A stretch of 64,000 nucleotides of DNA. Origin: Gnetum montanum (taxonomy: Eukaryota > Plantae > Gnetophyta). The position numbers and the translations under genes are program-made. Every line of letters begins with the position of its first letter. Position 1 is the first letter of the stretch. The notes beneath the pieces were generated by a model that was not told the origin of the DNA, ran no database searches, and was given only the letters and a program-made list of their open reading frames with translations. The DNA is taken from the NCBI GenBank assembly GCA_015680685.1, contig MNCI01000596.1, forward strand, positions 624,612 to 688,611, written 5' to 3'. Below are positions 1-64,000 of this stretch, in pieces.

Positions 1-1509
1 TTGGGCATTTGTGGGATGATAATCCCTTGTGTCATGGTAATCCAAAACGTATTCTGCGAACAGCTCATGCATACCAATCTGTACCAAGGCGCAGAAAAGC
101 ATGTTGGGAGCAGAGCGATCTGGGGGTAACACAATGTTACCTTGCATGTCTCTCCACCGCAGTTGCTCATCTTGATGGAAAACAAAGGTAAAATCCGGCA
201 CATACTCATCGGGATGAGTATATGTGACTTTGAATTGTTGAGGACATGGTTGATTTCGGTTATGCGTATGATCCTGACTTTCTCCTATATTGTCCTTAGG
301 TGAGTTGATTGCATGAGAAGAAGCCATTTCTAATGGTGTGTTAATTTTCCCCGTTATTTATGTTCTTAATTAACTGATTAACCCTAAGGTTCATTTTAAG
401 CTCACAACGATGTGAGTGATATCCCTTATGTTCAATTGGCGTGAAAACACTTAGTCCCCAGCAACGACGCCAATGATGAGTGGCGAGGTACCCCTACACT
501 CAACCATACGAATACGAGCGTGCACGCGCGATCCGGTCGAACTCCGCAGACTAAATGCCTTAACACTACAAGAAACGCTTGGGTTTAATAGTTCGTTGTC
601 TTCCCAGGCTTGCTTGTAAGTGTCACGGTGTATGGTTAAGCAAGTCTGAGGTATGTGATTTTTTTGGTTTATCTTCTAAGCTATGAGAGGAAAGGGTTGA
701 GAAACTAAGCTAACTCTAACTAGTGTCCTAGGTTTAAGTTAACTCGTGTCAGCATCCGTTCCCACTTATCGGAAACACCATGAACTATGCAACTGTGGCT
801 TACCAAACGCTAATCGTCACTAGGATCACCACATGTAACGCAAGTGCTCGAAGTGGTCGTACTGAGGCACCTATTTAGCTTAAGTGTGATAAGCAGCCGA
901 TTCCTTAGCTAGTCGTACACACCCGTGGGTGCTCGTAACTAAGTCGTACTTATCACACGTTCTAGCCTAGCAATGAGTAGCCAATTCCTTGACTAGCCGC
1001 ACACATTGGACTACCACTGGGATTACCAAGCACAGAATCCTGGAATACGCTACTGGGTTACCAAGTAGCCAATGCTCGTAATCAAGTCGTACTCATGCGT
1101 TGCGATAAGCAGCCGATTCCTTGACTAGTCGTACACGTCTGTAGACGCTCATAATCAAGTCGTACTTGTGTGCACTAGGAAAGTAGTAAATAAACAATAA
1201 TATATGAAACCACGTGCTACAAGGTTTATCCAATCAAGTTCGTCTTTATTGCCGTACACAACTTGGGTTCAGGTTACAAGCTGCTCGAATAAAGAGCCGT
1301 TCACTCCAGGACTCCTATTGCGGGCACATGGGAAAAATTCTAACTCTGGAGTGATCAATCTGCCAGAGCTTCACTACTTCTAGCCAGGATTGGGAAATGA
1401 AGGGAGTGCCACCTCTTATTTATAGATATGGCGGCAGACCGCGATATCGCGTATGCGATATCGTAGGGGAAGACGCGATATCGCGGCACATGCAGGTCAT
1501 GTCTCATCA
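1..1509 (-). mobile_element. 5' part of an Athila-type Ty3/gypsy element (element A): 5' LTR 474-1509, PBS 455-472, start of gag running off the window edge
   Basis: LTR bounded by TGATGAG (474) and CTCATCA (1509). Adjacent tccccagcaacgacgcca is the reverse complement of the tRNA-Asp PBS with 2 transitions. Bases 1-470 are the reverse-complement homologue of about 15445-15930. Confidence 0.92.
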
Positions 1510-4050
1510 TTTCCCATGTTGGCATTTTAAAGGATGTTCTTTATGTTCCTTCCTTCAAAGTTAATCTAATAGCTATTAGCAAGCTAGTGTGCCATATGAA
1601 TTGTAAAGTAACCTTCTCCTTTGATTGGTTTAGTATACAAGACCAGGCCTTGAGGAAGATGATTAGAGTAGGTAAAGAAGTGAATGACCTATACCTTCTT
1701 CATCCTTTTACCAAGGTTTCAAATAACACCCATAAAGATCCTTTTCATTCTATATATGTTGTTTCCTCATTTGATTTATGGCATAAATGATAGAAACATT
1801 TTATTAATTGTCACATATTTTATTAATTGAACTCCTACACTGATTTTATCTAATCAAATATCTCATGAAGTTATTTTCAATTGTAAACCTTCCTATTTTC
1901 ATCTTAGAGTTTTTGGATGTCTATGCTATGCTAGTATGCTTCTTGATAAAAGATCAAAATTTGATCCACAAGCTAAAAAATGTGTTTTCCTTGGTTATTC
2001 TTAAGCTCAAAAAGGATACAAGTTATATGACTTGCATATTAAAAAAATCATCATTAATAGGGATGTTGTATTTCATGAAAATATATGTCCATTTCAAATG
2101 GACTACTCACATATGCATTCATTGGTTTTGCCTTGTCTCGTCCCTAATAAACCTATTTCTCTCACTCCTCCATTACCTAAAGTTAAACATTCTTTAGAAA
2201 ATAATGTACCCACTACATCCATTGAACAACCATTAATGGTTGATAATGAACAAACCTACGATAATATGCCTCTATCACATTTTTGATTAAGACTATCCAC
2301 TCACATTCAACATACTTTGAGTTATCTCTAAGATTATGACTCTCAACCTGTTATTCATTCATCAATCACTCCATAATCTTCCTCATCGGCAAGGCCTACA
2401 ATAAGCATCGCTTATCTCATTTCATAATTAGTTTCATATAGAAAACTTTCACCACAACATCAAACCTATTTTGTAGCTATTTCATCTCATATAGTGTCAA
2501 GGAATTTTGCTCAAGTAAGTAAGGATCCAAAATGGCAGGAGGTAATGATAGCAAAGATTTGTCCATTGAAGTCCAATAGTACTTGGACACTTAGTTCTTT
2601 ACCTCATCATACAAGGGCTATTGGTTATAAGTGGATGTTCAAGATCAAATACAAACCTAATGGAATCATTGAGCACTACAAGGTTGGTCTTGTGACTAAG
2701 GAATATACTTAGAAAGAAGGTTTGGATTTTCATGAAACTTTTGCACTTGTCACGAAACTTACTATAGTTAGATGTCTTTTGGTAGTTCCAGCCATTTAAA
2801 ATTACCACCTTCACCAATTGGATGTTAATAATGCATTTCTTAATGATGATCTTAAAGAAGAGGTTTATGTGGCTCTTCCTCCTAGTTTTGATGTGCTAGG
2901 AGAAATGCATGTTTGATACCTTAACAAATCTCTATATGGGCTCAGGCAAGATTTGAGACAATGGTTTCAAAAGCTATCTTTTGCTCTCATTGATGTTGGC
3001 TACACTTAATTAAAGGTTGATCATTTCTCTTCATATGTACAATAGGGGCGTCTTTTACAGCAGTGTTAGTTTATTTAAATGATATCACTATTACTGGAAA
3101 TAATCTTATCTTCCTTGTAGTTCTCAAAAGGTTTCTTCATAGTCAATTTCAAGTCAAAGATTTGGAGCCACTCAAATATTTGTTTAGTATTGAAATTGCT
3201 CACTCTATTAAGGGTATTTATCTTTGACAAAGTTAATTTGTTTGAGATATTCTTAAAGATATAAGTTTTCTTGGTTCATGTCCTTCTTTATTTCCAATGA
3301 AGCAGAATTTAAAGCTTAACAGAATTGATGGACCTTTATTGGAGGATCCATCATTATATTGTCACCTTGTAGTAGGTCTCATCTACCTCACTATCACTCA
3401 TCCACACATTACATATTCAGTTCATACCTTAAATCAATTCTTAGATCAGCCTTGACAACCCCATCTTGATGCAGCTCATAGAATTATTAGATATCTAAAG
3501 AAAGTATTAGGTCAAAGAATTTTACTTTCTTTCTCATGTCCTCTTCAATTACATGCATATTGTGGTTCTGATTTAATTAGCTCCATTGATACTTGTAGAT
3601 TTATTATTAGGTATTGTACCTTTCTTGGAACTTCTTCACTTTCATAGAAATCAAAGAAACAATCCAGTGTCTTTCATTCCTTTGTTGAAGTAGAATATCA
3701 TGCCATGGCTAGTGCTTACTGTGAACTCACTTTTCTTTTCAATCCATTAAACGATCTATAAGTATTTCATCCTCAACTAGCAACTTTATTTTGTGACAAT
3801 AAGGCTACTCTACATATCGGTGCTAATCCAATCTTCCATAAACGAACCAAACACATTGAGATTGATGATCACATTTTTCATAAAAAGATTCAATTTCAAA
3901 TGGTTGAAACAACTTTTGTGTCCACTGCACATCAACTTGTTGATCTTTTCACAAAACCTCTTAGAGCTCTTTTGTTTCAATATTTACTTAGCTAGTTAGG
4001 TGTTTTCAATATCTATATGGGTTTGGTGGGGGGTGGTAGAGAGAGAGATG
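1510..4050 (+). mobile_element. Decayed Ty1/copia pol, interrupted at its 5' side by element A
   Basis: Translated remnants: ILKDVLYVPSFKVNLIAISKL, GAG-pre-integrase SFDLWHK, SH3-like [47 protein letters not shown] and RNase H RTKHIEID. Many stops; integrase core missing; purine-rich tract near 4021-4048. Confidence 0.9.
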
Positions 4051-4881
4051 GATATTTGTATAAATATATGCATTGTGTAAACTTGCAAATAGAGATATGC
4101 AATTACTTTTTTTTGGACATTTAATATTAATAAAATAAAATAAGATCATCAATCCTTAACTTCTTCGAAGAGCTACCCCAAGATCAAGCTCATGTTTCCA
4201 ACTTGAAAAACAAGTATCTTCTGATCACCCTAGCTAATGGTCGCTATGTAATATTAACCGAACATTTTTTCAATAATTATTATTATTATAAAAGTTGATC
4301 TCAACAAGCTACACCTATTCTATAAAATGATGGCCACGTGGATTACAAAATGTAGCCATTAGGTAACGAATAAATCATGGTCCATGACCACACTAAAGGC
4401 AAAGTGGCAAACAATAAGGTCAGGAAAAGCATTACGTTAAGCTCAAGCTTCACCTCCTTTCAAATCCATGCTCATGGGAAACCAAAACAAAACTGGGTTA
4501 GTTTTTGCTTGATGGATTATTGTCGTCCTCGGATTCCAAATACCGCTTCTCTTGGATTCTAAAAACGAGAGTAAATCTTAGGAACGAAAAGCTTCGCTTG
4601 TGATATAAGCAAGGTACAAATGCGCGGAATAGATAAAAGTAGCCAGCGCAGCAAGAAAGGGATAACGCATACTTTTCCATCATTTCCAATTTCGTTTTCT
4701 TTCCAGTTAAAGTATAACAAAATGGGTCAGCAATGGCATCTTTGATAAATCTAAAGCACTCTAATATTATTATTCTATGCTTGCCTGATCTTCTTGGAAT
4801 CCGTGCTTACCTGATCTTCTTGAAATCCGTGGTTGGCGTGCCTGCTGTGGCTGCAGTGGGAATGATGCAGCCGCACAAGAT

Positions 4882-5228
4882 ATGTCTTCTCCGTCCATAG
4901 ATTATGCACAGATGTTAAGTGATCAAAGTGAGGCGTTGAAGAGCGATGTGAGAACAGCCCTAAATGGGATTGGAAAGGCTCATTGGATTGCTGCTGGCTT
5001 AGTGGCTGTGGATTTTGTTCTTGGCAGATTCGATCTCATCTCTTCAAATAAGACAGAGTGTTTAGATCTGCTTGATGAGATGTGTCGCTTAGCAGAATAC
5101 CTTCAACTTTTGAAGCAAAGGAAGGAACAAAAATTTCAAATCCTGAGCATAATGGAGGATGCCCTGCACATGGTCGTTCAAGGATGTGCCCTATGCTTCT
5201 CCCAGGCAAAATCCTCCCCTTGGTACAG
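4882..5228 (+). CDS. NLR-like gene exon 1: N-terminal helical-bundle domain (MLKL/RPW8-like four-helix bundle, inferred)
   Basis: Open frame MSSPSIDY...GKAHWIAAGLVAVDFVLGRFDLISSNKTECLDLLDEMCRLAEYLQLL...SPWYR ending at donor AG|GTGAG (phase 2). Splices in frame to exon 2. Confidence 0.8.
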
Positions 5229-7022
5229 GTGAGCGACAATCTTGTGTCACTTTTTCCATTCTGGTTGCACGAATTTAGTTATTACTGGTAAATGAACTAT
5301 GATTTTTGACTCAATGTATGCTATGCATATCTATGTCAGATTTTTTTCAGGATCTGTACACAAGAGGTACTTGGAAGATCTCGGTCATGACCTTGAAAAA
5401 ACGTATAAACATTTGATGTTCCAAGTCATCATTAGGACTTATAATGCACAAGAACCAATTGAGATTCCTGGGATGGAATTTTACCCCAAACATGCAGGTA
5501 ATATGATCTGATTGAAACCTTGTTATGTAGTATGAGATTAATATGTAAATTTTAGTTTTTAAATTTAACTGGTCTAGACTTATCACAGTGACACCAGTGG
5601 AACAGTTGGAGTTGGAGAACCACAAGAATGTAGTGGTTGTTATTTTACATGGTTTTGGAGGTATTGGTAATACAGGTGAGGGATAATCTTGTGTCACTTT
5701 TAACATTCTAGTTAGACTAATTTAGTTATTACTAGTAAATGAGCTATGATTTTTGACTTTGTATTCTATGCATATCTATATCAGATTTTTTTCAGGATCT
5801 GTACACAAGAGGAAGTTGGAAAATCTCCGTCATGACCTTGAAAAAATGTATAAAAGTCATTATTAGGACTTATAATGCGCAAGAACCAATTGAGCTTCCT
5901 AGGATGGAGTTGTACCCAAAAGATGCAGGTAATATGATCTGATTGAAACCTTGTTATGTAGTATGGGATTAATATGTGAGTTTGAGTTTTTAAATTTAAC
6001 TGGTCTAGACTTATCGCAGTGATACCGGATGGAACGGTAGAAAAGATAGTAGAACAGTTGGAGTTGGGGAGCCACAAGAATGTAGTGGTTGTTATTTTAC
6101 ATGGTTTTGGAGGTATTGGTAATACAGGTGAGGGACAATCTTGTGCCACTTTTTCCATTCTAGTTGTTTTAGACTCATTGCGTTATTACTGGTCAATGAG
6201 CTATGATTTTTGATTCTATGTATTGTATACATATCTATATCAGATTTTTTTCAAGATCTGTACACAAGAGGCACTTGGAAGATCTCCATCATGACCCTGA
6301 AAAAATGTATAAAAGTCATCATTAGGACTTATAATGTGCAAGAACCAATTGAACTTCCTAGGATGGAATTTTACCCCAAAGACACAGGTAATATGATCTA
6401 ATCGAAACCATGTTATGTAGTATGAGATAATATGTAAATTTTAGTTTTTTAAATTTAAATGATCTAAACTTACCGGATGCAACGGTAGAAAAGATAGTAA
6501 AACAGTTGGAGTTGGAGAGCCACAAGAATGTAGTGGTTGTTATTTTACATGGTTTTGGAGGTATTGGTAATACAAGTGAGGGACAATCTTGTGTCACTTT
6601 TTCCATTCTGGTTTTTTAGACTAATTTAGTTGTTACTGGTAAATGAGCTATGATTTTTGACTCTATGTATTGTATGCATATCTATATCAGATTTTTTTCA
6701 GGATCTGTACACAAGAGGCACTTGGAAGATCTCCATATGACCTTGAAAAAAATGTATAAAAGTCATCATTAGGACTTATAATGTGCAAGAACCAATTGAG
6801 CTTCCTAGGCTGGAATTTTACCCCAAAGATGCAGGTAATATGATCTGATCGAAACCTTGTTATGTAGTATGAGATTAATATGTAAGTTTTAGTTTTTAAA
6901 TTTAACTGGTCTAGACTTCTCGCAGTGATACCAGATGGAACGGTAGAAAAGATAGTAGAACAGTTGGAGAGCCACAAGAATGTAGTGAATGTTATTTTAC
7001 ATGGTTTTGGAGGCATTGGTAA
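5224..7022 (+). repeat. Four tandem copies (about 450 bp) of intron1-exon2-intron2-start of exon3
   Basis: Units start at 5224, 5671, 6123 and 6571. The junction ggtattggtaa|taca(g/a)gtgag joins the P-loop codons to the exon-1 donor. Confidence 0.97.
5340..5497 (+). CDS. NLR-like gene exon 2 (end of helical domain and linker)
   Basis: CAG acceptor ending at 5339 and donor G|GTAAT at 5498. Reads RFFSGSVHKRYLEDLGHDLEKTYKHLMFQVIIRTYNAQEPIEIPGMEFYPKHA in frame with exon 1. Confidence 0.8.
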
Positions 7023-7158
7023 AACTACCATTGTGGATGCCGTGTATGCAAAAGTAGATGACATTTTTGAAATTCAAGTGAGACCTTCCACCAGCACAGA
7101 TGGTCAAGGAATTTATACATCATTATTTATCAGGCATTATTTATTAAGCATGATGAAG
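6926..7158 (+). CDS. NLR-like exon with the only intact NB-ARC P-loop; remainder of NB-ARC absent
   Basis: VIPDGTVEKIVEQLESHKNVVNVILHGFGGIGKTTIVDAVYAKV, with Walker A at 7003-7029. The 3' boundary (candidate GTAAC donor) is tentative. Confidence 0.7.
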
Positions 7159-7424
7159 GGTAACAGATTAAGGTTATTGCTTTTTTACCTAGTTCGGAAA
7201 TAATTCAATTCATTTAATGATAGCAATGAAAAACTTTTTTGTACATATTTTATTTATCACAATCACATGTTTATGAAACATTTGTAAGTTGTAATGGATA
7301 CCTTACTGAGGAATTGAACCAAACATTTCTATTTTCATCGTGGATATGTTGGGTGCTGTACACTTTTGAGGAAATAGCTAACGCTTTTGGCTGAAAAGAC
7401 TTCTTTCCCTTGTTCAACCCCAAA

Positions 7425-7546
7425 CCAAACTATCATTATAGGTTATCGAACATGGTTAAAAGATGAACTTATTATATAGTTATAACCAAACTATCGTTAT
7501 AGAATATCGAACATGGTTAAAAGATGAACTTATTATATAGTTATAA
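7425..7546. repeat. 61-bp intronic tandem duplication
   Basis: ccaaactatc...ttatatagttataa twice, with few mismatches. Confidence 0.93.
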
Positions 7547-8539
7547 GGTATTCATTGTAATTTGAATTCATCACCCTAAATATTTTAAGATATTTTGTGT
7601 TATATTTTAAAACATGTTGCTCGTAAGTATCAATAATCACCAAGAATCCAAGGAGTCATGAAAAACATAAGAATATGAAGCTTCAACCCAACTTTTGGTT
7701 ATTTTTCTTGATATAGATTGAAAAATCGGATTGGATCTGGAAATGGGCAATCTTTTTTATAAATCAGATTGGGAAAATCAGATATAGAAATTTTAGATTT
7801 TGGCTGGCATCCGAATTAGCAATATACAATATATCAAACTTACAAAATCAATTGAAAAAAACACTATTTCATTACATCAAATATCTGATCTGATTTTAAA
7901 ATCGTCAATGTTGTGATTAATGGCAGATTTCTCTCTTGATTCACGAGTGCTTACAAGTTTTAATTTTGTTGATAACATACAATTACTCTGACAGTTCTTT
8001 TAATTACACAATGCTATGTATTAATTACACAATGCTATGTGATGCAATTGCGCTGACAAATTTTGAAAATTGTTCTCTGGAGCAACCATTTTCAAGTATT
8101 TCAAAAATCTGAGTTTCTTTTTACCTGTTTCTTTGGCGGCGTGAAGCGTGCAGAAAAAAAGCTTTTGAAAAGTCAGGAGATTGCACCTTGTTATCATAAA
8201 ACCGTGTTTTTCATGTTTTTATTAAATTAGAGTTAAAATCTCAAATATTCTGATGAATTTCATTTGCTTAAGCTGTGGCAAGATACTTAGCAGGGCGTGA
8301 AGGGCATTTATATGTACGAAGAGACGGTAACTGAGGAGGTATTGACATTGCCAAGCTATAAACTGGACGTCCTCTCTTCTTCACTGCGAATTCTTTCCTT
8401 GGATTTTAAAAATAAACATGGCTATGCGTTCCAAAGCATGAAAGTAGAAGGCGAGTGCAAGGCGGCCTTCAGTAGCCTTAGAATCCCAGAACTTGGATTG
8501 AATGAAGAGAATGCAGTTATTGGCAACGTTGAGAATGAT

Positions 8540-8671
8540 CATGAAAGTTGTTTCATGTCTATAAGAGACTTCACTTTAAAATGGAGTTGTTTAAGGGAGA
8601 TACCGCATGAAAGTTGTTTCATGTCTATAAGAGACTTCACTTTAAAAGGGAGTTGTTTAAGGGAGATACCG
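8540..8671 (+). repeat. In-frame 66-bp tandem duplication of one LRR unit
   Basis: HESCFMSIRDFTLK(W/G)SCLREIP twice, with one mismatch. Confidence 0.97.
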
Positions 8672-8704
8672 CATTGCCTTTTGTCCAACATGAAATCCCT
8701 CGTA

Positions 8705-9920
8705 GTAGAGACCCCCATAAATGGGGCTTCCCATGTCTGGTACATGAAGTAGGAATTGGTAATTATTCCAAGGATCATACTAGAAGTTGGTATTAGAGCA
8801 TTGGATTGGAGCATTTGAGCATTACATTCTACTTGTTTGATGCTATTGATAATTTGATACTACCTAGACTTGAGGGATTATGTTCAATTTTCCTTATAAT
8901 TATGTGCATTGTGATAGATTTGTAAAGTTTGTAATTGAATCTTCTTGTTATTGTTTGGGAAACATCACTTCCAAGAAGAAATTAGTTTAGACTTTAACCA
9001 AAGCCATGGAAGAATTTAGAGGTACCCTTAAGATGATTTTTGATAGATTAGAATAATTGAATATCAAGTATGATGCTTGTGTAGGTCTATCTAGGAGAGG
9101 AGATGGTGTTGAACATTCATTTGGCGATGAAGAAGAAGAATATAAAGATGTAAGAGGATATGATGTGGAGGTTGTTTATTTAATACATGAAAGTGCTAAA
9201 ATCCATGCTCTAACGATTCAAAAAGTGAGACATCCTAGTTCTCATGCTAGATCTTAAAGGGCTCCATCAGTTCATTCATCAAGATCAAGTTTATCAAAAT
9301 GTTTAGATGATGAGGATGAAGCAAGACTTGCTAGGGAATTCACAAGATCAAGTTTATCAAAATGTTTAGATGATGAGGATGAAGCAAGACTTGCTAGGGA
9401 ATTCACAAATGCATTGAGGCTCCCATACATGGAATTGATGTCTTTCAATGACATTGATGGCTTTCATGAATTTGAGATATGGTTAAAGACTTTGAATTGC
9501 ATAATATGCTAGTTCATCTTATGATACTCATTGTTGAATCAAAACTTGAAGGAATGACTTCTATTTGATGGAAGAAGGAATCTAAAGCCTTCTACATGTA
9601 AAACAAAGTCCATGGAATTAAGGGGATGGCTAGTCATGCAATACATATTAAGGTAGAAATATGAGCAATCTAGGCAAAGGTAAGAAACTATTATCAAGCT
9701 AAAACACCTTAGGCAAGACGAGAAGGATGTGAAGAAATTTTATCTTGTGTTTTGCTAACTGTTTCATTTGGTTCAATTGGTGGATTGAAATGATCATAGT
9801 AGAATTTCATATTTCTCGATGGATTGAAGCTATAATATTATTAGAAGTTGATCTTTTATGAACTTCAAATCCTAGATGAGACTTATGAATTGACCAGTAA
9901 AGCTAAAAACTTAGTGGCTA
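8705..9920 (+). mobile_element. Decayed LTR-retrotransposon fragment (Met-tRNA PBS plus gag remnant)
   Basis: TGGTATTAGAGC at 8788-8799 (one transition from the tRNA-iMet PBS). Downstream gag-like text FEIWLK..KLEG..LRQDEKDV. Contains an exact 63-bp tandem duplication at 9280-9405. Confidence 0.7.
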
Positions 9921-12900
9921 TGAAGTGCATAGTTTGCCTTTCCTAACAATGATTGACATAAGGTATGTTGTGTTAAAGGGCCTTCCTAAAAGCATAGGGG
10001 CTTGTACTTCTTTGAAGACTTTAATTTTTTCTAATTGTCTAGAGCTTGTTGGATTGCCATGGGCTATTGCGAATGCATCATCTTTAGAAGCATTCTATAT
10101 GGAAAATTGCTTCAACTTGCTTGATCTTCTAAATAACATTGGAGGATTGGTGTCCCTATGCTTTCTAACCATGTGTGGATGCACAAATTTGAAGTATCTA
10201 AGCATAACATTTTGCCAGTTATCCCCTTTATAGGTATTAGATCTTCATTATTGCTTCTAATTGCATGCGAATTAGGTGGATATTTTTTTTTGCAAATGTA
10301 ATCACTAAAAGTGATTTAGTTTGAAGGATGTCCTCCACTTATTAAAAGATGTGAAGAGTTGTACCAAGATGGTATAAATTTAAAATGTATATATTAAGAC
10401 TATATATTATAGATAAATGTTATTAACATGATTAAACTAAACAAACTTTATATTAAGCATTAAATAATACTAATATAAAAATGGAAGCTTTTATTTTCAT
10501 GGTTTCACAGCCTTACAATAGTATGGTTGTAGTAATAGAAATATTATTGGATGTTGCTAAACATTTTAGTAGTAGTAACATGTGATCAAAAAAGCATCAA
10601 ATAAGAAACTATAAAGAAATTAAATAAAGATTGATTTATTCATAGTTTAATACCTTTTCAATTTTCAATATTCTTGATTGTAACCAATTTCTCTTTGAAA
10701 GTAAAATAATCAAATCAACAAGTGTTTAAAAAGTCAAAAAAATAAAAATAAAAATTTAAATGAATTGGGTTAGGATATTTTAAGGATCACTATAAATAAG
10801 CAAGTTGGGATGACTCATATTTAAAGTTCAGAAAAATTATATCTAAAACTATTGATTTCTTTCCAAAAATAAAGTTTTTTTTATAAAAGTCATGTTGACT
10901 AAAGTCAAGTTGGTAAAAATTCTAATTTGATGACTAATTGTTGAACTAACAATCTATGGTTGAATTGAAAAACTATGAAATCAACACATTACATGATTTA
11001 CATGGATAATAAAAACAAATGAAATCTAGAGAACCAACTTGCAAACAACTTCTTTAACTTAATGAATATGTTAGAAATTCATGAAATGTATAAATAAATA
11101 TTATATCCTAGGTATATTTAGCAACTACCTTTTATATTTACATCATAATATAGATTTTCCAACTTGAAAAAGCATATTAAGAGTTTTTCAAATATATTTT
11201 TATCAAGAAGGAGCTGCTTACTAGATGTGGTGGCCACATCAAGATTGATGTAGAACATGCAAAGGGGATGATTCAACTATGAAAAACATAAATTTTCCAT
11301 GATTTTGAAAATGTAATATCTCTACTATTCAAATGAGTTTCAAGTTAACCTAGGGCTTATTAAGCAACTCATTTTACAATAGATAAGCATGTAAAATTTT
11401 AGATATTGAAATTTATTTGATAATTCAAATATAGCTAGCAAAACTAGCCTTAGATAAAACTATTCACATTTCAAAATATAAATTGATAACTTATGAGATG
11501 AATATCTTAACAATATAAAGTAAGTAAATACTTATTATGAAGATCTAATGATAGTTGAAATTTTTTACACAACTAAAAAGTTTTAAATGATGGCTTGATT
11601 TGAGTTTATTTGATAGTTGAAATTTATTACACAACTATAACATCAAATGTCATTATTTAACTTCCTAAAATGTAGTGAAAGTTGATGGCACCTAAAAATC
11701 TTGATAAAATGACTAAATTCAAATATGGAATTAAAGTTGAAACTATTTGAAGATGAGATACAACAATAATTATTAATGAATAATGAATTTTAAATGAATA
11801 AATGGAAGATAATGGATAAAATTTATAATTAAATTAGTCTTCATTCATGAGAGTTACTTGTGAGTTATTTATACCATAATATGCTTATAAATTTATAGGC
11901 ATTTGCTAGGCCATGATAACTATTAAATGACGAAGGATTTTTTTTCATGGAAATAAGGTTGAAATCTGAAGGGACATGAGAGGTTGGGGCTATTTTTCAA
12001 TTGCATCCATCCATAAATATTTTAATAAAATTTTTTTATCTATTTTCTCCTATGTGCAGTAAAAAAAATTTAAAAAATGATATAACTTTTATCTTACTCA
12101 AAATTCTAACATTATCTTCATTTAATATTTGTATTTGATTTTATCTTTACAATTTTTCTTCAAGTTTTTATACTTTCTAATGTAAACATAGCCTTTAATT
12201 ACCTTGAATTTTTGCTTATTGAATTAATTTCTTGTTCTTATTTAAAGTCCACAATATGAGCAAGTAATTTGAGAAAAGGACAATGAGTCCAATTGCATCC
12301 TAGAACTAACAATAAGATTGTTGATTTGGTATCTCAAAGTTTTAGGTTTGATTTTATAGTACAATACTATGTTATAAAAATTCTAATTTGACAATGTCTT
12401 GGGAAGGGGTTAAATATTATTAAAAAATTATTTCGGGTTCCAACACCTCCCTTTCCTAAATATCTTTTTTATCTAAATGTTATTATGATAATAAAATTTT
12501 AATGTACACGAAATCATAAATTAAATGCATGGTGGGATTCAAAGTCAGGATTGCATGTACTCTATACTATATAACTCACACTTAAACTTGCTAGTGATAT
12601 GTGGCTTAAGTGATTAGCTAATTATCTTATTAGGTAAGAGGTTATTAGTTTGAGTCATACTTATTATATTCTATAATTCTTTTAAAGTAGCATGTTGGCT
12701 ATAAATCTTGAGATATAGTTCTAATAAAATTTCATATAACAATTATAATGAGATGTTTTAGATGTACTCTAGAATTTTATACATGATTAAAGAAAATCAT
12801 TTTCTTTATTCTTTCTAAATATAAAGGGATTATTGGAATTGAATGCTTTTAGCTATATGTATGTGTAGGTCAAATAGAGAACACAATGTTTTAATAGAAC

Positions 12901-14467
12901 TTAAGTAGAATATAACAACTTATGATTTACAATTCATAGTTTTAATTCTAAGGGGTACACTAATACAACACTATTATATTTTGCTAAGTTTTGATAAGCA
13001 TTGACTATGCCCAATATCCAACCACAGGATCTATAAGTATAGTTGAGACACATGATTGTGATATTGTTATGGCTATGCACTAAATTAAATAATAATAGTA
13101 AAGAAATTCCTCCATATGAATTAACATGTGATGAAATCATAAACATTATTTAAATATGTATAGGAAATTAAATAACCTGAAAGGTAAATATAACCTAAGC
13201 AAGAGTTCTACAATGGAAGGGGATTAATCTTGATCTTTATTGCCAATCATGAAACACATCAAGATACATTCGACTCAAACAAAGGTATTATATGATTAAT
13301 TCTAAACCATGTGATGGTACTCGCTAACTACTACTAGGAATAAGAAAACAAGATAATAAAGATTTACTACTTATTGACCTAATGATGCCATATATGTAGT
13401 AAATGAGTTATATTTATAGACATTTATTCCTACTACCATGCTACATTTGTGATATAGCATCCTAGCTTACATGCGATATCATAGTTAATTGGCACTACAA
13501 AATAATCATTCATTATATCCTCATAACTAACTAAAAACTAAACTTTGACTTATACAAAATTAAGAAAAAATGTCTTACAAAATAATAAGAGTGATACTAA
13601 ACTAACTAACTAACAAAGGATTGAGTTTTGCATTATAAAATTTATTCGAGTGGTTACATTACAAAAAATGAAAAAACTTAATAGACATACAAAGTTCATA
13701 AACATTGCAAGAGATTTTCAAAATTGTAAATGAAGGATCCAAAAGCTATACCTAGTAATGAAGGTTATTTATGCTTTAACGTCTCTTATAGCTACATCAT
13801 TAACTCCTTTACAATCATGTAAAAATGAGAAAACATTACCTTGAACTTCTCACCATCGATTTGGTCTCCAACATTCCAGGAAAGTTTGGCAAGTTGTGGT
13901 GTGGTTGGAACATTCCATGAACATGGAAATGTTGGAAACCTTTTATTTTCTTAGATAAACTACCAAGTGAAATTAGTACGTTCAATTTTAAGCAACATTA
14001 CCTTGTCCTTGTTTGCCTAGTAGTCTACCATTCTCTTTGCTAGGTTCTTTGTAACATCCCTCTAGTTTGTAAAGTTTACCTTGAGAACCTCTAACTTGAT
14101 GTTTACAATTTGCAACTTCTACTTTTCTTAATCATGAAGTTGGCATTCATGTTCATAGAGGGAGAATATAGTGGCAACTAGCTTCAATCTCTAGTTTTGA
14201 TCACAAGCTTTCAAATGTAAACATAGATAAATTAACATATCTTAGGTTATTCAATTCAAGGTCATGAGTTAGGTCTTTGATTTGAAGATCCTTCATCATA
14301 AGTTTGGCTTGATTCCTTACATTGATTCTATCTAGGATGCTTGCTTATGTTGTTGTAGTAGGTTATTGTAAAGCAATGTTTAAATTAGACTTCGATACTT
14401 TGATTTTCTTTTCATTGATCTCCTTCTATAGCTCTACTTGATCTTTGAGATGCTTTTTAAACACTTT

Positions 14468-15444
14468 TGATGAGACGCGATTCGCATGAGTTGCGATATC
14501 GCATACGTGATATCGCGTCGTCCCCTACAATGTCGTGTATGCCATATCACGGTCTGCCGCCACATCTATAAATAAGAGGCGACACTTCCTTTATTTCCCA
14601 TCCTAGGCTAGAAGTAGAGAAACTTTGGTAGATTGATCACTCTAGAGATAGAATATTTTCCATGTGCATGTAGTAGGAGTCCCCAAGTGAACGGATCTTT
14701 ATTTGAGCAACATTGTACCTGAATGCAAGTTTCGTACGACAATAAAGACGAGCTTTGTGGATAAACCTTGCAGTGCATGGAATAGGATTTATTACTTGTT
14801 ATTTATTACCTGTTATTTCCTACCTATTATTTATTACCCTGCAGTAGCGCTGCATGAGTACGACTTGATTACGAGCATTTACGAATGTGTACGGCTAATC
14901 AAGGAATTGGCTGCTCATCGCGATTAGATTCTCTCACCCTCAACTCATAGAATGTGGAATGAGTACAACTTGATTACAAGCATCTAAGGATGTGTACGGC
15001 TAGTCAAGGAATGGATGCTCATTACGCTTAGGCTAGTTAAGTGCCTTAGTACGACCACTTTAAGCATGTGCGTTACGTGTGGTGATCCCAGTAACGATTA
15101 GCGTTTGGTAGTCGCGGTTGCATAGTTCAGGGTGTGTACGGTAAGTGGGAATGGATGCTGACGCTAGTTAATTTAGACTTAGGTCATTAGTTAGAGTTAG
15201 CTAGTTTCTCAACCCTTCACCTCAATAGCATAGAAGAAAAACATAAAAAGATATAAAAATCATATACCTCGGACTTACTTAACCGTACACCGTGACAAAC
15301 ACAAGTAAGTCTGGGAAGACAACGAATGATTAAGCCCAAGTGTTCCATGGGGCATGTAGGCACTTAGTCTATGAAGTTCGATCAGATCGCATGTGCTACG
15401 CTTGTTTCATATGGTTGAGTGTAGGGGTACCTCGCCACTCATCA
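14468..15444 (+). repeat. 5' LTR of element B (977 bp)
   Basis: 7-bp terminal inverted repeat, GATATC palindrome array, TATAAATA near 14567 and AATAAA at 14741. Confidence 0.96.
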
Positions 15445-15445
15445 T

Positions 15446-15463
15446 TGGCGCCGTTGCCGGGGA
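15446..15463 (+). promoter_or_regulatory. Primer-binding site complementary to the tRNA-Asp 3' end
   Basis: TGGCGCCGTTGCCGGGGA 1 nt after the LTR, the typical Athila PBS. Confidence 0.95.
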
Positions 15464-15589
15464 CTAAGTGTTTGTGCGCCGAATAGAACATAAAGGATAT
15501 CATTCACATCATTGTGGGCCTTAACGAACCTTCGAGTTAATCAAACAAAAAAAAATTTATATAATGGTGAATTAGAACACCGATAAAAA

Positions 15590-18500
15590 ATGTCTTCTTC
15601 TCATAAGAGTAACTCACCACCTAAAGACCATAAACGAGACAGTCGGAAACATAAAACACATAACCAAAATCAGCCAGTACCTCAACAATATAAGATGACA
15701 TATACTCATCCTGATGAGTATATCCCTAACTTTACTTTTATTCTCCATCAAGATGAACAGATGAGCTGGAGAGATTTGCAAGGTAACATTGTGTTACCTC
15801 CAGATCGATCAGTCCCAAACATGCTTTTTCATGCCTTGGCATAGATAGGCATGACTGAATTATATGTTGAATACGTTGTAGACGATTTCAACATGAGGGA
15901 TTATTATCCCACAGATGCCCAACGTATGAGGGACTTAAGGCAAGAGAGTCAACATACACTGCTGAAGGGCAAAGGTCTGCACGTCCTTAGCAAAATAGGA
16001 GATGAGGAACCCCTTATAATGGGTTCTTTAGCAAACAATGTTCCCCCTCCTAACAATGATGAGGAGGTTGGGTATCAGAACCTACGATCAACGATACATA
16101 ACCATGGTTCTGATGCCCATGAACACCAACTATTCACAGAGGGAACAACCACTCATGCTAAGGACGAGCACTTAGATCGTCACCATGATCGGGGCCATAG
16201 CAGCTGAAGAGAAGGCAAGAAACATCGTCATGACGATGGTTCCCCTTCTTCTTCCCCTTCTTCACATCACTCACCCTCTCCTTCTACATCTGGGTGCAGT
16301 CACCATGAACATAAAGGTGAGGATAAAGGTAGATAAAAGGAGAGACCTCGACGGGAAAGTCGAGAGAGAGGACAAGGGCAAGGACATAGGGAGAGTAGGG
16401 AACAACGTAGACATCACAGGCATCATGAAAGAGATGACCATGATGAGCCCCTACTCGCAACCCGAAGTATGCTTAACATAACGAAGGTAGTTAGGATTCC
16501 CACAAGGCATTTAAAAGATAGTCGGATCAAACGATTAGACATGAACAATATCCCACGATTTGAAGGAGGATACAATGAAAATCCGCAAAATCATTTACAG
16601 GCATTCCACTATGCATGTGCCTTGTAGAATATAGAAAATGAGTGGCAAAAACTTAAGTTGTTTCCAAGGACACTCACCAAAGAAGTAGAGAGTTGGTATC
16701 GGTCCTTAGAAATAGAAACCATCAGGAGGTGGAGTACGATGTTAGAACTATTCAACGAAAAGTATCAGACATACTCCAGAGTGTCCAATTTGCATAAGCA
16801 GATCCAAGTATGGAAACAAGGTCATCACGAACCCTTGGATGCTGCCATGACCCACTACTACACATTGTTACATCGTTGCCCAGGCCATGGGTACGCTTAG
16901 CGGGATCAACTTCGCCACATTGTGGATGGGCTAAGGCATGGAACTAGAAGAACCCTTGGAACTTATGCCCAAGGGAGACTCTCACAACTTAGAGCCCATG
17001 AAGTACATCACTTGTTGGAGCAAGTAGCAAAAGAAGAAGGTGAGCTACGAAAAAGAAAAAGTGTGGAAGAATACAACCGTGATCCCTCTCTTCGAAAGAA
17101 GGGAGTGAAATTTTGNNNNNNNNNNNNNNNNNNNNNNNNNNNNNNNNNNNNNNNNNNNNNNNNNNNNNNNNNNNNNNNNNNNNNNNNNNNNNNNNNNNNN
17201 NNNNNNNNNNNNNNNNNNNNNNNNNNNNNNNNNNNNNNNNNNNNNNNNNNNNNNNNNNNNNNNNNNNNNNNNNNNNNNNNNNNNNNNNNNNNNNNNNNNN
17301 NNNNNNNNNNNNNNNNNNNNNNNNNNNNNNNNNNNNNNNNNNNNNNNNNNNNNNNNNNNNNNNNNNNNNNNNNNNNNNNNNNNNNNNNCACCACCAACAC
17401 AACAGTACCCTTATTGGCAACCTAATCCTTATGGTTATTATGTGTAGTAGCCGATTTTCCCAGGTGACTCTATGGGTCACATAAACCCTCCATGTTACTA
17501 CCGAGTTTAGGAGTATTTTAGGACTCCTTCTCCTTTGGGAAACACTCCATACCCACACTATCCTCCAAATCCATCCACATCTCTTGTGCCAGTAGTCCCA
17601 CCGCCAATTGCTCCAACAAAGCCTAGAGTAATTCCCACTCAACCACGACAACCCAACATTGTGAGGGCTCCCAATCCTCAATTCTCAGTTGGTTCTAACA
17701 ATCATACACCAAAAAGACCTTTCCTTAGGACCAACAATCCAACCAAACCCTTGCCTTCACAAGCGGTTGAGCATCTAAACACCTCCATACCAAATAAGGT
17801 TTCGGGAAACCCTTCGACAGAGAAATCGCGCCCAATGCATACAGTTATTTTAACACATACAGTAATCGACTGGATCAAGGTCGACCACCTTCCAAAGAAA
17901 TTATCGGATCCGGGAGTCCCCCTAGTTTACCTCTAATTCGCTAGGAATGAACCCCATAAGGTTCTCCTTGACTCAAGTTTCGGAGTCAACTTAATTTCAT
18001 AAGAACTGTATAAAACCTGGAACTTGCCTCCACTCAAGAAGAGAAATATTGGCTTAGAGCTGGCTGACTAGTCCATCACTATTCCTTTGGGATAGGTTGA
18101 GGACATTGTTACCACTATGGGTGGTTGATCATATCCAGCCGATTTCCTAGTGATCCAAATAAACAATGACAAAGGGGATTTCCCAATTATAATGGGAAGG
18201 GCATGGCTGAATACAATTGATGCATGCCTAGGAATCCGCAATCTTTTCCTAGAAGATCCAAGACAAATACTTTTGAAAAAATTGAGAGGAAAAGAGTTCC
18301 ATGCATCGCATATAGTGACACAGGGTGTCATTTTGTGCAGAAATCATGGGTGATGCGAAGTTTAACATTGCCTGCATGCAATTGGTGTGCATAGGATATT
18401 GACATACAAAAGTGCCTATATGCGGCAGCCACACAACAAGAAAACACCCAGTAGTTGATGGCTGATAAATAGAACAACTCAACAACCTGCATGGAACTAG

Positions 18501-21440
18501 CTGAGGGAATAACTAGTGCTTACATTGAAAGCATAGACGTATTAGAGTAAGTCTGTTGCCAACTTCCAACCGTTAACTCCAAAAACATTAATTTGGGGAA
18601 GTTGGAGATTCCTGAGGAGTTTAAACAAGAGCCCCTAGATTTAAAACCATTGCCCACTGGTTTGGAATACATGACCCTTAAAAATGGAAAATCAATAATC
18701 ATCAATGCAAAGCTCGCACCCAAGCAAGAAGAAAGTTTGCTAAAGGTGATAAACAAGTGGTCAACAACCTTTGCCTGGTCATACCTTGAACTAATCGGAA
18801 TAGATCCTAGGATATGCTAGCATAGGATTTACACAGATCCCTCAATGAAACCTCGAAAGCAACCCCAGAGGTGATTGAACCCAAAGTTAAAAAAAATAGT
18901 GAAAGAGGAGATAGAGCAGCTTCTCAAGGTTGGGTTCATTTACCCTATTGCTGATAGCTAGTGGGTTAGTCCTCTTGTAATTGTATCGAAAAAAGGAGGT
19001 AAATGGAGGGTATGTATAGATTTTAGGCTATTAAATATGGCAACATTCAAAGATCACTTCCCATTGCCATTTGTTGACCAAGTATTAGACACTATAGCAG
19101 GGCATCACTATTACAGTTTTCTGGATGGGTATAGTGGGTACAACCAAATACGAATTGCGCCAGAAGACCAAGCCAAAACAACATTCACCAGTCCTTGGGG
19201 AACATTTGCATACAAACAAATGCCTTTTGGCTTGTGCAATGCAGCTGCCACATTCCAACGATTAGTTCTAAGAATATTTCAACAGCAAATAGGTAATGGA
19301 GTAGAAGTCTTCATGGACAACTTCTCCACTTATGGGATGAGCTTTGATCAAGCCCTTGACTGGTTAGAGCAAGTATTGAAATGATGTGTTGAAACCAACC
19401 TAAAGCTTAACTGGCAGAAGAGCCATTTGATGGTTCAAGAGGGCATCGTACTGGGGCATAAAATTTCACAATCAGGAATTGAGATGGATCCAGAAAAAAT
19501 TAAAGTCATCCAAGGAATTACCTGACAACCAGAAACCGTTAAAGACATTAGGTCATTTCTTGGACACACTGGCTACTATAGGAGGTTTATCGAGCACTTC
19601 TCCAAAGTTGTCAAGATGTTGGTGGAATTAACAAAAAAAGATGCACCATTTGAATGGACCAAGGAATGTGAACAAGCATTCCAAACTCTCAAACCGAGGC
19701 TTGTGGAAACTCCCATTCTACAAGTCCCTGACTGGTCCAGGCCATTCCATATCATGACCGACACATCTAATTATGCCTTAGGAGCTGTACTGACACAATT
19801 AGATGAACAAAAATGACCTTATTACATCCATTGTGCCAGTAAGAGTATCACCGGTGCACAACTCAACTACATGACTACAGAAAAGGAATTAATGGTTGTA
19901 GTGTTTGCACTGGACAAATTTAGGCACTATGTATTTGGTTACAAAGTATACATCCGTACAGATCATAGTGCAATTAGGTTCCTTATGAACAAGCCAATAG
20001 TTAGCCCACGTATCATACGTTGGTTGGTAATTCTTCAGGAGTTCGATTTAACAATAGTAGACCGCAAAGGCACCGAGAATGTAGTCGCCGATCACCTATC
20101 TTGGTTGTGTTGGGACAACAAAGAGGATGAATATGCTATATCTAATCATTGTCCTAATGAAACCCTCTTTACTGGTGTAGTGAATGATCAACCCATGGAA
20201 ATAAATTGGTATAGTAGCATTCTTACTTATCTCACTTCCCAAAAAATACCATAGGGGTTGGACTTTAGGAAGAAACAATAGTTTCTTCACAAAACCAAGT
20301 ACTTCATGGAAATCAAGGGACAACTCTATAAAGTCTATCCTGATTGCTTGGTTCGATGGTGTGTGCCTGATCAGGATCAATTAAAAGTTCTCTAAGATGC
20401 TCATGAGGGCCCCTGTGGGGGTCATTATGCTGGGAGATGAACGGCTACCAAGGTCCTGCTTGCAGGATATTATTGGCCAACACTATTTCGGGATGCCCAT
20501 CATTTCACCCAATCCTGTGAGCACTGCCAACGTGACGGTGGAATGATTGCTAGAATGGAGGGTCTAGAACAATGGATTCAACCTTTGGAATCCTTTGATA
20601 TCTGGGGAATAGATTTTATGGGGCCTATTACGCCGATGTCCAACGAAAAGGCATATATCATCGTTGCTGTTGATTACTTAACAAAATGGGCTGAACCAGC
20701 CATAGTAACAGATTGCACATCATCTACGGCTGCACAATTTGTACAACAACAAATCGTAAATAGGTTTGGTGTGCCACATGCACTCATCTCGGATAATGGA
20801 ACACATTTCATGGGTGCAACCTTTTGCAAAATTATGCAATGCTTAGGGGTTGAGCATAAATTGACCACACCTTACCACCCCCAAGCTAATGGCCAAGCCG
20901 AGGTTACTAACCGGGAGATTACCAGAATATTAAAGAGAATGATTAGCAAATTTAGGCGAGACTAGAGCACAAAACTAAACGACACTCTCTGGGAATACCG
21001 ATCCACTTGGAAGCTCCCTCTAGGCTATTCTCCCTATGAGTTAGTGTACAGGAAACTACCAAAGCTCCCCATACAGAATGAGCTCTGTATACTATCCATG
21101 GCTTGTGACCTCCATCTAGACCTTGACTTAGCATAGAAACAACGGTTGGAAACTCTGAACGTGCTAGACGAGAATAGATTGGTTGCACTATCATTAAATG
21201 AGTTGCATAAAGCACACAGTAAATAGTGTCATGACTTAAGAATTCGAAGGCTTAGGTACCAACCGGGAGACAAGGTCCTTTATTGGAATCCCACGCATGT
21301 ACCTCAGTGTACAAAATTTCAAACATTGTGGGAAGGACCCTATATTATTCATACAACCTTCCCCTCTAGAGCCATGATGATATACAAACCTAACAGCCCA
21401 GATAAATGATTATTGGTTAACGTACAACAAACAAAACCTT
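15590..21440 (+). pseudogene. gag-pol of element B with stops and frameshifts
   Basis: gag LFPRTLTKEVESWYRSL; PR KLSDPG..LLDS..IIMGRAWL; RT KDHFPLPFVDQVL/FLDGYSGYNQI/MPFGLCNA/VFMDN; RH TTEKEL..TDHSA; INT WGIDFMGP/ISDNGTHF/YHPQANGQAE and W.GPY. Confidence 0.95.
17116..17388. other. Assembly gap (273 N)
   Basis: Run of N. Confidence 1.
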
Positions 21441-23455
21441 TTCGTGAACCCGCAACAACCAGTACAAGTTACACACCCACTAGTGGGCAACCTCGCTCAT
21501 TATTTCGGATCTCTCCCTTACAACTCAGTCATGGGGGAGATGGAAACCTATGCTAATCATATGGGGCCCTCAGTTTTTTTTTATTTTTGTTTTACACGTT
21601 TTTGTCTTACACCTTTTTGTTTTACAAATTTCTTTATGTTTTTGTTTTACAACATCGTTATACTTTTTCCATTTTGTGTGTGTGTGTGTGTGTGTGTTCC
21701 ACCATGTAAGTTTTTCACCCAATAAGTGTTCAGAATGATGGTATGAACTGTTTTCATATTAATTGCTAATGTTTGATTTTTACCTTTAAGTCACAATGTT
21801 GATACTAAGGTATGTTTCTTTTGATATGGCAGGCAATGAGACCACTTCATCCATCCATCCACCAGTTTCTATGGTCTCTCTTGGCTTGCAAATGTATAGT
21901 CGCCTTCTAATAAGGACTTAAACGAATCGGTGACTGGGCATTTCTTAAACTAAGGAAGGACTCAAGGATTGCAAAGGGTGTGACTTCAAGAGAAGTTGAG
22001 GCTTTTGTGTTAGTCATTCTCTTAGGTGCTTGGATGTTTTCTTCTTGAGTTTTCTTGTCGTTTCGATGTTATCCAATTATCAGAAGCTGAGTCAATAAAA
22101 ATAAAAAGTCTTTGCATGGTGTGGTTCTCACGCATAAAAACACAAAACATACAAAAAAAAAGAAAAAAAAGAAAAAAAGAAAAAAAGTGAGAATTCAAAG
22201 CACACCCCTTAGACAAAATAAAACTTGGGCTACAAGCACTGGTTATGGAACCAAAAGTGTTCCCTCTAACTAAGGCCCTTCTCGCTTCCCATTCCCTACT
22301 TTGTTTCATCAGAATGGTGGTGGCTCTTTGGAGATGCATTCTTATTATTCAAGTGGTTGGTTTGGCCGAATGCATTGATGCAAATTCACTGGATGTGGTT
22401 GGTTTGAAGCTGGACTTGGAATGGGATTTGCAAAGTCACATTAATCATGAAACACACAAGGGGCTGTACACCACCTTATTCTTGAGATTCCATTCCATCC
22501 TCTTCTCTCCACCCTTCTCCCCATTGTTCACCTCATTGCCGGTTGTATCATTCGTGTACATATTTTGGTTGATGCATTGTTTTATTTTTGGTAAATTCTT
22601 ATGGTTAAGACTTTAACTCTTGTTCCAAATGACATTCCTAGAGCCTACGGACTCTTTGAATGCAGGTTTGTCAGGGCATTCAGGACATGGGCCTGCTTTG
22701 GGGAGGACCCACTGACATTCCTATTTGGAGCATTAGTTAAATTCTTTCCCCTAACATTTTGCAATTAATTTTCTTTTGTTCATTACCATCTTGACACCCA
22801 TTTCATCAATGCTATAGTTGTCCCTTTTTATCTATCTTTCTTACTCCCTTTCTTTCTTCATTCTAACGCTACCGGAGGTTCACGATTAGTCATGGGGGTA
22901 CGGGGCCTGATTTTTTTGATTTTCTCCTAGCCCTGAATTTTTTGATTTTCTTCCTAACCCCTACACCTTTGGTAGTCATCATTAATATATCCCCAAATCC
23001 GTATTAGCCATATCACAACCTAGCCAATGGATCTACACCAAAGCAAGGTATCAATTACATGATGATTCATTTACCCTTGCTAATATAAGATTGTGTTGTG
23101 TGTGCAGATGGCGATCATACAAACAACGGATTGGATCTGGAGCAAACACTTGGAATGGAGCAGCGTTGAAGCAGCTATGCAAGGAGCAAGGTCGATGGTG
23201 TAGTTATGGATAAACAACAAAGATGTAATCTTGGCGTTGGCAGTAGCAACACTTCTTTCTCTCTCTCTTTCTCAGCTGCCAACTAAGGCCTGATGTCATT
23301 GTAATAAGGTGTTCACCCTTGTTGTCATGAACACCAGTTTTTTCAAGTCTTGTAATGATGATCCGTTAACATGTCATCCCATTAGTTCCATTCCCCTCAA
23401 TAATTCCATACCTTCCCAATATTATTGTAAGGAACTCGAGGACAAGTTTTCATTC

Positions 23456-23468
23456 AGTCATGGGGGTA
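23456..23468 (+). promoter_or_regulatory. Polypurine-tract-like AGTCATGGGGG before the 3' LTR
   Basis: Abuts the 3' LTR; the same motif occurs at 21527-21537 and 22888-22898. Confidence 0.85.
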
Positions 23469-24478
23469 TGATGAGATGTGATTTGCATGAGCTGCGATAT
23501 CTCATCCCATGTGATATCACGTATGCGATATCGTGTCATCCCCTGCGATGTCGCGTACGCGTTATCGCGGTCCACCGCCAAATCTATAAATTAGAGGCGG
23601 TAGTCCCCTTATTTCCCATCATAGGCTAGAAGTAGGAAAACTATGGCAGATTGATCACTCCAGAGATAGAATATTTTCCATGTGCCTGCAGTAGGAGTCC
23701 CCAAGTGAACAGATATTTATTCGAGCAACATTGTACCTAAACACAAGTTGTGTACGGCAATAAAGACGAGCTTTGTGGATAAACCTTGCAGTGCATGGAA
23801 TAGGATTTATTACTTGTTATTTATAATCCTTGTTATTTATTACCTGTTATTTCCTACCTATTATTTATTACCCTGCAGTAGCGCGGCATGAGTACGACTT
23901 GATTACAAGCATTTACGAATGTGTATGGCTAATCAAGAAATCGGCTGCTCATCAAGATTAGATTCTCTCACCCTTAACTTCTAGAATGCGGAATGAGTAT
24001 GACTTGATTACGAGCATCTAAGGATGTGTACAACTAGTCAAGGAATGGATGCTCATTACGCTTAGGCTAGTTAAGTTCCTCAGTACGACCACTTCGAGCA
24101 CATGCGTTACGCATGGTGATCCTAGTAACGATTAGCATTTGGTAGCTACGGTTGCGTAGTTCAGGGTGTGTACGGTAAGTGGGAACGAATGTTGACGCTA
24201 GTTAATTTAGACTTAGGTCATTAGTTAGAGTTAGCTAGTTTCTCAACCCTTCACCTCAATAGCATAGGAGAAAAACATAAAAAGATATAAAAATCATATA
24301 CCTCAGACTTACTTAACCGTACACCATGACAAACACAAGTAAGTCTAGGAAGACAACGAATGATTAACCCTAAATGTTCCATGGGGCGTGTAGGCACTTA
24401 GTCTGTAGAGTTCGAATGGATCACACATGCTACGCTCGTTTTGTATGGTTGAGTGTAGGGGTACCTCGCCACTCATCA
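23469..24478 (+). repeat. 3' LTR of element B (1010 bp)
   Basis: Colinear with 14468-15444; differs mostly by transitions plus two indels of about 17 bp. Confidence 0.96.
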
Positions 24479-24483
24479 ACTTC

Positions 24484-25330
24484 CTACCACTTTGCTTCAT
24501 TATACTTAGTATTGATTTTAATGTTAGATTTTGGTTGCATGATCTAGATCTTCTACATGGTTACGTTCATGTTTTCCTTGGCTAATCATTTGATCTCCAA
24601 TTTAGCTTACTTCATGTGTTCTTGAACGTGGAGGATGCTTTCTTTAATTTGTTCTTTATTTTATTTCATCTTTGTTAACCTTTTGTTTTTTGATGCTATG
24701 CTATTATTCTCCTCTATAATGTGATGATGGGCTTAAGATGGACATGTGATGTTGGTTAGACCTATGAAGCATCCCTAATTTCCTTCTCTTTCTTCCACTC
24801 AACTTACTTCTACTTGGTAATTAGACAAGTAAACTTATTATTGCAAAATTGGCTAAGCTAATTAGGAGCCATGAATTACACTAGGTCATTTAGTGAGACA
24901 TGAAGTTGGGTCATAACTTCTTCATGTAGCTTTTGTTAGAGTTGGATCATAAATTCTTATTTTAGCTTTTGTATATCTAACTTGGCTTATTATAATTAGA
25001 ATTCAAACAATAATAGTTTACCTTTTGTAGTGATTAGCTTAGATTACAAAAGTGTGACATCTTCAAGAATGTCAAATAAGGTCTTCATTATCTTCCTAGT
25101 ATGAAGTAGTTTGTCTAATCCTTTCTTATGTTTTTCTATGATCATGCTCCATTCAAGTATGATGCTCATTCCTATGAATACTTGAATATTTTCAATAACA
25201 CCAAAATTAGAAATTGGTATCATAGGAACATTAAGTGCCTTGTTGATATGATCAACAAGCACTACTACAACAATCTACTATCCCTCATGTAGCATCATCA
25301 TGATGATAGCTCCTTCTCTTGATTTCAAGG
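24484..25330 (-). mobile_element. Old minus-strand retroelement gag-like remnant, probably continuing at about 13800-14462; target of elements B and C
   Basis: Minus-strand ORF 25044-25262 (NFGVIENIQVFI...LEDVTL) resembles a gag start. The TSD of B shows the two flanks were once contiguous. Confidence 0.4.
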
Positions 25331-28140
25331 TGATGAATCATGGTTTGTTAGGTGTTGATATTTGACCCTTGATATCAGACCCTTGATATCGAACCCTCGA
25401 TATTGGGTATGCGATATCGTGGCCTGGATAACGATATCAGATACATAATATTGTGATTCCTGTGTAAGCCTATAAATAAACATTTGGGTGCATAAGAAGG
25501 GGGGAGTCAATAAGTGTAGGAGTAGAGTCTTTTTGTTCATTTTTAGTTCATCTCAACTCTTTCCCTAGTGCATGCCCATAGTGTGACGATTGTAATTCTA
25601 TGGAAACTTTATTCAAGTGTGACGTACTTGGGCATGCACATGACCAGCAATAAAGATCGAGATTACTCCATCATTGTAGCATTCACTTAGTTTTAATTGC
25701 TTAATTATTATTGTTATTCATTTTTTTGTTAATTAATGTTTCTTTAACTTCCTTTACTATCCCTGTTATTAAATGTGGAATGAGTACGGCTTAATCACAA
25801 GCATTTAAGTGTGACTACTTGGTAACCTAGTAGCATATTTAGGAACGCTTAAGTAATATATGCTTGGTAATCTCAGAAGTAGTACATGAGGTCCAAGATG
25901 TGTATAGATGATTAAGGATGGATGCTCATCACACTTAGGCTAGCTTAGATTCTCTTCTCCTACTCCCTCTTAGCTTAAAACAAAGCTATTTTCCATTGCC
26001 TCTAGGAGTAGCACTAGTTTAGGCCCACATCATACATCTCACTTTGGACTAAACCATATGTGACAAAGCAGATACTATTCTAGTTGGGAAGACAACAAAC
26101 TACAATCAATGTGTAACTATCTAGATACCACAACTAGCCTATCTATGGAGTTCGACTGGATTGTGCATGAACACTTGTATTCGTATGGTTGAGTGTAGGG
26201 GTACCTCGCCACTCATCATTGGTGCCATTTCTGGGGATGGTGTTAGTTATCTAGATTAGTTACATCATACAAGATCGCTGTAATGAAGCATTAACATTAT
26301 ATCTTTTAGAAAAGAGATTAATTTCAAGTAAGTTACACACAATTTGTAGTAATGTCTCCATCACAAGACCATGCTAATGCCACAACTAGTGAGGCAATTC
26401 ATTGGAGAACCAACAAATTCTATGATGATGAAGACGAAGTTGAGAGTACTCAATCTTATGCAGAGTCCTCCTATGTACATAAACAAAGAAAACATTGTTC
26501 CAAATCACAAATCCATAACCTACCTAGTGACGATGAACTCTTGCTAGCCACTAAGAGCCTAATGCATATACAAGAGGTTGTTTGAATATCCCGTAGGCAT
26601 CATAAGGAAAGCCTTCTACCCAGGCTTGATTTAAACAACTTTCCCAAATTTTCAGGAGGCTATGATTTAGATCTGCAACATTATTTACAAGTCTTCCATG
26701 ATGCTTGTGTATGGAATAATATTGATAATGGGTGGAAAAAACTTAAGATCTTTCTTACGACACTTGTTGGCCACGAAAAAATATGGTACAAGTCCTTAAG
26801 ACCAAAATCAATTTGACATTGGTCAACAATGGTAGAACTCTTCAATGAAAGATATAAAACCTATGCAAGAGTGTCAGCCTTGAGGAGAAAAATCCAAGAG
26901 TGGAAAAAAGTGCAACATGAACCCTTGAACATGGCCTTAGAAAGATATTACTCTTTGTTAAACAAATGCCTAGGCCATGGGTTTTTCGAGGAAAGGCTAA
27001 TGTACCATAGCATGGAGAGGCTTCGTAATGAGACAAGGAAGACCCTAGGGATGTATGTCCGAGGTCAACTATATGAGCTATGAACCCATCAATTCTAAGA
27101 GCTTATTAAGTAGGTAGAAAAAGAAGAAGTAGAAATGGCTAAATGGGAGAATGTTGAAAGGTCTCAACGGGACCAAAATCTTGAATTAGCAAAGGTCCAT
27201 AATAATGAAGAGGAGAAATCAACTCACCTCAAGGAGGTGGAATCATCTTTGCCAATACTACAATCACTAGATGAAATTGAGACAAAGATCAATAAGATGA
27301 TGGAATGGATACATGAAAAATGTGAAGAATATGCCAACACTATTAAAGGTAGAACCATGACGAACCAAGAAGTAGGACAAAACACCCTTAAGCAATCGGA
27401 AAGAAGGGTTGAAGAGAATAAGAACTCAACTGCTAATCATACGTATCAATGTACTATTTGCCTATATGATCACCCCAAAGGTAAATGCCCAATATTGTGA
27501 CATTTACATGAGCATTGGGGAGGAATGTTACATCTAGAGTTCATACAAAAATACTGTGTTCAGTCATAGTGGCAAAAATCCCAATCATGGAGGAGCCCAC
27601 CCCCAAATTGGTCACACCCTTCATATCATCCGAACCCAAGCGCTTATTAGGTTCAACATCCTATTTCCTCAATTGGGTCAACATCCTCTATCTCACCACA
27701 TCATTATCATTCTCCTAAATACTATCAACCCATGTCCTCTCCCACAAGATCACCACCTCATGTTCCTTGCACTTCTCCTCGCCCTCAATATTCTCATCCT
27801 TCACCTCCTTCTACATTGCCACCAATAGTACCAGTAGGTTTTGTACCATAGCACCAACCCATGAATGTTACTTGTGCTACTACTGTCAACAACAGTGGAG
27901 GTCCTCCACAATGTCAAAAGCATCCTTTCTTTAGGCATGACTATAGAAATAGACAACATAGTTTTGAAACCACTGCATCCACCACCTCAACACAAGTCCA
28001 GTGCTGCGATGCATCTCCTCCTTCAAACCCAACACATCCTGTTACGTTATCCAAGCCACCAATCAACACTCCAAAAACTATGTGGCCCAATGAATATAAC
28101 CACGTAGGGAGACATATTGATCCTTGCATACCATCTTAAG
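25331..28140 (+). mobile_element. Partial Athila-type element C: 5' LTR 25331-26218, PBS 26220-26237, decayed gag
   Basis: TGATGAA..CTCATCA ends; LTR 3' end identical to B (tatggttgagtgtaggggtacctcgccactcatca); PBS tggtgccatttctgggga; gag ELFNERYKTYARVS..HEPL homologous to B. Confidence 0.9.
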
Positions 28141-28339
28141 CTTGATATCATGCATCATGACTAGAAATATTATTAAGAAAAACATAGATAATATCCACAA
28201 TAGAAATTAAATGATATAAGAAAATTGAAAACTATAAATTATTGGAAACTATTAACAAAAGGAAAATGTATTAAGAATTGAATAATTTAAAAAATATAAA
28301 AATAAAAAAATTTAAAAAGGTAAAAATATTATGCAACTC

Positions 28340-30390
28340 TTAAATCAACATGAAGTATCTCCCTCATGATTAAGCTTTAAGAGGATATATAGAAGATAGA
28401 TCATGCAACAATGGTTATTATGGGTATGAAGGTGGTTATGGCTTCCATGGGTTCCCTAAATGATTTACTTTGTTATATGTTGAATAGGATCATTTTTTAT
28501 GGATTTGAAGGATGTTAGATCTATATAAGGCATCAAATCAATAAACTAAGTGAACAATGTAGGTTTCCTCCCAAAGCATCTAAAATTTGTTGTGTTGAAG
28601 CATATGACTAGTATAGAACCTTGTCACTTGGTTTTACATGTAGATATCTGATCCTCATATTGTATCTTTTTCCTTTATAGACTTTATGGACTTTGTTGTA
28701 TAAGAACAATCATGCAATTTTTATTTAGTACATTTAGGTTCATCAACTATTCTCATTGTTCTAGATTTAGGTATAATTCTAGGTCACATATAGTGGATAA
28801 CATATGAACTTTAGCTTGGATTAGTAATTATACACTAATTCATAGGAAGAATATCCTATGGAAATTTTCAATGTGAGTCTATAAGCTCATAGGGCATCAT
28901 TAATTTTTTTGCTTCAATCCTATCTATATTTACTAATTATGCAAGTTAAGATCATGATGATCTTCATATTCATAACTTTGACTTGGTCATTAGTTGAGAT
29001 AGTAAGGTGTATTTAGTTTGTGGTCCACCCCTAAGTGTTGCATAAGTTGTTTAAATGTTATTTCTAATAAGTGTGTTTCATTATCTAAAACAAGTGCTTG
29101 TTTCATGATAAATCTATTCATCCCATGTTGCTTAAATAACTTGGTAGTAGTTACTGTAGTACAATCATTGACTATAGTAGCTTTATTCTACTTTATGTAA
29201 TAGTATATAGCAATAGTGATATACATATTTTTATTTAATTTTTGAGTGATGGAACTCATAAAGTCAATTTCCTAGTTATAAAAAATATTTAGTGATTAGA
29301 TCAACTATTATAGTCCCTTAAAATAAGTTGTCATACCACTATCCTCAACAACATTTAAGGAATATAATAAAGTGATGCATATCTCCTAATATTATGAGTA
29401 AAAATAGCTAGTCATTAGGATTTCTAGGGCTATTCATCTTCTAGAGTAATGTCCACCACAAAACCCTTCATGCATATCCTAGAGAACTCTTAACTAGTTC
29501 TCGTCTAGCATATACTAGTGAACTAGGCCATCTACACAAATTTTATGAAGGTTTTTCTCTATCTTCATGTAGAACTTAAATTGGTGGAGAAACTATTTTA
29601 TCCTATGCTATTCTCATTTATTACAAATCTTATGTTCTTTCTAGTAAGTGAGATAGTTAGAAAAGCAAGGGGTGATTGTTGATTGAGAGATTGCAGTAGT
29701 TTTAGCAAATAAAGACTCATCTAGAAATTGATCAAATATGTGCTCTTCATTTACGTTGTTATCCCATCATAACCAAGACAAATGATCTATAACAACATTC
29801 TCAATTCCCTTCTTATTAATCATTGTAATGTTGAATTCCTAAAGGATTACCATTCATTGAATGATTTATTCATGAGGAACTAGATCATACTATGATTAAT
29901 ATACACCAAATAGCCGATCACATAGTTCTTCTACCTTTTGACCACATTAACCACCATCATCAAATCCTTCTCTATCATGGTGTAATTAAGTTGCACACTC
30001 ATAATGCTTCTTCTTGTATAATGGATGTAATATGGATGTTTCTAATTATTCAACTATGTAAGCATGATCCTCAAAGCATAGTTTGATACCTCAATCATGA
30101 TATGAAAAGACTTAAGCCATTAAGGTATTTATAAAATGAAAGTTTCTACAAGTATTTTCTTGAGGAGATTAAAAGCCATTCTGCAATCCTCCATCCAAAT
30201 GAATAGTACATCTTTCTTTGTGACTTCTACTAATGGCTTGGTATTCTTAAAGAAATTCTTGATAAAGCACTTCTAGAAGTAACTGTGTCAAAGGAAGTAC
30301 AACATGTCTTTCACTATTTAAGATCTCTATGCCATTCCCTAGATCACTTTAAATTTTTTCTAGATCCATATTAATTTATTTTTTAAGACT
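28340..30390 (-). mobile_element. Heavily decayed Athila-type RT end, RNase H and integrase on the minus strand
   Basis: Reverse complement aligns by eye to B 19450-21540 (IDFMSSI, LDNETHL, HYSRR); internal PPT-like ctccctcatgatt near 28360. Confidence 0.8.
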
Positions 30391-33300
30391 CAATACCCTA
30401 GGTGATGAATTGTCTAGTGGAATTTTATAAGTTGATTGTAAGCCCTAGACTCAGGAAGTATTTTTCATATACATGGTTGAGGTTTCTACCTCCTAGCTTT
30501 GCATACTAGACTTCCATATGATACGTTCAGGTTTAGTGCATGTTTTAGGCTTCTTAGGATATCTTTGACTTCATTTGAAAATCCTAGGAACCTTTGGATA
30601 TGTTTCCTAGTATTAGCTCTTATTTAGACTTGGTGAGTAAAGAGTGCTAGGAGAAGGTAAGTTGACTACCCTACATCAAGGCACCCCATGCATTAGTGTA
30701 GTGGTGTTGACACAACTCTTTGTAGACTTGGTTTGGTCCCTTTGCTCATGAGTTTCATTTAGTATGTTTCTGGGTTGCTTAGGCTATGCTGACGAATCTT
30801 TGTTGATGCTTGGACATTGGCAAACCTCTCATATTGTGTTGTGAAAACTATAAATATTTGGGATAAGCTCTCACACATATCTTATGTATAACTTTGATTT
30901 TATTTGGCTTTTGAAATTTAATTTTATGTGAAGGGCTCTTCCTATCTTGGATAAGTTAATTTCCATCCTTGTCCTATGTGTGCTTTGATTTGTTACTTTC
31001 ATAAGTGCAGCTAGATTCTATCAGAGTGCTACCTTACTTCCATAGCCTAGAACCATTTGATCAATATAGAGTTCAGTATTTACATGATTAATAAAGATCA
31101 TGGTTTTCCCTTGATCTATCATTGATGCCTTAAATACTAAAATAATGAAAATATTTATGTAATTCTTATTTCATCAAGGTTTGATGATTCATTTCTTATC
31201 CAAGGAGATCATAACTATATGACATGATGTCGAACCATTGAGGTTGTGATTAAGAACTATTTTATTGCATTTCATATGTGGTGTTGCACCTATCCCGAAG
31301 AGGGATTGTGATGCATGTGTGTTTATTATTATTTTATCCATTTTAATTGGAAAATCCATAGCAAATTATAAAGTATAAAATCATAAATATTTTTTCTATC
31401 TTTCAAAATGACAACACAAGTTTCCATTTGTATCATATGTATTATAATCTATTATATATTTTTTGAATGCAATAATATAAATAAATTTTTTTAGAAAACC
31501 ACTCAACATCATCTTCAAATCTTATGATTGAATTACATTGCATTTTGTATGATAAATTTCATTGGTCCAAAATTAATAGGACCCCTATCATTTGCAATGT
31601 TGTTGGAGAAGACATTGGTGAATTACCTGAAAATACTTATACATTCTTGATTTTAATATTTATTCAAATTAAGTTTGTGTTTCTTTAGTGTTATGTGTAG
31701 GTCTTGAGCATGAATGAGATGGTGGATAGTGCTAAGAGTGCACCAAAGACCTCTAGAAATTTAGCCCTTCCATTCAAAGGATGTAACCCTTCCACTAGTC
31801 ATGTTGGATCATCATCAAGATAAGTAGGGAAGATGAAGAGATGCTCATGGAATTTTTATGGGACTACTTCTAGCTACTATAGATGATCTCAAAAAGGCCA
31901 TGATCAACATGGATCTCGAGGATCAACACATGTCATTATAGGGCTCAAAAGATATGTTATCCAATCCTGAAGGCATTTCTTTGTCTAATGGCCAAGTCTC
32001 CTTCACAAAAAAAAATTTGCTATTAATAAACTACTTCCTTGAATTGTGTTTCCAAGTGGTAATAATTATTGTAGTTGTGAGAGTCTTTTGATTGCTAGTT
32101 TTAGAAAAATGTAATGTGATGTTACTAGTAAGTGGTATGGACTTGGTTTGAATCTTGGATGGAAGGGCTAATGATTACTTTAATCATACTTTACACATAG
32201 AATTCATTATGCCTATGGTAAGATCCCTCATGTTCCAATTCTCTACAATCCTTGCTACTCTTATCCCACCTCACTGTTATATGTAATCATACTTTAAAGG
32301 TTTTGTATAATATAGTATTATTTTCTCATTAAAGCAATACTAAGATGTGTATTTTCAAAGACTAGTATGTTCCACATCCAACTTCTTAAGTGCCTATGGA
32401 CATTTGTAGGTGTGCTTAAAGAAGGGCACTAAGGGCTGGAGCCTACTTTGGGGAGGATCCACTTGTATAACTCTTGTGCTTCATATCTAATGATCAATTC
32501 CATATCATCTTATGCCTCCAAAATACTTAAACCATCATTTTTACTTTCCTACAAACTTATAGCTAATCATACCTTTGGAAATTCCTATCAACCACTTCCA
32601 ATAAATCTAATTAATTTAATTTGCCTAAGATTCCTTCTTTAATATAATTATAACACTAAATTATCATATTTTGATCATCATCATTGCTCAAGAATCCTTT
32701 AAACCATTTCTACATCTTCCAGACTATTCATTTCACTCAAATTTCCCATCAAAATTTGTTCAAAATTTCAAAAGTTTTGATAGTGATGCTATAGTTGTGA
32801 TGTATTAGGCCCTAATATGTTACAACTACAATGTTGTATCTATGATTTCACCATCACATATATCTATATATATGCATAAGGAGTTAGAAATTTTTCATTC
32901 TTCTTATTCAATGCATAGGAAGTTCATGTCATTTTTCTAATCCTCTAGCCATGAAACTTGAAGGCTTCATAAATTACTCATGATAGTTCAATTTGTATGA
33001 TTCTTGAACCCTCTTGATCATAGGGCAATCAACTTAGTCATGGGGGAGAGTGCTATGCATAGTTTGTGTGATTTGAGCAAGATTTTTCTAACACCCAGAA
33101 GAGTACATTAAGGGTAAGAATAATAACAATCAATTAAATATTGATTAAATAATTATATAAGAGCTAATAAACTTAATCATTCCTATTAATTACCTATTTG
33201 CATACACAATAAGAAAGAAAATAACAATTATGAAAGGCCATAACAATTAAAAGATACAACAAATAAGGGTTTCTTTTTGAAATTTTTCTAACTTTGCAAT

Positions 33301-33449
33301 CCTAATAGGAGTTATATGGTAATAATAAGGATAAATTTTGATCTAATCCATGAGCTTGAGAGAGGATTATGAACCATTAGGAACCTATTTGAATTCCTTG
33401 GATGATCTCAAATTAATCCTTTATGATTACAGATTGTTCCTAAAAGACC

Positions 33450-35700
33450 CATAGCCAAAGGACCCTCACAAGAAAGGGGTAAGAAACTTAGAGGTAGAGG
33501 AAAAGCTAGAGAATAGACTTCACAAGCAAAGAAGAAGGGTTAATCCTTTGGCATTCATCAGTAAACACTTATCATTTAACATTTTTCATAATCTCAAGAG
33601 TAGGGATAGCACCTCACACTATTAGGCAAATGTCTCCAAGCTATTCAAGAAAATTCTATCATGTAAATACTTATTATGGAACTTAACTTTGGATTGTTCA
33701 TAGAATTTGCACCTATCAACGTCCAAGTGTAGCTCTAAGCCTACCCTCTTTGGTCAAATCTATCATGTAGTGATGAGTGATATTTAGGGGAAGTCTACCA
33801 ATTTTGAAAAAAATAAGTAAGATGATGCTACTATCAAAATTAAGGGAATCACAATGTCCTATTTAGTTGAAGTAATCGTAAAGGCATTGAATCTTCCAAA
33901 TGTTAGAGCAAATATTGCAAAAATCTCTACAAGATCTAACACATATGCAAAGAAGTTATGGCTACAAAGGGCTTATGGTAAAGTAGATAAAGAATATAAG
34001 TAATTCTTTGCGAAAGAAAAGATATATTTCAAGTTTGGAACTTACCACATTTTCCTCACCAAAGAATTAAAGAGGATTTCCACCTATGCTACACAAGGAA
34101 GTGTCATCCTTATGAGGGAATTTGAGGAAAACATGACTTACTTATTATTTCTAGAAATCCAAAGAAAATTTGAAGAGAAGAAGGTAGAAAAACTCACTTT
34201 TCCAGTTTCCTTGTCTTATTAGAAGACTATGCAAGCAAGCAAGAATTATAAGCTACACAAATGATGTCCTATGCAAGGCCTAGAATGCATCCTATGCTAA
34301 GATGTCATAGACAATGTCTCCTAAGAAAGATCAACTAGAGAAGCCAATAGGTACTAAGGGAGCTATAGGATCCACACCAACAAGAAACATCCTAGCCATG
34401 AGACAGGAGCAAGTAGGACCCAGTGGATCAACACCAGTTGGTGATAGACTTGGATCAAGTGCTTCACTAGCACAACAAGACTATAGACCTTCTATGAGCC
34501 ATCTCTTGTAAATAGTAGAAACCATTATTTGGGGAAATAGAGAAGTCTCATGTATTTACCAAGTCAAGGACAATCTTGTAAGGATTGTAGTATTAATAGG
34601 ATATACCAGTGGTTAAATATCATTATAGGTAGGAGAAGATGAGGATTGGGCATAGTAAATATCAAGGAACACTACATCCTTCCAAGTTATGCTAGAGGTC
34701 AGAGAAGGAGCCATAGTTGTGATCATGCAATACTTGGATGCAGTAGGAGTAGCTAAAGTTATTACTAATCATATTAAGAATCCTTTAATGTTCCCATTAT
34801 GCCACCAATAGATATGACTAGAACCAAAGACATAGAAACCATAGCTAGAACCTCCATGGCTCCACAAGAGTATGAAGATATCCTAGATCAATTGCTATAG
34901 ATAGGGCAAGTGATGCAAAACCTTTTTGGTATCCCTAGAAATATTACTATAGTATAGTCAAAGCTTATTTCAACAAAGGGCAAGCTAGTAATGGCCAAAA
35001 CTAGAGTTGAACATGTAGAGAATGAGGTTTAAAGGTTGCAAACTAAATTGAAATCATTAAGAGTAGAAAATAGAGATCCTACAAAAAATGTAGTCCCATA
35101 CCATCTAGATAAATTTAGAATTAAACAAGTGGCCCAACTGATATCCACAAATATTTAAGTGAAGATGGAAAAGGAAAAAGCAACATGGAACATCTCAATG
35201 GCTGAAGCATAAATGTATGCACATGCTAAAGCCCTAAGTGACATAGAGGGAGAAAATAAGAACATTGCTATATAGAACATAAGATTGGTTAATATTAAGA
35301 AAAAAAAGAATGTCATCAAAGAGAGTATCCATCAAATTAGAGAGAAATTTGCAAGAGTTAAGTAGAAAAAGCAAAAATGTGTCTAGGGAGAATAGAATCC
35401 TATCAATGGAAGAACATGCAATCCACTAGAAATTAGTTATTGCAATTATTTCATGGAAAAATAAGGTCAAAAACCAAGAAAGACTAAAAGAGAATTTGAG
35501 AGATCAAGTGGGCATGTATAAAGAAATTAATAAAAAAGAAATCTAGATGACCAAAGCCAAAATTAGCATCATCATTAGATAGACACTTTATTGGTAGCCA
35601 AATTTGGATGGTGTTGCCCATGTTCATGAAGCTAGAGTAAAGAATAAGGACTTGTAAATCGAAGATCATACAAAATACATGAGATTAGAAAATCTCCAAT
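33450..35700 (+). pseudogene. Decayed retroelement accessory-ORF-like region (globular part, low-complexity linker, coiled coil)
   Basis: Fragments such as ATIKIKGITMSYLVEVIVKALNLPN and KLTFPVSLSY, followed by K/E-rich heptads. PPT-like agtcatgggggagag upstream near 33036. Confidence 0.4.
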
Positions 35701-35711
35701 ATGCTAATTAT

Positions 35712-37150
35712 TGGTGACTGTTTGGGATGCGACCGCCAACGAGTGTCCTCAAACAAGATTTAGGTGCTTGCTGGTCTCTGGCAACACCAAGGCCCAGATA
35801 CCTCCAAATAGACTCAGTAGTTAATGTGAGTATGTGTGTGTGCTGTTGCAATGTGCGGTTGTGAAATATGAAACAATTGCATTGTGTGTAAACTACAAAT
35901 GACTTATCTTAAAGAGATTCAGCCAACTTTGCCAAGTACTGTGAGTTCCTCTTTTGTTCAATTGCATAGTTTATGCGGTCCTTATAATACCTACTTGTAA
36001 CAAATAAAATTTTGCAAAAACATTTGAGCACAACTCTACAAATCTACTTCTAATTTTCCCTAGAGAAAGAGATAGTTCCACAAGAAAACTAGAAATAGAG
36101 CGAGATTCAATGGAAATAGACAGAAAGGAAATAAGATTTGTGTTAAGACCTCAAATATTTAAACAAGGTAAAATGATACGAGTAAACACTTCACAATAAA
36201 GCTATCCCAAATTCAATATCTACGAATTGTTCAAACTTCCAAGGCTCAAATAAGCAATTTCTTCGAGACAATCCTACTATGCTACCAAAAAATTGCTGTG
36301 TAAACTATCACGTACAAGACTCCATTTTGGCTAGATAATGGATGTCAACAATTGCATTCAACAAAACCTTCAAAAGACTTGACAATTTCTGATTGAAATA
36401 CCATGGAGATTCACTTTAAAGATAAAAAGAAGCTATTCTGGTCCCATCAAAATACCAAAGATTTTCTGAACCCTCTTGACTATTGAATCGTTCAACGGCA
36501 TGACTACAAGCAGAGGCTCTCTTACAACAATCTCAATAGCAGTTCTTATACGTTGCACAATAATAAAATTTACTACTAAAATGCTCTTAAGGCTTTTAAA
36601 CACAAGCGCTTCTATGGCAAAATTTTAACAGAAATTTTCTATCGGGCAACAAGAACAATAAGAGCAATCTAAAAATCCCAAAATTACTTGCCAAGGATGA
36701 TACTATCTAAACCACTAGCTAAACAATTTAAACAAAATAAAAAAAAATAAGCATAACTCACAGGACTATGAAAAAGAGGCTGAAATCTTTTTTTTAGCAA
36801 ACCATCTTACAAGAAATCTTTTACAATTTCTTCTTTACAATTCTCTTCTTCCAAGACTCAAAGTGTGTCTCCAAGTGAGAGCCCAAGTGTGATCCCAAGT
36901 CTTCCAAAGTGTGTTGTATTGTCCCTCCCTTGTGTTTTTTTTCTTCTTACCCCTAAAGCCTTTTTATAGGGTTCAAAGGTAATTACATACTTTAAAATAT
37001 CTTAGCTAACTTCTCTCCCAAGTAAGGAAGTTACAACTTACCCAACTAGTTAGGAGATATTTCTCAGCAATTTAGTTGGGAAGTTATGTAGTTAGGAAGT
37101 TATACATAAAGTTAGGAGGAATTTATGCTAACATTGATATTTGTAAATAT
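35712..37150 (-). repeat. Dispersed LTR-like repeat, copy 1 (inverted relative to copy 2)
   Basis: Reverse complement aligns with 56650-58142, e.g. ccattgaatctcgctctatttctagttttcttgtggaact and the shared ...GTCACCA terminus. TATA-like tract near 36960. Confidence 0.8.
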
Positions 37151-37243
37151 TACAAATATTTTATGGGTAATAACTTATACAATAATGTTTGAAAAATAAA
37201 TTCAAAAATAAATTCAAGACCTCAATATTTTGAGAGCTTCATT

Positions 37244-37319
37244 CACTTGGAATAATTAAATTAATGGTAAGTCTTCAGCCGGGCACTTGGAATAATTAAA
37301 TTAATGGTAAGTCTTTAGC
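37244..37319. repeat. 40-bp tandem duplication
   Basis: cacttggaataattaaattaatggtaagtct at 37244 and 37284. Confidence 0.95.
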
Positions 37320-37369
37320 GATGGATAAAACTGCAACTCTAGCATCAGTTAAAATATCTCCTACCCTAC

Positions 37370-38400
37370 TAATTCGGTTGTACATCTGTCTTAGTGTACC
37401 TTCATGTCTCTGTTGCCACGTTTAGTGGATTGGTATGACGATAACGAATGCGTCGGCGTCGGGCACTGCGGCTGTTTTGGGAAATTCGGATTGCAGGTTC
37501 TAGGAGTGAACAACATTTGTGATTTGCATTTTTAACCACCTGAAATTTTGAAATGAGTTCCTAGCCGCGATGTTATTTCTATTTTCATCCTTGTTGTAGC
37601 AATCAAATTCATCTATTTCTGCCTGTATTTTCCAAGGCATTCCTGGCCGCGGTGAATCCTTGGGCACACAACCACGAAATTTGCTGAGTTGTTTGAAAAC
37701 AACACTGAGGCGGGTAGGGTTTGGTGATGCGTAGAATAGTGGTGCAGAAATCGATAGGGTTTGGTGGTGTGCGAGGCTACACAGAGGCCCTTATGGCTCT
37801 GTTTAATGTGGAACAGAGGTGGTCATCACTGCTCGTGGTCTGTCAATTCAAACCTCCGTTGACCCAGAATGTTGTTCTAAAAAAAAAAGAAACGTCGATG
37901 ACTATTTTTTTTCATTTTCCTGAAAACAGTAGATTAGGGATTGAGTCGTCCCTATCCATATTAGAACGAGTGGAACGAAGTGCTTCCTTGGGGTTACGCA
38001 GCGCTTAGTAGTGAGACGAACCTGCATTCGATTCAAATCATAACCAGAGGGCTTGGCACGGGGAATGAGTCTTGGGCTCGAGGTCCTCCGGGGATTTTCG
38101 GTGATCACACTTTCTTTTTCAGGCCCATATTTCAGTCACTGCTTCCATTACTAGGGTTCGTGTGGTGATGGCGATTTTCCTGGTGCCTGTCTGCGTCGTG
38201 TTATGCATTGTGCGGCCAGCGATTTTGTCACTCCTACTGCCTAGGTAAAAATGTGATGTGATTTTCTGGAACACCATGATTGGGAGTGGACTGGAAACCC
38301 TACAAATTTTTGGGTGCTTCAAAAAATTAGAGATTCAACCCAATCAGATTATTTTCGTTCATGTTCTGTTTGCTTGTAGTCACGCAGGATTTGTGCACGA
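37370..38400. promoter_or_regulatory. CpG-retaining promoter/5'UTR-like island with telo-boxes
   Basis: Abundant CG against a depleted background; TAGGGTTT at 37715 and 37755, AAACCCTA at 38295. Confidence 0.5.
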
Positions 38401-38429
38401 ATGATTAATTTTAAAATCTTCCGAGAAAG

Positions 38430-38580
38430 TCTTCAAAATAGTTGACGTTGCCTTCAAAGTTGTTGAATGATAAATTTAAAATCTGAAGAAAAGTAAGGTT
38501 GGACAAAGACTCTGGAATAGAACCTATAATCTTGCTATGAAAAAAAAACATGTTCTCTTGTGCAAGCTTGTTGCCCAAGG
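38430..38580 (-). pseudogene. Fragment of extracellular-type plant LRR (RLK/RLP)
   Basis: KIIGSIPESLSNLTFLQILNLSFNNFEGNV fits the LxxLxLxxNxLxGxIP consensus; only about 1.5 repeats. Confidence 0.75.
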
Positions 38581-39625
38581 ATTTTGACCGGTTCCCATCA
38601 AAAATGTTTGAAGGAAAAATTAACATTGACCGCATTCAACCATTCAACAATATGAATTGCAATGTTTCTGTTTAATCAGTGCAGAAATAATTTTACCCTA
38701 CACCACTAGACTGCTAAATTTGTGTTGTTGCAGAGATTCATAAGCTTACTATAGGAATGGTGCTCCTATATATATTTTTTCTTAAATAAAAAGAATGCTA
38801 TTGTTAACTTATTCTTTTCCTTTCAAGCTGAAAATTTAGCCACTTCTCCAAAAACTCTTAACCAATTTAATCCTGCCTGCTCCATGAAATGGCCACATGT
38901 GCCAACACTAGTCTAGCCATGCTCATAGTAGGTAGACCTAGAAATAAGCTAGAGCAACAAGTGATCATAGTTAATGCACCATATGAAAAATAGTTTGTAG
39001 ATAGGAAAGATGTCCAACAAAAAGTTACACATTGCAAACTTTGAACTTTAAGTAGTTAAGGTGAGCTACTAGAATTAGAAGGACATCGTAGCAAATTTGA
39101 TCCAAAAAATGATAGATTACCAAAAACTAAGAAAAGTGGCTAGAGAATTTGAGGAAGAATGATGATAGTTCATGACATGGTATGTGAAGGTAAATAAGAT
39201 GTTTTCACAAATACCTTGCCCCTAAAAAGTACCAACTCTAGCAAACATTGTTAAATTCGCCTAGATGGTACATGATCTCAGATCAGAAGAAGAAAAGATT
39301 TGGGCATTACTTAACCATTGTCAATTTCAAAAGTCTAATGACAAAGAAAAGAAACCAATGGAGGATCCACCACTACTATGAACCTAATGACTACATCGAG
39401 CTCCAAAGTTTTGTTTTGTCTTATTTTATTATCATATGTGTCCATCATGTAATGCATGATAATTTTGTAAACATCACTTGAATCACAATTCTACATTCGT
39501 AGTAGAGTTAGTCATGTAAATAAGTCATAGTATACAAGTTTATATACAACCCCAAAAATTTTGTAAGGGACTCTATCATCATTTTTCTTAACTTAAGGAT
39601 GAGTTTCCAGTTAGTTGTGAGGGTA

Positions 39626-40531
39626 TGATAAAATCATTTTAGTCATCCAATGTAATATCCTATTTACAATATTGTAGCTTTGCTTATGTCATCGTAGATA
39701 TGATGCAGTGGATCTTGGTCTCCATTATAAATACCAAATCACTGTCATGTCAAAGGAACAACTTTGTTCCAACACTTAGGCAAATTCTTGTAGTTTTTTC
39801 TCTTGATTTACACTTAGTAATATAGTGAATGCCCATAGTATGGTAGTAATCAATTATATGGAATCTTTATTTGAGTGAATTGTTCTTGAGCATAGTTCAT
39901 GACTAGAAATAAAGATCAAGATTTTTCCACTAGTACAACATTCTACTAATCTACTTGACATTAATTAGTTCATTTTCTTACTTAGTTAATTTTCATCTTT
40001 TTAATATGCTTACTTTGATTAAATCATTTATAGATTCTAAGGACTTTACTATTCCATCATTCATTAATATGGTATTATAGGTACAACTAGTTTTGAACAT
40101 ATAGTATAATTTTTTGGTAATCCCAGTATTGTTATTACTTGGTTCACTTAGTAGCATAATACTTGACAACCCCAGTGATAGTTGCATAAGCCCAAGACAT
40201 GAATGGTAAAACTAGGAATGGATACTTATTGCCTATAAGATAGAATAGTTTCTCTACTTGCATTGCACTTAGATTTAGATTCTATTAATCTATTTTGATT
40301 ATGTTTACACTTAGTCTTAATTTGAGCCAACACCATCAATCTATCATATGTCTCACCAAGAGTTAAACCATACAACTTGCACTTTAATAACTTAAAGTGA
40401 GGAGACAATGATCATTAACTAAGCCTCAACTACTAGTGAATTTATATTGACCATTCATGGATTATGATCAAGTCACACATGTATACTTGTGATTTGTATG
40501 ATGAAGTGTTGGAATACCTAGGTGATCATCA
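39626..40531 (+). repeat. Old Athila-type 3' LTR (element D), preceded by 3' internal sequence from about 38900
   Basis: Decayed PPT agttgtgagggta, TGATA..TCATCA ends, aataaagatc motif and the shared U5 hairpin module. Confidence 0.75.
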
Positions 40532-43376
40532 AGTAGGGAAAGGGAAGTGTCTTCCTATTTTTCTCATTTTCTTTAAAAGATTTTTTGATTTTAAGGAAGG
40601 TGAGTTAGGGTAGGTTGACATGGAATTTTCTTCTTAGAGTTGCACATGCCTTGGTGGAAAAGGTAGTTACCTTGCTAGGCCTCATAATGTGATTGAGGTG
40701 AGATGCCATGATCTTGAAATAGGCTCACTCTACTTTGATAAGGGCACTATAGTCCTTATGGTTTACTCCATAGCATTATTGGATCCATTTTTTTCTAGCC
40801 TCAAGATTTTCTTGTGTTGAGATTTCTACTAGCTTTGCCCTAGTATTTAGCAATTTGAGGATCTCTATAATTACCTTAACTACATAGGAGATGGTAATAT
40901 CCTTGATTTTCACAGTCATATCTCCTTGTTAGTTGTTCTAGAAGAGACAAGTCTCTTCCATTTATCATTTTCCATTGAAGGAGAGAATGGACCATAGAGA
41001 AGACCCTTGCAATTTTTTTTGACCTCTTTTGCTACTAGCTCTAGGAAAGATTTGAAATTTAACTCCTAAAGAATGGAGCTTTGAACTTCCTTGCTGTGGA
41101 TCTTCTCCAAGAAGGCCTTTGTAAATGTGACCTCCAAGTTAGATTACAGTCTTGAGAGTTCATCCTACCTAGACTATCCTATCTTTGCTATGGAAATCTA
41201 GCAAATAGAGTTCACCTTGGGCTTCTCTCGTAAGAGCTTTGTAGCATGGATCACCTTAGTAGCCTATTCTTGGGGTGGTTTCTATTGTTATGGTTATCCT
41301 ATTCCTACTCAAGGCTGTTTTTCTCAAGGTTGCGATGAGCCTCATATTTGAAGTTCTTTCTCTTGTGTCATTTATGATCGCAAACTTAACCCAAGATTAG
41401 TTAGTTGGATATAAACTTGTTTATATATAATACCTTGCACTGTTTGATGAGGTTAAGTTGGTTGAATGTTAAAATTTTATCATTAAGTTCTTATTTTGTT
41501 ATCATAGATGTATGATAATATTTTATTATTATTTTAAGTTTTTTTTGATGAAGGTTGGATGTTGGTATTAACATTTTGGATTATTATTTTAATACCTTAT
41601 CTATGAAGTGTTAGCAAGATTTTTTGAAAAATTTTGTTCAAAAATTTCAATGTTTAATTTTTCCATGACATAAAGTGTACCACCAAAAGCTTGAGAATCA
41701 AAAAATGGATGAAAACAGGTAAGTGTTAAGAAAGTTATGGCTCTTGAAATGCTCTACACTCTAGAAAATTATGAAAACTCCTCTTGTGTTTAACGAAAAT
41801 GATAAAAAAATGAGCTAAGTTTCACATGTATTTATAGCATATTTGTGCCTCATCGATGAGGATGTGTTGATGCGGTTGTTCATAGTCATTTTTCAACTTA
41901 AGATATTAAGGAAATTTGAATGAGTTTGGAGTCAAAACAGGAACTAAATGAAAGGAGAAAAGCTAGGAAACCAAGGTAACATCTTTTGAAGTTCTAAGTA
42001 AGAAATTAGGGTAAATCAAGTACATGGAATGAGGAAATATGAGATGTTTCTTAAGCAATATTAGAAGCAAACTAGGTGATGTAGACTATCTAGGTTATGG
42101 AGTTTATGGATGATGTAGGCTTAGGGATATGGAATTTATACTGAAGGTAACTAAAAGTTATGTAAGTGGATCCTTCCTAAAATGGGCTTATGCCTAAAGA
42201 TTCCCTTAAACTCATCATAGGGATTTTGTAGGAACCTTGGATGATGAATGGTGGTTCATTTTAGATACCATAACAACATAATGGATTATCTGAAGATTAT
42301 GTAATCTACAAAACAAGACCAATAGCTGACCATAACATGGGGTAGTGAGGTGAGAAAATAGAGTGCTAGAATGGTAAAGAGAGTTTGTGAAAGAAAAATT
42401 TATATCATAGTTACAAAAGATCCTTCATGAAATGCATGATTAGAATGATCCAATGCTAGTCTGTTTTGAGTATAGACCAAGTCCATACCAAGTTTAGTAG
42501 CTTTACATTGATGTATTCCTTCTTTCTTACCATGATGAGTTTATGACAACCACAAAGAATAATCATCACTCTAAGAAAAGAAGAAAAGAGAAGAAGGAAG
42601 TAGTTAGAGTATATTTAGAAAGAAATTTAAGCCATAGTTAGAATGGTGCCTTTAAGCATGATTGACATGTCTATCTAGCCTAATAATCAGTTCTTGCATC
42701 CCAAGAGATCTTTAGAGAGGTGTTCTTTGAATTCCTATTATTTGTTTTGGGAACCACACCTTACAAGGACATACTTCCTTTATGGTCAATAGTAGGAATG
42801 ATGACATGCCCATGAAGAGCCATAGAACTTAGGAGGAAAGTTGAAAAAAGAACCAACAAGTTCCCTTGAGGCTACAGACTTTTTCATTCCCTCTTAATTC
42901 TTTCCTAGGTCATTGAGCAATGAGTTTAGATGTTACTTTTAGTATTCATGTAAAAGAATCATCATGCTACCATGATATAGATCTTCTTATAAGATAGATA
43001 GAATGGATGGATGTCATGAGCACACTACCTAGTGTACTAGAAAATTGATAACTTATTAGTCGAGGGCATAATCCAAGGATAAAATTGACATGAATGAGAA
43101 ACTTTAATCTTTATAGATGCATTGAATAATTACTAAAGTTTACAATAGTCATGGAATAAAATTAGAGATTATCATTAAATTGAACAAAAGTAACAATGAA
43201 AGCCAAAGTAAAAGGGAAAAAGTAAAAAGTACAAAAGGAAAAAAATATAAACTAAATATTAAAATATAAAGAAAATGAACAATGTATAAAGAATGATGTA
43301 AAAAAAAAGAAACAAAAAGAAAAGAAAAGAAAAGAAAAATGTTTCATCCTCATCAAGATGTTAAGGTATCGGTTAT

Positions 43377-46300
43377 CTCCCCAACGACTAAGTTGAAAGT
43401 AGGAGATTTGAAAAATGAAGTGAGATTGTTCTTGATTTAAGGTATTATTGTTGTAGCTAGTTACTTGGAATTCTATGAAAGATTTAAGTTGTTGGATGTT
43501 GACTAGCATGTGCTTTTGGGGGCTTGTTGGATGGTAAATTATCATAACCTTAGAAGGAAAAGTTGAGTGTATAATATATGGTCCTTTTCATAATGTTTGG
43601 AACTTGGTCCATTATGGCACATGGATGGGATTCTAATAGAGAACCTTATCTCCTAGTTTGAATTCAACTTTTTGTATCTAGGTATCACGACATTATTTTT
43701 TGTATTCCTTGTACACTTCATTTATTATAAGAGCTACTTTATGATTTTTATCTAGCAGATTGATTATTATAAGTCTTTCTTTTACTGGTAGGTTAATGTC
43801 TAAGTCAAGCTCACATGTGTTTGTGAGTATACGAGGTTTAGTTTAAATTGGAAATTTAGGTAAATTTCTATATACTAACTCATAGAGAGAGTAGCCTATA
43901 GAAATTTTCCATATTGAGTGATATGCTAGGAGGACATCATTAAGTTTGATATCCTGGTGTTTGCTATATCTACTAATGGTCTATGTTATGATTTTAGTAA
44001 TCTCCCTATTCATTACTTTAGCTTGAATATTAGCTTAAGCATGGTAGGATGTTGTAAGTTTATGTTGCATCCCTAAGCATTGTATTAACTTATGGAAAGT
44101 AGCTCCTATGAAGTGTGTTCCTTTATCAGAAGTTAGTGGTCTAGCCATACCAATGCTATTTATCACTCATTGCTAGAAAAATCAAGCTACAGTAGTAGAG
44201 GTACAGTCAAGAATAGTTGTAGCTTTAGTCCATTTTATATAGTAGTCAACAACAATAATGATAGAAGACGTTCATTGGACATGAGAGTGATTGATCGCAT
44301 GAAGTTAATTTCTCAAATATTAAAGGCTTTGGTGGTTAAATCCACTATTGTCATTCATTAATCTTTTAACATCTTTCACACAAACAGGTAAAGTGATGGG
44401 TGTTCCTAAAGATCATTAACCAAAAATATCCTACCATTAGGATCTTTATGGCCATTCTCCTTCCTACAAAATGGTTCCCACAAGGGCCCTCATGAGCATC
44501 TTGGAGGAATCTTAGTTGATTTGTATTAGGTACACACCATTGTACTAGGACATTGGTGCAAACATTATATAGGTTTCCCTCTATCTCTATGTACTGCTTA
44601 ACTTGGTGGAGATACTGCTATTTTCTCCTATGGTCCCATCTAGTAGGAGACTCCTATATAAGTAGATATAAGAGGAATTTATCATATCAATATGTGATCC
44701 TTGATGTGTGAAATTTAGTTTCCTTAGTGAAGAGAATCTCATTTGGGAATTAATTAGACAAGGGTTCTTCATCATCATCATTATTCCATCTTGACTGAGA
44801 TAGATAATTTGCAACTATGTTTTTGGTTTTCTTTTTGTCCATCATAATTTGATCAAACTCCTGCAAGATTACCAACTATTGTATAATATAGGGACTTACC
44901 ACTTGCTTGTTCATTAGGAAGTAAATTAAACTATGATTAGTGTGCATAGAAATGAGATATATCAATACATAGTGCATACACCATCATCATGAATTTCTTT
45001 TATATATTGGTGTAATTGAGTTATGCATCCACAATGCTCTTACTTACATAATGAATATAATATGAACCTTTCTAATCATTCATTTTTGTAAGCACTACTT
45101 CCAATGCATAATTGGATGCATTTGTCATGATGTGAAAGGGTTTGGACCAATCAAAAGCATGTAGGATTCATATTTCTACAAGATTTTGCTTTATATTCTA
45201 GAATGCATATTTGCATTTCTTAGTCCATTCATATATTGCATCCTTCTTGGTAAGATCAACCAGTGGCTTGGAAAATTTGGAGAAGTTTTCAATGAAATGC
45301 ATGTAGTAACCAATATGGCCAAGAAATAACTTCATATCTTTAACTTTTTAAGGTTTTTTGGTGATTTCTTTGATAACTCTTATCTTTTTAGGATTTATCT
45401 TAATTCCCTTTTCTAAAATTCTATTCCCCAAGATAGTGCCATATTGGATCATTAAATGGCTCTTTTGCTAGTTGGGTCACAAGTTCATCTCCAAAAATCA
45501 TTTCAGTACGTACTCAAGATGGTTAAATGCTTGTTTAAAATCTACACCATTGGTGGAAAAGTCATCCATGAAGACTTCCACATCACTACAAATCTATTAC
45601 TAGAAGATACTGAGGACTAGGCATTAGAAAATTGTAGGAGTATTACATAGGCCAAAAGACATCTTATTGTATGCAAAAGTCCTCAAAGGACTTATGAAAG
45701 TTGTTTTAGCTTATCTTTTGGGATGATTTATATTTGATTGTACTGACTACACCCACCCCAAAAATTGTAATAGTTGTTTCTTGTAATTATTTCCAACTTT
45801 TAGTTTACAAATGACAATGAAAAATGGTCCTTGAATGTAGTCATGATTAATAGCCTAAAGTCTATATAGACTCTTCACTGTTGATCTTTCTTTGGTACAA
45901 TAACTAGTGGGCTTGCCCAGTCAATATATACCACTAAATAGATGAATCTTACCTTGAGAAGTTTTTCAACTTCATTTTAACAACTTGTTTTAACTTTCAA
46001 TTCAATCTCCTTTGTAGTTGTCTCTTATGTTTGATGGTGAGGTTTATGTAGATCCAATGCTAGCATATGTATGGATCTAGTTCTATTAATTCATCATATG
46101 GCCAAGCAAAGGCTATTGGCTATCTGTTCACTACCTTGAGCAAATTTTCCCTTTGTTCTTTAGTGAGCTAGTCATTAATGATTACCATTTTTTCATTGTC
46201 TAGGAATACATATATCAAAGATGCTAGTAAGGATTTTAGTTATAAGGATTCTTGTTTATAGGTATCAGGAATTTTCAATCCATTTCTACTTCTTTTCTAT

Positions 46301-49300
46301 AATCTAGTTCAAAAAGTTATATGTGAATTTTCTCCATCTCATCCATCTTATCTATATAGGCACTTGTGATGATTTCTAATGGTTCCATGTACATTATGGA
46401 ACTATAGCTATAATTTTTTGTTAGCCACTAGGTACCTTCTCATTTTATGGCTACTACATATAGGCACCTTTGAATGCTCATGGTTTCAGCATACTTACTA
46501 CATGCTATAATAGATGTGCTTATGATTGCTCATATTTTCTATGCACAATGGCACCCTATGTTATTGTATGTGATGCATGGAATCCTATTTTTCTTAATCT
46601 TATCAAATTTATTTTTCATAGAAATTTTCAAGGAAAGGTATATAATCCCTAATTTAGAATCAATTGTACGTAGCCAGGCCATTCCCATAATGATTGAATA
46701 GTCTCCTCTACAATTATCTACATGGATAAGTAGGAAGTTTATTGGATATGAGCATCTACAATGAGTGGTCACAATGTCATCTACCAATTCCAATGAAACA
46801 GTAATGGATTGGTTATAAGCTCTAACTTGATATTACATTTCTTAAGTAGATGTAGGTTCCATGTTTTATATATTTCTTGAGAAATTATGTTTATATCAAA
46901 ACTTGACTCTAATATTGCTTTTCATGGATCATTCCCTATAATCTATAACTAAACTAAAGGACTTTGAGGATTAGTTTTCTTTTAGTATCATGTTGGATTC
47001 AAGGCATAAACTCTAGATTCTTGCAAGTATAATAGTATTGGGTAACATCCCTTGGGATATTCATATTGGCAGATTTCACATCCTTCATATGTTATATCAA
47101 AATTTGCAACCTCATCAACTACCATAACCTTACCTTTCTATTGATGGTAGTCCTTTACTATATTTTTTTTTTTGCTTCTTTTGTCTTTGTCCTTGTTTCC
47201 CTACCTTGTTTTCTCCTTCATATTTTTAATAGTAATTTGGAAATTTTTATCCAAGGATTTTTATATTTTATCCACCCTAGATAGTATCTCTATGATAGAT
47301 GTTTGAATCAACAAAGTTTTTCTTTACAAAACCTCCTATAGTGGTGCTTTTTCCTTAGGATCACAGAGATGTATCTTCCTTTTGTGAATAGAAGGATCTT
47401 TGTTATACTCCTCTATACTTTCTCTCCTTTTTATCTCTTCTTTCTCTTTTTCCACTTGATCAATAAGCCTTTGTGTCCAATGGGTTCTCATTTTTGACAA
47501 TCTCCCTTGGGCATTGATCCTAAGAGTCTCTTTGAATTTATTCTTGTGTCCATCTATCACATGACAAAGATTCTTCATTTGAAAGAAATCATTACTTGGG
47601 CATCGATGTAACAAAGAATAGTATCTTCACAAGGCTACATCAATGGATTCATGATTACCTTGTTTTCACCCTAAAATCTGGTTTCTCAAGTTGGACATCA
47701 TGGAGTACATTTGATATTTATCATCATACAACTCCAATATTGAAATCCATCCATGGATAGATTCCAATTCCAAAGACTAGTGCCAACTTTCAACTTCTTT
47801 AATAAGTATTTTAGGGAACAATTTGATCTTTTTCTAGTCATTCTTAATGTTTTACAAGGCACAAGCATTATGAAATTCTTGCAAATTTTGTTCTGGATCA
47901 GCATTGTAATCTTCCTCGAACTTAAGGATGTTGTTCATATTAAGCCATTTGATTTAGCTATCCCTTTGATTCTTGGTGGAAGTATGACCTATCTCTAAGA
48001 TGTTCATCATGATTTGGTCAAAAGGATTTGTTCATCATAGTCATTATATTTGTGATGATCCCTATCATGGCCATGTCTTCTATGATGTGGCTTGCTATGC
48101 CTTCTCTCCTAATGATGTTTCTCCTCTTCTTGTTGTTGTTTATGTTTCCTTCTCCCATTCCTATGATGGGATCTTCTATCATTTTCACCTTGGTATTAAT
48201 CATTTCTCCTTATGTCACAGTTGCATTCTCCCTTGTTAGAGCTTGATAATGAGAAGGATAAAAACTAGGAGAGTTATGTTGGCTTACTTTCCTTCTCTAG
48301 TCCCTTTTTTTTTCTTTTGGTGGATGGCTGGAAAACATTGGTCTTGAGGTTCTTCTAGTTTTGGGACCAATTCTACCCTTACCTTGATTTCTTACAAAGG
48401 TTTAATGTAACCATTGATGAGTTGCATTATTCTCACAAAAGGGAGAAGGACCTTGGCATTGAGATCACCCTAATAGAAGTTTTGTATCCTCCTTTTCTAA
48501 CTATAAGGTTAATGTGATTAGGACCTTCTTACTCCTAGAAGCTTCAAGGTTAGCCTCCATGAGTTTATCTTTTCTAAGTTAGGCTCTATTGGTTGATAGT
48601 CTTTGGAGAGGTGTTCCATCACTTGGTATTTTGGGAATGTTGGTTCAAGTACCAACTTCATTAGTACTACCATGAATAGTGAGGAAATAGTATAATCAAG
48701 TGGCAACATAATGTTGTCCTTCAAGTTTCTTCAGTGTAGTTTCTCATTCTAGTGAATGATGAAAGTGAAATATATATAATTGGGATCTAGATGAATATAA
48801 AAAAACTTCAGTTATTGTGGTATGCCATTACCATTTCTCTTGGTCTTGTAATTTTATTTGTTAAGATCATCAGCAAGTAGAAAATCAACCCTGCTAGAAG
48901 AAGAAATTTTCTATTTATTCTTTTTTTCAGTATACCTTGAATAGAATATTATTATTTTTCCAAGGATGATGCATTATATTTCTACAATAACCTTTGTATG
49001 ATTTAACTATCTAAAATACTTAGTGCATAATAGTTAAAAGTTAGTCCCAAATAATGGAACCAATGATGAGTGATGAGTAGTCCCTATGCCTAATGTTACA
49101 AATCACAAGTGTGTTTGTGTGATTCGGTCAAACTCTATAGACATCTTTTACCTAAGTTTCTTTTATCCTACATAGTTAAACATGAGGTTACTAGTCATTG
49201 TCTTCCCAATTATCACTTGTGTTATTTCTATCCATATGACTAAGTGTGATTAAGGTGTAAGATATTTGTATTTATAATTTTATAATTTGTTATCTTTAAA

Positions 49301-49948
49301 AGTATTAAGAGATGAGGTAATTAAAATATTATACTTTACTCATTAATGAAACTAAATATAATCTAAACTATCCTAAATGTAGAGCATCCCTTCCTACTTT
49401 TTGTACATATCCTAAACTTATACTAACATTGTTGAATTACCAAGTGTTTACTTTTGGATGTACTAAGTATTCATTGGTAGGATTACCAAGCGTTAGCATA
49501 TTATGCTCAAAGTGGATTTACTCTCATTATTATGGAATAAAATATTAAATTCTTAAGTATAGAAAAGTAGAATGCATGTAAAATAAAATGATTGTAAGTA
49601 AACTAAATGCTAATTCAAGTGTTGCAATGAAGAGAAAAAATCTCAATTTTATTTCTATCATGCAAAAGTATCTAGGTATATCTTGTACTCAAATAAAAAT
49701 TTGTACAATTAATTCAATTCAGAATATGAGAACTTAGAGGGAAATTTTACTAAGTGATATAGCAAAAAATTGCAAGAGCTTCACTAGATGAATGATCAAA
49801 GGTATCATAAATGTAGCTAGTGTGTGCATTTATATATGCTTAGGAAGAATCATCATTGATGCATATGCTTCAACACATACAAGGATGCATTGATGAGGCT
49901 ATGTCGATGGGCATGCATCAATACAACAAACTTATTTAGACTTCATCA
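43377..49948 (-). mobile_element. Decayed Athila-type element E: 5' LTR 49064-49948, PBS 49045-49062, gag-PR-RT-RH-INT; 3' LTR not found
   Basis: TGATGAG..TTCATCA ends; gag LLHRCPS..NAQGRLS; PR IIMGMAWLRTID; RT VEVFMDDFST; INT HEGPCG and GPY; internal PPT ctcccccaacgact at 43377. Confidence 0.9.
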
Positions 49949-51099
49949 ACCTTTTGCTCCATTTTTCAAAACATGAACTTTTGGTGTAGTAGTCTTGGCA
50001 TGAAAAACATTGATTTTTGATAGTCTAGCAAGTTCACCCTAGGATTCCAAAAATTAAAATATTTTTCAAGTATGAGTAACCTTGATGCTAATGTTAGTGT
50101 AACCTCTAGGGTCATCCTTATTGTCTTGAGCTTAACACCTTCCACCTGCAAACGCCAACAATTTGATCTCAATTTTGATATTTTAGGCTCTTTAGTAACT
50201 ATTTGACATTGTTTCTAAGTTATCAAAAGGTATATTCAACATGCTTGGAGGCAATTTGGAAGGTAAAGGTTTAATTTTTTACTAAGTATAGCTAGGTGAT
50301 GTTGACATCAAAGTCAGCAACAATGTCATATTGGCTACATTCGCATCAAGCAAAGTCACCAACTTCAACATTTGCCAGCATCTCCCAAGTCCATAAGCTT
50401 CTTAGTGTTCTATAAGCACCAATATGATATAATTTGATGTTAGTTTGGGTGTTCGAAAAGATTCTGGAGGCTTGGGATTATAGTTTGAAAAATACAAGAA
50501 AATTTTTCTATCTCCTTGGTAACATTGACATTAATGCTAGCATCAACATGAGCATCACCTATCATGTGGCTTGCACCATCTATTATTTTAAGTTTAAGTT
50601 TTAGAAAATGAGCTTCAAGTTAACTTCACTTGACTTTTAGGTTAGATTTGAAAATTCTAAGCTTATAAATATGAGATTGAGACATAAATTTGAGGCTAGT
50701 TTCTTAAGATCTAGAGCTCTTTTTTAGATTTTGAAAGACCAAGATATGAGCATCTATCTTCATAGCATTTTCCACATGCTCCATGACCACCATAACACTT
50801 TGTTCGATGAGATTTTGATGCCATTCCTTCCATGCTTCCATCATCTACCTTAGTATAATGTGAGCTATGTCCATATTCATTGTTGCACCTTTGAAACTAT
50901 TTGCTTCCTACTTATAATCCCCCTCTTGGATAATATGTCCCTGTCATTGATCCCTAGTATTCCAACTAAGTTAATGCTCCTACTTTAAGACTTGTCATCT
51001 AGGTTATAAGCCACTAGGAATTAGACACAAAAATTTGCATTCTTACATGGGATAAGTCCTACTATTTCCATTGCTTATCTCCTTGATGTTCTTATTAGA

Positions 51100-53750
51100 C
51101 ACTTGATTCTACCTACTTAAGTTCTCAAGGGAGTTTCATTGGCTAACTTTACCAAGTATAAATAAGAAACAAATCTCATAATCATGTTATCATCTTTTGC
51201 AAAATGTGCATGCTATTAGCTAGCTACTTTCATATCATTCTAAGAAGTTTTTCAAGTTCATTGATAGGTAAAACACATAAATGATATAGAGAAATCCCTC
51301 ATAGGTTCATCATCTCATTGGAGTATCTCGTTAGAGCCTTTGTGGAGAGATTCAATACAATATCAATAGGGGGCATTTGTGGAAACTCTTGGCCATCAAG
51401 TAGAATTCCACCAAATCTATCTTTAAATTCATCTCTAGGTGGACTTTTGCAATGATGGAACTCATCCATTCATTGCTTAATGATCAACTATTAGAAATTT
51501 TTTTGGAAGCTAGTACTAACTACATTAGAGGTAAGCTAGTCTACCCTAGGCCTCTTAGTCTTCATGATGCCATCACTTCAACCAAACACATTAACGAGGT
51601 GGCTATCCCATATAATTATACCAAATTTGTGAAATTTGAAAAAAAAAAAAACTAATAAGGTAGTAAAAGAGAAGGCTACATAGAATGCATAACAAATAGT
51701 GTCTTTGGTGAATTAAACTTCACTAGCATCCTCATCCATTACCAATAATGTTAGAAAAACTTTATTCAATGATACCAAGCAAAGTAGATAACCCAAGGAT
51801 CAATCAAAATATCATAATTTTTGATAACCTATACTCAGCTTTATAATACATTACAAAGAGAGAGGTACATAACCCCAAAATAGGTCTTGAAGTAATCATA
51901 GGCTAGATTTAGATGGTTGCAAACTCTAGTCATAGATCATTCTTAATGCATAGAAGGAGATCCACTAGTCCTAAGGTGTTATAATCCTAAAAACTTATAC
52001 TATTATCATGAGGCTATAGGTCATGAAATTGATGATTGTAATGCACTCCAGGATGATATTCAAGCTTTATTTAAAAAAGAAAAAAAAAGTCTTTGACACA
52101 ACAGTTTAACCCAATAATTAATACATGTAGATTTTGCAAGATTCCTTGAGTTTTCATTTGAGGATAGTATTTGAATTTTGTGTTGAACCCAAAGGTAATC
52201 ATCTTAAAATCTCATTTGTTATCTATATGGGTTCCTTTCAAATAAATTTCTAGGTATTCTCATAAACTAATCCTCCTATATTCAAGAAGCCTTTTGTTAT
52301 CAATTTTCCTATAGATGGTTCCTCTACCCTAGCTACCCAAAAGGCATGAAGAATGCCATTTTTCATAGATCTCACATCATACTATGATGCTCCTTTTGTT
52401 GTGCCACTTACTTCCTCCCCCCACAGAAAGAAAATTCCATGAATTTCATCTTTCCATAGCCACAAAGGAGTAGGTTACCCTTGCCTACTTCATCTCATCC
52501 AATTGATTCTCCTCTTATTTTTCCTTATGCATTGTCTTTTCCATCTTACCCTTATTTTTATCCATCTTACAAAAACTATCATTTCTTTCTACTTTTACAA
52601 CTCTAATTTATATCCTTACCTAAGCATAAAAGAAGATAACATCTAAATAAAAATAAGGGAAGGATCAATCCAAAAAGTAATCTTCCTCATAGTGAAAGAA
52701 GAAGATAGCAATCTAGAATTCTCAAAATACATCTATGCCTACTCTAATAGCTACTTCAGCTACTTCATCATCAATTTCTCCTATAGCTATTACCAAGGAT
52801 GCAACCCTTGGGGGAAAAGATTTGTCTCAAATTGCAACATCAATAAAATCAAAGGGAATAAATATCTTTCTCTTTTTAATCTTATATCAACTTCTTGGAA
52901 GCATCATTTGGCATTGGAAGTACTCTTCAAGTCCATCACAATTTTAGCAAACATCTAACTTCATATTCAAGGTATTTTATTAGTACTCAATGCTTCATGA
53001 TATGAGGTGTATTACTTGGTATTCAAAGAGAAGAACATTGAAAACCATTATGTTATAAGTGTTGTATGCCAACTTTTCATCTACATTATCATATAGATCA
53101 ATAAAAACGTGACACTATCTTTAGTGCTTGTGGATGATGGAGTTGGACCTAGTGTCATTTCATGGACTATCATTGAACATCCTGGACTTGAAAAATATGT
53201 TATGTACTCCAACTCAAAATATACTTTAATTTTATTTATTGGAGCTAGAGCAAAGATCATAGGCTCGATTAAATAACCTTTCTTAATGAGAAATTATATT
53301 ACTTTGGAAGCTATTTTTGCAGTAATTAGGGACTCCTCAAGGATAAACTTAGAAAGGCCCTAGCTAGCTTATCATCACATAGTTTTCTCATCTATACACC
53401 AAGAGATACACTTTTCATGTAAGGATAGGGAAGCAATCATTCACCTTAGTCTTGAAGTCTTTATCATCTTCTACCTAAATGTACTAGAAGAAACTTCATT
53501 AGGCTTCCAACCTATTACCATGGGCTAAATGCCATCATTAGAACAAACTAATGATCCTTATGTTAGCATTCCATGGTCATCTAATTATTACAAGTGTATA
53601 GATTTTGGCTTTGGTGAAGTAGACATTGTAGAATTTATTAAAAGTATTAAGGATTCTATCCTTTCTCAAGCCAAGAAACCTTTACCAACATATCCCCTAG
53701 CTAAGAATCATATTATCTTTACCTTGTTATCTTCATGTTTTTAATATATC
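51100..53750 (+). mobile_element. Decayed Tat-like Ty3/gypsy gag-protease
   Basis: FVERFN; zinc-knuckle-like YH..IGHEIDDCNALQDDIQ; protease VLVDDG and L.RP(W)L. Confidence 0.6.
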
Positions 53751-56649
53751 TTATAGGTTTATCTTAATAAGCTATGTTTACTCAATTTACTTACTTTACA
53801 CTATTTTATTTTAGGTTATTTCTTTTTCTTAATTCATGTATTTTTTGCTAGCTTTAATTTTTATACATTATTTTCATCTAGTACTTTATTTCTTCTTGTT
53901 TTACACCTTAGCTATCAAAATCAAAAACTATGAAAACATGAAGATATGAAATGTAAAAATCCCATAAAAAATAGAAAACTTAAAAACATAAACATATAAA
54001 ACACAAAATCTATAAATAGTACCATTCATCATTTTAGCATAGTTTCCTGTACTATCGCTCTTTGTACCATAGTTTCCAATCTTCAAAATGTTCATTTAAA
54101 TACATATAAAATACAAACACATTCATTTAGCAAAGACATCAAGACCAAAAGCATAATCAAAATGCAACCACTACTTCTTCTTTATCTCTTTTCTCTATAG
54201 GCATCACCTCTATAGTTTGTGTGGTTCACATCTCTCTTTCCTTTTTACATTTTTCATTTATCATTTTTTCCCAATCCTATGAGTAATTTTTCCCTTAATC
54301 AAACTTGAGGCTAACTATCATAACCATGCTCATCCTCAAACTATAATTAGCTTAACCACCATTATTCTAAGTGCCTCATCTATGCTTTGTTGGGAGCATT
54401 TTAGCTATGGGCATATTTTTATATGCAACAACATAATCTATTATCATGTAATAGCCATGTTTCAATTCATGTTGGGGATGATCCCTTCATCATCAATAAA
54501 GATCTTGGTAATGCAGTGTATTATTTGGTGGATTTAAATGGAAATTGAGATTTATATCTTGTTAGTTAAGTCTACATCAAGAAAAACTACACATGATGCT
54601 TAAAAAAGAATGAAATAAAAAAATATGAAGCATCATCAAATTTTCTCTAACTATTCTTTTTTTTTTACTTTATCTATGTTTTATTGCATTGATTTCAATT
54701 TCCTTCCTATCATGGTTTTTATCCTCTTTTTTTTCTCCTTCTTTATTTTGCTACCATTCTTCTATATCTCTCTATCATTAAAGTTCATATATTCCCTCAT
54801 ATTTTTTGCTTATTCCATTCTACTAATATTTTTTCCTAGTAGCACACTATGATGAGGATGTTTATTGATAGTCTACCTCATGTAGAGAGTAATGAGTATT
54901 TTATCATTTTTTACTTCATGCAAGGATGTTTAAGTTTGAGTAGGATAGGAAGACAATTTATCAATTTCTTAATCATCAACAAGAATTTGAGTATTAGATT
55001 AATTCATGCTTGAATTATAGGGCATAACATCGTAAGTGGGTGTATAGGTAATTTTTGGCACATTTTGGTTATTTAATGGAGCAGAAAAACATTTTAGGCA
55101 TGGAGTTCAATGGTTTAGGAGGTGTAAGTATAATAATAAAGTCCTTTGATTTATGGTTATATAAAGGCATATTGAGTGATTTTTATAATGAGTTTTTTCT
55201 TCTCTACCAATGTTAAAATTATTGTTGAGAACTTGGCATTTTGGGAAAAAGGATACAACATTCATCACAAAGATGCAGAAAAACTTAATTCTTTTTCTTA
55301 TAAGGGTGAAATGTATGAAGTAACAAATACTGGTTCATCATTTGAATCATCTTTAAAGGAAACGCTATCTTTACTAATGCAGACAAATCCCAATTCACAA
55401 CAAAATTATCATCCATTGTCCCTACAACCAACACCCAAGGTAATTGTATCTTCAAGAAAATATTTACAACTTTTGTGACATATACAAGATGAAGAAGTTG
55501 CTAATAAGAGAATAACAATATGCTCTACCCAATAGGATTCTATAAGTAAAATTGGATGGTAGCTATCTCTTATTGATAAATTTTCAAAAAATTTCTTAAA
55601 TTGTTAGCAAATTATTTAGTTGATTTTGAATCTAGTTTGATGATTCAAAATTATCATTTTAGAATTTTCTATGCTACTATCTTTACCAGTGAAAGAGTGA
55701 AGAGTAAATATAAAATTTAGAAATTTAGGTTGATGCAAGATTGAAATAGAGAATGCTATTGAAAGAGGAAAGAGATCCTCATATAACTTGGGCAAAAAAA
55801 TCATTTAATTAAGTAAAGGAAAATTCTCACAAATCCAGATTGATGATAGCTGCGATTGCTAATGAACAAAAGGTATTTAGCCTTCTTGGGTAAGCCCATC
55901 ATGATGGCATACAATGGAGCAATGATCTTCCTCCTAGTTAACAAATGATGGAAAAACAAAGACATATTTCATGATGAATTCCTATGCACTGCCAGTGGAA
56001 ATTAAAAATACATTTTTCATTATAATCTCTAACAATGGTGGTACCATTAATTTTTTAGTTTGTACTAGTAGTAGTGATCCCAATTGTGCATTTAAATCTG
56101 AACCTTCTTAGCACTAAAACCTTGTGGTTGATTTCTACATAGATGCAAATCATGTTAGTGCTCGAATTTGATCCATTTGTGAAGGTAAGGATTAGGGTTT
56201 AGTTAAAGAATGCTTCTATGGCCTGTAATTTTCTCTACCACTTGTCATCATTCTTTCAGTTGTTTCTTGTGTTTGTGCTTTTCCATTTCCACCTAGTAGT
56301 TGCCATTGCAGGTGTGCTATTGAGAATCTCCTTGAATTTCTATGAGAATCATGAGCTTGAGCATGTTGCAATGAATTTGGGAAAATTGATCATACAAGAA
56401 GCTGAACACTACCTCAAATCCATGTAAATGCCTCCTTCATTGTTGGCGTGAAGAAGTACTAATTGCCATAATGATGTTTACACCTTTAAAACCATGGGAC
56501 CTGGCATAATTTTATTAAAACAAATGTTCCATTGGGCTTGAGAGTTGGTCTTACTACCACAAGGACTAGCCGTTGCATCGATGAGTTGCCAAGATAAAAT
56601 CACTTAATTTGATTATCAATTGGGATGCTTTGGTGCATTATAAACAAGA

Positions 56650-58142
56650 TTAATTTAACATTGGAGTAAAAATTTTAAAAGATATTCATATTATGATTTA
56701 GGAAAAAGGGAAGATTTATGTACGTTTGGTAAATATTAGTTTATTTTCTATGAGAACTAAACCTTCCCGTGAAAGTTGCAACTTCATGATAGTTACAACC
56801 AAATCTCCAAGATATTTGTAGCTAATTTCGATTTTTTCCATTACCAAGGAGACACTTGCCAAATGTGGCTTAAAAATATCTTAACTTCCCATGGAAGTTG
56901 TAACTCCTTAGGTGGTTAAAATTGAAATTTCTAGATATTTGTTACTCATCCTTAACCTCTCATGATTATTGTAACTACCCAAAGTCACTATAAAAAAGCT
57001 TTAAAGGTAGAATGGAAGGGGGATTTGGGAAAAGACACTTGAAGAATTCTTGTAAGATGGATTGCTAAAGACATTAAATTGACTACTTTGTTATAATCTT
57101 GTGAGCTCATTTCTTCCCAATTTGTCTTAGTTGCTTAGCTAATAGTTTAGATAGTATTGTGCTTGGCATTTAGTTTTGGGATTTGTTTTAGGTTGCTTTT
57201 ATAGCTCTATTTTCACATAATATTAGACTTCTATTAATATTTTCCATAGAAGGGCTCATGTTGTTGAAAGCCATAAAAGCAATTTAATAGTAATGTCTCA
57301 ATGAAATTGTCTATTTTGAGCATAAAGGATCTAGGAAAATATTTGATATTTTGATGAGACCAAAATAGCTTCTTTATTTTTAGAGTGTATTTCCTTAGCA
57401 TTTAAATTAAGAAATAGTCAAATTTTTTGAAAGCTCTATTGAATGCAATCTTTGACAACTATTAACTAGTCAAAATACAAGATTGTACTTAGTACTTTAT
57501 GCAGTGATTTTTGGTAGTATAATAAAATCATCTTTTGTAAAATTGCTTATTGAGCTTAGAAATTTTGGACAATTCATAGTTATTGAATTAGTAATAGCTT
57601 TAATGTGAAGTATTTACTCATATCAATTTATCGTGCTTAAATATTTGAGGTTTCACATGAATCTGCTTTCTCTTCTTTCTCATTCTGAGTCCATTGAATC
57701 TCGCTCTATTTCTAGTTTTCTTGTGGAACTTTCTCTCTGGGTGAAATTAGGAGTAGATTGGAAGAATTTTCTTCATATGTTTTTGAAAAATTTTATTTGT
57801 TACAAGTAGGTAATATAAGGACTATATAGACTAGCTGACTTGACAAAATAGGAATCTCCAACAATGCACAGTATTTGACAAAATTAGTCGAATCTCTTTT
57901 ATGATAGCCAATTATAGTTTCATATACAACCCAACCACTCCAAAATTCACAACAACAAACACATACTCATGATTAGTTCATTTCATAACTACTTAGTTTA
58001 TTTGGAAGTATTTAGGCCTTGGTGTTGCTAGAGACTAGCAAGCACCTAAACCCTATTTGAAGAACACCTTCGATCTTGTTACTCCTTGAAAAGGTCATAA
58101 AAATAGAGGCTCCCCAACATTGGTAGTCCCAAATGGTCACCA
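56650..58142 (+). repeat. Dispersed LTR-like repeat, copy 2
   Basis: Homologous to the reverse complement of 35712-37150; left boundary approximate. Confidence 0.8.
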
Positions 58143-58804
58143 ATGGTAATATTCTTTATTTATTTTCTAGTTTTATTATTTTTTGAATTTTGTAACTCTA
58201 TATTTTATCTCTCCTCTTTTATGTTTCCCTAACTTCCTTTTCTATCTCATTTCCTTTTCCTCTCATCAACATATCAATGAGCATTAACTAATTCTATTTT
58301 ATTTTAGTAAGGATATGTTTAGAGCTTGAGTGGAATAAGTTATGAATATCATCAATGACATTCACTTGGTTATATTATGTATAGGATTTAGCCATGCCCC
58401 CCTTCTATGAGATAACACTATACTTATGATTGATTTATTGATGATATCCTTGCATTCTCCTCTTCTCCTAATTTGTTCCTCAATAATTATTTTATAAGTA
58501 TATCAATTAATCCTTATATTTTTGATGGATCCTTCTTCACCAACTTAGCCACATCCACTAGGAGGAGGTAATGTTGCATTCACTTTTTTGGTTTGCTAGT
58601 GATCAAGACTACGCATGGTTTCAACATCATCTTATTCAAATTTCAGCATTAGGATATCCCAAAAACAATGTTGCAAGAAACATTTCAAGGATTTTAAGGC
58701 CTCCAAGAACTATTCCAATCCATAACCTAGCATATAAAAATCAATTTCTGTGACCCTAGAAAATTTAGGATGGAAATTATTCTAAGTGGTCTAGGTGATG
58801 TAGA

Positions 58805-61800
58805 TGTTGATGCTAACTATCGATCTTTTGGTATGTCAAAACCTTAGAAAATGGAGAATGTAGAAAATGTGTTTTGCATGATGTTGCAGGGTTGAAAAAT
58901 AACAAGATAAGAATAAGATGATGAGATTAGAACATGCGCTTCATGGTTTAAGATAAATAGCAAAGATGATATATTAAAATGAGATCTACATCGAGATGAC
59001 TCAAAATGTTAACCTAGTTAAAAGATTTCAATGATGCGTATAAGTCAAAAGAAGATGTTTTGGTATCTTCCTAGACTTAGTTGTAGGCTAGATGTCCTAA
59101 TGAAATAGTAGATGTTTCAATTGTTACTGGGATGTCCCAATTTTTTGTGGGACATCCCACTTGAATGTAGACTATTTTCATAGAGATGTCTCAAGTTCAA
59201 ATGGGACATCCTAACTAGCCATTTCCTAGCTATTGCATGAATTCCAAAGATTTTTTGAAAAGTAAAAGGTTATAAAACAAGGTGGAATTCTTGGGAAACA
59301 ATACAAGAACTGTACATTGAAATATCCATCATTTTCTACATCAAAAGAATTGATTTTGTTTCTCATTTTCCATTATTTATGATTTGTTATGAATTATTGT
59401 ATGTGTGCGTAAGTGTAAAAAATTTGTAAAGATAGTTTCACTCTCTCATTGATCCTTTTTCATTTCTTTGTAAGCCCTATGGGGTTGATGTGCTTTGTGC
59501 GAGAAGACATCTTTGTTGATCTTGTCAGGATCTTGGGGGGTTGAGTGTGTTTGTAGTAACAAAACACTCTCTATGTAGAGCTTACATCTTTGTAAAGGTT
59601 ATGATGCCTTCTAAATCATATTTTTTAAAAAATTTATGGAGGTGTGTAGGGATTCTACCTTTCAAGGGTGGACATATCCGAGTTAGGGAACTAGATAAAA
59701 ATTGGATGCCATTTTTAATGTCTTGGTTATTTGAATTGGGAAAATTATTCAACCCCCCTTCTAAGTTGTTAGTCCTTAAGTGGTATTAGATCTCGGTACT
59801 CTCAAACTTGGAGGTTAACATCTCAAGAGTGAATAATGAAGGGATCTTATTTAATAAATCCACCAAAGTTATATGGATTCAACTTTAAAAGTTGAAGAGA
59901 TAAAAGTATAAGACTCATTGAATTCATCTTGGGAAGTTGCATACAGTTCATCTACCATAAAGGTAAGGCAAGTGGTAAGAAATGTAACTTCTCTAATCAT
60001 AATAATTCCTCTATGTAATGTTGGATATGTGATGGAAGAGGCCATATGACCTTCAAAACATCTTATACTTGTAGGTTGAATGAAGTAAAGTTTAGTAAAG
60101 AAATGAGAACTACCAACACTAGTATTAAGTGGGATGAAAAATGAAAATCTTACTATGCATCCAAAGACTCTTATTACTTATCTCTTGATTTGTTAAATCA
60201 AGTATCATAAATGATCCAACATCTTATGATGAAACTAAAGAAGATGAAATAAAGTGACAAGAAAGGTATGGGTTGCTTTGTAATGAGGTTATTTCCTTTT
60301 AGAATTTATGCTTCAAAATGAAAGAGATTTTGCATGATAAGAAAACTAAATTGAAACTCTTAATTTTGAATGTTTATATATTAAGAAAGAGAAATCAAAC
60401 CTAATAGCTATGGTTCAAAAGTTTAACAAGCGTTGTTGAGTAGACTAATAAGATGTTATTAGATGAAAAGGTGAACTTTAAAAGACACATTGAAGAGAGA
60501 GGTCAAGATCAAAGACATCTACACATCAAAGAATCATCATTAGGTTTTGCAAATTTAAAGAAATATTCTCCGATTTTTGAAAATTTAGTTAAATTTAAAA
60601 ACAAATAATTTGTTTCTATTATGGAAAAATCAAACATGTTTATGCTTGTTGTTATTTATGGTTAAAATACTAGGTCTTTTTCAAAACAACCTAGAAAAGC
60701 TACTTTGTAGGGAAAGAAAGTTTGGGGGAAAAAAGAGAAGAGCACTAAACATGGAATGATTGCAAAAATTTTACTTTTTGCTATTGAAATAAGCACATGG
60801 TACACTAACAATAGCTAGTTAAGACATATGATAGGAGAAAAATCTTAATTCATACACTTTTCAAAATAGAACTATGGGAATGTCACTTTTGAAGATGACA
60901 TGGAAGCTCTAATTAAAGGTATTGGTACCAATAGAGGTAAAGGTAAAGGTCAAACTACTTCCAGTAAAGTTTGTTTCATTCAAGGATCAAAACATAATCA
61001 TTTTAGTGTTAGTCAACTTTGCGATTCAAATTTTGATGTTACATTTTCTAAAGATACTTGTAAAATAAAAGATTTGCTATTCAAAAATGTTTTTATCAAA
61101 GGAAACAAAAAGGAAAATGTTTATACTACTATTTTTTGGTGATAATCCTAACCTTGAATCTAAGTTCTTGATCATCGATATGATGTTCATTCGTGGCATA
61201 GGAAACTAGGTCACATAAATAAAGATATTCTTGAAATCATTGTCTCAAAAGAGATGGTTCAAGGATTGTCAAAACTCAAGGATTTATCTTTGAATACTTG
61301 TGAGGCTTGTCTAAAAGGAAAGCAAACAAGGGTAAGGTTTGGTAAGATAAATTACATCTCTACCTCTCATCCTTTAGATTTACTTCACATGGATTTCATT
61401 CGTCCTTCTCAAACTCTTAGTTTGGAAAAGAAAAGGTATTCTTTGATGATTGTTGATGATTTCTCATGATTTACTTGGGTTACCTTCTTATATCGTAACA
61501 ATGAAGTTTTTTATCATTTTATGAAAATTTTTAATCAAACATAGAATGAAAAAGATTATGGTATCAAGGTCATTAGAAGGGACAATGGAGGAGAATTCAA
61601 GAATGCTAAGTTTGAATAATATTATTAGATGAATGACATTCTATATTAAGTTTTTGCCCTTAGGACTCCTTAATAGAGTGGTGTTGTGAAAAGAAAAAAT
61701 AGAATCTTGAAGGAAATGGAGAGAACTATTTTGAATGAAAAAAATATTTCTTATCACTTTTGGGTTAAAGTGATCAACACTGCTTGCTATGTCTCCAATA

Positions 61801-62378
61801 GAATTATGGTAAGAAGATTCACTATTAAAAATCCTTATCAATTATTGACTGGTAGAAAGCCACATGTTGGTTATTTTCATGTTTTTGTGTTAAAATGTTA
61901 TATTCTTAATGACAAAGATGCTTTGAGAAAATTTGGTCCCAAAAATGATGAGAAAATATTTCTTGAATATTCATCTATTAGTAGGGCTTATAGAGTTTTC
62001 AACAAAAGAACTAACACTATAGAGGAAACTATAAACATTAAAATAGATGATAGTGATGGTCATACTCCATATTCTAATGATGCAGAACTTCCTATCCAAA
62101 AGATATCTAGCACTTTCCAAGTTCAAATTGACAGAGTTAGAAATAAGAAGTGAGCATGAGATTACCTCTTCAACTCAGCCCAAAATGCCTAGACTTAAAA
62201 GATCACATTCTCTCAATGATGTTATTAGGAAATTAAAAATGGAATTCAAACTAGGAGCTAAACAAAAAAAAAAAAAATGTGCTTATGCTGCATATCTTTC
62301 ACAACTTGAACCAAAAAATTTTGAAGAGGTAGAAACATAAGAAGAATGGATCTCAACTATGAAAGAGAAACTAAATCA
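58805..62378 (+). mobile_element. Decayed Sirevirus (SIRE)-like Ty1/copia: 5' LTR about 58805-59778, PBS 59781-59792, gag, PR, INT, start of RT
   Basis: C-rich ATTCAACCCCCCTTCT motif near the LTR end; Met PBS tggtattagatc; WY..S..RHM.G; WHRKLGHIN; CEACLKGKQ; LLHMD; IRRDNGGEF; EPKNFEE. Confidence 0.88.
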
Positions 62379-64000
62379 TGTTGCACCTAAAAAATTCAAT
62401 CACTAGAAAAACCAAAAATCCTAGGTGCAAAATAGTTTTGATCTTGAATCCCAAGGGCCTTTGAGAAAGAGGATTGAAGGTGCCCTAGATAGTTTGGCTG
62501 ATCACCCAAGGACTTAAAGAATGTAAATAGGAAAAAATTGAATTGCAAATTCAAATTAAAAATAAAAATGGGATTAAACTTAAAATAAAATTTTCACTAT
62601 AAATGAACTAATAAAATTTAATTAAATAGAAAAAAAATGCTTAAAGTATATAGTTAAAGGAGTACAAATTTTGTGCTCAAATGCATAAGAAGCTTGTTTG
62701 GATGGAGCTTGAAGCCTGTTGGAGCTGGTAGGTTGTATTTTGTAGTTAAACTCTATGATCTAGATACTCCCCAACCCCAATCATTAAGAGCTTCTTGTTG
62801 GTTTTTTCTTGAATCTACAACTTTGGTGAAGGTGGTCTAAATGGTGGTGTTTGATCCTTGTAGCAATGGTACTATGCTAATAGTCTCTGGTGCTTAGACA
62901 AATACCAGTTTGCTCTAAGAGTCCTGCAAATGCCAAAATGGGTTTAAAGTACTAAAGGTCTCCAAGGTTGTATGGTTGCTAAAAATGTTTGGAACTTGAA
63001 TTATATGTTTGAGTTTGGATTTTATAGGCTTCAAGGTTGCTAATTTTAGGCTACAAATTTCTACCATGATTGCTGATAGATTGATGTTGTTTGTAGGTAA
63101 AATAGGACATAATTCCCAATGTAGCTATCCATTTATGACAAGTTTTAATACCCTAGGATCATCAAAATTACATTGGATACTAAAAATAGTAAGTGAAATT
63201 TTGTGACCATAATGGCTTTACTTCAACTATGCTGGCCTTGGAAAGCTACACCAACATACAGGTAGTTCTGCTCCATGATCTCATTTCTAATAGAGTAGAG
63301 AGGCAATGGGCATATCAGAGGTAGCAAGGTAGATGTAAAAAGATTTATCCTTTTGTGAGGGATAGACCATAGATAGTTATACCAACTCTTGCTTAAGGTT
63401 TTCAAAGGCTTCTTGACATTGATCCATCCACTCATAGTGAACTCTTTTCTTAAGCAAGTTTTCCATTAGTTGTAACTTACCTATACACCTGGTGATGAAC
63501 CTATAGATAAATTATAATCCACCTTATAGTCCTTGAACCTCCTTAAGGTTAGTTAGTCCTTCCAAGTTGGATATGGCCTTAACTTTATTAGGATTGACAT
63601 GTATTCTTGCTTCAAATACTACAAGGCCAAGCATCTTACCAATTTTGATGCCAAAGACATACTTCTTGGAGTTAAGTCTAAGCTCATACTTGAGACATCG
63701 TTTTAGCACAATGTCAAGGTCATGCACATGGGCATTGGCCACTTTGGACTTAACAGCTATATTTTCTATGTAGTCATTGAGAAATCCTAGCATATAATCA
63801 CTAAAGATATATGTCATTACTCTTTGGTAGATTGCTCTTGCATTCTTTAGACCAAACAACATCATGATGTAACAAAAGGTACCTTAAGTAATCATGAACA
63901 TACAAAGTTGATGTTCTAGGTTAATTCTAATTTGGTTATATCCTAAGAACCCATCCATAAAGCATAATAAGGCATGCCTAGCCATAGTATCAATAAGTTG
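62379..64000 (-). mobile_element. Insertion truncating the SIRE element: LTR-like sequence, then Tat-like gypsy RT on the minus strand (63420-64000)
   Basis: The copia frame stops at TGTTGCACC (62379). Minus strand reads LMDGFLGYNQIR, MLFGLKNA.AIYQR and LRLNSKK..FG. Whether the LTR-like part and the RT belong to one element is uncertain. Confidence 0.7.

What the first reader, a model, noticed from the sequence alone, without database searches (positions are those of the whole stretch)
5224..7029. NLR exon cassette quadruplicated with mutually cancelling frameshifts, giving P-loop-dead modular exons
Seen: the breakpoint lies at TTGGTA, shared by the exon-1 end and the P-loop. It converts GFGGIGKT to GFGGIGNT and supplies a phase-1 donor where the original was phase 2 (net -1). 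Duplicated exon 2 copies lack 14 nt (tataaa[catttgatgttcca]agtc), so the total is -15 and the spliced frame stays open. Exons 5589-5675, 5785-5928, 6020-6127 and 6244-6387 read through as ...GIGNT-DFFQDLYTRGSWKISVMTLKKCIKVIIRTY..., with about 24 novel shifted-frame residues. All of these exons are phase 1-1, so skipping any of them preserves frame into the intact P-loop exon at 6926. Unit 3 lost its exon-3 acceptor (about 6470) and unit 4 exon 2 has a TGA at 6738. Inference: either selection for an open frame after duplication, or a one-in-three coincidence that was later amplified.
Basis: partly seen in the sequence, partly recalled or inferred. Interest (0 to 1): 0.7.

Follow-up and report, generated by a model that had tools for sequence, protein, structure and literature searches.

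The report
Frame-rescued exon repeats in broken NLR
A plant immune-receptor gene, likely from a gymnosperm, carries four real tandem copies of an exon block whose two frame errors cancel and whose new splice site is used, but the gene has lost most of its nucleotide-binding domain, so it is likely a transcribed remnant rather than a working modular receptor.

Summary
The array is real: four 447-452 nt units at 5224-7022, about 90% alike. The frame arithmetic holds, and contigs from three RNA-like runs of other organisms contain the new P-loop-truncating splice junction.

The exon at 6926 keeps its P-loop, but NB-ARC homology ends at about 7067. About 285 profile positions (kinase-2 to MHD) are absent from the whole window. 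The LRR is interrupted by about 1.2 kb and ends early, and the N-terminus looks about 90 residues short. The RNA contigs do not show the skip into 6926. They read on into the intron after 6387 (TAA at 6399, 333 aa) or include the exon with TGA at 6738.

One random deletion reopens the frame 11-19% of the time. Evidence for selection is weak: 10 of 18 substitutions are synonymous (p about 0.02-0.03), not significant for the frameshifted part or across all copies.

Best reading: a compensated exon duplication, probably tolerated or selected while the gene worked, in an NLR that is now broken. A functional truncated helical-domain-plus-repeat protein is not excluded (about 0.18).

The parts
4778..4831 (+). 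26-nt tandem duplication upstream of exon 1; without one copy, ATG 4733 would be in frame with exon 1
   Evidence: whether 4733 was the true start is untested
4882..5228 (+). Exon 1 from the first in-frame ATG; helical N-terminal domain of a gymnosperm NLR and kinase family; phase-2 donor; about 90 aa shorter than most relatives
   Evidence: splice 5228>5340 in X6, X7, X11
5224..7022 (+). Four-unit tandem array (447/452/448/452 nt): exon-1 end, intron 1, exon 2, intron 2, 5' part of the P-loop exon
   Evidence: zero-difference DNA contigs across junctions 1 and 2 and the unit-3 deletion
5340..5497 (+). Original exon 2 (158 nt, phase 2 to 1), retains the 14 nt
   Evidence: splice 5497>5589 in 4 of 4 RNA runs
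5589..5675 (+). Truncated P-loop exon, copy 1 (GIGNT, new phase-1 donor, 21-nt in-frame deletion)
   Evidence: new-donor junction in X11 and X7
5785..5928 (+). Exon 2 copy with 14-nt deletion; about 24 shifted-frame codons, then the original frame
6020..6127 (+). Truncated P-loop exon, copy 2
   Evidence: new-donor junction in X6 and X7 (the copy cannot be assigned)
6244..6387 (+). Exon 2 copy 3, open; 6-nt in-frame insertion at 6346 in X6 and X7
6388..6690 (+). Retained region: intron 2, acceptor-less exon 3 copy, weak donor, intron 1 copy; in-frame TAA at 6399-6401
6691..6834 (+). Exon 2 copy 4, -1/+1 indels, TGA at 6738
   Evidence: TGA also in X11 and X7 contigs
6926..7067 (+). Exon with intact P-loop (GFGGIGKTT); NB-ARC homology ends here; read-through stop at 7201-7203
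   Evidence: same continuation in X6, X7, X11 contigs
8279..8701 (+). Remnant of the post-NB-ARC and first LRR exon (profile 588-648), with a 66-nt tandem duplication
8702..9900 (+). About 1.2 kb interruption of the LRR region, possibly a decayed retrotransposon gag fragment (ends approximate)
   Evidence: joints across it in 4 of 4 RNA runs, mostly non-GT..AG ends; Retrotrans_gag E=0.079, below cut-off
9901..10395 (+). LRR remnant; stop at 10231-10233 and further stops

Best explanation
This is a transcribed NLR gene that lacks most of its NB-ARC domain, in which a duplicated exon block shifted the frame by creating a new splice donor, a 14-nt deletion restored it, and the rescue was likely kept while the gene still worked and later broke. 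Shown: a 452-nt block from the exon-1 end to the P-loop is duplicated; the junction places the exon-1 donor after a truncated P-loop (phase 1 into an exon that expects phase 2); the 14-nt deletion removes the only stop of the shifted frame; the new donor is spliced; the NB-ARC core is gone. Inferred: one duplication, one compensation, then unequal crossing-over, which keeps every added unit in frame automatically; a period of purifying selection on an NLR with a lengthened linker; then loss of the unit-3 acceptor, the TGA, the NB-ARC deletion and the LRR insertion, before the sampled organisms split. Today it likely yields a stop-containing transcript and no receptor.
For: Array and frames. 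New donor in X6, X7, X11; introns 5719-5771, 5931-5983 and 6143-6195 have zero depth in those three runs while the DNA run covers them. NB-ARC loss: Pfam matches only profile 3-49 of 248; a profile of 32 relatives jumps from position 302 to 588 with nothing between in six frames of the whole window; none of 47 long relatives aligns its NB-ARC core by tblastn. The lesions are shared by other organisms: read-through past 7067 in X6, X7, X11; retained 6388-6690; TGA in X7, X11. Exon copies are about as diverged as intron copies (exon 2 0.105 vs intron 1 0.105; exon 3 0.053 vs intron 2 0.069; the exon-2 figure is inflated by copy 4 being out of register). Past selection: 10 of 18 substitutions synonymous in the four open exons, against 5.5 expected, p=0.023 (0.032 given no stop); 0 of 4 in the dead copies; shifted part 4 of 6 synonymous in the new frame and 0 of 6 in the old.
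Against: The selection signal is weak and partly post hoc: shifted part alone p=0.096; exon-3 copies 1 of 4; all copies together 13 of 33, p=0.115; exon 2a, which should be constrained, has 1 of 7. The ancestor was a majority consensus with no outgroup. The order of events (array before or after the NB-ARC loss) is not determined. Exon 1 and the first 333 codons are stop-free, and the locus is held by RNA-like runs of four organisms, which also fits a functional truncated protein. No full-length transcript was seen; contigs are short and repeats blur assignment.
Confidence: 0.45

Rival explanations
1. Pure coincidence in a gene that was already dead or unconstrained: one deletion happened to reopen the frame and was then copied with the units.
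For: 11-19% of single deletions in exon 2 reopen the frame, and it needs to happen only once. The chance that the four exons pick up no stop is 0.45. All-copy synonymous excess is not significant (p=0.115). The gene region has many other tandem duplications (26, 61, 21, 66, 63 nt). Exon and intron divergence are similar. Conifers are expected to hold many NLR pseudogenes (PMC11171428, passage).
Against: Synonymous excess in the open exons, p=0.023-0.032, with bias toward the new frame rather than the old. Splicing of the new junctions is efficient.
Confidence: 0.33
2. The truncated product is functional: intron retention after 6387 gives a 333-aa protein of a helical N-terminal domain plus two 77-84 aa repeats, acting as a stand-alone cell-death module or a regulator of paralogous NLRs, in the manner of RPW8/HR repeat proteins.
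For: Open frame from 4882 to TAA 6399 along the splice path seen in RNA contigs. In-frame 6-nt insertion in X6 and X7; only 1 listed difference (synonymous, 6297) upstream of the stop against 10 downstream (coverage uneven). About 67% of tested CC-type domains of non-flowering plants cause cell death alone (PMC11218826, passage). RPW8/HR repeat number controls NLR activation (PMC6684095, abstract).
Against: The N-terminus looks truncated: conserved HW at residue 34 against a median of 127, with 1 of 27 relatives under 60. Six upstream ATGs lie in 4600-4881, three giving out-of-frame ORFs that overlap ATG 4882, and one X6 contig spans 4633-4989. A stop followed by a spliced intron and a long 3' region is a typical nonsense-mediated-decay target (recalled). 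Exon 2a shows no constraint. No RPW8 Pfam match.
Confidence: 0.18
3. One reading: phase 1-1 cassette exons are skipped or included to tune a full-length NLR.
For: All 16 subsets of the four open exons keep frame into GIGKTT. At 85% likeness X5 and X6 each had one contig placed 6382>6922 (table 5c).
Against: That path ends at 421 aa, soon after the P-loop. The NB-ARC core is absent. The X6 contig was not listed at 95% (X5 was not re-laid). The region 6388-6690 is retained.
Confidence: 0.03
4. The array or its lesions are assembly artefacts.
For: The best DNA run holds only 0.45 of sampled words; no contig spans the whole array.
Against: Zero-difference DNA contigs span junctions 1 and 2 and the unit-3 deletion; junction 3 is spanned in X6, X7, X11; units differ by about 9%.
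Confidence: 0.01

Closest known systems
[quoted passage not shown] 2022, PMC8935012; abstract and passages read)
   Same: Two frame-breaking events cancel and leave a short stretch of novel residues. The paper finds them mostly in genes under relaxed selection, which fits here.
   Different: The first event here is a duplication junction that changes splice phase, the pair spans an intron, and the compensated block was then amplified. That survey covered vertebrates and insects; the word 'splice' had 0 occurrences in its main text.
Gymnosperm NLRs and kinases with this helical N-terminal domain (Ginkgo Gb_18504, Gb_36230, Gb_13430; Cryptomeria and Taxus proteins)
   Same: Exon-1 domain up to 44% identical among the top hits; linker, P-loop and LRR are collinear.
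   Different: The full-length NLR relatives have a complete NB-ARC (229-361 aa from P-loop to the post-NB-ARC motif in 19 relatives) and usually about 90 more N-terminal residues. I did not test the relatives for internal repeats of this kind.
CC(Cbl-N)/CC(MAEPL) NLRs of non-flowering plants (Chia et al. 2024, PMC11218826; passages read)
   Same: Helical N-terminal domain on an NLR of a non-flowering plant; weak MLKL_N-like signals.
   Different: Membership not shown: the fold search was uninformative and the MAEPL profile was not available to test.
RPW8/HR repeat proteins of Arabidopsis (Barragan et al. 2019, PMC6684095; abstract read)
   Same: The predicted 333-aa product would be a helical domain followed by a variable number of repeats, with no NB-ARC.
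   Different: No RPW8 Pfam match; repeats are 77-84 aa exon pairs derived from linker and P-loop, not 14 or 21 aa; no function shown.

Membership tests
Functional NLR (NTD-NB-ARC-LRR) | P-loop GxxGxGK[TS] | tested here: met
   GFGGIGKTT in exon 6926; NB-ARC E=2.7e-6. The three upstream copies read GIGNT.
Functional NLR (NTD-NB-ARC-LRR) | NB-ARC core (kinase-2, RNBS-B, GLPL, winged helix, MHD) | tested here: not met
   Profile positions 303-587 unmatched in six frames of the whole window; Pfam profile 3-49 of 248 only
Functional NLR (NTD-NB-ARC-LRR) | LRR domain in one reading frame with the NB-ARC | tested here: not met
   LRR remnant at 9901-10395 with stops, separated by a 1.2-kb interruption; the longest path ends at 421 aa
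Gymnosperm helical-NTD NLR/kinase family | Sequence homology of the N-terminal domain | tested here: met
   108 hits at E<=0.001; 8 of 10 looked up are named Ginkgo, Cryptomeria or Taxus proteins
CC(Cbl-N)/MLKL-like four-helix bundle | Four-helix-bundle fold | tested here: inconclusive
   Exon-1-only model pTM 0.35, three long helices; no Foldseek hit; best Z 6.5, generic; MLKL_N in 4 of 33 alignment members, best E 0.0022
CC(MAEPL) | N-terminal MAEPL motif | not tested
   No profile available; none seen by eye at ATG 4882
Compensatory frameshift pair | Two frame-breaking events that together restore the frame, with novel residues between | tested here: met
   Phase change plus 14-nt deletion, about 24 shifted codons; junction present in RNA contigs
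Compensatory frameshift pair | Lies in a translated, conserved coding sequence | tested here: inconclusive
   Weak synonymous excess; translation cannot be tested here
RPW8/HR repeat proteins | RPW8 domain | tested here: not met
   No RPW8 family among the Pfam hits for the window ORF, 13 relatives or 33 alignment members
RPW8/HR repeat proteins | Repeat-dependent activation of a partner NLR | not testable with these tools
   Needs in planta assays
Symmetric cassette exons (alternative splicing) | Exons of equal flanking phase that are skipped in some transcripts | tested here: inconclusive
   Phase 1-1 is met. Apparent skips (6127>6691) cannot be assigned because the first 28 nt of three exon-2 copies are identical.

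The most novel reading that the evidence does not exclude
A gymnosperm NLR was converted into a stand-alone helical death or regulator domain carrying exon-encoded repeats of a dead P-loop plus a newly born frameshift peptide. The repeat count is set by unequal crossing-over, and the C-terminus by a conserved retained intron. This would be an independent origin of the RPW8/HR 'domain plus variable repeats' design from NLR parts.
Probability: 0.17. Interest if true: 0.72.

Novelty: new variant of a known kind. Interest (0 to 1): 0.33.

Why it matters
It is a clear, RNA-supported example of a compensatory frameshift pair in which one 'frameshift' is a splice-phase change made by a duplication junction, and it shows how one compensation lets an exon block amplify in frame. 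That is a neat route to new peptide sequence in NLRs. In this allele the gene is broken, so the biological consequence is probably small. It would matter more if the 333-aa product is made and constrained, because it would be a new kind of truncated NLR derivative in non-flowering seed plants.

Tried and rejected
1. No whole genome is held for the window, so paralogues could not be read in full.
2. Word-based homologue searches gave nothing for exon 1 and only 4 distant angiosperm LRR proteins for the LRR.
3. No listed run is on record as RNA. I treated X5, X6, X7 and X11 as RNA because they hold GT..AG joints and lack three introns that the DNA run covers. I laid 5 of 24 listed runs. X1 may be the source sample and is not independent.
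4. X11 has no cover over parts of exon copies 2 and 3, and X6 none at 6737; no conclusion drawn.
5. Indel test (in-frame indels in open exons against introns; Fisher p=0.012 and 0.048): rejected as circular, because open exons are defined by lacking frameshifts. The 21- and 6-nt events also sit in short repeats, and the count of 6 intron indels counted one event twice.
6. The 6830>6016 'goes back' joint was not taken as circular RNA: exons 6020 and 6926 differ at 1 of their first 43 nt.
7. Structure: the exon-1-only model was poor (pTM 0.35) and both fold searches were uninformative. The spliced domain was not folded, so the fold is left open.
8. One search used wrong exon bounds (corrected); one search printed nothing (repeated).
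9. Earlier-findings look-ups returned nothing.
10. Literature searches listed no paper on such a compensated exon array in an NLR; they cover open-access text only, and most hits were seen as listings. No supplements were read; Supplementary Data Set 1 of PMC11218826 could bear on the family assignment.

Full report
WHAT IS THERE. Tandem Repeats Finder gives four copies of a ~447-nt unit at 5224-7022. The units are 90-92% alike, and there is no other copy in the window. Each unit holds the last five bases of exon 1, intron 1, exon 2, intron 2 and the 5' part of the P-loop exon. The exon-1 domain has 108 relatives at E<=0.001; 8 of 10 looked up are Ginkgo, Cryptomeria or Taxus proteins, both NLRs and kinases. 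The host is therefore likely a gymnosperm (inference).

FRAME ARITHMETIC. Exon 1 (4882-5228) ends in phase 2 and exon 2 (5340-5497) in phase 1. At each junction the P-loop is cut after TTGGTAA and joined to TACAG|GT, giving GIGNT and a phase-1 donor. Read in the shifted frame, the original exon 2 is open for about 24 codons and then stops; the 14-nt deletion removes that stop and returns to the old frame. All 16 subsets of the four open exons reach GIGKTT; all 16 paths through exon 6691-6834 stop at TGA 6738. Because the deletion is in copies 2-4, one event explains all of them, and any later unit is in frame automatically (inference). Enumerating single deletions in exon 2, 217 of 1485 (up to 10 nt) to 1245 of 6425 (up to 50 nt) reopen the frame, and 11% when short deletions are weighted more.

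IS IT REAL AND SPLICED? I laid 5 of 24 listed runs. DNA run X1, possibly the source sample, has zero-difference contigs across 5654-5796, 6106-6284 and 6323-6546. X6, X7 and X11, from three other organisms and three studies, have contigs across the third junction, so the array is not an artefact and is shared. These runs are only guessed to be RNA, but they hold GT..AG joints and have zero depth in three introns that X1 covers. The new donor is used in 3 of 3 at 95% likeness: 5675>5785 in X11 (depth 188), 6127>6691 in X6 (165), and both kinds in X7 (8-11). The left side is specific to the truncated P-loop exons, which share only 5 nt with the exon-1 end. The right side cannot be assigned to a copy, as the first 28 nt are identical in three copies. 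The splice 5497>5589 is in 4 of 4 runs at 85%.

First, the NB-ARC. Pfam matches only profile positions 3-49 of 248. A 1015-position profile from 32 relatives matches positions 96-302 up to 7059, resumes at 588 (8279), and finds nothing for 303-587 in six frames of the whole window. None of 47 long relatives aligns its NB-ARC core. Loose ends at 7067 (X6) and 7107 (X1, X6, X7) show related sequences that continue differently. Read by hand they look like NB-ARC coding sequence, so these are likely two deletion breakpoints (not tool-tested). Contigs of X6, X7 and X11 run through 7067 as the window does, so the loss is shared. Second, the LRR. It is interrupted by about 1.2 kb that related contigs in 4 of 4 runs lack (weak gag similarity, E=0.079), and it stops at 10231. 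A TAG at 8288 may be exonic or intronic. Third, the 5' end. The conserved HW is at residue 34 against a median of 127 in 27 relatives. Six upstream ATGs exist, three overlapping ATG 4882 out of frame, and a 26-nt duplication puts ATG 4733 out of frame. Fourth, the transcripts. Where the unit-3 acceptor is lost, contigs read into the intron (6323-6530 in X5, X6, X7; 6388-6530 and 6545-6714 in X11), giving TAA at 6399 and 333 aa. The TGA at 6738 is present in X11 and X7.

SELECTION. Against a majority-rule ancestor, with each observed change type reassigned at random, the four open exons have 10 synonymous of 18 changes (5.5 expected; p=0.023, 0.032 given no stop). The shifted part has 4 of 6 synonymous in the new frame (p=0.096) and 0 of 6 in the old. 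The shared-frame part has 5 of 8 (p=0.038), the exon-3 copies 1 of 4, dead copies 0 of 4, and the original exon 2 has 1 of 7. All copies together give 13 of 33 (p=0.115). Exon and intron copies are about equally diverged. This is a hint of a past period of translation in the new frame, not proof. I rejected the indel test as circular.

MECHANISM AND RIVALS. Most likely (0.45): duplication, compensation, amplification under some constraint, then decay. Chance in an unconstrained gene is close behind (0.33). Both make today's gene non-functional as a receptor. A functional 333-aa product (0.18) is the interesting alternative: the frame is open exactly along the splice path seen, and many non-flowering CC-type domains act alone (PMC11218826, passages). 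The short N-terminus, upstream ATGs and likely NMD (recalled) argue against it.

COMPARISON. It works like a compensatory frameshift pair (PMC8935012, abstract and passages) combined with tandem exon duplication. The twist is that one member of the pair is a splice-phase change. The predicted truncated product resembles RPW8/HR repeat proteins in design (PMC6684095, abstract) but has no RPW8 match. A four-helix-bundle fold is suggested only weakly and was not shown. Conifer genomes are expected to hold many NLR pseudogenes (PMC11171428, passages). Eight open-access searches listed no report of such an array in an NLR; other hits were seen as listings only.

VERDICT. Observation mostly right, interpretation partly right. 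New variant of a known kind; interest 0.33.

Noticed in passing
window 4778-4831, 7423-7546, 8000-8040, 8540-8674, 9274-9408: Five further short tandem duplications (26, 61, 21, 66, 63 nt) in or near the same gene; the locus seems prone to them. The 66-nt one is in frame in the LRR-side exon.
   Followed up: partly
window 6834 to 6020: A joint that 'goes back' 815 nt in X6, X7 and X11. Probably the 6834>6926 splice with a G at 6933, but an extra unit or back-splicing is not excluded.
   Followed up: partly
window 7068-7107: A 40-nt island between two loose-end points, probably a retained piece of NB-ARC between two deletions.
   Followed up: partly
window 8702-9900: Interruption of the LRR with weak retrotransposon gag similarity; its left edge is also in an X6 contig (8618-8859, no differences).
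   Followed up: partly
proteins P0006, P0008, P0018, P0019: The same unannotated helical N-terminal domain is fused to protein kinases in Cryptomeria and Taxus (MLKL-like layout) as well as to NB-ARC-LRR; no Pfam family covers it at cut-off.
   Followed up: no
window 6835-6925: This intron is partly retained in X11 (depth 75) but not in X6 or X7.
   Followed up: no
window 1-4000, 14468-26982, 35746-36820 with 57042-58063, 43520-47938, 61164-63883: The rest of the window appears to be decayed LTR-retrotransposon sequence (reverse transcriptase- and integrase-like ORFs judged by eye; repeats), with an N gap near 17120-17390. No second NLR was found.
   Followed up: no

Follow-up and report, generated by a model that had tools for sequence, protein, structure and literature searches.

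The long terminal repeats (LTRs) of diverged retrotransposon families in the 64-kb stretch of DNA analysed here (the window) repeatedly present one small, asymmetric RNA internal loop, CGA opposite G-N(2-3, rarely 1)-CGG-H, and we are highly confident that it belongs to a sense-strand RNA structure under selection. That such a structure shows the same asymmetric loop many times over had been proposed in a preliminary description of this DNA, and our analysis supports it. Because the loop is kept in sequence and its stems only in pairing, and because it occurs in two orientations and in variable number, we read it as a binding site. By analogy, one protein, probably the Gag encoded by the element itself, may dock at its many copies, which would aid packaging of the genomic RNA; this is our preferred reading, advanced as a real possibility rather than a probability.

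Element B spans positions 14468-24478 of the plus strand and has nearly matching 5-bp flanks (acttt/acttc). Its 5′ LTR (14468-15444, TG..CA; B5) and 3′ LTR (23469-24478; B3) are 87.5% identical, and 76 of the 93 differences between them are transitions, which calibrates the decay to be expected of the loop. A primer-binding site (PBS; 15446-15463), which we take to be of tRNA-Asp type and which is common to six of 79 related loci, precedes a broken gag-pol (15590-21451) with an orphan N-terminal domain, an Arg/His-rich stretch, gag, RT, RNase H and integrase. Pfam shows the four last-named domains to be broken, in the order gag-RT-RNase H-integrase; B does not have the additional RNase H that marks Tat elements ahead of the integrase, it is collinear with P0054 residues 892-1845 without insertion, and in these respects it has the layout of an Athila-type element. 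The closest matches of its RT (66-72% identical) are loblolly-pine gene models and metagenome proteins, and B forms a long branch grouped with nine conifer-like loci (support 100/99) in an RT tree that uses 26 of 80 rows and contains no named Athila reference. These affinities point to a land plant with a large genome as the probable host, perhaps a gymnosperm. The B LTR was found, whole or in part, in 20 sequencing runs under nine organism labels from 11 studies, and at least half of its words are present in eight runs; runs X16-X20, whose shares are small, do not enter into the evidence. The window itself is repeat-rich, holds no ATG-started open reading frame of at least 150 aa and is strongly depleted of CpG outside the younger elements. 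Among its other repeats are four tandem copies of a ~450-nt unit (5224-7025, 85-87% alike) and a ~1-kb inverted repeat pair (35746-36820 and 57042-58063), which probably belongs to another repeat family; its members are 73-75% alike and separated by 20 kb.

Most copies of the loop sit in hairpin modules of the form P1-[CGA / GAA(U)CGG(C/A)]-P2-[CGA / GUACGGY]-P3. Ten such modules had been described, three per B LTR and four in LTR A, and all ten are there. B5 carries two short modules of two loops each (B5.1, 14854-14918; B5.2, 14959-15022) and a long one (B5.3, 15046-15161) with two loops and an apical part that has two UGGU-R-A words, at 15080 and 15106; the modules of B3 lie at 23888-23952, 23993-24056 and 24080-24195. 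LTR A (474-1503, minus strand) has modules at 1105-1169, 973-1096 (long), 884-958 and 749-865 (long). The stems, too, were found as quoted (for example P1 AUGAGUA/UGCUCAU, AUAAGUA/UGCUUAU and UCAGUA/UGCUGA). Missed until now were further single modules in LTRs C, D and E, along with two loops around AAUAAA. LTR C (25592-25931, plus strand) has one long module at 25778-25931, with P2 CUUAAUCA/UGAUUAAG; LTR E (39848-40231, plus strand) has one at 40075-40231, with P2 CUAGUUU/AAACUAG; and LTR D, which is old and decayed (49378-49716, minus strand), has one at 49378-49527. These three LTRs match A or B by blastn in patches only, and their P2 helices differ in sequence and still pair. A covariance model built from 13 copies retrieved no further full module in the window, and a search of LTR F for a U5 module found none. 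Each module-bearing LTR has one to four modules, and loops number up to ten per LTR.

The long module, with its GG-containing apical loops, looks like the ancestral form, being the sole one in C, D and E; short modules would have arisen from it by duplication and loss of the tip. At the apex of long modules in A, B, C, D and E, small stems present two or three UGGU-R-A-Y-CC words, and these UGGU loops may resemble tRNA-CCA-binding loops; RNAalifold, run on 11 apical hairpins in our own alignment, returned no consensus pairs. A perfect GUAAGU splice-donor word in the third B module was set aside, as the other LTR families A, C, D and E have not retained it.

Our count of the loop comprises 39 copies, picked by a pairing-aware scan and by eye and exclusive of the outer loop of the C poly(A) hairpin, which has extra letters. 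Their 273 core cells hold 56 C>T or G>A changes and five changes of any other kind. The loops, earlier called nearly invariant, are so once C>T/G>A decay is allowed for, except that the middle (1-3 nt) and the last letter of the long strand vary freely. The pair closing the 5′ side of CGA is A-U or U-A in all but one copy (38/39). In the flanks, 301 of 312 pairs are able to form, against a shuffled mean of 172, and 45 G-U cells versus six A-C cells favour the sense strand. The same preference stands for the recurrent G-U pairs noted previously, although the U-G of P1 alternates with U-A in 26-35% of family sequence. CpG-rich as they are, the loops have been kept across five diverged LTR families despite the CpG-depleted window. 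A scan for the intact motif with free stems, the motif having been derived from the scanned sequences themselves, gave 12 hits at 10 distinct CGA positions (shuffled mean, 0.04); all 12 fall within LTRs A, B5 and B3 on the sense strand, with none on their antisense. A decay-tolerant scan was unspecific (87 hits in the window and 457 in the 79 loci).

The stems change in a compensatory way, as had been claimed. In the 13-copy alignment, 92.7% of 248 stem cells are paired and eight of 20 pairs have changed on both sides, A-U/U-A and G-C/C-G swaps included; neither value is attained in any of 500 shuffles, and controls with a slid structure are 28-44% paired, the shuffles ignoring relatedness and the counts being inflated by related copies and by the chosen structure. 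A family-wide check set module 1 against one RNA run and against the contigs of three DNA runs, which bear three organism labels, and covered unphased variants in sequence at least 80% like the query. Among 21 variant rows at a level of at least 6%, ten positions in P2 and P3 make up five complete partner pairs, all of them pairing-preserving and all transitions: 14867/14900, 14868/14899, 14869/14898, 14877/14886 and 14879/14884, with shares in the RNA run of 9/12, 10/9, 10/55, 27/29 and 65/68%, respectively. Random placement would yield five complete partner pairs with a probability of 2.4e-4. One partner pair is discordant in run X1 (11.8% versus 0.7%). The other 11 rows comprise one change of P1 from U-G to U-A, four in the tip loop and six in the internal loops, the latter exclusively C/T or G/A transitions.

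The loop also occurs outside the modules. Weak model matches at 1244-1294 and 23716-23764 led to a poly(A)-signal hairpin, located in B5 at 14685-14755 (plus strand), whose mid-stem helix (14696-703 with 14741-48) holds AAUAAA, at 14741, in its 3′ strand, opposite a UUUAUU-type strand. Two copies of the loop flank this helix in mirror orientation, an inner one at 14704-06/14734-40 and an outer one at 14689-95/14749-51; in the outer one, unlike in all others, the long strand comes first and CGA lies 3′ of it. Head-to-tail duplication cannot explain loops in mirror orientation. Their presence around the poly(A)-signal helix also makes the unit smaller than the module of the preliminary description: the stems and loops of that fold stand, whereas the real unit is a portable loop. 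Counterparts of the hairpin lie in LTRs A (about 1236-1306), B3 (about 23703-23773), C (25592-25676), D (49628-49716), E (39848-39930) and F (13218-13302, minus strand, with both loops). The AAUAAA helix is thus present in 7/7 LTR copies examined, F included, and is 98% paired across them. As F retains the hairpin and no U5 module was found there, this hairpin is the most widely kept part of the system. Only three of its 10 pairs show double changes, a score reached by 34 of 500 shuffles, and the hairpins are no stabler than shuffles (z -1.2 to +0.7).

Folded in isolation, five of the six short copies adopt the proposed hairpin with z of -2.0 to -5.0; module A.1 (z 0.05) is not distinct in this respect, and neither are three out of four long copies in A and B. 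Several long modules do form P1 and P2 when folded on their own, and forcing P1-P3 on long modules costs 1-14 kcal/mol. When whole leaders are folded, the AAUAAA helix and most short-module helices exceed a pairing probability of 0.8 on the sense strand, and fewer helices form on the antisense; in B5, seven of the eight AAUAAA-helix pairs reach 0.85-0.97, while module B5.1 has about 0.4 for P1 and about 0.1 for P3. Long modules of decayed copies have pairing probabilities near 0 in these folds. Decay has gone least far in module 884-958 and the poly(A) hairpin of LTR A.

Further features were seen in the LTRs. The U5 region ends in a hairpin (15410-15444, plus strand; z -2.2) with the palindrome GGUACC at its tip, a candidate dimerisation site. 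LTRs A, B5 and C share an identical 37-nt end (472-508, minus strand; 15410-15446; 26184-26220) though the families are far apart. Another U5 hairpin, at 15268-15322 and 590-650 (minus strand; z -3.0 and -2.7), has a double change between A and B and is followed by a GGGAAGACAA word, which C and D have too. At the 5′ ends of LTRs (14468-14560, 1440-1500 and 25370-25460), palindromic words of the GCGATATCGC type are repeated in variable number and are possible DNA-level promoter elements.

The array lies between TATA/AAUAAA and the PBS. Its position downstream of both the TATA box and AATAAA, claimed before, holds in B5, where a TATA-like box at 14566-14573 and AAUAAA at 14741 are followed by modules from 14854 onwards; the TATA-AAUAAA spacing is similar in A, C, D and F. 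Transcription, placed ~30 nt downstream of the TATA-like box, would start near 14600, and 3′ ends would form just after AAUAAA. R would then contain the poly(A) hairpin and U5 the array, with the full set present in the 5′ leader alone. In X22 and X21, two RNA runs with a strand bias, depth on one strand is 164-410 and 197-274, respectively, over 14532-14751, and 14-81 and 47-189 over the array; an unstranded RNA run is roughly flat, with a dip at 14796-14839. These depths reflect sense transcripts if the first mate is antisense, as is usual. In that case they fit a 3′ end just after AAUAAA, which would leave the array in U5; no sharp RNA start or end was seen in the three raw-read runs. Between 77 and 90% of the reads continue into unlike sequence, from other copies, and the steep fall in depth beyond the LTR end means that most of this RNA is not genomic RNA.

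The motif had not been recognised as a known family, and a check against Rfam is in line with this, the best scores for two LTRs being 14.5 and 21.7 bits against thresholds of 45 and 57. The loop E/sarcin-ricin motif consists of AGUA opposite GAA between regular helices; here, the AGUA of P1 pairs with UGCU, not GAA, and the mirror and inner loops are without this arrangement. A kink-turn has a three-nucleotide bulge and then tandem G-A and A-G pairs (PMC2790904, in part); the present loop has only one nucleotide 5′ of GA on the short strand and its spare nucleotides 3′ of GA on the other strand, and 18 of the 39 copies have U where the second A is needed.

Judged from sequence, the motif would resemble retroviral leader signals, the poly(A) hairpin and CTE/RxRE in its manner of working, and it matches none of them in sequence. 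In HIV-1, the DIS hairpin has a conserved asymmetric internal loop, G x AGG, to which Gag binds, and HIV-2/SIVmac has the palindrome GGUACC (PMC10483063, in part). The leaders studied here likewise combine an asymmetric purine-rich loop on a variable stem with a GGUACC-tipped hairpin; unlike in HIV, the loop is 3 x 6-8, has another sequence, occurs in up to ten copies, lies within the LTR upstream of the PBS and is a putative binding site. HIV-1 is also thought to suppress its 5′ AAUAAA by a poly(A) hairpin (PMC12789967, in part). In our LTRs, an AAUAAA in the presumed R is similarly paired in a stem-loop, but its helix is flanked by two copies of the U5 loop and the hairpin is thermodynamically weak. 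The internal loops of the CTE are mirror-symmetric, and the occurrence of two internal loops on a long stem-loop, in our poly(A) hairpin as in our modules, is a general likeness to it. The CTE of MPMV/SRV is such a long stem-loop with two internal loops, and the RxRE of HTLV-1, an LTR-located element, has a link with polyadenylation (PMC7551171, in part). Neither matches in sequence, the CTE sits at the 3′ end and binds NXF1, and neither such a factor nor a Rex-like gene is shown here. Among LTR retrotransposons, Ty1 Gag binds a domain of the Ty1 5′ RNA (PMC6844567, in part), and BARE has cis-acting 5′ RNA signals for packaging and dimerisation (PMC3735527, in part). The role proposed here for a cis-acting 5′ RNA in Gag binding, dimerisation and packaging would be of this kind; both elements are, however, copia-type, and the available parts of these two papers describe no repeated internal-loop array.

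In its Gypsy domain order, B is like the Athila-related Gymny of Pinus (PMC2633040, in part) and the conifer-like metagenome elements. Six of the latter loci share its PBS type, and their RTs are 64-72% identical. The LTRs of these conifer-like sisters gave no motif match, a narrow negative that covers six loci with the B-type PBS, of which four have 1.5 kb above the PBS and two of those are near-identical. Model R1 gave three hits in the 79 loci (493,696 bases), at E 3-7.5, and the intact-motif scan three isolated ones. The exact module pattern had no match in viral or metagenome contigs, and the exact poly(A)-hairpin pattern none in the 79 loci or viral contigs. In the corresponding LTR region, sisters L001 (2267-2372), L006 (5981-6086) and L021 (1648-2415) carry a GYTGTTCC-type short repeat, which has a 15-nt period in L001 and L006. 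We found no description of such a motif in the literature covered, mostly articles outside subscription and without supplements. The available parts of the papers on Tto1 (PMC3061985) and Gymny (PMC2633040) describe no such array, and a comparative study of LTRs, in which those of plant Metaviridae could not be modelled, does not mention Athila in the part available (PMC3601003).

The most economical ligand would be Gag, and in particular its basic N-terminal extension. An orphan domain of ~90 aa stands at the Gag N-terminus in elements A (1-327, minus strand), B (15590-15930) and D (about 48600-48800, minus strand), and an Arg/His-rich stretch precedes the capsid region in B, C and D. The orphan domain has one homologue among 1.84 billion representative proteins, with no Pfam match, no homologues of greater length and no fold match; its structural model (pLDDT 57) is a low-confidence arrangement of three strands and two helices. 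Elements with AAUAAA in R must suppress that signal at the 5′ end. Here, the A-U-rich helix would mask AAUAAA at the 5′ end, and a protein seated on the two flanking loops would clamp and stabilise this weak helix, favouring read-through; several loops on stacked stems would give avid, cooperative binding. A more elaborate version would be a Rev/Rex-like switch evolved in this lineage, in which a lineage-specific basic N-terminal domain of Gag binds the portable loop; binding would clamp the hairpin over AAUAAA at the 5′ end and distribute Gag over the U5 array, so that transcription at full length and packaging are coupled. We regard this as speculative and, taken as a whole, rather unlikely. 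Several observations speak against docking by Gag. Element C has the module but not the orphan N-terminal domain, long modules are not favoured in whole-leader folds and the poly(A) hairpins gain no stability over shuffles. In addition, solo LTRs, too, yield transcripts with any signal that is placed inside the LTR, which makes such a placement ill suited to selective packaging.

The main competitor, in our view unlikely yet deserving serious attention, is that a host factor or another element-encoded factor binds the loop and that its main job is in processing or export, that is, in the use of AAUAAA in the 5′ versus 3′ LTR or in the export of unspliced RNA, in the manner of CTE, RxRE or TAR-type elements. 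The loops flanking AAUAAA in every one of the seven LTRs, and LTR F with its hairpin and no U5 module found, argue for this, as do the precedents of CTE and RxRE (PMC7551171, in part). Yet processing or export alone leaves the U5 expansion to 6-8 loops in A and B unexplained, no candidate factor has been identified, and nearness to the promoter can be enough to suppress a 5′ poly(A) site, with no such structure involved (PMC12789967, in part). Somewhat less likely still, the loop could be an architectural three-dimensional motif that shapes the leader with no specific protein ligand, either by bending it or by serving as a site of tertiary docking, to which the apical GG-containing loops might attach. 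Its use in both orientations and the near-constant A-U/U-A closing pair are consistent with such a role; its letters allow a drawing with a sheared A-G pair and a CG helix of two pairs, and the apical words alternate between GUAA and GUGA, which we take to fit GNRA loops. On the other side, the internal loops of the short modules and the poly(A) hairpin come without apical words, the k-turn and loop-E patterns are absent, and one to four modules per LTR suit additive binding better than a fixed fold.

Three further explanations carry very little weight. Transcription-factor sites at the DNA level, built on GTAC (presumably an SBP/SPL-type motif) within a duplicated promoter-proximal unit, would account for 8-10 GTAC per ~1-kb LTR in A and B, compared with 146 in the 64-kb window. 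However, 21 of the 39 long strands have A at position 2 and hence no GTAC, and compensatory stems, G-U excess and mirror orientation are left unexplained; we consider this highly improbable account largely refuted already. Equally improbable is self-cleavage or other catalysis by the RNA of the long module; a catalytic role, suggested in the preliminary description, has gained no support. Its multi-helix structure and conserved loop letters would allow it, and plant LTR elements bearing ribozymes exist (PMC4918200, in part). Against it, there is no Rfam ribozyme match at E up to 10 and, in a weak test, no pile of read starts or ends in the three raw-read runs; moreover, cleavage in U5 would sever the leader, and the loop occurs in two orientations and on bare hairpins. 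Finally, a neutral by-product of tandem and inverted duplication might be entertained, given the evident duplication of modules in A and B and the rise in covariation counts that relatedness among copies brings; we find it scarcely credible, since CpG-rich loops persist in five diverged families within CpG-depleted surroundings and double changes include transversions.

How LTR retrotransposons dimerise and package their RNA is little known (PMC6844567, in part). For plant gypsy elements, both the selection of RNA and the avoidance of the 5′ poly(A) site are largely unknown. In the present lineage, compensatory variants already exist in nature around a loop of ten nucleotides, which occurs in both orientations and in LTRs with one to four modules, and the element family is common to several related organism labels. 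The reach of the motif looks limited to one host lineage; the loop may add an internal-loop motif to the RNA catalogue.
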